Notes under the pieces: generated by a model | Seen by the model: only the letters and a program-made list of their open reading frames with translations | The model's database searches: none | Told to the model about the DNA's origin: nothing | Program-made: the position numbers and the translations under genes | In this document: piece by piece, positions 1 to 64,000 of the stretch | Layout: each line of letters opens with the position of its first letter | Numbering within the stretch: position 1 is the stretch's first letter | Assembly (NCBI GenBank): GCA_965645245.1 | Contig: OZ287073.1 | Coordinates: 372,001 to 436,000 of the forward strand | Direction: 5' to 3' | DNA length: 64,000 nucleotides | DNA from: Massalongia carnosa | Taxonomy: Eukaryota

Positions 1-551
1 TTCCACTGCTTCAAGCCTCCAATTTTCAACTCCATGGAGAATTTCACTTGTAGTCATCATCACGAGCGCGAGTATCATCTTTTTGTTTCATCGAAAAACA
101 CTTCTACGCCATCTCTTGAATAAAAACGATCGCAGCGCTCACAATCAAACGGATCGCTAATCACTTTCCGAAACTATTTCGTGCTTCGCGTGTCAAAAAC
201 ATTTCAAGTCAGGTTTCCACTTCCTGACGGTTGTTTATGTACATAAATAGCAGTCACAGCGTCACAAGAGAAAATAAGGTTCTAAAATGAACGTTACGTA
301 AACATTACGAAACGCACGAATCTGGCGTTGATCGAGTCTCACATTTTACAACGATAGCGAGTCGTTACAAGACGAAATTGCAGCTGTATTTGAAAGAATA
401 TAGCGAAATCATTTACCAATAAAAACGTGAATCGATGTAACGACGTTATTTGACGTCTTTCCTCGAGTTTAGAACCGATTTGAATATCGACTCGCTCTGT
501 TTTAAAAGTGCGTGGAATGATGGCTGACGGATTTGCACGTCATGGCTCCGT

Positions 552-1381
552 TCACCACGGCGAAATCCCGTAATCTCCGCACACTTTTCCCACGTCCGCA
601 TCCCGATCTCCCCGCACTACCGTCGCGATCCGCTCGCCCCCAACCTCCGGCTCCGCGGCACCCCTCTTCCTAACCTGCTCTGAGTTGACAAAGTTCGTCG
701 CCACCAGGCCCGGATCGGCCCCGAAGACCTGGAACCCATCCTTGCCGTATCTCACCCAGTACTGGACCATGATCATGTTGAGTGCGGCCTTGCTGCAGCG
801 GTACTCGTTGGCAGAGGGGTTGTAGTACTTGGAGGTGGGGTCGGCAGCTTGGCTGATGGAGCCGACACTTGAGGAGACGAAAATCAGGCGTGGGGCTGAC
901 GACTTCTTCAGCAACGGCATGAAGGCCTCCGTGACGCTCACGACGCCGACCACGTTGACCGCCAGGATCTCACGCATGGCATCCCGCGCCTTCGGGTTCT
1001 TGCTGAAGACCCCCGCGTTGTTCACCAGGCAGTCCAGCCGTCCATGCTTGGTCTCCACGTGAGCGGCCGCCGCGTCGACTGACGCGTCGTCCGTCACATC
1101 AAGCTGCACGCTGTCCACCGTGCCGTGGATCGGGAGTGCTTGGAGCGTCGCGACGGCTTCGGTGCCCTTCTTGGCATCGCGGCTGCCGATGAGAATGTGC
1201 CAGGCGGCAGAGCCAAGTAGGAGATTTTTGGCCGTTTCGAAGCCAACGCCTTGATTGGCGCCTACAAGGGCGTGGTCAGCACGCTCTACCAAGGCTCATC
1301 GGAGCTACCGTTTGAGTCTGACCAGCTTGTTGGAGCCAACTCACCAGTGATCAAGACTATGGTTTTGGATGTTGTCGTCAT
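552..1381 (-). CDS. Short-chain dehydrogenase/reductase (classical SDR), 2 exons (1381-1345, 1261-552)
   Basis: ATG at 1381; splicing the GTGAGT..TAG intron 1344-1262 gives MTTTSKTIVLITGANQGVG (TGxxxGxG); also LDV, NNAG, VSS and YxxSK (YRCSK) motifs. Confidence 0.92.
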
Positions 1382-3212
1382 CCTCGTGCAGCTCTACGGT
1401 ACCTACGATATGTGATGGAAACGAAGATTGAGCTCTCCTTCAAGCAGGTTGTATGTGAGACTATGAAACTCAACCAAGACCTGCGCGTCTCTCGAGAGAA
1501 GAGCCAAATGATTTATGCGCAAGGATCGATGTATGTTGACATTCAACTGGAACGAAGGGGTGAGCGGTCGAGATCGCCGGAGATAACGGGATTAATGGCG
1601 CGGAAGTGGAGTGGAGGACCCTGCTGCTGTAGCTGTCGCTGTGACTATTACTCATTGTTTCACTGCCTCTGTGAGAGAGATGGCCCCGATCACGACCTCT
1701 TCCACTAGCCCAGCGTGTCTGCAAGTCATTATGGTGTGCTCGGTGTGAGACATTGTGTTTGCAGTAAAGGCTACACCATTATTTGGTATTCCCGGCGACC
1801 CGTTGACGCCGCTTCATAGTGAGGTCGAGCATACCCAGCCTACCCTCATACTGCAAGGACCAAGCCCCTGTCCTTCGTAAGGCTCCATTGAAGCGAATTC
1901 TGCCAACGGCGTAGTAAGCGACGAGCGGGGTTCCCTGCAGGAGGAGCTTGGGATAATCAACAATCCCTCGTGCTCTACCATTTGGTGTGAGTGCTTCGGG
2001 GTGCGAGAAGGGCAGAAGTGAGCGATTCGAGCTGATTGGGACGAGGCTTGCAGAGCGCCCGTGTGCATGACGAAGCAGCAAGCCATCCACCACTCACCGC
2101 ATACCTTTGACAAGCCGAACCAGAAGTTTCAAATAGCATGTTGGTTAGCATGTAGTTCTGCCACGCACGACTCGCACGACTCGGAGGCTTCGAAGGCTCG
2201 CACGCACGCACGAACTTTAGGCATGGGTTTTGAAGGAAGCGGATTTATAAATCATACGATGCTCACGGAGCATGGTGCAATTGGAGAGAAGGGGGGACGC
2301 GTATGATTCACTGCAGGCTTCATGATCCTCGAACAACGACAAGCAGGGCGTGTGTGTGCTGGCATCGTGATACTGCATGCACTTTTACCTGATGCATTTC
2401 TGTGAGCCTCCTCCGCCTTATCATTCGGACCAAACTGATGCCAACGTGTTCGACCTTGCTGGGATCAGCACGCGAGCGACTTTTGACATATTCCTACTAT
2501 ATGTATGTAAGTCTCACTGCGCGCCTCACTGCAAGACCATACCGCCGCTGTGGAGCATAGGAGGGGGAACAGATCCCTCTCGGTTAGACTGCGCACCCTC
2601 CATGTCTCATGCTTACATCCGGTTTCCCCCGAGTGAAAGATCCTTCGTGCCTTCGCGTTCGCTTTCCACATTTCCATTGATCAGCGAGAAAGAAACACTG
2701 CACCCACCACGAGACGGCTACTTCTTAGCAATCAATCGTTTATAGGGATCCCTACACCACAGGAATCATTGAATCCGTGGGTTGAGTGCTCATTCGGTGA
2801 CGGTGGTCGCGTCGGCTGCCTCGCCGTGTTGCTAGACCCTGGCCTTGTTCCTATGTTTGGCCCATCCCACTTGTTCGGACAATAACAGCGAACCATCGCA
2901 GGACTCAATAGAGGCCCCGTAAGCCACCCGGACCTAGCTTTGGGGTCTGAGAAGGGTTGAGCTGATGATTGTGTTGGTCTTCATAAGAGGCACGACTGGC
3001 TCAGTGTCACCCCCGTGGCTTCGCGATGCCTGCCATGAATCTCGCTGGTAAGCTCTTGTGGGTGTCGCCATGCCTGCCATGAATATTAAGGGGACTATAT
3101 GAGCCCAAATCTCGGCCGAGGCGTGTCGTTCATTCGGAACAGCCTCATTCAAAAAAAAAATTTGGGTCTGAAGATTTCCGCTCCAAACGACTATCTCGCC
3201 GCTTGAGCGAGG

Positions 3213-5494
3213 ATGAAAGCTGTTTCTGTCGCTCTCGAAGCCACGGCTCTATTCCCCCTTGTGATAGGCCTCGGGTTTGGGCCTAGGTACTCGCAGCAGA
3301 GAGGAAGTGAGCGGTTACGTGGAAGCTCGTTCGGCTTTCCGGGGACTGATGCAAAATTCGATTACGTGGTCAGTTTCGCACTAAATTGCCTTCAATGCCT
3401 GACATACTTTCTTTGCCTCTCTAATACGGCGTTGTGCGTCTTTGCCGGTCGATTCTAACAGCGCGGACAGATTGTGGGCGGAGGCACTTCCGGCCTCACT
3501 GTGGCTAAGCGTTTGGCGGAGAATCATGCTCTTTCCGTGGCGGTGATTGAAGCAGGCGGTTTCTACGAGCTTGACAGCGGAAACTTCTCGCAGATCCCAG
3601 CCTACGAGTCTCTCTATCTCAATGCACCGCCGTCGATCGATTGGGGTATTTACACCACTCATCAACCGGTATAGCTTCAGCATTTATTGTATTGAGACGG
3701 TCCAAAGGCTTAATTGTTTTGTAGCAATTGGCCAGCCGCTCCATACATTATTCGCAAGGCAAATGTCTCGGAGGATCGTGAGTATCTACATTTTCAGGCC
3801 GCACGGAATCTCGCTCACCTAGTGGCTCAAGATCTGGTCGAAATGGCATGGTATACCAGCGGTACGATTGAGTTGCACTCCTTCGAGCATTTTCTTATCA
3901 ATCTACCAGAGGTACCACGGGCTCTTATCAAGCTTGGGCAGACATAGTCGGAGATCAAAGCTACACGTTCCCGAACATACTGCCATACTTTCAAAAGAGC
4001 TGCCGTTTCACGCCTCCCGAATACGCGAAGCGCGGCGGTCCGCCTATCGCGTATGATCAATCAGCTTTCAGCACGTCCGGCGGGCCTTTGCAGGTGTCTT
4101 TCTGGAACTACTTTATCCCGGTCTCGCACTACATCATGAAGGGTCTCATCAGCCTAGGCTTCAAAGAGAATGGCGGCATACAGAGTGGCAGTCTTCTAGG
4201 ATTTGCGCAGTATCCTGCAACACTGGATCCGGTCGCGTTGACCCGTGATTCGTCCGAAACGTCCTTTGGACAGGCGGCGATTGCGAGCACGGGTCTTCAA
4301 ATCTACCAACGGACTTTGGCAAAGCAGATCGTGTTCAACGGAACAGCCGCTTCTGGTGTTCGAGTTGACACGGCGGGCGCTTCATACACACTCTCTGCAA
4401 CGAAGGAAGTTATCCTGGCTGCTGGAACTGTATGCGAATGACGCCATTCAGGCACAGACACTCGGGATGGATTTACATGCTGACGTCGCGTAGTTCCGCT
4501 CGCCACAACTGCTTATGGTATCTGGTGTTGGTCCGAAGGCAACGCTTCAGGACTTAAACATTCCTGTCGTGGCCGACCTTCCGGGAATTGGCCAGGGTTT
4601 GTGGGTATGTTTCACCATCTCGTTCTCCCACCGTATCCTGGTTCGCACTGCTTCAAAAACTTGCTGACTCCCTTTCCAACAGGATCAGCCGGGCTTTGGC
4701 ATCGGTTATCCGGTGAACGCCACCACGCAGCATCAGCTCTTCAGCAATTCCACCTACATCGCCGAAGCTCGAAAACAGTACGCGACACAACAGTCCGGGC
4801 CCCTCACAGCCTTTGCCAGCAATTATATTCGTATGTCCTTTCGGTTTCTTTGCCCATTTACGCCCAATCGGCTAATCCATCATCCGTAGTCTGGGAGCAC
4901 CTCCCCAACTCGACCAACCTCACGGCCAGCGCTCGTTCTGATCTCGCGGCGTATCCTTCCGACTGGCCCGATTTGCAGTACATCTTCAACGCCGTAGGCT
5001 TCACCTCGGACGTGCCAGGTGACTATATCGCTATCGGCGTCGTCCTGATGAAGACCACGTCGCGAGGTAACGTGACCATCAACTCTACCGACACAAGTGA
5101 CAACCCCGTTGTGAGCGTGAATTGGCTTCTCTCCTCGACGGACCAGCTCCTAGCCGTGCAGTCCGTGCGGCGCTCGCGCATCTTCGCCGGCTCCTTTGGC
5201 GTCATCTCAGGCCCCGAGATATTGCCAGGTCCGGCTGCACAGACGGACGCCGAGATCCTGACGTACATTCAAGAGTCGGCCGGACCAAGCCATCATGCTG
5301 TTGCGAGCTGTCGCATGGGGAAGAAAAATGATCCGATGACCGTCGTGGACTCACACGGGAGAGTCTTGGGCGGTGTGACGGGGTTGAGGATCGTGGATGC
5401 AAGCATAATGCCGCTGCTACCGCCGGGGCAACCCATGTCAACGGTGTATATGCTGGCGGAGAAGCTGACGGCGGATCTTCTACGGGGAGAGTGA
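3213..5494 (+). CDS. GMC oxidoreductase (FAD-dependent, AA3-like), multi-exon
   Basis: [15 protein letters not shown] motif, [25 protein letters not shown]-terminal [32 protein letters not shown] pieces are joined by several short GT-AG introns; not every exon boundary was resolved. Confidence 0.9.
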
Positions 5495-5840
5495 GGTAAG
5501 ACATGGTCATGAGATTTATTATTGTTAGAATTCGTTCATTTAAGATCCTGAACAATGAGATTTATCGACAATATAAACGTTAATCGTAAATCTCTTTCAC
5601 AAGTATTTTTCGAGCATTTATTAATAATATCGAATACCAATTATCAGTGATTATGCAATATAACAATATGTACTCTGCATAGCAGGTCGGGTTGGGTCGG
5701 CGAAAGCCCTCAACTCTCTCCATCCTGTGAATACCTACGTTTTGTTGCCTGAACGGACGCGCGCGTGGCTAGGCTGTACGACACCCCGGCAGTCGTCCGG
5801 GGTGTCTCGAAGCCCGAAGCGCCGCCCGTCGATGGAGCTA

Positions 5841-6313
5841 CACTAGTTGTGAAAAAGTCTTCGGCACACCCCACCAAAACCAATAATCCTTTTTACATCG
5901 CATTTGTTTCCCTTTTTATTCCACCCCAAAACGAATATTTTATAGCCCCAAAATTGCCCTAATTATCGACTGGTATGTGTTCCATTTGCTATCCAAATCT
6001 GGTGGTGCTAATACTTCGTATGCCATCCCTCCGCAGCGACGAGTGCTGCGACCCTGCGGGGCATGCTCTCAACCAGTCCATCTATTACCTCCTCACGAAT
6101 ATTTCCCCATGCCTCCTGCAGAATGCCAAACAGCTTCGATTCAGCCTCGTCGCCCTTACCCTCTAGAGAATTGAGGTCAGGATAAACTTTGTAGGCCTCC
6201 TTCTTGAGGAGAGCCCAAAGATTCTCGATGGGATTTAAATCGGGACTGTAGGGAGGCCAGTCCATCACCTCAATCCCCCATTCCTTAAACCACGCCTTTG
6301 TTTTGTTTGCCAT
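5841..6313 (-). mobile_element. Truncated Tc1/mariner element (one TIR plus transposase C-terminus)
   Basis: TA then CACTAGTTGTGAAAAAGTCTTCGGC, resembling the TIR at 47323; ORF 6008-6316 has WPPYSPDLNPIENLW..GWHTKY; the rest is missing. Confidence 0.85.
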
Positions 6314-7229
6314 CATTCTCCAAGGCTCCGAGAACTATACATTATGGCGATCCTACATTCTGGGAGAGCTCAAGCAGAAGAACTGCGCCTGGGCAGTCAC
6401 CGGAAAGCCAGAGCCAACGAAGGAGTCCGTCAGATCGGACATCATAGCCATGGGCTTCAAACCCACCGAAATGACGACCCAAGCACTCTGGACTGCCCTC
6501 TCCACCGAAATTAAAGAGCACCGAGCCTCCCTGAGCAAAGCGGAGGGCATCATCAAAAACTCGGTAGCCTCCAAACACCAAGCAGCTATCGAGGGCAAAG
6601 AAGCCAAGGAAATGTGGGAAACCCTACAAACGAAATTTCAGCACATCTCTCCAATGAGCATCTCGCGACTCATCCTGGAGACCACCAAATTACGACTATC
6701 GGACTGCACAGACATTCACGAATATTGCAGCAAATACCAAGAGGCCTACGACACTGTGTGCGGCCTCATTCCCACTGATTCCGAGATCCCCGCAAAAGGA
6801 GCCGAGGTACTCCTGCAGGCAGGACTGCTCACTGGGATGGGAAACGAATACTCGGGGATCGTCTCTATGATGGAGACAGAGTGGAAAATGGGGAACACAA
6901 ACATCGCCGAGAGCACTAAAAAGCTTATCCGGTTTGCAGAAATCAGGAAAGAGAACAACCAAACTCCAGGACAATCCGGCACACCCAAACAATCGGCACT
7001 CTTCACCTCCAAACCACCAAAGCCTAGTAATCGAGCACCCCCGGGGACCTGCACAAACCCAGATTGCATCAAGAAGGGAAATACACAGCACTACACAGAC
7101 CGTTGTTTCCTGAGATACCCCGAACTTCGGCCAAAACACTCGCTGCACCAGATGAGAACAAAAGGCTCTAGGCAAAACCTCCAAAGCCAGACAGAGAGCC
7201 CTTCCGAGACCCCGTCCCGCGAAAGTTGA
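6312..7229 (+). CDS. Copia gag, N-terminus lost
   Basis: LQGSENYTLW, AKEMWETL and a C-x4-C-x7-H-x4-C knuckle-like motif; no ATG before the Tc1 junction. Confidence 0.8.
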   Translation: MILQGSENYTLWRSYILGELKQKNCAWAVTGKPEPTKESVRSDIIAMGFKPTEMTTQALWTALSTEIKEHRASLSKAEGIIKNSVASKHQAAIEGKEAKEMWETLQTKFQHISPMSISRLILETTKLRLSDCTDIHEYCSKYQEAYDTVCGLIPTDSEIPAKGAEVLLQAGLLTGMGNEYSGIVSMMETEWKMGNTNIAESTKKLIRFAEIRKENNQTPGQSGTPKQSALFTSKPPKPSNRAPPGTCTNPDCIKKGNTQHYTDRCFLRYPELRPKHSLHQMRTKGSRQNLQSQTESPSETPSRES

Positions 7230-10200
7230 CAACCAAAGGTGCTAGCGGTCAAAGGGCCGAGAGACGCTTCCTGGCTGGTTGACAGCGCGGCGGACGTGCA
7301 CGTGTGCAATGATCGAAGCTTGATGACTGAGTACCACGAAAAGCCTACCTGGATCGGAGGCTCAACTGCAGATGGGGTTTCACCAGGCCGTGGAAAGGTG
7401 CGCCTTCGCCTCAGCCTGAAAGACGGTCGCGAAGGAGTGATCCTGAACCTGAACAACGTGTTTTTCCTTCCCCACAGTCCTTCTAATCTTGTCAGCCTCG
7501 GCCTTCTTAATATTCATGGAATTTTCTATGATAATGAGAACGAGACACTCTATGATAGAAGAACAAAGGAAACCCTGGCTTACGCCGAAAGGTGGAGGAC
7601 CAGCTTCCTTCTTCACCCTCTCAACCTCTCTATCTCTACAACTCATCTAAAGCAGATCGACGACAACACGTACGAGTGGCCACCACACGCCTACAGGACC
7701 ACCACCTCATCAAAACTACCTCTCACCACCTGGCACAAACGACTCGGCCACCTCAACTTCCCCTCCCTGAAGCAACATCTCCACAAACTGGAGATCGACT
7801 ACGTGGACGACTCAGAAAAGTACGTGTGTGACAGCTGCCAACGTGCGAAAGCCACAAAAAATCTACAACCGCCACGAGCCTCAGAAACGAGCAAGCGAGG
7901 CGTACCAGTTTATATACACAGACCTAGTAGGTCCCATCAACCCTGTTGGTTTTGGAGGGGAGAGATACTTCTTCACATTTACGGATGACTTCACGCGATA
8001 TACCGAAGTTTACACTGGTGCCCGGAAAAGCGATTGGTTCAAATGTCTCAAGACCTTCTACAACCTCTGCAAAACCAGGTCACACAAGGAGAGACCAGTC
8101 GAACGCCTACGTTCAGATTATGGATCAGAACTGCAGAGCAAAAGGGTAGAGGAATGGTTTGCGAAGAAGGGCATCACTTTTGAACCCTCAGCACCGTACT
8201 CTCAGGAACAAAACGGCGTGTCAGAACGAATGGGAAGAACCATCATGGATATGACAAGAGCGACAATCCTAGAGGGAAGCCTTGATGACGAGCTATGGCC
8301 TGAAATTGTTCTTGCGATGACGTACGTCAAAAACGTTCGCCCCACGAAGGCTTTAGGTGGAGACAACCCCTACCATACACAACAGAAAATCCACCCAGAT
8401 ATCCAACACCTCCGAGTGTTAGGCTCGACAGTGTACGTTCTCCTACACGAAGAGGAACGAGCCTTAAAGTCTGAGAACTGGAACCCACGAGCCTTACGCG
8501 GTATTCTTGTTGGATACGATGGTCATACAATCTACAGAGTCCACATCCGAGAACAGAACAAAGTCATTCGCATCAAAGATCTCAGAATCTTTGAAGACTA
8601 CGAGGCCAAGACGTCCACCGAGCTTCCTGAATACAAAAACACTCCCACCTTCTCAGGTTTCTTACTCTCCGATGACGATGACGAGGCGACGAGCGACACA
8701 CAGATGTTGGATGTAGGCCGAAAGGTCAACAATGCAACAGGTGCCAGCGAGTCAACTCCCAGCAAAGTAACCCCTAGGAAGGGCCGAAAGGTCACTACTA
8801 GAGATGAAACTACTGGAGCGTCAAATGAAACTACGGAGACAAGGAAGTCTCGGTCTGGCCGAACGATAAGGCCTACACAAAAGGCTCAAGATCAAGATCT
8901 GATAGTACGTCTCAGCAAGCTGCTAGACCTTGACTGGGAACACAACTCGGAGGAAAAAGCAAACGCGTTCCTGACAAACATCGAATGCGAGGAGGACGGC
9001 CATGACGCAGACGACGACCCATACACAATCTTGACTTCGAGGCTCATTCAGGCCAACGCCCAAAGTAAAGGAGACTACGTCCTTGCCACCCAATTAGATG
9101 TCGAAGAACCTGAGTCATACAACAGGGCAATGCAATGCCCCCACGCCTCGCAGTGGGCACAGGCAATGAAAGAAGAAATAGACTCTCTACACGAAAACAA
9201 GACCTGGGTTCTCATACCTAAGAACGAGATGGAGTCAGGTCATCGACCTCTGGGGGGGAAGTGGGTGTACAAGGTCAAGCGTGATGTCGAAGGCAAGGTA
9301 TCTAGATTCAAAGCCAGATGGGTTATCAAAGGGTACCTACAACAGTTTGGTGTTGATTTCGATCAAACCTACGCATCCGTGGTGAAGCCAATGGCCTTCA
9401 TAACCCTGTTCGCCCTTGCCGCCTTCTTCGACCTGGACATCGACCAGATGGACGTAAAAACGGCTTTTCTCTATGGCCTCATTGATCAACTGATATATAT
9501 GGAGATTCCAAAGGGAACTGAGACAGAAGCCACAAAGAATATGGTTTGCAAACTGTTGAAAGCTATCTACGGCCTCAAACAATCTCCCCGCCTCTGGTAC
9601 GAACGCTTTTCAGCCTTCCTCCTCGAGAAACTAGGCTTGAAAGGCATCCACGCAGACCACAGTATATTCGTATCGGGTGCAGGGCTGAAAGGTCCCGTAC
9701 TCAGCGTCTTCGTAGATGACATCAAGATTATGGCGCCAAAGGACAGTGGGATAATCAAGCGAGTCAAAGCAGAACTCACAGCTGCATTCTCTATGTCAGA
9801 TATGGGTCCCATCAGCTTTTACCTAGGACTGAGAATAGATCGGGATCGAAAGCAACGAACCATCAAACTGTCTCAACCGGCCTACATGGAAAAAGTGTTG
9901 GAGAGATTCCATCTCGACAAAGCCAACCCCGTCAACACCCCGATGAAAGAATCTGTGCCACTCTCCCAACGCGAGGAAGGAGAAGCCTCACCACCAGAGA
10001 AGGAGAGATACCAAGGAATGACGGGGTCCGTAATGTTCTCCATGGTAGAGACCAGACCAGATATTGCCTTCGCCACGTCCCTCGTAAGTCGCTTTGCCAA
10101 GAACCCGAGCCATCAGCACACCGAAGCAGTCAAAACCATCCTCAAATACCTCAAGGGCTCGAAACATCGAGGCATAACCTATGGGGGGGATGAAGAACTG

Positions 10201-10761
10201 AAAATCGAAGGCTATTCGGACTCGGATTGGGCAGGTGACAAGGACAGCCGGAAGTCAACATCCGGTTTCATCTTTATGCTGAACGGGGGACCGATAAGCT
10301 GGTGCTCTAAAAGGCAATTAACAGTTGCTCTCTCTTCCACAGAAGCGGAATACATCGCACTCACGCTGGCCGCCAAAGAAGCAACCTGGCTTCTTCTACT
10401 CCTCACAGAGCTTGGGGTGTTGGAAGCGGACCAACAGCATGCTGAGATCAAGGTCTCCAACAAGAACTCGTGCGTACAAGCGATCGACAGAGACCTCAAC
10501 AGCCTCAAGCCCAGCGACGGAGACCCCACTGTTTCACTCAAAGGTGACAACTAAGGATCTCTTGCTCTGGCACACAACCCAGTATTCCATGCCAGGACCA
10601 AACACATCGATATCCAGCACCATTATATCCGAGACGAGGTGGAGGCAAAGAGAATCGAGTTGACCTACGTGCCAACTGGGGAGATGATCGCCGACGGCCT
10701 GACGAAGGCCCTAACGCACGCAAAGTTCCACACCTTTGTCGAACAGATGCAGATGACCTAG
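7230..10761 (+). pseudogene. Copia pol, in frame with gag, with two lesions
   Basis: One extra A in the run 7856-7861; in-frame TAA at 10552-10554 within GDN*GSLAL; terminal TAG at 10759-10761. Confidence 0.88.
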
Positions 10762-12013
10762 AGCCAAATCAGCACAGCCACACTACCTGGAGCCACAACC
10801 TACCAATGAACCGATGCAACCAACAGCTGCTGATTCTTCCAAAAAAAACGAGATAAAAATCGATTCGTTAGCGTGGGCGATTCTTACGTAACTAGCGCAT
10901 TGCTTGTGGGGGGTGTTGGATACCAACCTATGGCGCTAGACATTATTATGGTCACGTGTAACAGTAGACCTATTCCGGTATGCGGCACGCATCCTGGACT
11001 AGGATGATTTCAGACCTTAGAAGTAGAGTCATAGAATCATTAATATAACAACAATGAATAACCTCATACTTCTACAGGATCACCTGCACCGGAGGCGCCT
11101 GGTCGGGTGGAGGAAGAAGGGGACGAGCAAACCGAACAAAATAGGCCTACTCGTCGCCCCCAACCCCCTCCCGAAGATGCTCCTACTAGCAGTCTACTAG
11201 TAGTGCACAAGCTGAGAGAGAGATTCCTGGTCGTGTTCCGCCGTCTGCTGCTGCGGGTCCGTTAGCGCCCTCTAGCTCAGGTACTAGTCCAAAAGGGTCA
11301 CTTAATCCTAGATTAAGTGACCGCGGAAGATCTATTGTTCCAGGCACCGAGCCTTCTGTTACTGCGCCTATCCGATCGGTCACACCCGCCAGTCGGCGAG
11401 CTACTCCTACACTATTCTCTGAACATTCATCGCCGTTGACAGAGTTTTCTAATACGCCGCCTTTCAATCGTTCACCAAACTCACCGCGTGTGGCCACTCC
11501 TCCTATGGGGGGTGAGTTTACGCCGGCGAGAAGGCAAGTATTGGGACACAGGTCCCGTCATTCTATTGGGTCACCACTGAGGCCGGGGATTTGTGCGCCG
11601 GACACGGCGGGAAAGATACTGGGGGAAGCGAAGGGACAAGAAGAGGACGAGAGATGCGCATGCACGGCACCAGAAGAGTGGGTAGCAGACCTGGAGGGGG
11701 AGGGGGAATCGAGCTCCACCCGGAGTATCGAGCTCCTCTCCTTCCATCAGTATGGATCCATAGGTTTGTGTGTTCGTCACGTGAATATGCTTGCTGCCCT
11801 ATTCGGACTAAAAACTCCTATCGAACCTAAGGAACAGGTGAGGCGGTTAGCAAGGTTGTGGGCAGAAAGGAAGAGAGGGCATGGACCGCAAGCGGTCCAT
11901 GCCCAAGACGGACACGTGGTGGGACTTGGGAGCGCCGCCGACTGGGTGGGCGGATAGTACAGGCAGACATTGATGCCAGGGGACGGCATCAATGGGGGTC
12001 TGTGGGTGTGTGA

Positions 12014-12904
12014 TGTTGGAATACTCGCTTAGCCCCATTAGATCTAGCTCAGCCCTGCAGGCTGCCATGACTGCTATAAGCAGTCACCTCCGTAGTAATT
12101 TCAACATTATGCCGTCAACTGTTTATTTAACAGGTTATGAGTCCCGGGTTTGTGCTTTGCGCCCCTCCGACGGCATCCTTCATGCATAGACTACGTACTA
12201 TCATGTCGTATCAAGAAGATGATGAGGTGAAAGTTCAGACGTGGAAAGCGCGAAAACGAAGCGGAAACGACATCGAAAGGGATGAGAAACGAAGCGGAAA
12301 CGAAGCGGAAACGTCATCGAAAGTGGTGTACGTACGAAACGTGCTGAGGAGGACATCTACAATGGGCGGTGCCTCGAAGACTTCACATCTTGCATTACTG
12401 GTCAGATCAGCAAGGGGAGATAAAAGCCCTGCGATCAGGCCACCAACGTCAATGGTCTGCGGGAAAATGTCTAACAGAGACATCGAGAAAAGCCCTGCTC
12501 AGGCCATCAACAAAACACGTCCATAGTACTCTTCCCATCCACCCATACACTCACAAAAGCTACGTTTCGAGAGATGGTTATGGGTTTAATGAGGCTACAA
12601 AGCAGGACAACAAAAGACATAAGAAAGAACTACGTGCTTAGGGAAAATGGAGTCAGAGGGAGCTAGATTCGTTCCGCAAGGGGAGCGAATCGGACACAGC
12701 TGGATGAATCACTTCGCAAGGGGAGTGATAAAAGCTGGATAGTTTCAATTTTGGAGGCGAAAGGGGAGCCACGCTCGAAGGGGAGTGTTGGAATACTCGC
12801 TTAGCCCCATTAGATCTAGCTCAGCCCTGCAGGCTGCCATGACTGCTATAAGCAGTGACCTCCGTAGTAATTTCAACATTATGCCGTCAACTGTTTATTT
12901 AACA
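12014..12904 (+). mobile_element. Non-autonomous miniature LTR retrotransposon (TRIM-like, copia type), 891 bp
   Basis: 119-bp TG..CA LTRs at 12014-12132 and 12786-12904 with one mismatch seen; TSD TGTGA on both sides; PBS GGTTATGAGTCC; PPT AAGGGGAG; no RT/IN coding. Confidence 0.93.
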
Positions 12905-13767
12905 TGTGATAGGGTGAATAGGGACAATGGCAGGTGCTGAGGGGAAGGGGGGGGATTGGTGTGGACGGAGCGGAGGGGAGGTTTTTCCGGGGCTGAGGCG
13001 CCCATTTTTCTATAGATAGGGGAAGTTTCACCCTCTAGACAGACAGGCAATCAACATTTTTCATTCCTTCAGAGTCAGTATTCGTGTCCGAGTGAAAGTG
13101 TCAGAGTGGCCGAGTCGTCACCGCCAACGTTCTGTTTGTTGTTTTCACGTGTGTTCCTTGTTTGCTTTCTGCCGGTCTTCTCTCCTTGAGGTCATCACGT
13201 ATGCACCACCCACGACTACCCCTCTTCAACACACAAACGTCTGAATGGACCTATGACTGCATAGACATGAAAAGAACTCGACGACTGAACGACTGAACGA
13301 CTAGTTGATGCACGAAATGAACGTGTGTCGATGACTACGTGACACGACGATGATGATGACAGCGTAGGTGATAGAAGATGATGCCCGGAGATGAAGAATA
13401 CGCCAGCAAAAAACCCGTTTTATCCCCACATAGACCTGCCATGTCACCTGACCATAGATGACACATGTCGCCCCACCACAATATGTTTGAAATGGAGGAA
13501 ATCCTAGGCTATTCTATAAGGCTTTCGGTCTCCTACGGAATAACAGTCGAGAGTTTGAACGAATTTCGAAGCTTTTGTCTTGAAATCTCTGATGACGCCA
13601 GCACTTTGCAAATTTCTGAAAGCAGCAAAATCTATTAAGATCGATTCCCTGATAAAGCCGCACTCGAGTTGAATGGACTTATATTGGAATTTGCCGAGAT
13701 ACCTGAATATTTGCGACCGAGGTTCTTTTGCCTCCTGCTTACTAATTTCCAGATTAGGCAATCATAT

Positions 13768-14370
13768 GCTATATGCGAAAAGCTTCAGATATCGGCACGA
13801 CTTCGGCAATTACGAGGAGGCAAAGGTATGCAGCAAGAATGCTACATTTCGGAGGCAATTCAGCTGTTCATGATCACTGAGTGTCTCGGCGTCTCCGGTC
13901 AGCAATAAGGTATATTTTGCCCAGCTGAAAATGTTCAAAGGAAGCAGGTTTATGCATTTGATATAGGCCGAGATGGAGGCCCTCAAGCAGTATAAAGAGA
14001 CGATAATTCCTCATATAATTTAGCTATTCAGTCGTTCAGAATTCAGTTCAGCAGAGAGCTAAATTTGGAGTATCTTTACGCCGCGGAATAGGTTGGGTTT
14101 TGCCACAGTTGGGTAACCCAAGTTACTAATATTAGTATACTTTTAAGGGTTTAATTCTATGTATAGTATACTAGTATACTAAATATAGTTGTTTGGGTTG
14201 GGTTTTCAAGGTCAGAACCCAACCCATTCCGCAGCGTAAGTATCTTCACTGGAAATACGGAGTACCTGCATCACGTTTGCCAAGCACTTCTCTTTGCCTA
14301 TCCTTGATAGCCATAGACCCTCTTCTCCTGCATCCCGCTGCCGTATGCCTGGTTGTTTTTTGTTCAACAA
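13768..14370 (+). repeat. Dispersed ~430-bp repeat, copy 1 (carries a MITE)
   Basis: Aligns by eye with 40490-40920 once 14077-14246 is removed. Confidence 0.9.
14077..14238. mobile_element. hAT-type MITE, 162 bp
   Basis: TIRs TACGCCGCGGAATAGGTTGGGTT / AACCCAACCCATTCCGCAGCGTA; 8-bp TSD AGTATCTT; the empty site is present in the paralogous copy at ~40790. Confidence 0.92.
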
Positions 14371-14563
14371 CTTACTTGAAGTGCGCTCGACCTATTGCGT
14401 TGCCAAATGCTTGAAGCCTCTTAGACAATGTCGCAACAACTAGATGACTTTGAAACGTCTTACCGAGTTCTTGAGGATGCAAGGAAAAGAATTGAAACGA
14501 ACAAGAACACCTTCAAGAATGCGCAAGACTCGTTATCGGCTGCACAGATGACCGTGAAGGATA

Positions 14564-14682
14564 TATTAAATGAACAGTTGACGGCATAATGTTGAAATTA
14601 CTACGGAGGTGACTGCTTATAGCAGTCATGGCAGCCTGCAGGGCTGAGCTAGAACTAATAGGGCTAAGCGAGTATTCTAATA
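14564..14682 (-). mobile_element. Solo LTR of the TRIM family
   Basis: Reverse-complement copy of 12014-12132; TSD GGATA; both termini mutated to TA. Confidence 0.93.
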
Positions 14683-15657
14683 GGATAATGATGCATTTAT
14701 TCATTGCCCTCCTGTTGAAGAGAAAACCAATCCTGTCATTCGGGCAGCTGTAGAGGCTATAAGGTCCAAGTTATAGCAGTTGCAAACAGACATGAACGAG
14801 TTGACTTTAGAAGTCGAAACCTTAAACAACCAGATGAATCATAGCTTAACCGTGCGACCGAGGTAAATCCGATGGACCGCACCCGGAGCTACGCTCCAGG
14901 TGCGGCTCACCTCCATGATGCTAATATCTCCATGACGCATTTTTAAAAATTTCTATCATCTATCATCAACAATTTATTATTTAACAATATCATGTCTGAT
15001 TCGTACAAGAAACGAGAGGCTAATATTGCAAAGGCCTTAGATGCATTTGCAAAGAACACATACAAATCAGCCGCAGCCTGTGCCAAAGAATTCGATATTT
15101 TACCTCGTCTATTTCAAAGAAGACTACATGGATATAGCAAGCGAAAAGCAGTCAATATGAGGCTGTCTGCTGCACAAGAACTAGCCCTGAAGGAGTATAT
15201 TGAATTTCTTGATGATATTGAATTATCAATGAGATTGCCATTGATTCGCGGTGCAGCTAATTATTTGTTGCAATTTCAACATCCTTCCTCGTCTTCATCT
15301 TCTCTCACCCGCGTAGGAAAATGCTGGACCGGACGATTTGTCATGGTGTGAGCGCGAGATGCTCTGCTAAGCGATACCTCCCGACACGCTAAATGTTTTA
15401 GGTATCGCGTTAGCCTTAGTGGGGAGCTAACCGCATTCAGGTAAGGAAATGGGTTCCGGGAGTTACATGGAAAATCTCTGCAGCAATTGATGCTTTCTTC
15501 CTTGTGTTCGTCTTGTCTATCTAGTATAGTCATAGCTAGCAATGCCACCACCTTCACCACCTGAATAGGTCCCCCCGTTGCCGCCTCGTCACATTACGAA
15601 CACCTCACCCGTGTTCAGGTGGTGCTCCGTTCCTCGTTTCTCATTCACCTCTTTAGT

Positions 15658-16902
15658 ATGGCTTCCAGTTCCTCGTCCAAGATAGCCACGCCCCGTTCCG
15701 AATCAAGTCCTGGCCTTTCCCCCCCAAGCTTCGATGACGAGGATTCTCTCGCCCCTCATGTTGCATCTATTGAGGCCTGGAGTCAATCGGTCCAAAAATT
15801 CCCTCATGAATGGTATCATCAGGCCATTCAGTCCGCCAACCGATCAGCGACCCTTCAGGGCTTTCTAACGGAAAAATCAAATCAGTATGACTTTCTGGAA
15901 GCTGAGCATAATAATATCCGTAGCCAGTTGCAGACCTCCAATAACGAGAACATCGCCTCTCGAGCCACCATCGCCAGCCTCCGTCAGCAGATCAGTGACC
16001 ATCATCATCAACCCACCGCCCAGCGCGAGGCGCGCTCAGAGAAATTGCCGGACATCCCGAAGTTCTCGGGCAAGAAGGACGAGTTGCGCGAGTGGGTCAC
16101 CCAGCTTAACCTGAAGCTCTTTGTGAATCAAGACCGTTTCACGAATCCCAAAGCCGGCCTTCTGTACGCCATCAGCCGCTTAGAGGGTCGTGCCATGGCG
16201 CAAGTGCAACCCTACGTCAAGTCTCACAACGAAGTGAGTATCCCCGATGTGGCAGGGTTATTGGCTATGTTGGAGAGGGCCTTTGGGGACCCGGACAAAA
16301 AGGCCACGGCACAGCGGGAACTGCGGTCCCTGCGCCAGGCCAATAAGGAATTCCATGTCTACCTCTCGGACTTCCAGCGTATTGCCCCGGATACCAATTT
16401 CGACGAGGAGGCAATGCGCTCAGCTCTGCTGGAAGGCATCAGTGACGAGCTGAAGCAGCTCATGGTTACCCAAATCACTCCCGAGGACCTCGACGAACTG
16501 GTGACCCTCCTCCAACGGCTAGACACCCGCCAACGGAATGTCAATGCTTCCCTCCGGAAGCCATACCCCCCCCGGTCCGCCCCACCTTCTTCTGGTGTGG
16601 GGACCCCCCCTCATAACCCCCTGTCGGGAGGAGTCGCCCTCCCCCGATCCGTCTCTTCTTCCGCCGCCTCCCCGTCTCCCCTTCCGGCCGCCGAGCCAAT
16701 GGACCTCTCCGCCACACACAGAGGTAAGTTACCTCAAGCAGAAGTCACCCGTCGGATGAACGAAGGGTTGTGCCGCTACTGTGGGGGGTCAGGACATTTT
16801 GCGGCCGTCTGCCCTCGAAAGGGAGAAACCAAGCCGCGAACCTCTCGGCTGAACGAGTCCTCTCTAGCTGAGGTCTCGGAAAACGCGTCGTCTTCGGGCT
16901 AA
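15658..16902 (+). CDS. gag: Gypsy A gag
   Basis: Retrotransposon capsid-like region, EPMDL, CCHC knuckle CRYCGGSGHFAAVC. Confidence 0.93.
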   Translation: MASSSSSKIATPRSESSPGLSPPSFDDEDSLAPHVASIEAWSQSVQKFPHEWYHQAIQSANRSATLQGFLTEKSNQYDFLEAEHNNIRSQLQTSNNENIASRATIASLRQQISDHHHQPTAQREARSEKLPDIPKFSGKKDELREWVTQLNLKLFVNQDRFTNPKAGLLYAISRLEGRAMAQVQPYVKSHNEVSIPDVAGLLAMLERAFGDPDKKATAQRELRSLRQANKEFHVYLSDFQRIAPDTNFDEEAMRSALLEGISDELKQLMVTQITPEDLDELVTLLQRLDTRQRNVNASLRKPYPPRSAPPSSGVGTPPHNPLSGGVALPRSVSSSAASPSPLPAAEPMDLSATHRGKLPQAEVTRRMNEGLCRYCGGSGHFAAVCPRKGETKPRTSRLNESSLAEVSENASSSG

Positions 16903-19900
16903 GTCGCCCCCGAAGACGTTCAGAAGGGGTCCCTGTGTCGATTTCAGCCTTTTCTCTCTCAGAAGATTCGTTAGACGGTAGACATTGTGTCATATCTATA
17001 GCACTCTCTGTGGAAAATCGAGTTATACACACCCATGCTTTGATTGATTGCGGTGCCTCGGGCTACGCATTCATTGATTCATCCTTCGCGCGAAACAATT
17101 CCCTGCCTTTCACCCCTCTTGTCCGTCCTCGTATCCTCGAAGTAGTCGATGGTCGCCCCGCGGCGGCCGGAAAACTTACTCATCTGATCAAGTCAAGGAT
17201 GCGAATAAACCGTCATTCCGAGCAAGGCTCGTTCTTAGTTACCCAACTGGGTCATTATCCTGTCGTCCTGGGAGTCAAGTGGCTTCAAATTCATGACCCC
17301 TCCGTCAGCTGGACTGAAAATACCCTGACCTTCTCGTCCACGTACTGTTTCCAGGAGTGTTTAGAGAATAAACACGTCCCTCTTGTCATTTCTGGCCTTC
17401 CTGATCCATCTGAAGGGACTCCTGAGTCCGCTTCGTCCCTGTCCTTGAAAACCGTCGAATCACGCAAGAACGAGGTCTCTTGTATGAAAACTCCTGAAAC
17501 CCTGAAAGTCAGTGAGAACAAGGTCTCTCGCTCGACTCCTAGAACTCTCGAAGTCAGTGTATTAAACGCTCCTTCAAGTCCTGAATCCCGAACACTTCTT
17601 GAGCCACCGATCTCGAACGCACGACCAATGACGGTCTGCACGGAATCTCCCGATCCCTCACCTATGAGCATTTACATGGTTGGAGCCGCTCCATTCTCGA
17701 CCCTGATGAAGGACCGGAAGAACGAAATCTTCACCGCTTCCATGTATGAAATTGACAAAGCCCTTGAACAACTCAGAAATCCGAGAGAGAAAGTCAATCT
17801 CTCCGCCTCGTCCCTCGAAGATATCGCCAAGTCCTTGAAGCCCAAGAAAATCATCGATCCCGCCAGTATAGTGCCCGTGGAATTTCACGATCTTCTAGAC
17901 GTCTTCTCCAAGCAAGAAGCCGATAAACTACCCCCGCACCGCTCCTACGATCATAAAATCGTTCTCAAGGAAGGAGCCATACCCTCGTCAGGCCCGCTGT
18001 ACAAGATGTCAGCTCCTGAACTACTAGTCTTGCAGAAATACTTGAAAGAAAACCTAGCCAAAGGATTTATTCGTGCCAGCTCCTCGCCCTGCTCCTCGCC
18101 CGTGTTATTCGCCCGAAAACCGTCGGGAGGACTGCGTTTCTGTGTAGACTATCGAGCTCTGAACGCGATCACGATCAAGAATCGCTATCCAATACCACTG
18201 ATTCAAGAAACACTAGATCGTCTTGCCAAGGCCATGATTTTCTCTAAGTTTGACATCATCGCGGCTTTCAACAAGCTACGAATGCAGAGCGGGCAAGAAT
18301 GGATGACCGCTTTCAAGACCAGGTACGGTCTCTTCGAATATGAAGTATTGCCTTTCGGACTTTCAGGGGGGCCCGGCTCCTTTCAGCACTATATCAACGA
18401 CGTTCTTCGAGAATATTTAGATGCCTTTTGCACCGCCTATATCGACGACATTCTTGTATACAGTAAATCAAAGAAGGAACACAAGATTCACGTAAGAAAA
18501 GTTCTTGAAGCTCTGAGGTCCGCAGGTCTGCAACTGGACATAGAAAAGTGTGAATTCTTCGTCACGGAAACCACTTACCTGGGACTTATCATTTCGGACA
18601 AAGGAATCAAGATGGACCCACGAAAAGTTCAGACGATCAAGGACTGGATAACACCCAAGAACATTAAGGATATTCAAGCTTTCGTGGGCTTCGCAAATTT
18701 CTATAGACGCTTCGTCAAGGGTTTCTCAGCCATTGCCTCGCCCCTGATCAAACTGACGAAAAAGGGGACCGTGTTCTCTTGGAACTCCGAGTGTGAGGCC
18801 GCGTTTCAAAGGCTAAAAAACGCATTTGTTAGCGATCTCATTCTGATGCATTTCGATCCTGAAAAGAAAATCGTGGTAGAAGTTGACGCTTCCGACTGGG
18901 TAGTGGGGGGTGTACTCTCACAGTACGATGACGAGGGAGTTCTACGCCCTGTAGCCTTCTTCTCGAAAAAACACGCCCCCGCGGAAATCAATTACGAGAT
19001 CTATGACAAGGAACTCATGGCCATCATTCGAGCTTTCGAGGAATGGAGATCCGAGCTCGAAGGAGCCGCCTTTCCTATTCAAGTCATTTCTGATCATAAG
19101 AATCTCGAATACTTCATGACAACGAAACAGCTCAGTCGTCGTCAAGCACGCTGGTCCGAGTATCTCTCCCGCTTCGATTTCCAGATCATGTACCGCCCAG
19201 GGAAAAGCGGTGGAAAACCCGACGCCCTGACTAGAAGGTCTCAAGACCTACCGAAGGGGGAGGATGATCCACGGATAAAAATTCAACATCAAGTGGTCTT
19301 GAAACCTCGAAATCTTGAACTTCTAGCGAACGGATTAGCAGATGAACCTCTCGAAGAAAATGTTGAAGCCTCGGAACAAAGTGAACCTCTGGAAATCGCC
19401 TCAGATCAGGATGAAATCAAGACCTTGGAAGAATTATGGCAAGAAGCATTGGAAAAGGACCTCTTTCCGATGAGAATTCTGGAATTATTACGATCAGGTG
19501 CTAGACACTCCAAGGAAATCTCGCTGGCAGAGTGCACAGAGATGGATGGCCGACTGCACTATCGAGGAAAGATATACGTTCCGGACTCACACGCCCTGAA
19601 GATGAGACTTTGCAAGTCCGTTCACGATAGCCCTGTAGCCGGTCATCCCGGTCGAGCCAAGACCTTTGATCTTCTGCAACGTCACTATTACTGGCCACGA
19701 TTCTATCAGTTCGTAGCAAGGTACGTGCAACATTGTCAAGTTTGTGCAAGAAGCAAGCCCTCTCGTCAAGGAAAAATGGGAGTCTTGAAACCGTTACCCG
19801 TCCCGGAGCGCCGCTGGCAAGATATTTCGATGGACTTCGTGACTGGGCTTCCAGAAAGTAGTGGGTTCGACGCCATATTAGTGGTGGTCGATCGTCTATC

Positions 19901-20879
19901 GAAACGACGGCACTTCTCTCCATGCCTCACCACGATCAATGCTCAGGAACTGGCTGAACTCTTTCTTCGAGATATTTGGAAACTACACGGGTTGCCGAGC
20001 ACCGTAGTATCGGATCGTGGAGTGCTCTTTGTATCGGAATTTTGGAAAAAGCTCTGTCAACTACTGGGTATCAAGAGCCTGTTATCAACGGCCTTCCATC
20101 CAGAAACGGACGGTCAAACCGAGCGAGTAAACGCCTCCATGGAACAATACCTTCGAAGCTACACGGACTATCTTCAAGACGATTGGGCAAGTTGGTTACC
20201 CATGGCAGAATTCACAGGGAACAATGTAGTGTCCGAGACGACTGGGTGCAGCCCATTCCTGGCCGAGATGGGATTTCATCCGAGAATGGGATTCGAATCG
20301 ATTGAGCCCTCTCGATCCCCAGCCAGTCTAAACGCAGGGGAGTTCGCCAAGAAGATGCAAGATATCTCGTCCGTGCTACAGGAAGAGATGAAGTTCGCGC
20401 AAGCCAGGTACGAGACTGGAGCCAATGAACATCGTGTACCAGCACCAAGTTACCAAGCAGGAGACGAAGTATGGTTGAGTACTAAGAACATCCGTACTCA
20501 AAGACCTGCTCGAAAGCTTGACTGGAAAAATCTGGGTCCATTCAAGATATCTAAGGTGGTAAGCAAATACGCGTATCAACTCGAGCTGCCCCCCGGCATG
20601 AAAATTCATCCTGTGTTCCACGTATCCCTTCTCTCGCCCGTGCCGCAACACCCTCATCCCGATCACATCCCCCCTCCCGCACCACCTATTGAAGTCGAAG
20701 GCGAAGAAGAATACGAGGTTGAAGAAATTCTAGACTCCAAGAAATTTCGAAACCGCCTAAAGTACCTGGTGCAATGGACGGGCTGGAACGACCCCACCTG
20801 GGAGTATGCTGAGTATGTTACTAACGCCAAGGAAAGGGTAGCAGAATTTCATCAACGATACCCAGCCAAGCCACGATAG
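16881..20879 (+). CDS. pol: Gypsy A pol (PR-RT-RH-IN-chromodomain), -1 frame relative to gag
   Basis: LIDCGAS, YIDDIL, DASD, HHCC zinc finger, SDRG, TDGQTER, GPF, chromodomain YEVEEILD..YLVQWTG..TWE. The frame is open from the presumed slip site. Confidence 0.95.
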   Translation, partial: KRVVFGLSRPRRRSEGVPVSISAFSLSEDSLDGRHCVISIALSVENRVIHTHALIDCGASGYAFIDSSFARNNSLPFTPLVRPRILEVVDGRPAAAGKLTHLIKSRMRINRHSEQGSFLVTQLGHYPVVLGVKWLQIHDPSVSWTENTLTFSSTYCFQECLENKHVPLVISGLPDPSEGTPESASSLSLKTVESRKNEVSCMKTPETLKVSENKVSRSTPRTLEVSVLNAPSSPESRTLLEPPISNARPMTVCTESPDPSPMSIYMVGAAPFSTLMKDRKNEIFTASMYEIDKALEQLRNPREKVNLSASSLEDIAKSLKPKKIIDPASIVPVEFHDLLDVFSKQEADKLPPHRSYDHKIVLKEGAIPSSGPLYKMSAPELLVLQKYLKENLAKGFIRASSSPCSSPVLFARKPSGGLRFCVDYRALNAITIKNRYPIPLIQETLDRLAKAMIFSKFDIIAAFNKLRMQSGQEWMTAFKTRYGLFEYEVLPFGLSGGPGSFQHYINDVLREYLDAFCTAYIDDILVYSKSKKEHKIHVRKVLEALRSAGLQLDIEKCEFFVTETTYLGLIISDKGIKMDPRKVQTIKDWITPKNIKDIQAFVGFANFYRRFVKGFSAIASPLIKLTKKGTVFSWNSECEAAFQRLKNAFVSDLILMHFDPEKKIVVEVDASDWVVGGVLSQYDDEGVLRPVAFFSKKHAPAEINYEIYDKELMAIIRAFEEWRSELEGAAFPIQVISDHKNLEYFMTTKQLSRRQARWSEYLSRFDFQIMYRPGKSGGKPDALTRRSQDLPKGEDDPRIKIQHQVVLKPRNLELLANGLADEPLEENVEASEQSEPLEIASDQDEIKTLEELWQEALEKDLFPMRILELLRSGARHSKEISLAECTEMDGRLHYRGKIYVPDSHALKMRLCKSVHDSPVAGHPGRAKTFDLLQRHYYWPRFYQFVARYVQHCQVCARSKPSRQGKMGVLKPLPVPERRWQDISMDFVTGLPESSGFDAILVVVDRLSKRRHFSPCLTTINAQELAELFLRDIWKLHGLPSTVVSDRGVLFVSEFWKKLCQLLGIKSLLSTAFHPETDGQTERVNASMEQYLRSYTDYLQDDWASWLPMAEFTGNNVVSETTGCSPFLAEMGFHPRMGFESIEPSRSPASLNAGEFAKKMQDISSVLQEEMKFAQARYETGANEHRVPAPSYQAGDEVWLSTKNIRTQRPARKLDWKNLGPFKISKVVSKYAYQLELPPGMKIHPVFHVSLLSPVPQHPHPDHIPPPAPPIEVEGEEEYEVEEILDSKKFRNRLKYLVQWTGWNDPTWEYAEYVTNAKERVAEFHQRYPAKPR

Positions 20880-21651
20880 CTCACACCCTGAAGCTATAAA
20901 GCCTGCGTGGAAGCAGGCCTTGAAGGGGGAGCTACTGTCATGGTGTGAGCGCGAGATGCTCTGCTAAGCGATACCTCCCGACACGCTAAATGTTTTAGGT
21001 ATCGCGTTAGCCTTAGTGGGGAGCTAACCGCATTCAGGTAAGGAAATGGGTTCCGGGAGTTACATGGAAAATCTCTGCAGCAATTGATGCTTTCTTCCTT
21101 GTGTTCGTCTTGTCTATCTAGTATAGTCATAGCTAGCAATGCCACCACCTTCACCACCTGAATAGGTCCCCCCGTTGCCGCCTCGTCACACGATTCTTGA
21201 AAAGAAATCCTCAATTTTTCATGCAAAAAGGCAAGCCATTAGCAGCCGAAAGGAAAAACGCTCACAATGTTACGGAAATTCAAACTTATTTCTCTTCATT
21301 TCAATCGACTGTCGCCCTTTGTCATGGTGTGAACATGAGACGTGGAGGTTCATTGAACAGGTCAATCTACGGTTGCCCTAGATGGACTTTAAGGTTTAGC
21401 GCCGGCGGATGATCGTTGTGGTTAGACTGCGAGCTTACCGAGTTGGGTTTAGTGTCCCTTTTCAGGAGTTAAAGGAAATCTCTGCTAGCAGTTACTGTTT
21501 TCCTCCTTGTATTCGTTTCGTCAGATTATCATGTAGTATAGTCGATAGCGAAACACTGTTCCACCACATGGATAGGATCATTGGACTCCTACCGTGACAT
21601 TACGAACACCCTCCCATACTCCAGTGTGGTTCTTGTTCCCTATTAACATTC

Positions 21652-22881
21652 ATGTCCTCAGCTTCTCCAGCTCTCGACACTCCAGGATCTACCTCTCAGC
21701 CCCTTCGAGTCCCGATACTCGGAGGAGGCCTCGACCTCACAGCAATAGCAGCCTCTCAGGAAGGATGGGCCCAGTCGGCCTCGGCTTATCCGAGAGAGTG
21801 GTATCGTTACACGCATCGTCTCATCAGTTTCGCTTCCGGAGCCGTGGAAGCTATTGAGGAGAAGAATCGACAATACAATTTTCTCGAAACAGAAGTCAAC
21901 AACCTTCGTGCCCAGCTGCAGGCCTCCAATGACGAGCTCATAGCCGCTCGTGGGATGATATCTGTCTTTCGTCAGCAGAGTCAAGAATATCAGAATCATA
22001 CTAGCAACAGAGAACCCCGTTCTGAAAAGCTTCCCGACATTCCGAAATTCTCGGGAAACAAGGACGAGCTTCGATCATGGACGACTCAACTGCATCTCAA
22101 ACTCTTTGTCAATGCCGATCGGTTCATGGGTCCCAAGTCCGGCCTCATCTACGCTATTAGTCGACTCGAGGGACTCGCCATTTCACAAGTACAACCATAC
22201 GTCAGATCGGAACAAGAAATTCTTCTGGATGATGTGGCTTCCTTGTTAACAATGTTGGAGAGAGCTTTTGGGGATCCCGACAAGAAGGCCACTGCACAAC
22301 GAGAGCTTCGGTCCCTTCGACAGAAGAATCGGGAGTTTCACGTGTACTTGTCGGACTTTCAGCGACTGATCCCGGACACTAACTTCGATTCTGAGGCTCA
22401 GCGCTCGGCTCTGTTGAATGGTGTCAGCGACGAACTAAAGCAGCTAATGGTAACCCAGGAGTTACCCAGCGATTTGGACGGGTTAATTACCTTGTTGCAG
22501 AGACTCGACACCCGACAACGCAACGTCAATGCTTCGCTTCGTAAACCTTTCTCGTCTCGTTCCTCTTCGCCTGCCACTGTTGGAGCCTTGCCCCGTAATC
22601 CGCAGTCCGGAGGAGTGGCCCTGCCCCGCGCCGCGTCCCCCGTCCCCTTGTCTTCATCCTCCGCACCCGAACCCATGGATCTCTCGACTACTAGTCGTGG
22701 TAAGTTGCCCTCAGCGGAGGTCACTCGCCGGATGACGGAAGGTCTGTGTCGGTATTGTGGGGAGTCGGGACATTTTGCGTTAAATTGTCCCAGGTTAACA
22801 AAGGGCCCGAGTAGGCCCAAGAATTCACGTCTCAACGAGACCTCTTTTGCTTCTCCGGAAAATGCGGAGTCTTCGGGATAA
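21652..22881 (+). CDS. gag: Gypsy B gag
   Basis: Homologous to gag A; CRYCGESGHFALNC knuckle. Confidence 0.92.
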   Translation: MSSASPALDTPGSTSQPLRVPILGGGLDLTAIAASQEGWAQSASAYPREWYRYTHRLISFASGAVEAIEEKNRQYNFLETEVNNLRAQLQASNDELIAARGMISVFRQQSQEYQNHTSNREPRSEKLPDIPKFSGNKDELRSWTTQLHLKLFVNADRFMGPKSGLIYAISRLEGLAISQVQPYVRSEQEILLDDVASLLTMLERAFGDPDKKATAQRELRSLRQKNREFHVYLSDFQRLIPDTNFDSEAQRSALLNGVSDELKQLMVTQELPSDLDGLITLLQRLDTRQRNVNASLRKPFSSRSSSPATVGALPRNPQSGGVALPRAASPVPLSSSSAPEPMDLSTTSRGKLPSAEVTRRMTEGLCRYCGESGHFALNCPRLTKGPSRPKNSRLNETSFASPENAESSG

Positions 22882-25800
22882 GTCGCCCTCGAAGACTCTT
22901 GGAAGGTTCCCCGGTTTCAATTTCAGCTTTCTCTCTGTCAGAAGACTCCTTAGATGGTAGACACCTTGTCATATCTATAGTACTCTCTGTGGGGAATCGC
23001 TCCTTCCGCACCCATGCCCTGATTGATTGTGGTGCCTCGGGTTATGCGTTTATTGATGCATCCTTCGCGCAAAGAAACTCCCTGTCCCTCACCCCTTTAG
23101 CTTGCCCTCGTGTTCTTCAGGTAGTGGATGGCCGCCCTATTGCCACTGGCATGCTCACTCATCTTGTCAAACTTCAACTCAGTATCGATGCCCATAGCGA
23201 ACCTGGTTCATTTCTTGTTACTCAATTGGGTCATTACCCCGTTGTTTTGGGAGTCAAATGGCTTCAGATTCATGATCCCTTCGTCAGCTGGTCCCGAAAC
23301 ACCTTGACCTTTTCGTCTCGTTATTGTGCAGCGGAGTGCCTACAAGGAAAGCGCTCCCCTCTTGTTGTTCCTGGAATTCCAGATCCCTCGGAAGAGTTTC
23401 TAGTGAAAGAAACTGCTTCTTCTTCGAATAATATTGCCTCGAAATCTAGTGATCCTTCGGAAGAGTCTTTATCAAGAAAGACTGCTTCTTCTCTGAACCA
23501 TACTGTTCCTGAATCTGATAGCCAATTTGACGGCCGTCAAACCCCTCGTGAGGACAAGGTCCCTCTCGAGGTTATCGAACCCTTCGAGCTTGCCCGAGTT
23601 GACATGCCTGTTCAGGATGTCAAACGGGAAGCAGTCGATTCCTTTGAACCTAAGAATCCCGCTGTTCGTGCTAGTCTTGAACCCTTGAAGCCCATGCACT
23701 CTGTACTGTCCCTTGTTCAGCCTCCAGATCTGAGTATCACATGATCGGAGCCGCCCCCTTTTCAATCTTGATGAAGAAGCGAGAAAACGAGATCTTCACA
23801 GCCTCCTTGTACGACATTGACGAAGTCATTCGGACCCGTCAAAGTGTCTTCTTGTCCGCCGCGTCCATGAAAGATGTCGAGAAGACATTGAAACCTAAGA
23901 TTCATATCGATCCTGCCCCTATCGTTCCTAAAGAATTTCATGACTTACTGGATGTCTTCTCCAAGACAGAGGCAGACAAACTACCTCCACATCGCCCTTA
24001 CGACCATAAGATTGTGTTAACTGAAGGGGCCGTTCCGCCCTCAGGTCCCTTGTACAAGATGTCAGCACCAGAATTACTAGTTTTGCAGAGATATCTCAAG
24101 GAAAACCTCGCTAAAGGATTTATTCGTGCTAGTTCGTCTCCAGCCTCCTCGCCGGTGTTGTTTGCTCGTAAACCTTCAGGAGGGCTTCGTCTCTGTGTTG
24201 ATTATCGAGCCCTGAATGCGATCACTGTTAAAAATCGCTATCCCTTGCCCCTGATTCAGGAAACTCTAGACCGACTGGCGAAGGCCGTCATCTTTTCCAA
24301 ATTCGACATTGTAGCGGCCTTTAACAAGCTTCGCATGCAAAAAGGACAAGAATGGATGACGGCATTCAAAACTCGATATGGATTGTACGAGTACGAAGTA
24401 ATGCCTTTTGGACTTTGCGGGGGCCCAGGCTCCTTTCAGCATTATATCAACGATGTTCTTCGGGAATTTCTGGACGTCTTCTGCACCGCGTACATCGATG
24501 ATATTCTGATATACAGCCGATCAGTGAAGAAACATAAGGTTCATGTCAGGAAAGTCTTGGAGGCCCTTCGAGCAGCAGGACTACAACTGGATATTGAGAA
24601 ATGCGAGTTCTTCGTCATCGAGACCACGTACCTAGGCCTAATCATTTCGGATAAAGGTATTCGAATGGACCCTCAGAAAGTCGCAGCAATTAAGGAATGG
24701 TTTTCACCAAAGAACGTTCGAGATATACAAGCTTTTGTGGGTTTTGTGAACTTCTACCGCCGTTTTGTTCGAGGGTTTTCCGAAATAGCCTCGCCCCTGA
24801 TCAAGTTAACCAAAAAGAATACAGTCTTTGCCTGGGATGAAAAATGCGAGAAGGCCTTTCAAGCCTTGAAGGACGCCTTTCTTAGCGATACAGTATTAAT
24901 GCATTTCGATCCTGAAAAGAAAATAGTAGTGGAAGTCGACGCTTCGGACTGGGTAGTAGGAGGAGTACTCTCGCAATATGACGACGAGGGAGCGCTTAGG
25001 CCGGTGGCCTTCTTCTCTAAAAAACACTCACCAGCGGAGATTAACTACGAAATCTATGACAAGGAACTCATGGCCATTGTTCGTGCTTTTGAAGAATGGA
25101 GAGCCGAGCTTGAAGGGGCTGCTTTTCCCATACAAGTAATTTCTGATCATAAGAACTTAGAGTAATTCATGACAACCAAGCAGCTGAGTCGTTGCCAGGC
25201 CCGTTGGTCGGGATATCTTTCTCGTTTCGACTTCAAGATATTGTATCGTCCAGGCAAAATCGGAGGAAAACCTGATGCATTGACCAGAAGGTCTCAAGAC
25301 CTACCTGAAGGGGAGGATGATCCACGATTGAAAGTTCAGCATCAAGTGGTCTTGAAACCTCGAAATTTAGAACTTCTGAGCAATGATTTAAACATTCCTA
25401 GTCAAGCGGATGATCGTCAAACCGAGCGAGAAGAAGTCGAAAAGACTCTGGAAGAACTCTGGAAAGAGGGTCTGGAGAATGATCCTTTTCCGAGCAAGAT
25501 TCTCGAACTCCTGCGAAATAAGGTCAGTCATTCTAAGGAAATCTCTTTGGCAGAATGCAAAGAAATTCAGGGACGACTACACTATCGAGAAAAGATGTAT
25601 GTTCCAGACTCGCATGCACTGAGAATGAGACTTTGCAGAGAAATGCACGACAGTCCCGTAGCCGGACATCCAGGAAGAGCAAAAACCTTCGATCTAGTTC
25701 AGCGATATTACTATTGGCCTCAGTTCTATCAGTTCATAGCGAAGTATGTGAAACATTGTCAGGTGTGCTCTCGAAGCAAGTCTTCTCGTCAAGGAAAGAT

Positions 25801-26902
25801 GGGAGTGCTTCGACCATTACCCGTACCTGAGCAACGCTGGCAGGACATCTCCATGGAATTTGTTACTGGTCTCCCTGTTAGTCAAGGATTCGACGCTGTA
25901 CTAGTTGTTGTGGATCATCTGTCAAAGCGACGTCACTTCCTGCCTTGTCATACTACTCTAGACGTTGAGGGCCTCGCGAGGCTGTTTCTAAAGGAGATTT
26001 GGAGGCTACATGGATTGCCTCCGACCATTGTATCCGATCGTGGAGTGCTTTTCGTCGCAGAATTTTGGAAAATCTTATGTCAACGTCTGGGAATAAAGAG
26101 TCTCTTGTCCACTGCATTTCACCCCGAAACCGACGGGCAGACTGAAAGAGTAAATTCTTCAATGGAGCAGTACATCCGTATGTATACCGACTACTTGCAG
26201 GACGACTGGGTAGACTGGTTACCGCTGGCAGAATTCACGGGAAACAACATGACCTCGGAAACCACTGGATGTAGCCCCTTCTTCGCGGAGACGGGATTTC
26301 ATCCTCGAATGGGATTTGAATCAATAGAACCTTCCCGGTCGCCCGCCAGTCTGAATGCAAAAGGTTTCGACAACAAGATGCAGCAAATCAATGACGTACT
26401 GCAGGAAGAGATGAAGTTTGCTCAGGCAAGGTACGAGTTCGATGCTAATAGACACAGAGTCCCTGCCCCGGTTTATCAAGTAGGAGATAGGATATGGCTA
26501 AATGCTAAGAACATACGCACTCAGAGACCTGCCCGAAAGTTCGATTGGAAGAATCTGGGTCCATTCGTCATCTCCAAGGTCGTCAGCAAATACGCATACC
26601 AGCTGGCCCTGCCACCAGGCATGAAGATCCATCCAGTGTTCCATGTTTCGCTCTTGACTCCTGTGCCACAAGATCCTCACCCTGGTCATATCGCTCCCCC
26701 TCTACCACCCGTGCTAGTTGATGAAACTGAAGAATACGAAGTCGAAGAGATTTTAGACTCGAAGAAGATACGCAATCGTCTGAAGTATCTGGTCCAGTGG
26801 ATAGGCTGGAACGACCCTACCTGGGAGTACGCGGAGTACGTCACCAACGCTCTCGAACGAGTACAGGAATTCCATAAACGCTACCCTGACAAGCCTCGCT
26901 GA
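22860..26902 (+). pseudogene. pol: Gypsy B pol with a frameshift (~23740) and a stop (25166-25168)
   Basis: Same domains as pol A. A 1-nt loss in the SIYM motif and TAA in place of Tyr in NLEYFM. Confidence 0.92.
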
Positions 26903-29900
26903 TTCACACCGACTAGGCACTATAGCCTGCGTGGTCTCAGGCCTCGAAGGGGGGAGCTACTGTCATGGTGTGAACATGAGACGTGGAGGTTCATTGAACA
27001 GGTCAATCTACGGTTGCCCTAGATGGACTTTAAGGTTTAGCGCCGGCGGATGATCGTTGTGGTTAGACTGCGAGCTTACCGAGTTGGGTTTAGTGTCCCT
27101 TTTCAAGAGTTAAAGAAAATCTCTGCTAGCAGTTACTGTTTTCCTCCTTGTGTTTGTTTCGTCAGATTATCATGTAGTATAGTCGATAGCGATACACTGT
27201 TCCACCACATGGATAGGATCATTGGACTCCTACCGTGACACCCTTCTTGGTATAACTCCAGATGATATATGGAATATGGATGAGACAGGCTTTCGAGTTG
27301 GCTGTGGGGTAACCCATTTGGTGGTGACACTATCATCACATAAACGAATTATGATCGCTGATCCAGACAATCGAGACTATATAACTTCGGTCGAATGCAT
27401 CAATGGAGTTGGCGGAAGCGTTCCATCCTTTTTGATTTTGAAAGGGTTCAACATACTTCACAAATGGGCCTTAGAGAATGATTTGAAAGATGATATCGTG
27501 TTGACTACAAGCGATAGCGGCGATTCGAATGATTGTCTAGCATTATAGTGGTTAAAGCATTCTAATGCTCATTCAAAAAAGGTTCAAAAAGGAGCGTTTA
27601 GGCTTCTTTTGTTGGATGGATATGGATCTCATCTAACGTATGAATTTTGGGAATATTCGAAAGAAAATTAGATCTGTTTATTCAGATTACCCCCCTATTC
27701 AACTCATTTGACGCAGCCATTGGACGTTGGTGTTTTTCAGCCAATGAAACATTATCATGCTGAAGCGGTTGACAACGCCATTCGGTTGGGTGACGTTGAC
27801 TTCAATCGTCTGGATTTTCTGGCCGCATTCAATCAATTTCGTACAAAGGCATTCAAATCATCTACTATCAAATCAGCCTGGGAAAAAACTGGGTTGATAC
27901 CTTACAATCCGGAGGTAGTCTTGACCAAAATTCGTGCTTTAAATCCGGCATTACCACCACTACCAATATCATCTTCGGAGACAATAATCCTACCTCATAC
28001 CCCCAAAAAGCCCAAAGCCGTTGCTAAAGAAGGGAAAAACATTATTCAGCGAATGAATAATAATGAAGAAATTACTCCAGAAAGAATGGGACGTTTTATC
28101 AAAGGGTCGGTTGCAAACGCTAATTTACTAGAATTGACGCAACGCGACTTGCAAGCCATACACACAGCTGCATTAGCTAAAAGGGCCCGAAAAATGCTTG
28201 CTGGCACCGTTGTTCAGAAGGGAGGAATCGTTACCGTTCGAGATGTGAGGCAAAATCACCTACATCGTACCCAAGAAGAGGTGGAAAGGGAGGAGGGTCG
28301 TCAAAAGCGTGCTGAGACGGCTAGACAAAAGAAAATATTTCTCTATGGAAAAGCGATAGCTAAACGGTTTGGCTTGGTGGGTAAAAAGGCCGAAAGCTGG
28401 ATAGATGAACGTCAGCCTTTGATTTTGAATAGCTTCTGTTGGAACTGTGACTGCAACAGGCGGAATGGTAGCACTGGGTAATTGATATGACTAGTTCGAC
28501 AAACGAGTTCTTGCACATGCAAAACAAATTGGGAGAAACGATTGACTTTCTACCACTACGTAGGGTAAAACTGCTCCTATTTATGCCCTTCCACCAGCGA
28601 TTCCAGAAGCTTCCATTTCCATCTCATCGGTTCCCGCTTCCGATGCGATTTCTGACTTCATACAAATTTGCCACCGCCACAAGCCTTTCCTTGCCGAGGT
28701 AGATGCAAATTGCTTTGTCAGCTGGTTTCGGTACTTGGCATCGGTTGCCGTTTTAACAGCTTCATTTTGAAAGGGTCAATCAATGGATATAATGTAAATA
28801 GTTTGAGAAATGCGTCATGGAGATGATAGCGTCATGGAGGTGAGCCGCACCTAGAGCGTAGCTCCGGGTGCGGTCCATCGGATTTTCCTCGGTCGCACGG
28901 TTAACTGAACTCCTCAGAATAAAACAATATTGCGAGAGCGCTCGATCCTGGCTGGGAACTTGTCGACATCAGGTTTTCACGTTGGCACGTGACTGCGATA
29001 TGCTGCAGGATTGGCTATGGAACGAAACCGAAAAGGGGGAGACGTTTTTCCAGACCCCTTCCGATCAAGGTACTCCTCAGTCTCAGCAAATCCAATCGCT
29101 CCGCTTCGATCAGTACTCCAACCTCATCTACAACCGCAAAACCAATTGAGTGGAGCGATAGAATCAAGATAGACCGCGTGATAGCCGATATCTGAATGAC
29201 AATCTGATCAACTTCTATCTCTTCTACATGCGGAACGATTACAAACGACAGAGTTTTGAGTATGTTTGCAAAATTTACTTCTTCGATCGAATTCAAAGCC
29301 AGCAGCAGATCAACAACTCTTTGAGAAAGGACATTGCCTATATCCTTGGCTGCAGCTATGCTATAGTGCCTGTCAATGAGAATTTCCATTGGTACGTGCT
29401 TGTTGTAAGAAATGCTACCTCAGAGGCGAAGCATTCAGATCATCAAAATTAAAACCTGTCTCATTCGTGTATCATGGCCTTTGATTCGCTCGGAATCTCT
29501 CGAACATTGAAAGTCTCGGGCAGTATAGTTATCCCAGTTAGAGTTCTTCAAAAAATTAGCAACGTAGATGATATTGCCTATTCGTGTCTGGACGGATTGA
29601 ATCTCCCTTTGCAAGCAAACAGGCACGATGTGGAATATATCTCCTGAGATACATGGAGAGTTCTCTGCAAGATTTAGCAGCACTGCTTGCCGCTTGCGAG
29701 GGATCACGGGAAACCTTTTTTGATACCTTTAACCCTTTGTATTTTCGTCTAGAGATCGAGAAGATCTTAATGAGTTTGCTGAATTGAAAGGTTCGCTTGT
29801 CTATAATGAATGATACGATGTGTTTCTCTTTTCTTTTCTCTCTCTTTATACACAGAATTCTAGGTCTAAGAAAGACAACAGTTAAACGTAATACTCTTCT

Positions 29901-30870
29901 TGCTAGTGTTTGATAGACCGGATTTTGGCGTCCTTCCTAATCTAGGAAAGCGCCTCAGTATAGCTTCTCGCCGGTTTCCCAAGTATCATTAGCTTCCGTC
30001 TGCCTCGCTCTTCTTTCAATTTTCTTTCCACACCATATACACTTTCCTGCGCCAGACACCTCTTTCCCGATTGACCTCATTCTCTTAGTTGCTAGCTCCT
30101 TGTACTTATCTTCATGACTCCATGCTCGGATCTTGAACCGTGACTTAAGTCGGACAGCAAGCCGACAACTGCGACGATCGCTTTAGCTTCTGTGCTGCCA
30201 ATCCAGTCAAGGGCTTCTCGAGATGTATATGAACACATGTGCTTTGGGTTCAACCATCGCTGTGACACTAGATGTTGAAAGATCTCTCGAAGCTCACCTT
30301 TCCTGATTCTTTTCAAACCTGACCTCATTCATTTCTTCTCGGCGTCTGTATTTTGCTTCCGCGACCTGTTGCGCTTTGGATGTGTTTGTATGACAATTCC
30401 CATGTGCAAAGTGTGAGTTATCGGCGCAGCCATGAGAAAGCCAGCGAAATATAGTACTGATCGAAGCTGCCGTACTTTGGGCATGACCAAGAAAAAAAGG
30501 TCTTGCATTGTGAAGGGAGACTAGTTGATTATGTCGTCAACGCAGGCCTCATAGCTGAATTATCAAGCGATCTGCTAACACCTCCTGTATCGGCTCGATC
30601 TGGAATGATTGAAGCTCGTGCGGGTTTCAGACTTCGATTCGGTCTGACATGACGACGACTGCAGAATTCGGACTTGCCTGGATCGGGAAGTCCGCTCGAG
30701 GAGGCATGCATCGTTCACATGATTGATAGATCATACATTAGATCCTTTTAAGCCATCTGCGAAATCTGGTTCGCCTTGCGTTTTTTCAATAAAAATTGTG
30801 GATGCTCGTCAGATGGGGAACTTTGTGTCAACTTCAGAAGGTTAGCATTTTCATACAATTTGAGAGTCTG

Positions 30871-33666
30871 CTAGCTTATCTCTTCCGAGTTATCAATTGT
30901 TTCTACCTCATTCTGCTTAAAAATCGCAGCATTGTTCATCGCAAGAAGGGTGGTTGAATGTTCGCTTCCCAACGTCTTTTGACTTGCTTTCAGCGTCTCT
31001 TCTATCAACTTTATTACTTCTTGTTTGCGTCCTAAACCGCTATAACTAACTGCAAGATTGTTCATCGTTATGAGAGTGTCCGGATGTTCGCTTCCCTGCG
31101 TCCTCTGACGTGCCTTCAACACCGTTTCGTTCAATCCATTGCCTCCCGTTTGCGTCCTAAATCGCTATAACTATATGCAAGACTGTTCATCGTCCTGAGA
31201 GTGTCCGGATGTTCGCTTCCCAGCGTCCTCTAACGTGCTCTCAACACCGTTTCGTTCAATTCCATTGCCTCCCGTTTGCGTCCTAAATCGCTATAACTAG
31301 CTGCAAGATTGTTCATCGTTATGAGAGTGTCCGGATGTTTGCTTCCCAGCGTCCTCTGACGTGCCTTCAACACCCTTTCTCCCAATTCCATTGCCTCCTG
31401 TTTGCGTCCTAAATCGCTATAACTAGCTGCAAGATTGTTCATCGTTATGAGAGTGTCCGGATGTTTGCTTCCCAGCGTCCTCTGACGTGCCTTCAACACC
31501 TTTTCTCCCAATTTCATTGCCTCCTGTTTGCGTCCTAAATCGCTATAACTAGCTGCAAGATTGTTCATCGTCACGAGAGTGTCCGGATGTTCGCTTCTCA
31601 GCGTCCTCTGACATGCCTTCAACGCTGTTTCTCTCAATTTCATTGCCTCCTGTTCGCGTCCTAAATCGCTATAACTACTTGCAAGATTGTTCATCGTCCT
31701 GAGAGTGTCCGGATGTTTGCTTCCCAGCGTCCTCTGAAGTGCCTTCAACGCTGTTTGTCTCAATTTCATTGCCTTCTGTTTTCCTCCTAAATCGCTATAA
31801 TCAGTTGCAAGATTGTTCATCGTTATCAGAGTGTCCGGATGTTCGCTTCCCAGCGTCCTCTGACGTGCCTTCAACACCTTTTCTCCCAATTTCATTGCCT
31901 CCTGTTTGCGTCCTAAATCGCTATAACTAGCTGCAAGATTGTTCATCGTTATGAGAGTGTCCGGATGTTCGCTTCCCAGCGTCCTCTGACGTGCCTTCAA
32001 CACCGTTTCGTTCAATTCCATTGCCTCCTGTTTGCGTCCTAAATCGCTATAACTATTTGCAAGATTGTTCATCGTATCAAGAGTGTCCGGATGTTCGCTT
32101 CCCTGCGTCCTCTGACGTGCCTTCAACACCGTTTCGTTCAATTCCATTGCCTCCCGTTTGCGTCCTAAATCGCTATAACTATTTGCAAGACTGTTCATCG
32201 TCCTGAGAGTGTCTGGATGTTCGCTTTCTAGCGTCCTCTGACGTGCCTTCAACACCGTTTCGTTCAATTCCATTGCCTCCCGTTTGCGTCCTAAATCGCT
32301 ATCACTATCTGCAAGACTGTTCATCGTCCTGAGAGTGTCCGGATGTTCGCTTCCCAGCGTCCTCTGACGTGCCTTCAACACCGTTTCGTTCAATTCCATT
32401 GCCTCCCGTTTGCGTCCTAAATCGCTATAACTATATGCAAGACTGTTCATCGTATCAAGAGTGTCCGGATGTTCGCTTCCCAGCGTCCTCTGACGTGCCT
32501 TCAACACCGTTTCGTTCAATTCCATTGCCTCCTGTTTGCGTCCTAAATCGCTATAACTATATGCAAGACTGTTCATCGTCCTGAGAGTGTCTGGGTGTTC
32601 GCTTCCCAGCGTCCTCTGACGTGCCTTCAACACCGTTTCGTTCAATTCCATTGCCTCCCGTTTGCGTCCTAAACCGCTATAACTATTTGCAAGACTGTTC
32701 ATCGTCCTGAGAGTGTCCGGATGTTCGCTTCCCAGCGTCCTCTGACATGCCTTCAACATCATTTCTCCCAATTCCATTGCCTCGTGTAGCCGGCCATTCT
32801 CATGAAACGCAATTGCAAACCTCTCCGCCACACTAACACGATTGAGCTCTGAGTATTCGTCAAGAAACGGCTTATCTCTGCAAAGACTTATGCAAGACTC
32901 GATATGAGGCAAGAATTCCGAATGCTCTCTCGCACAGACTTCACACTCCGTCACGGATCCTGTTACTTCTTCCTTATGAGAATCGTCGATGAAACTTGGA
33001 GAAAGGTTCTCATCGTTCTCAATGTCTTTGGGGATGTGTTGAAAATGAGAATCATTTGAAACAAGCGAGTCGTCGGAAATAGCTTCGATAGTAGGCGCAA
33101 TCTGGAACAGTAGCGTTAAGCAACGCTCCACATCCTCCACGAAAGCCTGTCTGGGAGCTACAACTGTTTCATCTCCATCCGAATGAGTGTCAGGAATTGT
33201 GCTACCGTTGTCGCTTCCGACCTCCATTAGGAACTGTTGGACGTCATTTAACGTCGATCGCATAGTCAGAATCAGTTTTTCGTCGACCTCAAAGTTTTGT
33301 GTATCAAGCAGCGAGTCTATATGCGGGTCAGAAGAACTGGCAGTGTTTTCAAAGGAAGCTCTGTCACTTCCCAACAGCTTGAAACATACCGACAATGAGC
33401 GCAGCCCCAAGCGAGTTGAGCACTTCGAGTACGCTTATCTGAAGGCTTGAAGAATGTGCCAGACATGCCTCAAGCTGTCCACCGCATAAATCCTCGCCCC
33501 AAAGGATTAACTGCCCCAAATTATGCCTGGTTGCTCCTTGCTGTTCTTGTAGCCAGCTGGAATCCGCTTTCATCTGCCGGAAATGGATTCGCAAAAGCCC
33601 CACACATTGCTGGTACAAGGCAGTGGCTAAACCATGCGCTGGCCCTCCTTCAGGAGTCCTCGCCAT
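30871..33666 (-). CDS. TPR-array protein without nucleotide-binding domain; helical (possibly HeLo-like) N-terminus; premature stop after repeat 12
   Basis: ATG 33666; intron 33389-33317 (GTATGT..CTGAC..TAG) joins the two ORFs in frame. About 14-15 repeats of 42 aa (LGSEHPDTLxTMNxLAxSYSDLGR). TAG at 31230-31232 and a 1-nt deletion near 31135. Confidence 0.85.
30950..32760 (-). repeat. 126-bp coding tandem repeat (TPR), high internal identity
   Basis: GAGAGTGTCCGGATGTTCGCTTCCCAGCGTCCTCTGACGTGCCTTCAACACC recurs at 126-bp period. Confidence 0.95.
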
Positions 33667-34198
33667 CTCCAACCACTCGCGCTACAGCCGTTGTCGCGTG
33701 AACGCCTTACCAATCTTCGAGAGTCGATACAAATCTCGTGGTCTGTCGCTAGCCAAGAGACCCACCGTCTAACCGTTCCGTGAATACGACGTTTTCGGCT
33801 GATCTCACAAACGTCAGATCACGAAGGATCGGACTTGAAAGCTTCTTTCTGGTGCGATGAGGTTGTCTGCCGCCGGAAACCACCGAGGCGTCTTCTTCTA
33901 GCACTACTATCTATCATCAAGAGCGAGCTAGAGCCAGACAACGAGTCACGCACCAACATCAGACCTTTCTTGTATGCGCAGGAACAACTCGCGAAGGAAG
34001 TAATGATGTTCATCTATGCAGGCGCCCCACCATCTTCGAATTTCCATGCTTGTCGGCTTACTTAAGCACGGCGGAGGATCAGTGCGGGGTGTCGGTCCAA
34101 GTTGGCCCAAGTCGGCTCTATCCAGAGCGTAAACTTTTGAAGCTTGCTTCTACACCTTCATTTGGGTCGTGTTCTTGGTTGATTCCGAGCGAGCGAGT

Positions 34199-35914
34199 AT
34201 GGAATCTCTCTCTTTTACATTAGCTGTGATCCCTCTTCTGGTCAGCACAGCAGAACATTACAAGACAGCGTATAATGCATTCCACCGGCTACGAAAGGCC
34301 TCCCGCGAGGCCGAAATCCTGCGTGTCGACCTGGTCGTCCAAAGAGCTCTATTCGATGACAACTGTAGAAACTTGCTGAACAAGTGTGGCGTTGATGAGG
34401 CTATGGCTGCTCTCATGCTCAAAAGCCCAAGACACACTGGCTGGTCCATGAACGAGCTTCAAGCAAAGATCAAGAAGGTCCTTGGATCCTTTTCTGAGGC
34501 GTTTGTCGGCATCATGCAACGAATCGAGGCCGAGCTGAAGGGCATCGAGGATAAAGTACAGAGCTGTCTCTCCGTAGACAGAGGTGTCGGCTGGAGAGTG
34601 CGTCTGGCAGTGACAAAACCTACGTTGGACAATTCTATTGAGCAGATCAATCGACTGAACATCAACCTGAACGACATTCGTATGCGAGTTGATGATGCCA
34701 GTCGGCGGAAAAAAGGCAAAGGTCTCCAACCTGCTCGTATACAACAAGATTCTCGAAACGGACCAGAAATTCGACGACTATTTCAAGAATTTGCTGTAGT
34801 ACAACAAGTCTCGCAGAAGTTGTACCAAGCCCTGGCCGGGGCGTGCAATGATCACGATCGACATGATACACTTATCAATCTCACCCCTCGAATCAACGCT
34901 ATCTCGAAATGCGTTCAGCTCGAACTTGCCTTGCGTAATCCCCGGCAACATTCTTGGACTCCGATGAAACAGCATGCAATCTGGTTATCCGTTGAGTCTC
35001 TCAAGATCATGAATTCTGGACAGACCGAGTCATTACTGAAACAGCTAGAATTTGTCTCGGTAGACGACCAACCTTCATCGTCGACTCAAAATGTTGTGAC
35101 AATACATCCTGCGGCTCCTTCAGAACAAGAACCTCCACGTAGCTCAGTTCAGAATCGTCGAAAGACCTTTTGTCGGAGGGTACATGAAGGTTCCGCGAGC
35201 TGCCTGTCACGCTCCTGTATCGGCTCTTTTCAACATAATCGAGGAGCGGAACTTGAGGTGTTTTTGGTCCCCAAACTATCAATAGAGGTGTCGCGTCTTG
35301 ACGTATCCACATTGAACGATCTCTTCTCACAGAAGCCAAGCAGCAATCAGAGGACATTGAATCTGTTCGAGTGTGTACGGCTTGGTCGCAAATTGGCAAC
35401 AGCTATGCTTAATTTTCACTCGACGTCATGGTTGTCCCCGTTGTGGAGTAGCCAGCAAATACGGCTCCTTCATTCAGAGGTGTCCGCCGGTGGCAACGTG
35501 TTCGAAGAGCAGGAGCCATACCTGGACGTCGCAATAACAGCCTCTGGACCTGGAGCAAGCAGTCGATCTCTAGAAGCTGATGATCCAAGAGTGATTGAAA
35601 ATTCCTTCCTGTACAGACTGGGAGTCATACTCCTGGAACTTGCATACGAGCAGCCTTTGCGCGATATGCGTATAAACGAGGACGGGAATGACGGAGCAGC
35701 TGTCGCAGAGTTTTACACAGCGACAAGAACCCGGAACAATGTTGCTGGGATTTTAGGACACTCGTACGCAAAGATAGTGGGTCAGTGCTTGAAGTGCAAC
35801 TTTCGAAGTGGTGTATCGGATCTGCACGAGTCAGATCTGCAGGAGGATGTATACCGAGACATAATCTGCAAACTAGGTTCTCTTGAACAGAAACTTCAAG
35901 ATGTATGGACATAA
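34199..35914 (+). CDS. Intronless protein: HeLo-like helical N-terminus plus degenerate kinase-like C-terminal domain
   Basis: N-terminal hydrophobic helix MESLSFTLAVIPLLVSTAEHY; C-terminus RLGRKLATAMLNFHSTSWL..WSSQQI..LYRLGVILLEL..YAKIVGQCL. No HRD or DFG motif. Confidence 0.7.
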   Translation: MESLSFTLAVIPLLVSTAEHYKTAYNAFHRLRKASREAEILRVDLVVQRALFDDNCRNLLNKCGVDEAMAALMLKSPRHTGWSMNELQAKIKKVLGSFSEAFVGIMQRIEAELKGIEDKVQSCLSVDRGVGWRVRLAVTKPTLDNSIEQINRLNINLNDIRMRVDDASRRKKGKGLQPARIQQDSRNGPEIRRLFQEFAVVQQVSQKLYQALAGACNDHDRHDTLINLTPRINAISKCVQLELALRNPRQHSWTPMKQHAIWLSVESLKIMNSGQTESLLKQLEFVSVDDQPSSSTQNVVTIHPAAPSEQEPPRSSVQNRRKTFCRRVHEGSASCLSRSCIGSFQHNRGAELEVFLVPKLSIEVSRLDVSTLNDLFSQKPSSNQRTLNLFECVRLGRKLATAMLNFHSTSWLSPLWSSQQIRLLHSEVSAGGNVFEEQEPYLDVAITASGPGASSRSLEADDPRVIENSFLYRLGVILLELAYEQPLRDMRINEDGNDGAAVAEFYTATRTRNNVAGILGHSYAKIVGQCLKCNFRSGVSDLHESDLQEDVYRDIICKLGSLEQKLQDVWT

Positions 35915-36105
35915 AGTCCGGATTAATTCAAAACTGCGTGTCGAAAGTCCTCCCTTGGGTCACAACGTCTCGATCATTCGTGTCAATCATGTTACCCGGT
36001 TTGCCTCATGTAACGCAGTTCATTAAAAGTTGACTCATCATCCTTGATAAGTTCATACAGAAGGCGCGCGTACGCCGCGCAACAGGTTGGATTGATCCCG
36101 ACAGG

Positions 36106-36150
36106 TGTCACGGTGGGAGTCCAATGGTCCTATCCATGTGGTGAACATTA
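36106..36150 (-). repeat. LTR end related to gypsy B, next to a lone MITE TIR at 36071
   Basis: TGTCACGGTGGGAGTCCAATGGTCCTATCCATGTGGTGAACA is a near reverse complement of the B LTR 3' end. Confidence 0.75.
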
Positions 36151-36234
36151 TTTGTTGAGCTGAATGTATGATAACAATGAGCTCTATGATGAATTTATAT
36201 TTACGTCAGAAGAATATCTCTTGATAGTGAAATA

Positions 36235-38592
36235 CGGTATTAATTGACATATAAGACCCTGGTTTTATAGGGGGGTGGTCCGTCAAAGGGTCAATTAGAA
36301 CAGGGTTTTATAGGTAGGCACGTAGGGGGGTTTAATAAGTGGGTGAGGTTTTATAGGGGCTAGATATTAGTCAGCTGGAGAGACAACGCGAAAACGCATA
36401 CTAATTTAATATTTCTCCCCGATTTTTCGGCCTTTGGCATGCTCTTTCCATTCATTATTCATCTAAATTCATCCTATCATCAACCAATTATATGATTATG
36501 GCTTCTTCTCATGTTCAAAATCCTGCTCAGCCTTCGATTCAGCCTCGTCCTGGGCCAACTTCGAAGCCGTCTTGTATTCGTAGCTTGAATCAAGCCCGAC
36601 TTTCTAAAAACGCCTTTATTCAACCCCCTATGCCTAGTATGCCTGTAGCCTCGAATGGTAATGAGGCTCAAATCGTCGAACAATTTCGGCTTTATCGAAT
36701 GAAGGCAGATCGCGATGCATTAGGCGATAATTCTGATGAACACGATGCTCCTCGTCATCAATTATCCTACACCAGAGAGCATAAATTAGCTGCTATCAGT
36801 TATGCTCAGACTACATGGAAGACTCAAAAGGACGGAGGTTTGAAACTTATCAGCAAATACGCCGCCGCCAAAGATCTCGGAATCACCACCGCGATGCTGA
36901 GACAATGGATCAAGAACAAATTAGACATCGAGGGTCAATCTCGGGGCAAACGTAAAGACAGGAAGGCTATCGGTCTTTGTCAGGAACCTGAGTTGGAAGA
37001 ACGTTTGTTGGTGTTGTTTACAAAAGCTCGAGATGCAGGTCGTAAAATTAATAAACGATGGTTTGTCCGTCAAGGTCGTCAGTTGTATGGTGACTTATAT
37101 CCTCATCGAGTGATCAAGAACACTGGAAAGATGACTGAATATGTCGGGTTTAAATTCTCCAATGGTTGGTTTAGTGGGTTCAGACGACGATGTGGAGTGG
37201 CTGTCAGAACTCCTATATACCAAAAAAGCTCAGCAGGTAGGGCTGATAATAACGATGTCGTCAAGATGATCTAACCGCTTTCGATGCCAGGTCCCCGAGA
37301 ATTTTCGTCGTGTAATCGAGCTCTGGTTGCAGTTTAATCGTCGCAATTCTCAGCCATTATCGAATCAAATTCCTTTGCATGGAGGAGGAAGATGTCGTCT
37401 TTGCGATATTGGTAATATGGATCAAACTCCCATTGCTTAACGAGTTTCTTCAGGGTCAGTGTTATGACTTCAAGGGAGCTAAAACCATATGGATAAAGAC
37501 TCATCGCTCTGGATGGGACAAAAGGCGAGCCACATTGATGGTTTATGTTTCTGCTGATGGTGTGAATCGCTGCAAACCTCTTCTTATATTTCAGGGTCAA
37601 GATGTCGTCAAGAGCAGTCGCATCAAAAAAGAAATGCAGCAGTATGATTCAGGGGTGGTGGTTCAATGGAACGCAAAGGCTTACTGCAATACAAAAGTCA
37701 TGATTCGATGGCTAAAACAGCAGTATAAATTCGCAACTACAGGATTTTCAAACATTAATACTGGACGATTTTTATCCTTAGATGTATTTGCGGGACAAAA
37801 AACCGACGAGGTTTGTAATTGAATTCAATGCTACTTCAGATTACTAACAAATTGACAGGTTAAACAAGTCTTTCGAGATTTGAATGTCACGGCATCGTTT
37901 ATTCCATCCGGCTGTACCGGATTTGTGCAGGTTCTCGACGTAGCCATCAACAAACCTCTGAAAAATCGAATTTCCGAGCTGGCCGACATTCATTATGATG
38001 AGAATTTCGAGAAGTGGAACAAAGGCTCATACACGGTTGGTGAACGACGGATTATGCTAGCACACTGGGTGGGTCAGGCATGGAGGGATATTCATCGCGA
38101 GAATGCCTCTCTGATTCGTCAGACCTTTCGAAAGCTTGGATTATCTTTAGCTATAGATGGTTCGGAAGATAACGAGCTCTCAATCAAAGACATTCCAGAC
38201 GTAAAAGTCGGAAAATGGAGGCTTTCGGCCGGTCAGGAGGATATACAAGAGGGTGGAAGAGCCCGACACGGTCGATAATATTCAGAAGGCTGGTGATGAG
38301 GTGCAGATAGAAGATGGGAATGAGTTTGTTATTGATTGTTTCAGACGATGAAACAAATGATCATGATGATAGCGAGATGGACGTAGAGGAAGATTGATTT
38401 CAGAGAATTTTTGGGAGAACTCTGTTAGTTTCACATACAAAATTGCCCTATAGATTACAAATCATTCCAAATTGTCCCAAATATGGTTTTATAGGTCAGA
38501 CCCCCTCGGTCAGAAAACAGTCATTTTGAACAGGGTTTTATAGGTAGGGGGGTTTTATATAAAAGTAGGGTCTTATATGTCAATTAATACGG
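36235..38592 (+). mobile_element. pogo/Tc2-like DNA transposon with intron-containing transposase
   Basis: 26-bp TIR C(G/C)GTATTAATTGACATATAAGACCCT; TA flanks at 36233-34 and 38593-94. Confidence 0.92.
36498..38397 (+). pseudogene. HTH/CENP-B plus DDE_1-type transposase, two introns, frameshifted
   Basis: EPELEERL..FKFSNGWF..GNMDQTP..LSLDVFAGQ..PSGCTGFVQVLDVAINKPLK. Introns 37237-37290 and 37811-37858. Frame lesions near 37214 and 37438. 3' end approximate. Confidence 0.82.
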
Positions 38593-38753
38593 TAGATGAG
38601 GATTTTTCAGAATGCGAGACTAGGCTAAATCAACAAGAGGAAGCTTGCGGAGAGACGGTGGACGTGCACATATTTAGTATGGGGAGGTGGCTTGTAGCTA
38701 GTCCTAATTTGCAATGGTTTTCGCTGGGGGGATAGGGGGGAACTGTCCCGAGT

Positions 38754-40474
38754 CGAGATGCTTAGGGACAGTCCCCTCGACCGTCCTGTGTAAATCTTTG
38801 CTAGTAAACAGCCATTTCATTGCTCAGGGTGCGTAAAAGCTAGTAATGCAACTGCCAATAGCACATTAAACTCTTTTCGGTTTAAATCGTATGACGTGTT
38901 ATTGCTACTTATAATTATCCTACTCGGTCTGATAAAGCATACCCTCACCCTCACTTACCATTAGCCCTTGCCTATAAGACAATTCGGTGCAGAAAATATG
39001 TGATGAGGTGCGGAAAAAACAACAGCGAATACGCAATCCTAGATTGATCGATAGAAATGCTTTTACGCTACTCATTGGGAAAATTACGCATCATGCCATT
39101 GGCCTCGTTTCAAGAGAACTCGATGCCGCCAAATCATTAGCTGAACGAATCCTTTCTATTGTCCCTGATGGTGGAAGCTGTGTCTTCGATTGTGAATTGC
39201 ATTTAAGGTACGGTCTCCCATGCAAATGCTGGTTGTATAGCATCATCGACTCGGTCCCTATTCCCGTTTCCCTCATCCACCCCTGCTGGTTTTTTGATAG
39301 CCCACCTTATGCGGTCTCTTGGCAAATGACCTTCGATCTCGCTCGCGGCTCGGAGCCTGAGGTCGAAAAGATCGTCGATGAGGTCGAAGTGACGGGAAAG
39401 ATTGAGGCGGATAAGGATGAGGTCGAGCTCGAAGAAGGGGTGTTGAGTGAGGATAGATTTCGCCGCGGCGGGCCTTGATTTGCTACATTCTGTGGCATAT
39501 CAATCTATTGACCTGCATCAATCAAAAGAAGATTCTCCTCGAAGGGATGAGCACGCTCGCGAGCATGCTCACATCGTTGAAAAGTTCAATAAGAAATGGC
39601 AAAAGAAGGAGCTGGTAAGACCTCTCATCCCCACCACATTCCCCGACGAAATTCGGCCCAAAGAAAACCTCATATTAAGAAAGGAGGGAGTCGTCGACGT
39701 GCCTACACTGGTCGCGAGGCAGCTGAGGCTAGAGAAACTGAACAGCGACGTACTAGGCGAAGGGACTCTATTGAACAAGGGAGGAGGCTTAGATATAATA
39801 GATTGCGTGCTGCGGGCGACGATGAGGTTGAAGGTGAAACGGAAAGTAAAACTCACGATGTTGCAAAGTTATTGCGCCCGGGTCGGCTAATATTGAGTAC
39901 CTTGTACAATAGGTTTAGGAGAAAACTTAATTATGAAGAGAATCGAAAACGCGCCTATCGTCTTCGACGACGATGACGAGGTGCAGTATATAAGCACTCA
40001 GCTCATTCTCGGTCGTTTTATGGGTTCTATGCTTCCTTCATGATGTTATTCTTACATCAGAAGCCTTGTCGGATTCACTCGAAGATATTGACGATGTGTT
40101 TGCCTAGCATAATCAAAAAGCCCTATCTCAGGCAGCGCCGTCTTCATCTCTTTATAGTCTTAGCCAAAACGTGCGCGTCAGTCAAATTCTCTCTACTTCC
40201 TCTGCAACAACGCGAAGGTCTCGGGGTGTGACGAAGAAATCAAACGGCGATGAGAAAGATGGCTGAAATCATGAAGCCTTGATTAGATGATGTATCGCAA
40301 TTGATTGACGAGTTTTTGGAGTTGAAGTCATCGCAATAGGTAGATTTGTAGGTGTTGAATACACTTAGTCACTGCTAGCTTGTACGCACCCTGGAGGAGT
40401 AGTAAAATGGCTGTTTACTAGTAAAGATTTACATAGGGGGGGGACGGTCGGGGGGACTGTCCCTAAGCATCTCG
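38754..40474 (+). mobile_element. Mutator-like element (MULE), internally deleted
   Basis: ~65-bp imperfect TIRs CGAGATGCTTAGGGACAGTCCCC.. / ..GGGGACTGTCCCTAAGCATCTCG; 9-bp TSD GTCCCGAGT; SWIM-like C..C..GLPC..IHPCW remnant; no catalytic core. Confidence 0.88.
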
Positions 40475-40489
40475 GTCCCGAGTCTTCTC

Positions 40490-40920
40490 GCTATATGCGA
40501 AAAGCTTCAGATATCAGCACGACTTCGGCAACTACGAGGAGGCAAAGGTATGCAGCAAAACTGCTACATTTCGAAGGCAATTCAGCTGTACATGATCACT
40601 GAGTGTCTCGGTGTCTCCGGTCAGCAATAAGGTGTATTTGCCCAGCTGAAAAAGTTCAAAGGAAGCAGGTTCATGCATTTGATATAGGCCGAGATGGAGG
40701 CACTCAAGCAGTATAAAGAGACGGTGATTCCTCATGTGATTTAGCTATTCGGTCGTTCAGAATTCAGTTCAGCAGATAGCTAAATTTGGAGTATCTTCAC
40801 TGGAAATACGGAGTACCTGCATCACGTTTGCTAAGCACTTCTCTTTGCCTATCCTTGATAGCCCTAGACCCTCTTCTCCTGCATCCCGCTGCCGTATGCC
40901 TGGTTGTTTTTGTTCAACAA
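40490..40920 (+). repeat. Dispersed ~430-bp repeat, copy 2 (empty MITE site)
   Basis: Matches 13768-14370 and has a single AGTATCTT. Confidence 0.9.
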
Positions 40921-42385
40921 AAGGATTGCAAGTGTCTAAAATTTATGAAGTCGAAAACATTAATCTTATTTAAAATCTCAACACGAGCTATTTAAAAAAA
41001 ACATTGACCTCCGCCTGCCAGTCTTCCACGACTTCGTTTCTCTCCGCTCCAATGCATTAGGTACCTAATCGCCAGAGTATCAGTTATGTTCTAAAGATAA
41101 CGGGGCTTCTTCTACATGAGAGCAGTTGTCGTAGCTTTTTGCTGAATTCTAAGACTCAATAGCAGATCCTATAAACGCACTAGCTTGCTGGGGGCTAGTG
41201 AAGTTGTCACCGTGACGGACGGCACCCGGCGTGTAAGCGGGATAGGGCCGGACGCTAGCAGATAGGTGAAAAACTCTTCACCTCCTCTATCCCTCCATCT
41301 CTTCTCTCTTTCCTCATCAACACTCATCAAAATCGTGTTTCGCTGTTTCTCCCACCCGCCCTCTCCTTAACAGTCTATCGCTTAGATAGATAGAGTAAGT
41401 CTTAACCCCAGGGTTCGCATCTACAGCGTCTATGGACCCCGTAGCCTACCCGTTTCGGCTCCGTACCCGGCGCGGACGGCGCACGAACGGTGTCATGCCA
41501 CACCCTAGGGTCAGGACTTTGCCCAAACACTAGAATAGCAATAAACACAAGGTGGCTGCGTTTCACTAGCGGTTCTCATGCTCAGAAAACGCTCACAACA
41601 TCATTTCGAAAATTTCCCACGAGCCTTAGGTATTTGAAAGAGAAAAGGAGATGAAGATATGGATTTAATCTTCCGGACTGAGCACCTTTTCTGAAGATTC
41701 GAGTGCGACGCGTAGGACGGTGATTAAGCCCGGATGTGTTTCCGGAACAGGTGGAGGGCTTAGTAACTCTTTAGGGGCGTTAGAAGGATATGATAACGAA
41801 TAGGAAATGAAAGTGGTTAATAAGCGTGAGTCGAGTAAATAATAGGTGTTTGATTTAGATAAGAATCTCTTTTGATCCTGAACTCCTAATCGATGATAAT
41901 AACTACAAGAAAGGTGTCAAAGGCTCATCTATTTATGTCCTTTCTTTAGTCTTGACCAACTTGGATATTAACCCCTTTCGACCTTCAGCATTTATCGTTT
42001 ATTTCGCCCCGGCATTATCGATCCTCTATTATAACTTTCGGACCTTTATAATCAACAAAAAGGATTTCTTTTGTCAAGGAATAGATGTCGGACTGCTAAC
42101 AATAGAAATCTTGAAACATGTTCAGCAGAGGTCATATTGTAAAAACCGCGCGCTCTTCAGGTTTTAGCTATTTCGTTGGGTAGGGGAAGAGAGCTGTATA
42201 AAAGCATCTTTTAGGGGTTCAGACAGAATGATACACATACACAATCAACAAATCATTGAAGCGCCGATTTTAGCGTTTTCTGTTTAAATTTGATCTTATA
42301 CGTCAAGTTCTGTATGTTTCCCACCATCTTATCTCTCTGTCCGCCTAAGGTTATCTTATGCTTCGAATTAAGTCGACGTTTTTTT

Positions 42386-45300
42386 CTAGGCGGAACGCGC
42401 TGAAGATTTTTTCTTCTTATTGTCATCATGGTCGGATTTCTTTTTATCTTTATCTCTTGCCGACTTGCTCGTTCGCTCTAGTAACATCGCAAGATCATGC
42501 TCCGAAGCGAGTCGATTAGGATGATCTTCCGTCAGTTTTTCATCAATTTTGACAACGTGCTCGAGCAGCTTTATAGCTTCGTCGATTTGCCCGTTGACTC
42601 CGTAAGCCCTGGCGAGCTCATGCATCGAATGGAGTCGATTAGGATGATCTTCCGTCAGTTTTTCATCAATTTTGACAACGTGCTCGAGCAGCTTTATAGC
42701 TTCGTCGATTTGCCCGTTGACTCCGTAAGCCCTGGCGAGCTCATGCATCGAATGGAGTCGATCAGGATGATCTTGCGCCAGTTTTTCTTTGACTTTGACA
42801 ACAAGCTCGAGCAGCTTTATAGCTTCGCCGATTTGCCCGTTGTCTCTGTAAGCACAGGCGAGTACATGCTGTGAATCGAGTCGATAAGGATTATCTTCCG
42901 CCAATTTTTCTCGTATTTTGACAACACGCTCGAGCAGCTTTATAGCTTCGTCGATTTGTCCGTTTTTTTTGTAAGCACTGGCGAGCTCATGCTGCGAAGC
43001 GAGTCGAGAAGGATGATCTTCCGTCAGTTTTTCATCAATTTTGACAACATGCTCGAGCAGCTTTATAGCTTCGTCGATTTGCCCGTTGACTCTGTAAGCA
43101 CTGGCGAGCTCATACATCGAAGCGAGTCGATGGGGATGATCTTCCGTCAGTTTTTCATCGATTTTGACAACATGCTCGAGCAGCTTTATAGCTTCGTCGA
43201 TTTGCCCGTTTTTTTTGTAAGCCCTGGCGAGGTCATGCTGCGAACCGAGTCGATCGGGATGATCTTTCGCCAGTTTTTCTCTGACTTTGACAACATGCTC
43301 GAGCATCTTTATAGCTTCGTCGATTTGCCCGTTTTTTTTGTAAGCCCTGGCGAGCTCATGCTGTGAATTGAGTCGATTAGGATGATCTTCCGTCAGTTTT
43401 TCTTCAATTTTGACAACATGCTCGAGCAGCTCCATAGCTTCGTCGCTTTGCCCGTTGTCTCTGTATCTGTAAGTCCTGGCGAGCTCATGCTGCGAAACGA
43501 GTCGATCAGGATGATCATTCGCCAGTTTTTCTCTGACTTTGACAACATGCTCGAGCAGCTTTATAGCTTCGTCGATTTGCCTGTTGTCTATGTAAGCACT
43601 GGCGAGCTCATGCTGCGAATCGAGTCGAGAAGGATGATCATTCGCCAGTTTTTCTCTGACTTTGACAACATGCTCAAGCAGCTTTATAGCTTCATCGATT
43701 TGCCTGTTGTCTCTATAAGCACTAGCGAGCTCAAGCTGCGAATCGAGTCGATCAGGATGATCTTCCGCCAGGGTCTTAGTTCGACTCTTATAAATTTCTT
43801 TAAAGACATCAATCGCTTCTACAAAATTTCCATGCCACCGAAACACTCGCGCAGTAAAGACTTTAATCTGAAATATTATTTCTTGATTTACTTCATTTCT
43901 ATTTCCTAGCCTCGAGCGAATGCGTTGAACGAGAGAACTTAACGAGTTATAATCGACCATATAATGGAGAACATACGCAAACTGAAAAAGAATTTGAGCA
44001 ATTTCCATATCAGATATGTTCTGTGTATAGTCCTCGATTTCGTTATCTACACAGGCACGCACATGAGATTGTAGGGAGATGAAAACAGGAAAATATTCAT
44101 ACTTACCCTTACATGATAATGCAAGGATCGTCGCGGCTGACTGCCATGCTATGCATCGAGTTTGATGATCTTGTCGCTCGTTCGCCCATGCATGTATCAG
44201 AGAATGCATAGAAATAATGATGAAACCGTTACTCTCATCCATAGTGATAATCGATAAAGACTCCAGAATTGCGCAAGCTTTGCGCCATCGCAAGCAGTCT
44301 TGAATAATAGACCGTCCTTGCTGAATATATTCTGGTAGTCTTGCGACGTGGCACTTGGATAAAAATAAGACCTCGTTATCATGATCTGTCTCATCATTCA
44401 TGATCTCTGAGGCATACTCGGAAGCCCTTTGAAATATTGTCTCCGATATTTCTCTATTATGCATAAAGGCAAGAGTATGAAGAAGATTCAAAGCATCCGA
44501 GTTCTTTGATACTTCAGAGTTCTGAATATACTTTAGAGAAACCTCGAATGTTGCATACACATTGCAATATGTCGACATGTTTTGCTTCGAATGAAATTTC
44601 AACAACTCTTTCATCTGCCGTTGAAAGATGATTGAATAATTTTCAAGTGAGCATCTATTTTTCTTCATATACACGCCTGCTTGAATTATTGCTAGCGTAT
44701 GTGATCCAAGACTTTCGACAACGATTGTAGCAGCTTTCTCTTTGTCTTTCCAACTACTCCCTGTGATATGAAGAGTCCGAAGTAGTAGCTCTCTCGCAAG
44801 CTCAATCTCGAGACAGTCTAACGTTTCACTTCCTACGGTCTCATATTCAACACATTCTTTAATACGTGTTGTGAGCAAGATATCGCCTCTTCTACCGGAG
44901 GGTATATATTTTGAATAATCAATCTCTTGATCATCGGCGTTATCAATTATTAGAAGCCACCGCTGACTATTGCAAGCTAGCCATGATTTGACATTTTCAA
45001 CGCTTGGCTTAGCCACACCACACTGTCGTCCGATGTCGATATATCCCTGATCAGCCGTGGCGATGCTTCCGGCGTCAAGCCAGAAAACTCCCCAATACCT
45101 AGCTTGTCAGCGAAATATTGACAGCAGGTTAAATTTTACATACTGATCTCGATGATCTTCTGCGAACTTCAGACAAACTTGGCTCTTGCCTGTACCTCCT
45201 ATTCCGATTATGACAAAAATCCTTTGATGTCTGGAAGGCATTACGGGATCAAGTAAGAACGCTTGAGCAAGGCGCTCACCAAGCTCCCGACGTCCAGTAT

Positions 45301-46780
45301 ACAGACGACTAGCACTACGGGGAACGATCCATGGATTGGGCATTATAGAATCTATTTACATATTATGAAGTTAGACGATCATGAATCTTGTAATATATCA
45401 AAGACCCGCACTGAAAGTGAACGAGAGGTTGAAGAGAATACTAACTAGTGAAATTAAGCCCCGTCGTTGCTTTAGCATTTTCGTTATCACTTATCTCAAG
45501 ACTTTTTCCGATCGACATATTTTCTCGACGTTTCGTGATTTTATCTACATTTAAGAATAAGAAGATTAGGTTTAACGTTGAAATTTATAAGTTATGAATT
45601 AACTGGCGGCGGAGCTGTAACTAAAATTCAAGTCTGACCTGATCGAGACTCATTTTCATGTGCTTGACAGGCCGACTTTTTCCAGCGTTGAAGCTCACCA
45701 AGAATGGCGTCATATCCTCGATCTTCTCGATTTGAGAACTTTGTCATGTCCTACGATGATTAACAGTAATACATTCAATGGCGTTACTGAAGTTACCATA
45801 TGATTTGCGTGAATGCCATAACAACTGTAACCCTTGATCTCTGCGGAATGCTGAGGCACAATCTAAATAACTCAGGGTCAGGATCTCCTGAAATGCGTTT
45901 GTTATCATACCTCTCCAACTCCAATCACACCGAGCTCTTCATAAAAGCATGTGATCGAGATTTCAGATCCTTCATCCTTTCTCAGCCTCAGAATATTATG
46001 AAAGCCTTTCTGCACCACCCGTAGCATTTCGGATCCTGGCTTCAGTATCTTTACGATGTCTTTATTTGCTCGCACAAGAATACCCGTCATCCGCGTCCCA
46101 AAGGTTGCCCACGATGCAAGATCGGCTCCATAATGCGGAACGCCGAGAAAAACCATTCCAGCCGCGCAACGCTCGATCTGATGAAGATATTCCTCGACGG
46201 CACTCCTCGACTGTCTGAGAGCGTCCTGAACAACAAGTCCACCGAGACTGTGAGCAACAAATAATATCTTTCTAGTTTCAGTGTTCGTCCGCTCTCGGTT
46301 TCGCACCAGCTCGCCGACCATATTCTCAGCATGATTACTCAGGCGACTGTTTGATGTGGGGTTCCAGAAGTTGGCGATATCTGCATCATAACCAAAGCTC
46401 AGGATGCGGACGTCTGGAAGGTCTTGCTTTAGAAGGTCGTTTGGCCAATGTACCCTTTTGTCTTTGTGAAGCCAGGTGGTGTACGAATTACCCGTCAATC
46501 CATGCACGAACACGATATCGACACGCGCCTCAGGGCCACCATCGTGTAACACTCTTACACCATAATTTTGGCCTTCTCCGATGGGCGCTGAAGGAACTGG
46601 TGTATTTGTCGCAGTCAATGTCTGACTGGTGATAGTTTGTGATGGATGATCGGTGAGTAGGTCTTGCGGCGCAACGTCTTCTGAAGAGTGCCCGCCGGAC
46701 GCTTCAGGAATTGGCGGGAACGCCGTCGGCAATGGTAACTGTGATCTGAACTTTTTAAAGCCCTTGAACTTGGAAGGCAT
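42386..46780 (-). CDS. Fungal NLR: SesB-like alpha/beta-hydrolase, NB-ARC, TPR; 6 exons, apparently intact
   Basis: DIVFVHGL, FVAHSLGG (nucleophile elbow), ANHMDMTKF; P-loop GIGGTGKS, Walker B LLIIDNAD, ILLTTR; 10 full and 1 partial ~40-aa TPRs. Five GT-AG introns splice in frame by hand. Confidence 0.93.
42490..43770 (-). repeat. 120-bp coding tandem repeat (TPR)
   Basis: GCTCGAGCAGCTTTATAGCTTCGTCGATTTGCC recurs at ~120-bp period; one unit has a 6-bp insertion. Confidence 0.95.
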
Positions 46781-46981
46781 CTTTGTTCAAGGTTTTGCGA
46801 TCTTGTAGTTGGAAGAGCGGGGGGAAACATGTGAAGAGGCTATAGCCTTGCAAGAAGACACAGTGCCTGTCTGATTGGCTGAGCTTATTGGCCAAGAAGA
46901 TAGAATTATGCGCCGCACTCCCCCCAATCATGAACGAGGGTGAACCTGTGTGGGTGAGCTGTAGTATGGTTCCCAATAAAC

Positions 46982-47294
46982 TGTTGGATGTTAGATGATG
47001 AGGCCACCATCATCATGGGCATCCATCATGAGCCTCGGGAGGTGCCTTGCAAAGTGCCTAAACAAGCAGAGATGGGAGACAAGGTCTGACCGTCAGGGGG
47101 ACAAGGTCTGACCGTCAGGAGGACAAGGTCTGACCGCCAGGAGGACAAGGTCTGACCGTCAGGGGGACAAGGTCTGACCTCCTAGATGTGACTGTTTTGT
47201 AACTGCTATATAAAGCAGACAAATAGCCCACATAGATAATTACCTTCAATGACAATCATGCTACTATACCTACAAAGTGAATTTATATTTCATA
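46982..47294 (+). mobile_element. Solo LTR with internal 22-bp tandem array
   Basis: Starts TGTTGG and ends ..TTCATA (terminal CA apparently mutated to TA); TSD TAAAC at 46977-81 and 47295-99; TATATAAA box; 4.6 copies of GACAAGGTCTGACCGTCAGGRG at 47078-47179. Confidence 0.8.
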
Positions 47295-47322
47295 TAAACC
47301 TCTTTTTGTAGTCAAGTAATTA

Positions 47323-48652
47323 CAGTACTAGGCCAAAAGTCTGCGGCCCCGCACCCCACCAACATTTCTATTCAATCAACAATCAACCACGTCACGATTG
47401 CTGAAATGTCTTGAAACTTTACATAATGATTACATACATACTGAACAAGAATTCCCCCAAAAATTAATTTTTAATATTTAGTATACCATCCTTCCGACGC
47501 TATACACGCTTTTATCCTCCTATTCATGCTCTCTATTAACCTCCTCATCATTTTCACATCTATCAACGTCCAGGCTTCTTCTAACGCTTTCCAAAGTACC
47601 TCACGAACAGTTTCATCACTGCCGATCACCAAATCTATGTTCTGGTTGACTTGATAGACGAGCTTTTTGAGCACATACCAAACGTGCTCGATGGGATTTA
47701 AATCAGGTGAATAAGGGGGCCAATCGATGACCTCTATGCCGTTCTCATTGAACCATTCCATCACCTTTTTAGCCTTATGTATAGGTGCGTTATCCTGCAT
47801 GAAAATGAGGCCCGGTTGCCAAATTCCAAGCAGATTATCGTTCAATAGTTCCATATATGAGTTTGCCGAGTACCCCATCTTCTTCGCAGCAAAATCACGA
47901 GCCAATTTGTAAAGATCTGACCTGTCATCTCCCCAAAAAGCTGCCCAGACCATGACACTGACTCCTTTGCCTTTGGGGACAGGTTGTATCATCTCTTTAT
48001 TCCATTTTTCTTTCGGCAATCTGAACACCCACTGACGCTGTTTTCCTGACCCCTTTTCCACCGAGCACTCATCTGACCATATAACTCTTGACCACTGCTC
48101 AAAAGTCCACTCACGCCGCAGCAAGCACTAATCCAATCGTTTCTTGGCCACCTCAGGCGTCAATAAAGGTCGTTTTTTAGCCACCCAGTTGGTTAAACCA
48201 TACAGTTTGAGTGCCCGATAAATAGTCGTACGACTGCAGCCGAGCCCCACTTCTAGTTTGATTTGTGCATAAGTGATTCGTGGATTGATTCGTGCATGCT
48301 TGATGATATAACGTCGATCGCGTTCTGACAGCACTTCAGGCCGTCCAGAACGTGATTTAGACACGCCGTCGTTGCGAATTGAGTGCTTCTGAATGGTGCT
48401 CTGCACGGTCGATTTAGTGAAATTAAGAGTCTTCCCAATCTCGGTCGGTATGTGCCCCAACGCCTGGGCCCCAACAATCATACCACGTTGATATGGCGTC
48501 AATTCAGTGTTACGAGGCCGATTACCACTTATGGGGGTCAAAGAAGCACGAAGCATGGTGAAATGATGAGGTGGAAGATAGGGGGTTGATGAGTTGAAAA
48601 CGCGAAATCACGAAAATTACGGGTTGGGCCGCAGACTTTTGGCACGGGACTG
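47323..48652 (-). mobile_element. Tc1/mariner (impala-like, DD34E) element, 1330 bp
   Basis: 27-bp imperfect TIRs CAGT..GCCAAAAGTCTGCGGCCC; TA flanks. Confidence 0.95.
47471..48556 (-). pseudogene. Tc1 transposase with one in-frame stop
   Basis: HTH, RSGRP, WSDE, QDNAP-x34-E (PDLNPIE); TAG at 48128-48130 where Trp is expected. Confidence 0.93.
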
Positions 48653-51357
48653 TAGTCCACAGCTTATCGTGTGATTATTCTATGACCCTTATTTATCACA
48701 ATGAAGCATCTCTTAGACAACCCCGTCTAAGATATGTTTTCCAACCGGCCAAGACCTTACGATCCCGTATTTCCATGGCCTCACTCACAAGGACGATCCA
48801 ATCCAATATTGCCGCCAATTCTCCATATCCGCGTCATGAAATCGTTCTACGGAGTCGCAACCTCGTCCTCGTCAATCTCCCAATCTCCCCTCTCCACCAT
48901 CTCGAGCCACTCTCAAAGATTTTGACTAATCGTTGAGCTCGCGTATCCACTACGCCAAACACTTGATATTCATGCTGATACAACTCCACAGAGTTCTCGG
49001 ACATCTTATTATTGCTCCTCTTCGCGAAATCGTGCTCGCCAACTCTGTAAGGCAGCATCAGTCGGACGCCGTTTCCCGCAATGTTTACGTCGCGATAATT
49101 GGAGGAATCGGTGTAAAGGCCTGACGATATAACGAGGACTTTTCGGTAGGCGAAGTCAAAAGGGTTTCCGTCGTCTTCGAGATCAAGGATCGAGGTGTAT
49201 TTGATCGCGCGGAAGAGGACGGGTGGAATAGGAATTCGGTCTTCGTCGTCGTTTGAAATAAACGTAAAGGGTTGAGAGAAGGCAAACGTAGCAGGATTCA
49301 AGAGCAGAATAAAGAGAGACAGAAAGATTGCTCTGATTTCAGGCGAAAAGAATAAGAGGTAGAGGAATTCAGCCTATTTATATGATAGATGTTATAAAGG
49401 GTAGGCGATACGGAATTGATGCATTGATACTTATGCTCTCAGCGGTTCTAAGAAAGCGCATATCTAATCGTTCATCGGAAGAAGGTATAATTAATTTCAA
49501 CGCTGGTATAATCAACTTATTTTATTTTCAAATTTTGTCTCAATCACTGTTTTATTTTACCTTCAACATTATCATCTTTTCTCCACTCTTTCATGAAATT
49601 TATTTCCCATGACCCCATTCTCTTTCGCAAACGAAACATGTTATTCATATTTTACGAATCCGAAACACACGAATAGTCACTTAAAACAAACCTTCTATCC
49701 TCGGGACAGAGAAGAAGCTATGCAGTAATTGTGCTAAAACTGATGAAAAAGAGACACGATATCGAAAAACGTCCGACGATAACCAAAAGAAAAAGCATAC
49801 TCTTGAAACTGCCATGAAATGCGCTGAACGATTATTATGTATGCGTGACCCCTAACCAACAACCACAACGGCAGAATCACAATAAACGCTGAAGATCTTG
49901 GAGAATAACACTTCCTTTGATCATTTATGTCGATTGGCCAGAGCAGAGAATGTTACAGACTGGAGCATGAGAAGCTTTAGAAATAGACTAATCATCGGAA
50001 AAATAGTTAGATCAGCCACACCGGGAGTGGTCAATCCAGATATGCTCTGCATGACCGGACTCGATCGCGTTAGGGGTGAAGCAGAAAATATAAGTTTTAA
50101 GAAATTCTCGTCTGTTTTTCCCTATTCTACTCTCGAAGCCTTCGTGCTGACCGGTGACGGGAAAAAAATGAATGCAACGGCCGTGCAGATCGTTTCTTGA
50201 CTCGAACGGAATGACTCGACTACATAGATAACAAGATAATAAAGAGCAGCTAGGACACGAATAGGTGGCGTCTTCGTAATCGGGCGTTTTTGTGTTATGT
50301 GTATACATTTTAGCCTCGAGTCTTGGTTAGTCAATTTGTGTCAATGTGCTTACAAGACTAGATCTCGAGACAGCTTTACGCCGAGTCTTGAAAGGATGTG
50401 TATTACACAGTCAGGAGATTTCTACGAATCAGCTTTCAAGGTCGATATGAAGCTGCACATGTATGTTTTGAGCTTATCATCGTTAAAGAAATGATTGATC
50501 AATGAAAACCATCCCGGTCCCTATCCGGCATCAAACAGATCGCTTCTGACCCTGCATTGATGATAACGACGACGCCTGCCAGGTTTCATATGTTCTAAAC
50601 TGTACATACATACAGAAAATGCCAAGAAAACGTTCCCTTTATCCACGCAGCAAGCCTACTCTATTTAGCCCCTAAATACTGGCTCAGACGCCCGAGACGA
50701 TGAGAGTCCTGGGGCATTTTCCTGTAGGTATGAGGGAGTCGACTGAGACTGCGAGGAGGGAGACACACGCGTCATTGCCGCCGACTGAAGGTGTTGAGGG
50801 TGGCAGACAGCAATCGTTGGCGGCAGGAAGCTAAAGGTACATAGGTCCCCGTTGCAGGAATCAACTGTTAGCTTGGCTGCTTGACTGCTGAGATAAGCTT
50901 TACAAGGCTGGACTAATATCTACTCGGTAGCTTCGAGCGTTTGGAAGTGAACGTACAATACTGATTGACTTACGTCTATCGTAAGCGAAAACGATCAACT
51001 ACTGGTGGCGTGGCACGATTACCGTCTCACGAGCACTAACATCTGTTCGCCTTGTCGCGATCGTTCCTTTGAATAGAATTCAAAGCATTTCAACCATTCT
51101 CTCCAATGGAAAAATGGGATGGGTCATATCCGTCACATGTGATGACTAGTTGGTAGGCTTTCAGATGTTTTGCTTAGGTCCGCAACTCTACAAGAACCTA
51201 CGACGTGAGAGCGCAGTACTGCAGAGGCCAGTGGGTAAAATAAGGGGGCAGACCTTGATACGAGAGGATGAACTTTCGACTGAAGAGACAGAACCAGATC
51301 ATTTACACCAAACCAATCGTCAGATCATGAATTCATCAACTCAACCCCCCCCCCCAT

Positions 51358-54300
51358 TCATTCAGTCTCCTCCTCCTCCCCCTCAGAAGGCGGCCCATCC
51401 GAATCATCACTCCCAAAATCCGGCTCCCCCACCATACCAATACCAACCCCATTGCTACCCAACGACAATGTCGCAGACAGAGTTCTCGCGAGCGCATCCC
51501 CATCCTCGATCGTAATTGGAACACCATGGCCCTCCTGAGCTGCAACCTGGGCCTGGGCCCTTAGATCGGCAAGAGAGAAACGCTGCCTGGCTGCTTTAGA
51601 TGCAGAGGAAGAGGAACCACCGGATAGTTGCGAAGCTGAGGTTTGGGATGAGGCTCGACTGTTCGTCGTTCGTCCCGTGGAGGCAGTGGTGGATGTAGTA
51701 GTGTTGGTGGTTTTGGCGCTATCAGCTCTGGCTAGAGCACTCTCTTCTCCATCCTCGCCGGTGTTGTACGGAGTTTCCTTGGTTGGCGTTTCCGGTGCGC
51801 GATCGTCGTGACCCGATAAAGCAACTTTGGGATCACTGGCGACAGCGAGACCACCATAACGACGCTCTTTGATGAGCTCAGCCCGCTTGTCAAGGCGTGT
51901 TTCTGATTTTGGATTCAGCGAATGGAATTTTATGATCACAGCTAGAGACGTACCATTGATCATATCCTCGGCGATCAAGCTTCTAGGGAAGCCGCTTATG
52001 GGATAAAAGCTTGTTTGCTCGCTGTGGATGCCCCTCATCCTTAGATAGATGTTCGTAGAGCTGAGCTGAGATGGCACATCTATACTAATGGGGTCATTGA
52101 AGTGGAATTCTGCTCGGTTGATCATGCCCTCAATCATGCTCTCTGTAATCGGTATCTATTGATGAGTTAGCGCAATTGCACCCTGGGAACTACAACCACT
52201 TGCTTGGTTTCTATCAGGGTCGCCGATGCCGTGTTTGACCGTGAAAAATGGCTGATAACCAGATGACTGCTGATGTCGTAGGTGGTCTCCTAAAGCGCGC
52301 ATATTGCTATGTGATTCGGAGAGTTTGCGTTCAAATCGACAAACAATTCTCCCTGCAAACAAACGGTCACAATAAGCATCGTGGAGGATGTGGAAAGCAA
52401 ATCATACCTGTACAAGTCCACGTCCCAGAAGCTTCATTGTACCAAAAGCGTTCCTTGGAAAAGTAGAATGTGCTAGCAACAAGCATGTGAGCTATCTTCT
52501 CAATGATGCTTCGATACTCGTCCGTTTTGAGCAGCCGGGTGCCCAAGTCTTGAAGCTCTGATAGCTTGTCTTTTTCATCCATATTGGGAGGTTCGCGCCA
52601 TAAGTCTAAGTTCACGCGGATGAAGCGCGATTCTTGCCCTTGTCCTTGCTTTGCATCGGACATGCCATTGCGAAATCGCCTCCACTCAAGCTCTGCATCC
52701 AGGATATTGTCGATTCGATTGACCTTTGATCTTGTTAGCGTTATACATGTCCGGTAGACACCATGTTCAGGTACGAAAGCATAAGGGGACACCGACAAGA
52801 ACACTGAAAAGTTTAGCTATTCGCTTGTAAGAGTTCCCTCGCTTCCATCTGGGCGTGTTTTTCCGCCTTGACTTTGCAGCCATATCCGGGTTGCTTGACC
52901 GTGTTGTTTGTTGTTGCCTGCCTGGAAGAGGGTCAAGCTCCGCTATCTGTTCTTCTAGCCGCCGACCGTATTTTCCGGTACCGAGAGAAAGGAGGATATC
53001 AGGAGGGTTTTCGGCGACGTCAGGCCACAAGAACTTCCTTTCGTGATTAGCAACGCTAGCCGGGTTGTTGTGATACAAAGCACCGTCAAGGTATGCCTTG
53101 ACAGGAAATCTGGTGGTTTTAAATGGCTTGAAGAATGATGGCGCTGCAGAAGTGGCACTCGCTGCCTCCCAGATCTGAAGATGGTGAGGAAACTCAAACC
53201 TGTAACTTGGCTCGCTCTCTTCGTGTCGACTATAGTTTGCCAAAACCAGCCCAGTTTCGCCGGTGCCAGAAGTAGCTGTTACGGCGACTTGAGTGGTGTA
53301 GCTCAGGTGTGCTTTCCGGCAACCGCCGTACAACAAATCGTCTCCAAAGGCTGAGCGAAGAGCCTCGCGGAGGGGTTTCGTCTTGTATTTGCTCCCGTGG
53401 CGCAAAGTTGTGGCCTCCTCAAGGCCAACAACATGGCTGAATTCTCGAGGAGTAAATGCTTGATCGCATAGTCTAACGAATTCAGTGACACACTGATTAA
53501 CAGTCCATTGTTTTACGCCAAGTCCAAGGGCTATGATACCACCGGTGCTAAAGGAGCGAGTCAGTAGCTGCTCAATTTCTAACTGGCGAAGTCATACCTT
53601 GTGCCCACAATGAGGTCAAAGAACGCTTGGATTGGGATCTTGCCACCAAGTGCCAACTCGATAGCTCTGAGAACCTCAAGTTCCAAGATACCACGCATGC
53701 CGCCGCTGAATCCAGTTAGCCAAAGCATACATTCTATACTCAAAAACACTACAAACCCATCGAGTGTGAGTATTCTCACGCCAGCATAATCTGGTTTAAA
53801 ATGGATGATCCACGGTCTGTCAAAGGTTTGGGTCGAATCAAGTGGGCAATAATCCATAAGCATTGAGTGAGAGTCATGTTGATAACCGTATGCTTTGATA
53901 CATCCGGTACACAGCACATGGCCACACTGCAAAGGATGCTCAGGAACTTCCATAAGGCAACAGTAGCAGGTAGTGAGACATATAATGTTAGATGCATTGT
54001 ACCCTTCGTAGGAGCGGAAGAAGCGTCCCATGCATTTTTTGTGAAGATCATACGCTAGAATTCTATCGTTGACAGTCAGAGGGTCGTCTTTTTTCGGCAC
54101 GGAAGCATTTCGTTTCTCTTGGAATTCGGCTTCGATTTCTCGCAACCGATTTTTGAGGAAGGTTTTCCATTGATCGGAGAAATTGAAAGACGAAAACGCA
54201 GACTCGTAGGGCCCAGATGAGATAATTTTGCCTCTAGCCGTCTGATGGCCTTTGGCAGTATGAGAAGATTTCACATTCACACAGGCCTTACCTTTTCTGC

Positions 54301-56278
54301 TGACAAAACTGCAGGGCCAGTATCTATCACAGAAATGTTCAAGCGCTGCAACACAAGAGTTTGCGTAGAACTTATCGAAGAGGTCCAATGCTTTGCCTAT
54401 CAAAAAGTATATCAGTCCAAGATCCCTCGATCCGTTATGGCGTATTCTTACCTGGTCTACTTGCTCTTATGCAATCAGTAAAAATACACGACGCGACCAT
54501 GGAACTAAGAATTCTGAAGAGGTGAGGACCATCACGTACATGCGTCACTCCTCTTATTTTGGCTGCCATGGCAAGGATGTGGTCTCCAAAGTCTCGAGGA
54601 ATAGGATTGTTTCGAAGAGCTACATCGACAAAATTGAACGGTTGATCTTCTTTTGTTGTGAAGTGGTCAAAGCCGGCCTGCAGGTATGCATCCAACTCCT
54701 CAACGTTGGATAACATATGTGCATCATCCTTCGCGCTGAAGGATGCGTCGCAGTGTAAGACAATCCGGTGGTGCAGCTTGTTGATCTGGGAATTGGTTAA
54801 CATGTAACGGCCTTTTTCCGGAATGCGGACGACGGATATGTCTGCATAATAGCAGCGGACAAGATCCAACATGTTGTTGATTTTTTTCCCTTTTTTACGC
54901 CAGTGTTCGGCATATTTGACAAAGAAGGAGTTTTCAAACACCGCGTTGGCGACATGTTGCATCAAGCGCTCAGTTGCTGTAAGGGGGTCCCATTCATCAT
55001 CATCGACGCTTGGATGTGTGGCGTTAAGCACAATGATTGCATTTGGGATTGTTGGTTGATTGATAGAAGATTCAAGCGACGTCGAAGCCCAATCAAGAAG
55101 TAGTGTAAGCGCAGAGGATTCAAAAGTCCTATCCCGTCAGTCTAGCGTGGCCCAAATCAGGGGGAAATTTACCTAGTGTTTCGCAGGACNNNNNNNNNNN
55201 NNNNNNNNNNNNNNNNNNNNNNNNNNNNNNNNNNNNNNNNNNNNNNNNNNNNNNNNNNNNNNNNNNNNNNNNNNNNNNNNNNNNNNNNNNNNNNNNNNNN
55301 NNNNNNNNNNNNNNNNNNNNNNNNNNNNNNNNNNNNNNNNNNNNNNNNNNNNNNNNNNNNNNNNNNNNNNNNNNNNNNNNNNNNNNNNNGAAGACGATGA
55401 CGTCCGAGAAGGTATATAGCAAGCGAGGATACACTCTTTTAACGGCCCACTCCCTATTTCTTGCATCACTGTTCGACTTCGCATAGACGAGCTCGCGTGG
55501 CTGGCCCTTGAAGAAGCGCTGTCGCCCTTGACTGTGAGTATTCTTGTTCTTTTGCCGCAACTTGTTGGCTGCAGGCTCCATTTCGCCGCCTTGTAGTCCT
55601 TCGCAGTCTGCGTATAGCATGGGCAGTCTGGTGTATGCAGTCTCCGGATCCGCATACAGATGGACGTCGCCAGAAGTTGGCGATTTGTCATGCTTCATGG
55701 AGCCAACCACGGGGCTTTCGAATGATGAATCCGCGTGCATTGGAAGCTTATGCTCTTTTAAAGATACAAGCATTTTGATCAGAGTGCTCTTTCCTGCTCC
55801 TAAAGTCCACGCATTAGATTCAGGAGAATGATCTGCACCAGAAAAAGCATTGCTCACCTGTCTCCCCAACAAACGAAACCAGTTGAGGGTATCGCACGCC
55901 AGAATTTGGTTGCTTCGTATCTGCCATGAGAGCAGCGAAGCGGCCATGATCCTGAAAAATAGGAGGGCCATTGAGGTCTTTTTCTATGCCAAACCAAGTA
56001 GTACTCTCATCTTCTTGGTGCAGGCGACTAAGCTCAGAGACACTCTCCGGTGGGTCAAGAATCCGTTTAAGCCGCTCATAAATTTCTTTGTCCGTCCTTT
56101 CGTGAGGAAGGCCATCAGGACCAGTCTTGCCAGGCTGATGTGGGCCTTGAATGTCCCAGCAAGATTCGCAATAGATCGAGCTGCAATTTAGGCAGAGTGA
56201 CTTAGGGATTGAGGCCGCACTCGTGCATCCAGACCCTTCACATCGAAGAACAGTCTGTGATTCTTTTAATGGAGCCAT
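51358..56278 (-). CDS. Large multi-exon patatin-like phospholipase with N-terminal Cys/His finger, P-loop domain and RING-like motif
   Basis: C..C..C..C..H N-terminus; spliced VSFVGETGAGKSTLIK; CYCC..CGHVLCTGC; patatin LDGGGMRG, GTSTG (across an intron), DGA. Spans the N gap. Confidence 0.88.
55190..55389. other. Assembly gap (200 N)
   Basis: Run of N. Confidence 1.
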
Positions 56279-56856
56279 TGGATCAGACTGCTTGAGAGGC
56301 ATTGGGAAAAACGTACACAAAATAAGTTGTACTTCAGCCTGATTTTTATCCCCAGAAGATGAGGCTCTGAGCAGCCGGTGCCACAAGGCTGTATCCTGCA
56401 TGTTAACGCCGGTTCACCCCATCCGTTCAGGGTGGATTCATCTAGACCACGTTTTGTCCACGCGATAGGCTTTCCAAAAATGAGCTATGATTCTTTAGAT
56501 TGTCTCCTAGCGCTGTAAACGTCCTGTCACAGCAGGTTCCCCACCTCCAGCTGGCATGAACTCCATCATGGAGAGTCGGCAACCGTCATGGGGTCTTCGT
56601 ATAGAAAAAGCTCCTTTTTCTGGGCTCCCAGTACCGACATTTGTGACAAGTTTGTTTCTAAAATTGATGAAGACCGTAATGCTGTTGTATTTCGCATTGA
56701 CCGACCGTGAGGCAGTGAAGAAGAGGACCTCATCGCGTCCTTTGAGGCATAATTTAGATCCTAGCATGATGGCCATGTTTGCTTGGGGGCTATGAGCAAT
56801 GGCCCAGAATTTCAGCGAATGGTTGCCAAAGCACTGTCCTAGTTAGTTTGTTGTGT

Positions 56857-57046
56857 TAATCGTGCTAAACCACTTTCGGAATGGAAGTACTCTAAGGGAT
56901 GCCCTTCCAATCCGAACGTGGTTTAGCGCGATTAAGCACTAATCGTGCCACACCACCGGTAATCGTTTTCGCTTACTAAAACGAGTACTGGTGGTGTGGC
57001 ACGATTAAGGGATTGCTCTTCCATTCCGAAAGTGTTCCCGATTAAG
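56857..57046. repeat. Cluster of short palindromic MITE-like hairpins
   Basis: Hairpins 56857-56934 and 56940-57007, both bounded by TAATCGTGC..GC(A/G)CGATTA; a half copy at ~50983-51021. Confidence 0.7.
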
Positions 57047-58049
57047 TAGCCTTGGCCTTTCAAGGTCCATCTCACCTAACATAGGCGGCCCAGAAACATT
57101 TGATGCCGCAATGCTTTTCTGTGAAAATGATCTTCGAGTCGATGATACCATAAGTGCTTGCGCTCTCATCGGAGTTTGAGATAATGCAGGACAGCCTATT
57201 AACGTAGTTGGATGTTGCACTCGGTTATGGGTAAAATCTGAAGGTACGGAGTACCTTCAGATTCAGCCTTTTCCTACCCTCCAAGCCAAAATTGATAGTT
57301 TCTTTCAGTACGTCACTGTGTAGTCCACTCCATTACCAGCGAATCTGGGTATCTGTAACCACGTCTTCTAAATAAACCCCTTCTGACCCTCTTGCTTCCC
57401 TTCCCCCAGGCCTGCCCTCTACTACTGTAAAAAATTGCTCTACGCCTCACAATGCACCTCCAAATGCCATGACCCAAGAATTTATCAGTGTGTGCATTGT
57501 TGCGTAGAGAGCTTTCAATGATACATATCCTTTTACTTTATAAATACCTCATTAAATTTAGCCTACATGGTTAAGATCAACGCTCGACGGCTGTAATAGT
57601 GCAAAACATCTACGAAGTACATTTACTCATATATAAACGTCTCCGACGTAAGTGATTCAACTTAACCTGGTGGCTAGACTAATTCTGAAAAGTCATTGAC
57701 GTTTTAAATTTTTCGAGAACAAGAATGTCACGGTTCTATCCGACGCAACCTCGGTCATTCGAATATAACTCGGCTTTCGATACTCGAATAAATTCGGCAC
57801 CGTCTAAGGCAACTGCAGATGAGGCAATTCCGATTTCTTTGCAACAGTTACGAGGCGACGCGTGAAGCTTTCATTGCGACTACACCACAGGAGTAATAGC
57901 GCGAAAGAGGATATGGATAAACGTTTCAGTGCACCAAAGATTTTATGAATTATTATATTTCTATTTGAACAGGCCCGCCTTTCACTGATAGAATGACTTT
58001 ATCATGCCGCTCAACCCCTTCAACCATGTTTGAAAGGACTCAATCGGGT

Positions 58050-58975
58050 TCACTGAGAGATCATGCGGGTAAGAGCCGAAGTAATGCGATCCATGGTCAT
58101 CTTGACTTCTCGGAATCTCGAAATGCCGCATGACTCACTCTCGACATGTTGCACCAGTCCGCTAAAAAGAGTAAACTTGGTGGCGCACTTAGGACACTTG
58201 TACATCTTCTGTTCGTGCACCGGGCTCTTCAGATGCTGGTTCAAGGCTGGAAGAGTTCGGAACTCGCGAGGGCAAAAATAACACTCATAGGCCCGGCCAT
58301 TCCAAGCGGCAGTGGTGGCCCAGGTATCATCAACTCGTCCGTTCGCGCTGGGATAGGTAAGCAGGCGCTCCGTGATGAGGTGATCCGTGTCGCGGCTGCG
58401 GATTGTGTCGTTGACTGCTTGACGATCAACGCCAGACACGCAGGTTCCGGATTCGAGATGGATCGTCATGGCGGAGATTGTGGGGAATAGTCGAGTGCAA
58501 CCTACGCATCTAACTGTATGACCGACATGGATGGCTGAGCGAAGATGCTATTTGAAGAATAGCCTGTTAAGCTTCGTGCTATCTTGTTGAAGGAGATGGA
58601 ATGACTGACCGCACTGAGATTGCTTGCACTTGAGAATTCTCTCTTGCAAGGACCGCAGTAGTAATGAGCCGAGCTTTCCACATAGTGTTCTCGCAGCATG
58701 GGCTCCGAGTCGACAAAGACATTGCATCGTGAGCAGTGCCAATGATATTGTTCGATATGCTCGGAGAGATCATCGATATCACCAAAATCCGATCCACACC
58801 GACCGCAAATATTGTGGTTCGAACTTGTCCGCTGGTGCTGTGCTAGAGCCGAATCGGTGACAAAGTCGCGTTGACAAACCAAGCAGTAATTATGAATGTA
58901 AGCGTTGACAAGATGTTGTATCAATGCTTGATTGTGTGCAAAGCTCCGCTGACATTTCCCACACCAGAAACCCAT
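58050..58975 (-). CDS. Multi-C2H2 zinc-finger protein, at least 2 exons
   Basis: Repeated CxxC-x12-HxxxH motifs, HLESGTC, HLKSPVH, HVESESC. An intron at ~58609-58550 joins the two ORFs. Confidence 0.88.
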
Positions 58976-59162
58976 TTTCTGCAACTTTTCTCCAAAGAAT
59001 TTAACAAGATTGAAGTATTACGAGGAGAGATCAGCGTTGTTGGGTCTTCGTCCAACTCGTTGAAATGGGCCGAGTAACCTCGGCAAGTGCCGCAAGGAAC
59101 TAGTCAGAAAGAAAAGGAATTTTACTCTCGAACGTTTGTCAGGGATTGAAACTCAAACATGA

Positions 59163-59462
59163 TGTTAAAACGCGCAACCGATGCCAGGTGCCGAAACCAA
59201 CTGACAAGGCAGTTTACATCGACGTCGGTGCCGATGGCAAATATGCAAGAAGTCAGAAATTGCATCGAAAAAGGCAATCCATGAGATGAAAATGAAAGCT
59301 TCTGAAATGACTGATGAACGGGCATAGATAGGAGAAGTTTTCCCTACGTAGTGATAAAAGTAAATCGTTTCTCCCAGTCTCTTTTGCATGTGAAAAACTC
59401 GTTTGTCGAACTATCTATACCAATTGCCCAGTCCTACCATTCTACCTGTTGCAGTCACAGTT
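59163..59462 (-). repeat. Diverged homolog of the 3' segment (28443-28758) of the Fot1/pogo element
   Basis: Shared blocks AACTGTGACTGCAACAGG, TAGTTCGACAAACGAGTT, GGGAGAAACGATT, CACTACGTAGGG, ATTTCTGACTTC, TGGCATCGGTTGC. Confidence 0.85.
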
Positions 59463-60969
59463 TCAACACATAACAATTCACCAATTAATGGTAGAGCTTT
59501 CGCAGCTGAGGCCTGAGGATCAAGCCCGGAGACCGTAGAGCGGAGGTAGCAGAGCTGAATTCCTTAAATGTTCGCCATGAATTCGATATTCTTTCAAATT
59601 CTATGCAGCTTAGCGAGAATTGACTCCTCGAATATCATCTCGGCTTCAAACTGAGCGTTAACCACAATTCTCAACGCACTTGGCTTCTTAGCAACATCCA
59701 TCATACTTCTTTCTAGCAACCGGCACTATCTATCATCAATGCATTATTCCCGTAAACTCATCGGCTCGACAAACGACCCGCTCAATCCTGCTTTTCGGAT
59801 CATATATTTTGACGATGACTCTGCTATCCTGGTTTGCGCATGGCCCGCCATCCTACCTTCTGAGAAATATGGAACCTCACCATCAGGCTAGAACGATTTC
59901 AATGACTTTGGGCCTTTTGCTCAAGCTTTCGCGCGAGCTTATCAAGACAACCCCGAAGCAATCCCTCAGGATCCTAACACTGATACCGTTCATACGCCCT
60001 AGCGTGATATTATCTATCAGTAATGGAATCATGTTTTTTTCGATGTAATGTAATTTCTTTCCGAAGCGGCGTGGGAAGTCGGGCATTTCAATCTGCCCAA
60101 TCATGACGTTTTCGCTCTGAACCTCACTGCAAGGGAGGGGAAGAGAAATCGAAAGCGAATGTCGATATTATCAAAAGAAATAGGACACAAATGCGCTGAT
60201 TATTTCCACCTACCTGACTTCTGGCGCGATTGTGCGAGTCATGGTACGCAATCGCGCCGTACAAGATGGAGCTTTCTTGGACGCAAGGAAGGAAATGGCG
60301 TCGACAAAAGGTCAAGAGGCTGTAAGCTCAGAGGCGGAGGAATATCAATAAAAGAGAAAGAAGCGAAGAATGACGACACGGAAGAATTGATCGGGATCTT
60401 CGACAAAGAGAATACGGCGGAGATCTGGTAAATTCGCAAATACGTTGAGATTGAAATGCACGTCGAAAGTGAGGGTGAGAAGGCGAAGGAAGAGGACAAG
60501 GTAGTCGGCATTCTGTGCTTGGGCGACCACATGTCCCAAGAACAGAGCGAGGAGGCGGCTGAAAAGGTAGAGAGTGGGATTGATAATAACTAGGAAAACA
60601 TCTTGAATGGAAATCAGGATGTGATGACGATACCAAGATAGGGCCGACAAAACAGACGAGGATGAGGTAAGCGATGATTGCGTGCATGAAATCGCAGGAT
60701 TTGTTGAACCCCTGCGGTTCTCACCGAGGGTGAGTAATGGCTTCTAAAATATTGGTTTTTCTAGTTCAATCGGCAAGAAGAGTCTAATAATCACGAGTTC
60801 AAGCAATATCTATCAGTACCTATCTTGTTGGTCTGCTTTCTAAGTTGTCTTATGCATATTCGAATCCTAACTCAATGATTATAATAATGATTTTCCGTTC
60901 ATAATCCGATATATCACCTCTCGTAGGCCGGTCCATGCGGGCAAAGTTGCTTAAGTTATGTTCCATGGA

Positions 60970-61284
60970 TACGCCGCGCAACGGGACGGGAATCTCCACT
61001 GAAAACCCAACTCGTTTGTGGCGAATGTAATGATTTTTTATGTTCGGGTTACACCGCGCAAAAACGGGTCGGGTTTCTCTACTGAAAACCCAACCCGTTT
61101 GTGACGAACCCTATGATTTTTGGTGTCCGGGTTGAGTTTTCCGAGAAAAGCCCGAAGGCAAAAAAGCAATTTTGTGGCGAAAAGCCAACCCGTTGCGCGG
61201 CGTAGTTCGGGTTGAGTTTTGAAAGAAAATCCCCAAGGCGAAAAAGCAATTTTGTGGCAAAAACCCAACCCGTTACGCGGCGTA
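60970..61284. mobile_element. hAT-type MITE with a same-family MITE nested at 61050-61204
   Basis: Outer TSD TCCATGGA/TACATGGA; inner TSD GTTCGGGT; TACGCCGCGCAA-type TIRs. Confidence 0.88.
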
Positions 61285-61394
61285 TACATGGAAACCCTTT
61301 CTAAATGTTAAATTTTTATTTTATTGTATTGATTAAAGTTGATAATTTAATTATTTTCTCAAGTTTTACCACAAAAATCGTTCAACTACCCAAA

Positions 61395-62042
61395 GCACAC
61401 CTATCAGGGTCCGACACCCCCCCCCCCAGCGAATCTCCGCGAAGTCTCCGTAGCAGCGTTTGCTCGTCAAAACACATGCGGACAATTAAAACACGACAGC
61501 TGAAAGTCTGGAACAACTCGTAGAGTGCATATCAAAATCGCGTCACCGAACCCTCCATAGCCCAATCAGTCCTACTGAGCAAAAAACCACTGAAAATATA
61601 CATGCCGCTAAAAAAGACAGAAAACGCCCTGACAACACAGATCCGCACCGGTAAGATTGGTCTAGCTGACTTCCTTTACCAGCGACGGGTCCCCGCCGTC
61701 ACCTCGCCGGCCTGCCTGTAACGGTTCGACCATGCGTGGTGCGGACGGCAGGACCTACAGCGAACATAGCAGGAGTCCCAGTTATAGTAGAATAGAGCTT
61801 AGTCTGCGGACTAAGTATTGTGCCTTTTGGTCGGGAAGGACAGGTGGCGCAATGGTAGAAATCTATTCACTATCTCGCTTCGTCACACTGCCCATGTGGC
61901 TAGCACAGACAAACTCCAGAACACGTAATCATGTTCTGTAGACTTATTAACAATAGAGAATAGATATTTCGCGCCGCTGGAACGAACAACTATTAACAGC
62001 TAACCAAAACATCAAAAACTCTAAAGATATTAACTGCTTGGC
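61395..62042 (+). pseudogene. LINE (Tad1-like) ORF2 C-terminal remnant
   Basis: TQIRTGKIGLADFLYQRRVP..AC/PCG*HRQTPEHVIMFC, a CCHC motif, after removing the solo LTR. Boundaries approximate. Confidence 0.8.
61717..61887. mobile_element. Solo LTR, 171 bp
   Basis: TGTAACGG..CGTCACA with TSD CTGCC; removal restores the LINE frame. Confidence 0.88.
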
Positions 62043-62953
62043 TACGCCGCGCAACGGGTTGGGTTTTCGCAACCGGGTTTTTCTTTCAAAACTCAACCCG
62101 GACACCAAAAATCATAGGGTTCGCCACAAATGGGTTGGGTTTTCAGTAGAGAAACCCGACCAGTCGGGTTTAGGTCGGGTATTCGGGTCGGGTTTTTTAT
62201 ATGGGTTTCCGGGTTAAACCGTTCAACACGGTCAGTTTTTTCTGCAAATTTCAATATGAAAATTCGACGAAAATATGACGTTTAAAGTGATAACTTTTTG
62301 CTTACTAATCATTATTTCTTGATAACTAATTTTCAGAACCTTCAAATGTGTTTAAAACGTCTAAAAAAACGGGTTTAAAATTTATATATAAAATCGACCG
62401 GGTCGAACGGGTCAAACGGGTTAACCCGAGAATAGTTCCCCAACCTATCGGGTTGAGCCCTACAGGTTCCCCAACCCGGTAGCGGGTCGGGCTCGACTAG
62501 ACAAAACCCGACCCCACCCGACCCGTTGCGTGGCGTAGCGCGGCGTACCTATATATAGTATAGTAAGCGGTAGTATCTCCATAGGAGAACTACCATAGTA
62601 GCCTTTTGGCTCAGTGGCTTAGGTGACTTATTACAATCCCTATTACAATTTGCTCGACAAAAAATATTTCGATAATTTTAATATATATATTTACGCCGCG
62701 CAACGGGTTGGGTCGGGTTTTCGGGTTAGGTTTGGGTTTTTTATGCGGATTTCCGGGTTAAACCCTTCAACCCGGTTAGTTTTCTCTGCAAATTAAATTT
62801 GAAAATTCGACGAAAATATAACGTTTAAATTGATATAAAAATTGCTTACTAATCATTATTTCTTGATGACTAATATTCAGAATTTTTAGAATTTTCAAAT
62901 GTGTTTAAAACGTTTAAAAAACACGTTTAAAATTGACATATAAAATCTACCGG
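62043..62953. mobile_element. Longer non-autonomous members of the TACGCCGCG-TIR (hAT-type) family (62043-62547, and 62692-62953 truncated)
   Basis: TIRs at 62043, ending 62537/62547, and at 62692; many CGGGT/ACCCG subterminal motifs; 62170-62400 repeats at 62710-62953. TSDs not resolved. Confidence 0.75.
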
Positions 62954-63204
62954 TGTCACGATTCTACACGGCACGACCTCGGCAATCGGCACCGCCTAGG
63001 GTAATATTAGATGGAACATGCAGGTACTTTCTATTTCGTTCCCGCAGCTACTAGAAGATTCCATGACGACTATACCATATGGGTACTAGCGCAGTAGAGC
63101 ATATATAGGAGCAGGTTCTGGTTGTCGATAGTCTTTTTCCTTCTTCATCTTTATTGTATTCGTTTCTAGTGTTCCTATGACTAGTCTCTAGATAGATCAT
63201 AACA
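62954..63204 (+). mobile_element. 5' LTR of a gypsy-type element continuing beyond the window
   Basis: TGTCACGAT..ATCATAACA termini, TATATA box, followed by TTACAATAAAGAT complementary to an LTR-internal sequence. A related LTR fragment starts at ~57726. Confidence 0.75.
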
Positions 63205-63279
63205 TTACAATAAAGATCGTCTTCATCTATTATCCTACGTGAGGGATGTAAAAGAACTCACCGAATCGAGGACTGAAGA

Positions 63280-64000
63280 AAGAACGACCCTTTCACTAGG
63301 CAAGTCGTACGAAACAGAACCAGAACCAGAACCAGAAGGCCGCCACCCCTACAGCGTGGCACCCAGACCCAGAACCCGAACCCAGAAGAACCATCCTCGG
63401 TGGCGGATGTAAAAGAAACCCACGTCGGAACGATAACGAGCGACCCTTTTACAAGGCCAGTCACCCAGAACCAGAACCAGAAGGCCGCCACCCCTACAGC
63501 GTGACACCCAGACCCAGAACCACTAGAACCAGAAGGCCGCCACCCCTACAGCGTGGCACCCGAACCCAGAAGAACCATCCTCGGTGGCGGATATAAAAGA
63601 AACCCACATCGGAACGACAACGAGCGACCCTTGCACTAGGCCAGTCACCCAGAACCAGAACCAGAAGGCCGCCACCCCTACAGCGTGGCACCCGAACCCA
63701 GAAGAACCATCCTCGGTGGCGGATGTAAAAGAAACCCATATCGGAACGACAACGAGCGACCCTTGCACTAGGCCAGTCACCCAGAACCAGAACCAGAAGG
63801 CCGCCACCCCTACAGCGTGGCACCCAGACCCAGAACCACTAGAACCAGAAGGCCGCCACCCCTACAGCGTGGCACCCGAACCCAGAAGAACCATCCTCGG
63901 TGGCGGATGTAAAAGAAACCCATATCGGAACGACAACGAGCGACCCTTGCACTAGGCCAGTCACCCAGAACCAGAACCAGAAGGCCGCCACCCCTACAGC
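63280..64000 (+). repeat. Compound tandem array (132-bp unit with ~53-bp and 6-bp sub-repeats)
   Basis: CCAGAACCAGAAGGCCGCCACCCCTACAGCGTGGCACCC..GAGCGACCCTTGCACTAGGCCAGTCAC repeated to the window end. Confidence 0.95.

Follow-up and report, generated by a model that had tools for sequence, protein, structure and literature searches.

A divergent gene pair of Massalongia carnosa: a DUF7580 protein with a predicted MLKL-like layout beside a partner gene that appears to be a strain-specific chimera

A four-helix bundle followed by a non-catalytic kinase fold is the order of parts found in the MLKL proteins of vertebrates and in AtMLKL3. MLKL-like proteins of fungi are mentioned in reviews and are not known to have been studied further, and fungal fusions of HeLo or HELL domains to kinases and pseudokinases are described in the literature. 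A different arrangement is that of the NLR-effector pairs of the NWD2/HET-S type, where the gene for a HeLo-type effector lies adjacent to that of an NLR, and where the fungal NLR (STAND) proteins combine a central NOD, with Walker A and B motifs, and highly similar C-terminal repeats. In addition, Aspergillus nidulans has Pezizomycotina-specific pseudokinases: SltB, which combines a pseudokinase with a protease and acts on the C2H2 factor SltA, and PskA, encoded by a stand-alone pseudokinase gene that is divergently transcribed from its neighbour (both as given in passages of PMC4557415).

Here we analyze a gene pair from a window of 64,000 nucleotides of Massalongia carnosa, the whole stretch of DNA under study, that shares features with each of these systems. 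An earlier note on this DNA had suggested that the pair could be an NTPase-independent TPR sensor placed head-to-head with an MLKL-like executioner. The start codons (33666 on the minus strand, 34199 on the plus strand) are indeed divergent, and the distance given there as about 530 bp is 532 nt; judged from the coordinates, the region in between is presumably a shared promoter. Our own reading, to which we assign a probability of roughly 0.6, is that the locus represents a two-gene unit, divergently arranged and conserved among ascomycete fungi, in which the partner gene of this strain is a chimera. The features are as follows (positions in the window).

33667..34198, no strand: intergenic region, 532 nt between the divergent ATGs, from the coordinates
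33390..33666, minus strand: left gene, exon 1, the conserved partner N-domain of about 90 aa (92 aa encoded)
33317..33389, minus strand: left gene, predicted intron of 73 nt (GTATGT, CTGAC branch site, AG) whose removal restores the frame
32912..33316, minus strand: 5' part of exon 2, an acidic linker with the family motif L..L.P..E, followed by the beginning of the first zinc finger (TECEVC)
32908..32911, minus strand: fusion junction with 4-nt overlap (TGCC); paralog-type contigs break at 32911, the X5 contig at 32908
31233..32911, minus strand: NLR-derived in-frame part, a cap helix region (LPHIESC...) and 12 TPR_10 units of 126 nt
31230..31232, minus strand: premature TAG in unit 13, the end of the 787-aa ORF
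30740..31229, minus strand: decayed 3' remainder (rest of unit 13, unit 14, terminal unit, C-tail), from the C-termini of P0007 and P0008 and tblastn frame changes
34199..35914, plus strand: right gene, one intact ORF of 571 aa, a DUF7580 protein of MLKL-like layout
34199..34843, plus strand: residues 1-215, HeLo-like N-terminal region, predicted to fold into a long antiparallel four-helix bundle preceded by a hydrophobic helix
34808..35911, plus strand: residues 204-571, the pseudokinase (DUF7580), a kinase fold without catalytic motifs

The intron from 33389 to 33317 had been proposed before, and in relatives the partner ORFs are interrupted at the equivalent site, while the linker motif recurs in the partners of L001, L014, L037 and other loci. 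The 5' part of exon 2 gives a weak tblastn match to L001 (E 0.078); neither the 92 aa of exon 1 nor the 134-aa linker matches a Pfam family, even at E<=10. The tandem array that follows (30958-32787, period 126 nt, 14.5 copies, 91% matches) consists of 14 units, the first starting from 32780, which Pfam recognizes as TPR_10 (E 3.6e-145) and in which positions 5, 7, 8, 12, 25 and 32 of the 42 are variable. The reported absence of Walker A and Walker B was confirmed for the 787-aa product, and Pfam detects no NOD family in its 5' part. The array of about 14 units is thus present as claimed, but the ORF does not reach 30871: the TAG in unit 13, where the other 12 units have CAG, and a frameshift in unit 14, caused by one missing base near 31135, limit the readable product to 787 aa with 12 full units. 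The C-tail has a second TAG (30873-30871, Q in relatives) and a 2-nt frameshift near 30785, behind which the paralog contigs have 2 extra bases. The four disabling lesions are all confined to the final ~0.5 kb, and the 2.4 kb upstream of it is free of them.

Over residues 204-560 the product of the right gene scores 59.5 bits for DUF7580 (PF24476), the cutoff being 27. It has six close homologs of 539-571 aa and 1671 representative homologs at E<=1e-3, and all of the 47 aligned relatives match the same Pfam model. According to the AF2 model (pLDDT 78.5 overall, and 86.6 when the N-terminal domain is modelled alone), the protein is a four-helix bundle followed by a pseudokinase, i.e. it has the layout of MLKL. 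The kinase-like region behind a hydrophobic N-terminal helix, noted before as devoid of HRD and DFG, also lacks GxGxxG and APE in a motif search of the 571 aa; the family consensus has FHxTPW at the expected HRD site (placed by eye), together with an invariant cluster of C216, H219, H222 and C325, and the N-lobe carries a disordered insert of 50 residues. The structural comparisons bear out the kinase fold that the earlier note had assigned by eye. All matches listed by Foldseek are protein kinases or pseudokinases, MLKL among them (best E 3.2e-3), and with VIA-align 2, an in-house structure aligner, residues 204-571 score Z 9-11.4 against kinases and pseudokinases (BTK 11.4, Neurospora crassa PAN3 10.5, AtMLKL3 9.5, MLKL 9.2). 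For the HeLo-like domain the outcome was mixed. A four-helix bundle is predicted, and its nearest named clusters in the ESM Atlas belong to HeLo (PF14479; score 0.95, 180 of 256 features in common, 9 hits), but the HeLo-type Pfam families PF14479, PF17111 and PF17107 are detected in none of the 47 DUF7580 members at E<=0.01, and residues 1-205 match nothing relevant in Pfam even at E<=10. Moreover, the Z-scores of the bundle (Rx-CC 10.7, MLKL N-terminal domain 6ux8 8.7, 4btf 8.6, AtMLKL3 6ka4 8.6) all stay below about 13, the significance bar for helical bundles, and the MLKL-type structures are outscored by IncA and by designed bundles.

Homologs of the exon-1 domain are present beside DUF7580 genes in 38 of 71 fungal loci (tblastn, E down to 6e-12; the DUF7580 match is only partial in L070 and L071), always on the opposite strand and, for 36 of the 38, 345-2131 nt before the point where DUF7580 is estimated to start. 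The left gene conforms to these partners in both position and strand, and its N-domain aligns over residues 4-91 (alignment A5, 22 sequences). Counted by distinct groups, the domain was found in 13 of the 16 that are testable, or in 13 of the 17 full-length groups, where the four missing ones include L029, without upstream DNA, and L010/L011, which has a clear homolog by motifs. A head-to-head linkage in other fungi, for which the earlier note proposed to look, is conserved, but the conserved element is the small N-domain and not a TPR sensor. Of the 18 loci for which 700 nt or more of downstream DNA are available, 15 continue after the N-domain with an RLGxANWxR / C2H2-like zinc-finger module, and most carry finger motifs. 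The window contains none of the motifs RLGxANWxR, FHDSGxG, FxCxxC..KNRxDWK and the DLxPYxC finger core, and only the start of the first finger is left. Across the loci the partner tails comprise zinc fingers, TPR and a transglutaminase-like domain, with GATA and Rua1_C in L037 and PHD in L049. One of the 18 has TPR repeats and none has a NOD; at the independent locus L014 the gene facing DUF7580 combines the N-domain with TPR_10 repeats and lacks a NOD. A motif common to the left and right proteins was not detected (BLASTP best E 3.9; hhalign of A5 against A1, probability 0.2), and full-text literature searches returned no paper describing the pairing.

Homology to the partner family ends at 32911/32912, and beyond this point the match to NOD-TPR paralogs of the NB-ARC type begins at LPHIESC. 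The stretch next to the junction is 58-81% identical to seven such proteins (P0007-P0013), without a near-identical donor copy among the paralogs seen. In four of four runs the paralog-type contigs agree with the window as far as 32911, beyond which they read ..IDYRFRRSL, the sequence found in P0008 and P0011. Conversely, the X5 contig, a 99% identical allele from another sample, follows the window between 36000 and 32908, after which come 182 nt unlike it; of this continuation 30 nt of sequence are known, which read LPIWFCYPC, like the DLQPYxC finger of the family, and which we take by eye for the second zinc finger. The six strain differences listed for exon 1 comprise four synonymous ones, L>I and M>I, and coding constraint is evident in the exon. 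Among the contigs shown none bridges 32912-32982 in window-type samples. The contigs of X2 and X4 end at 32982 and X1 departs from the window at 32977, so that structural variation at the locus goes beyond what the fusion model explains. In our reading the NB-less TPR gene is a fusion of recent origin that is specific to the strain. This comes close to the objection raised in the earlier note itself, that the TPR gene might be a recent deletion product of an ordinary NB-ARC gene: the array is NLR-derived and the 99% identical allele lacks the junction.

The history and working of the locus may be pictured as follows. The right gene encodes a HeLo-like four-helix bundle followed by the DUF7580 pseudokinase, and the first exon of the partner a conserved helical domain of about 90 aa, which in most relatives is followed by the acidic linker, C2H2-like zinc fingers and variable tails. 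In the chimera the partner passes in frame, after about 235 codons and inside the first finger, into the cap and the TPR_10 array that derive from an NB-ARC-type NLR. The 4-nt overlap at the join would fit an origin by deletion or end joining; most simply, the partner gene and an NLR arranged in tandem downstream of it would have been fused by a deletion. By then the stop in unit 13 of the captured array and the decay of its tail would already have been present. The N-domain could couple the partner to the MLKL-like protein, with the pseudokinase receiving the signal and the bundle providing the output, and the chimera would have lost the usual zinc-finger function.

On the model of the earlier note the NB-less TPR protein would itself be a working, NTPase-independent sensor, the hypervariable repeats of which detect a ligand and trigger the MLKL-like executioner. 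The retained N-domain and the concentration of the variation at 6 of the 42 repeat positions agree with this, as do the NOD-less repeat fusions that occur in fungal gasdermin clusters (in the passages of PMC12881547 considered), and with a reading frame that stays open across the junction and over 12 repeats, and an independent N-domain-TPR partner at L014, a TPR-tailed partner could conceivably function. However, the array is derived from an NLR and joined at 32911/32912 by a junction that the 99% identical allele lacks and that interrupts the usual partner within its first zinc finger, while the decayed 3' end, the rarity of TPR among the other partners and the failure to find a motif common to both proteins likewise speak against a sensor. 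The module is not supported in the form proposed, and we judge a working sensor unlikely; the most probable status of the chimera is that of a null or neomorphic allele and not of an evolved NTPase-free sensor. It is similarly doubtful that the ~90-aa domain serves as a dedicated adaptor on which tails for sensing or DNA binding can be exchanged and so connected to an MLKL-like executioner, with the window capturing a newborn tail swap that yields an NTPase-free sensor for a fungal necroptosis-like pathway.

As to the conserved unit, it is possible, though on the whole not probable, that it is a regulatory pair in which a pseudokinase scaffold controls a zinc-finger transcription-type partner, by analogy with the action of SltB on SltA. 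The C2H2-like fingers and the nuclear-type tails of L037 and L049 would fit such a role, but SltB and PskA are likened to DUF7580 by their description, the bundle has HeLo-type features, and both MLKL and plant CC domains are among its structural matches. A simple intragenic deletion, by which an ancestral N-domain-NOD-TPR gene lost its NOD, would account equally well for the breakpoints, and the best paralog is just 81% identical over the junction stretch. Nevertheless, we consider it improbable, as the sequence before the junction starts a finger, X5 continues with what resembles a finger and not the lead-in to a P-loop, and no NOD occurs in the 18 partners with downstream DNA. The missing bridging contig and the end of window-type contigs at 32982 might suggest an assembly artefact, which is very improbable given that a 4-nt overlap is too short for a misjoin, the join is in frame and the breakpoints of two independent comparisons agree within 4 nt.

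Interpreted as a conserved two-gene unit with a chimeric partner, the locus links a fungal MLKL-like protein to a usual and specific divergent partner gene, and the pairing offers a concrete two-protein system for study. Its polymorphism constitutes a natural experiment, with the usual partner in one allele and a TPR-tailed chimera in the other, and the junction gives a direct view of NLR repeat arrays moving onto other signalling domains.

The right gene shares its order of parts with MLKL and AtMLKL3, and 4btf and 6ka4 can each be aligned to both halves of its model. It differs from them in that sequence homology is not detectable, the bundle helices are much longer, and the disordered N-lobe insert and the invariant Cys/His cluster are present; moreover, unlike in the MLKL system, the neighbouring gene does not encode a kinase, hence a RIPK3-type activator is not evident. 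The architecture would be that of the fungal HeLo/HELL-kinase and -pseudokinase fusions, for which the literature passages at hand mention no partner gene, whereas the Pfam models for HeLo-type domains do not match here. With the NWD2/HET-S-type pairs the locus has in common the adjacency of the genes, a HeLo-like candidate executioner and a neighbour with a repeat array; it deviates in that the left gene is devoid of a NOD, neither an amyloid motif nor any other sequence is common to the two proteins, and the effector ends in a pseudokinase instead of a prion-forming tail. The divergent arrangement recalls pskA, but the neighbour of pskA is a kinase gene (ffkA), and SltB has a protease domain (passages of PMC4557415). 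Of the features of fungal NLRs, the left gene displays the highly similar C-terminal TPR_10 repeats and not the central NOD. It is related to the NB-ARC-type NOD-TPR NLRs P0007-P0013, with which it shares a homologous cap helix, TPR_10 units and C-tail, down to the same tail sequence, whereas the entire NOD and DUF7779 region (about 340-370 residues in those proteins) is replaced by a foreign 5' part.

The two genes of this locus, whose start codons lie 532 nt apart and diverge as the earlier note had described (33666 on the minus strand, 34199 on the plus strand), most likely form a conserved unit in which an MLKL-like gene and its partner are arranged divergently, and in this strain the TPR array of an NLR would have replaced the zinc-finger part of the partner. 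The intron that had been proposed for the left gene could be retained as well. The parts referred to are:

34199-35914, plus strand: right gene, encoding a DUF7580 protein
33390-33666, minus strand: exon 1 of the left gene, encoding the N-domain of the partner
33389-33317, minus strand: predicted intron of the left gene (73 nt, bounded by GTATGT and AG, with CTGAC as the branch site; its removal restores the frame)

The right gene is a single 571-aa ORF that matches Pfam DUF7580 over residues 204-560 (score 59.5 bits, cutoff 27) and has six close homologs of 539-571 aa, with 1671 representatives at E<=1e-3. In an AF2 model built on a 47-sequence alignment (pLDDT 78.5), long helices (residues 2-215) precede a lobe rich in strands, a disordered insert (271-322) and a second, helical lobe. 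The Foldseek matches listed for this model are all kinases or pseudokinases (best E 3.2e-3), and MLKL (4btf) could be aligned to it over 529 columns. A comparison of residues 204-571 with about 48,000 chains, using our structure aligner VIA-align 2, gave Z scores of 9-11.4 to kinases and pseudokinases, among them AtMLKL3 (9.5) and MLKL (9.2). The HRD, DFG, GxGxxG and APE motifs are all missing. The kinase C-lobe-like region lacking HRD and DFG that had been assigned by eye is recovered in the model, and we regard both the kinase-like fold of the C-terminal part and its pseudokinase nature as shown. A PDB sequence search with the DUF7580 profile returned only matches with an E-value of at least 0.43. 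The residues C216, H219, H222 and C325 (34844-35173) are invariant in the 47 DUF7580 relatives; they are situated at the junction of the N-terminal helices and the kinase N-lobe and may constitute a metal-binding site.

Modelled alone, the first 205 residues form an antiparallel four-helix bundle (pLDDT 86.6). Among the structures that VIA-align matches to it are IncA (Z 11.5 and 14.0), Rx-CC (10.7), the N-terminal domain of MLKL (8.7), AtMLKL3 (8.6) and MLA13 (8.1), and all of these are below the bar of about 13 that we use for helical bundles, except for the IncA chain 6e6a_A (Z 14.0). Foldseek gave no match for the bundle alone at E<=1e-3, and the HeLo domain of HET-s was not among the best 50 matches of either VIA-align run. 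Of the HeLo-like N-terminus that had been suggested before, the four-helix bundle is established as a fold. Among named ESM Atlas clusters, those of HeLo PF14479 come closest (score 0.95, 180 of 256 features in common, 9 matches); the HeLo-type Pfam models match 0 of the 47 DUF7580 family members. A relationship of the bundle to HeLo is probable, though not proven.

A metagenome scan with the close homologs (A3) retrieved no relative, and one with a DUF7580 alignment yielded 71 loci, with relatives that are 22-40% identical. Homologs of the 92-aa exon 1 were detected by tblastn in 38 of these loci (E from 6e-12 to 0.05, identity 22-39%, most of them over the full length), all of them on the strand opposite to the DUF7580 match, which provides the head-to-head linkage in other fungi that the earlier note had proposed to look for. 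In 36 of the 38 loci the homolog is located 345-2131 nt upstream of the estimated DUF7580 start; in L070 and L071 the DUF7580 match is only partial and the distance is not meaningful. An exon-1 match is present in 13 of the 17 distinct full-length groups. At L010/L011 the homolog is clear by its motifs (tblastn E 9), L029 contains no upstream DNA, and upstream of the DUF7580 genes of L004 and of the L040 group no exon-1 homolog was found.

The alignment of 22 N-domain sequences has the consensus G.A..LY..C...L...LGRL.LWGE.F..G.LD..L..S..LR..VL..L..IG. The partners have in common the position of the intron after the N-domain and an acidic linker that contains the motif L..L.P..E, and in 15 of the 18 loci whose downstream DNA extends for 700 nt or more the finger motifs RLGxANWxR, FHDSGxG, FxCxxC...KNRxDWK and DLxPYxC are found. 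The tails vary by locus (e.g. GATA and Rua1_C in L037, PHD in L049). The three loci without the finger pattern are L014, where the N-domain and linker lead into a TPR_10 array without NOD, the L016 group (L016:5283-7453, minus strand), which has a third tail type with transglutaminase-core/Rad4-type domains after the N-domain, and L031. In the left gene of the window, the N-domain and linker are followed by the beginning of the first finger (TECEVC), and the later finger motifs are all missing. At L012 (4890-7637, minus strand) the N-domain lies about 590 residues into a 916-aa ORF, behind a long N-terminal extension without a Pfam match.

Proteins of 162-2000 aa, searched with exon 1, gave nothing at E<=0.1, the ESM Atlas gave no usable match for it, and exon 1 and the linker had no Pfam match at E<=10. 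Within the N-domain family a weak HeLo match was obtained for only 2 of the 22 members (best E 4.8e-4), and a PDB search with the family profile returned only E-values of at least 0.5. We infer that the N-domain would couple the two proteins. The predicted complex of the right protein and exon 1, computed without alignments, scored 0.27 against a mark of 0.34.

The 3' part of the left gene has a different background. A search with its non-repeat region identified seven NOD-TPR proteins (P0007-P0013), which match only from LPHIESCISLCRDKPFL on (58-81% identity). In these proteins the match is preceded by 340-370 residues of a NOD module that includes DUF7779 (PF25000) and what we take to be Walker-B-like and TTR motifs; P0013 has a weak NB-ARC match below the cutoff (E 0.039). 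The left product contains neither Walker A nor Walker B, in agreement with the earlier observation. We compared contigs from four public runs, of which 32 of more than 970 records were listed, with part of their differences. Paralog-type contigs in all four runs match the window to 32911 and then continue with ..IDYRFRRSL as in the NOD-TPR proteins, and thus the NLR-lineage homology of the left gene starts exactly at 32911/32912. A 99%-identical allele is present in a lichen metagenome run (X5): its contig of 4712 nt, which over 3.1 kb differs at 31 positions and has 3 gaps, spans the whole right gene and the left-gene 5' part to 32908, and is followed by 182 nt unlike the window. The 30 letters available of this continuation, read in frame (...EFLP IWFCYPCHV), appear, by eye, to resemble the DLQPYxC finger of the partner family. 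The paralog match (to 32911) and the allele match (to 32908) overlap by 4 nt (TGCC), as is typical of a deletion or of end joining.

Of the six strain differences listed for exon 1, only two change an amino acid (L>I and M>I) and four are synonymous, and a 3-nt insertion behind 33279 in X1 and X5 preserves the frame; we conclude that the left-gene 5' part is genuinely coding. The sequence of X1 (about 0.7% divergent) leaves that of the window at 32977, and in the window-type samples X2 and X4 the contigs break off at 32982, which points to three or more structural variants of the left gene; the 32 of more than 970 records listed include no bridging contig. The segment 32912-34198 is unique within the window by self-BLAST. 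The junction sequences of X5 and X1 are absent elsewhere in the window, allowing up to 3 mismatches, and a local insertion displacing the rest of the partner gene was therefore not seen there.

The array of about 14 TPR units described before was found as a 126-nt period of 14.5 copies with 91% matches (Tandem Repeats Finder), and 14 units were cut from 32780; they vary mostly at positions 5, 7, 8, 12, 25 and 32 of 42. The reading frame assumed for it is, however, not one continuous ORF but crosses four breaks: a TAG in unit 13 (31232-31230; CAG in the other 12 units), one base missing in unit 14 near 31135, a second TAG at 30873-30871 where relatives read Q, and a further 2-nt frameshift in the tail near 30785. 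As a result, the open frame holds 12 full units and encodes 787 aa. The four lesions are confined to the last ~0.5 kb, the 2.4 kb upstream being free of them, which suggests that selection maintained the gene as far as the first stop while the remainder decayed. The two premature TAG codons both stand in place of CAG, a CpA to TpA change of the type produced by repeat-induced point mutation.

The window is fungal DNA, probably from a lichen-associated ascomycete in view of the allele in the lichen metagenome run, and has many transposons and NLR-type genes, the transposons including:

6252-10551: copia element
15565-26899: two Ty3-type elements
27672-28478 and 36492-37822: pogo/Tc5 remnants
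47474-48607: Tc1/mariner element

A 40-nt inverted repeat (arms 27203-27242 and 36104-36143, 95% complementary) flanks an 8.9-kb segment with the gene pair, its right arm just ahead of the pogo/Tc5-type remnant at 36492-37822. A separate NLR-like gene at 42389-46786 (minus strand) contains a 906-aa ORF with a TPR_12/TPR_10 array; residues 1-480 of the ORF align to the NOD-TPR protein P0008 (31% identity over residues 9-673), and immediately upstream, also on the minus strand, lies a DUF676 serine-esterase ORF. At 51361-56413 a series of minus-strand ORFs, including a patatin-like phospholipase (52770-53591), may be another effector-type or NLR-type gene.

The name DUF7580 was not found in a full-text literature search, and queries on HeLo-like, pseudokinase or MLKL-like fungal proteins with zinc fingers returned reviews and NLR surveys; the main-text sections considered of PMC12881547, PMC9815663 and PMC10197012 do not describe the partner domain or the pairing. 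The sensor/executioner module of the earlier note, with the NB-less TPR protein as the sensor, draws support from L014 and from the left-gene frame, which is open through 12 units, but remains only a minority reading next to a conserved unit in which the chimera would no longer have the normal role of the partner. A regulatory pair unrelated to cell death seems rather unlikely, at perhaps one chance in four in our estimation; it would resemble SltB, which acts on the zinc-finger factor SltA according to the part of PMC4557415 consulted. For the preferred unit of an MLKL-like gene and its partner the bundle would provide a membrane-directed output. According to the part of PMC12881547 considered, some HELL domains occur in proteins with kinase or pseudokinase domains.
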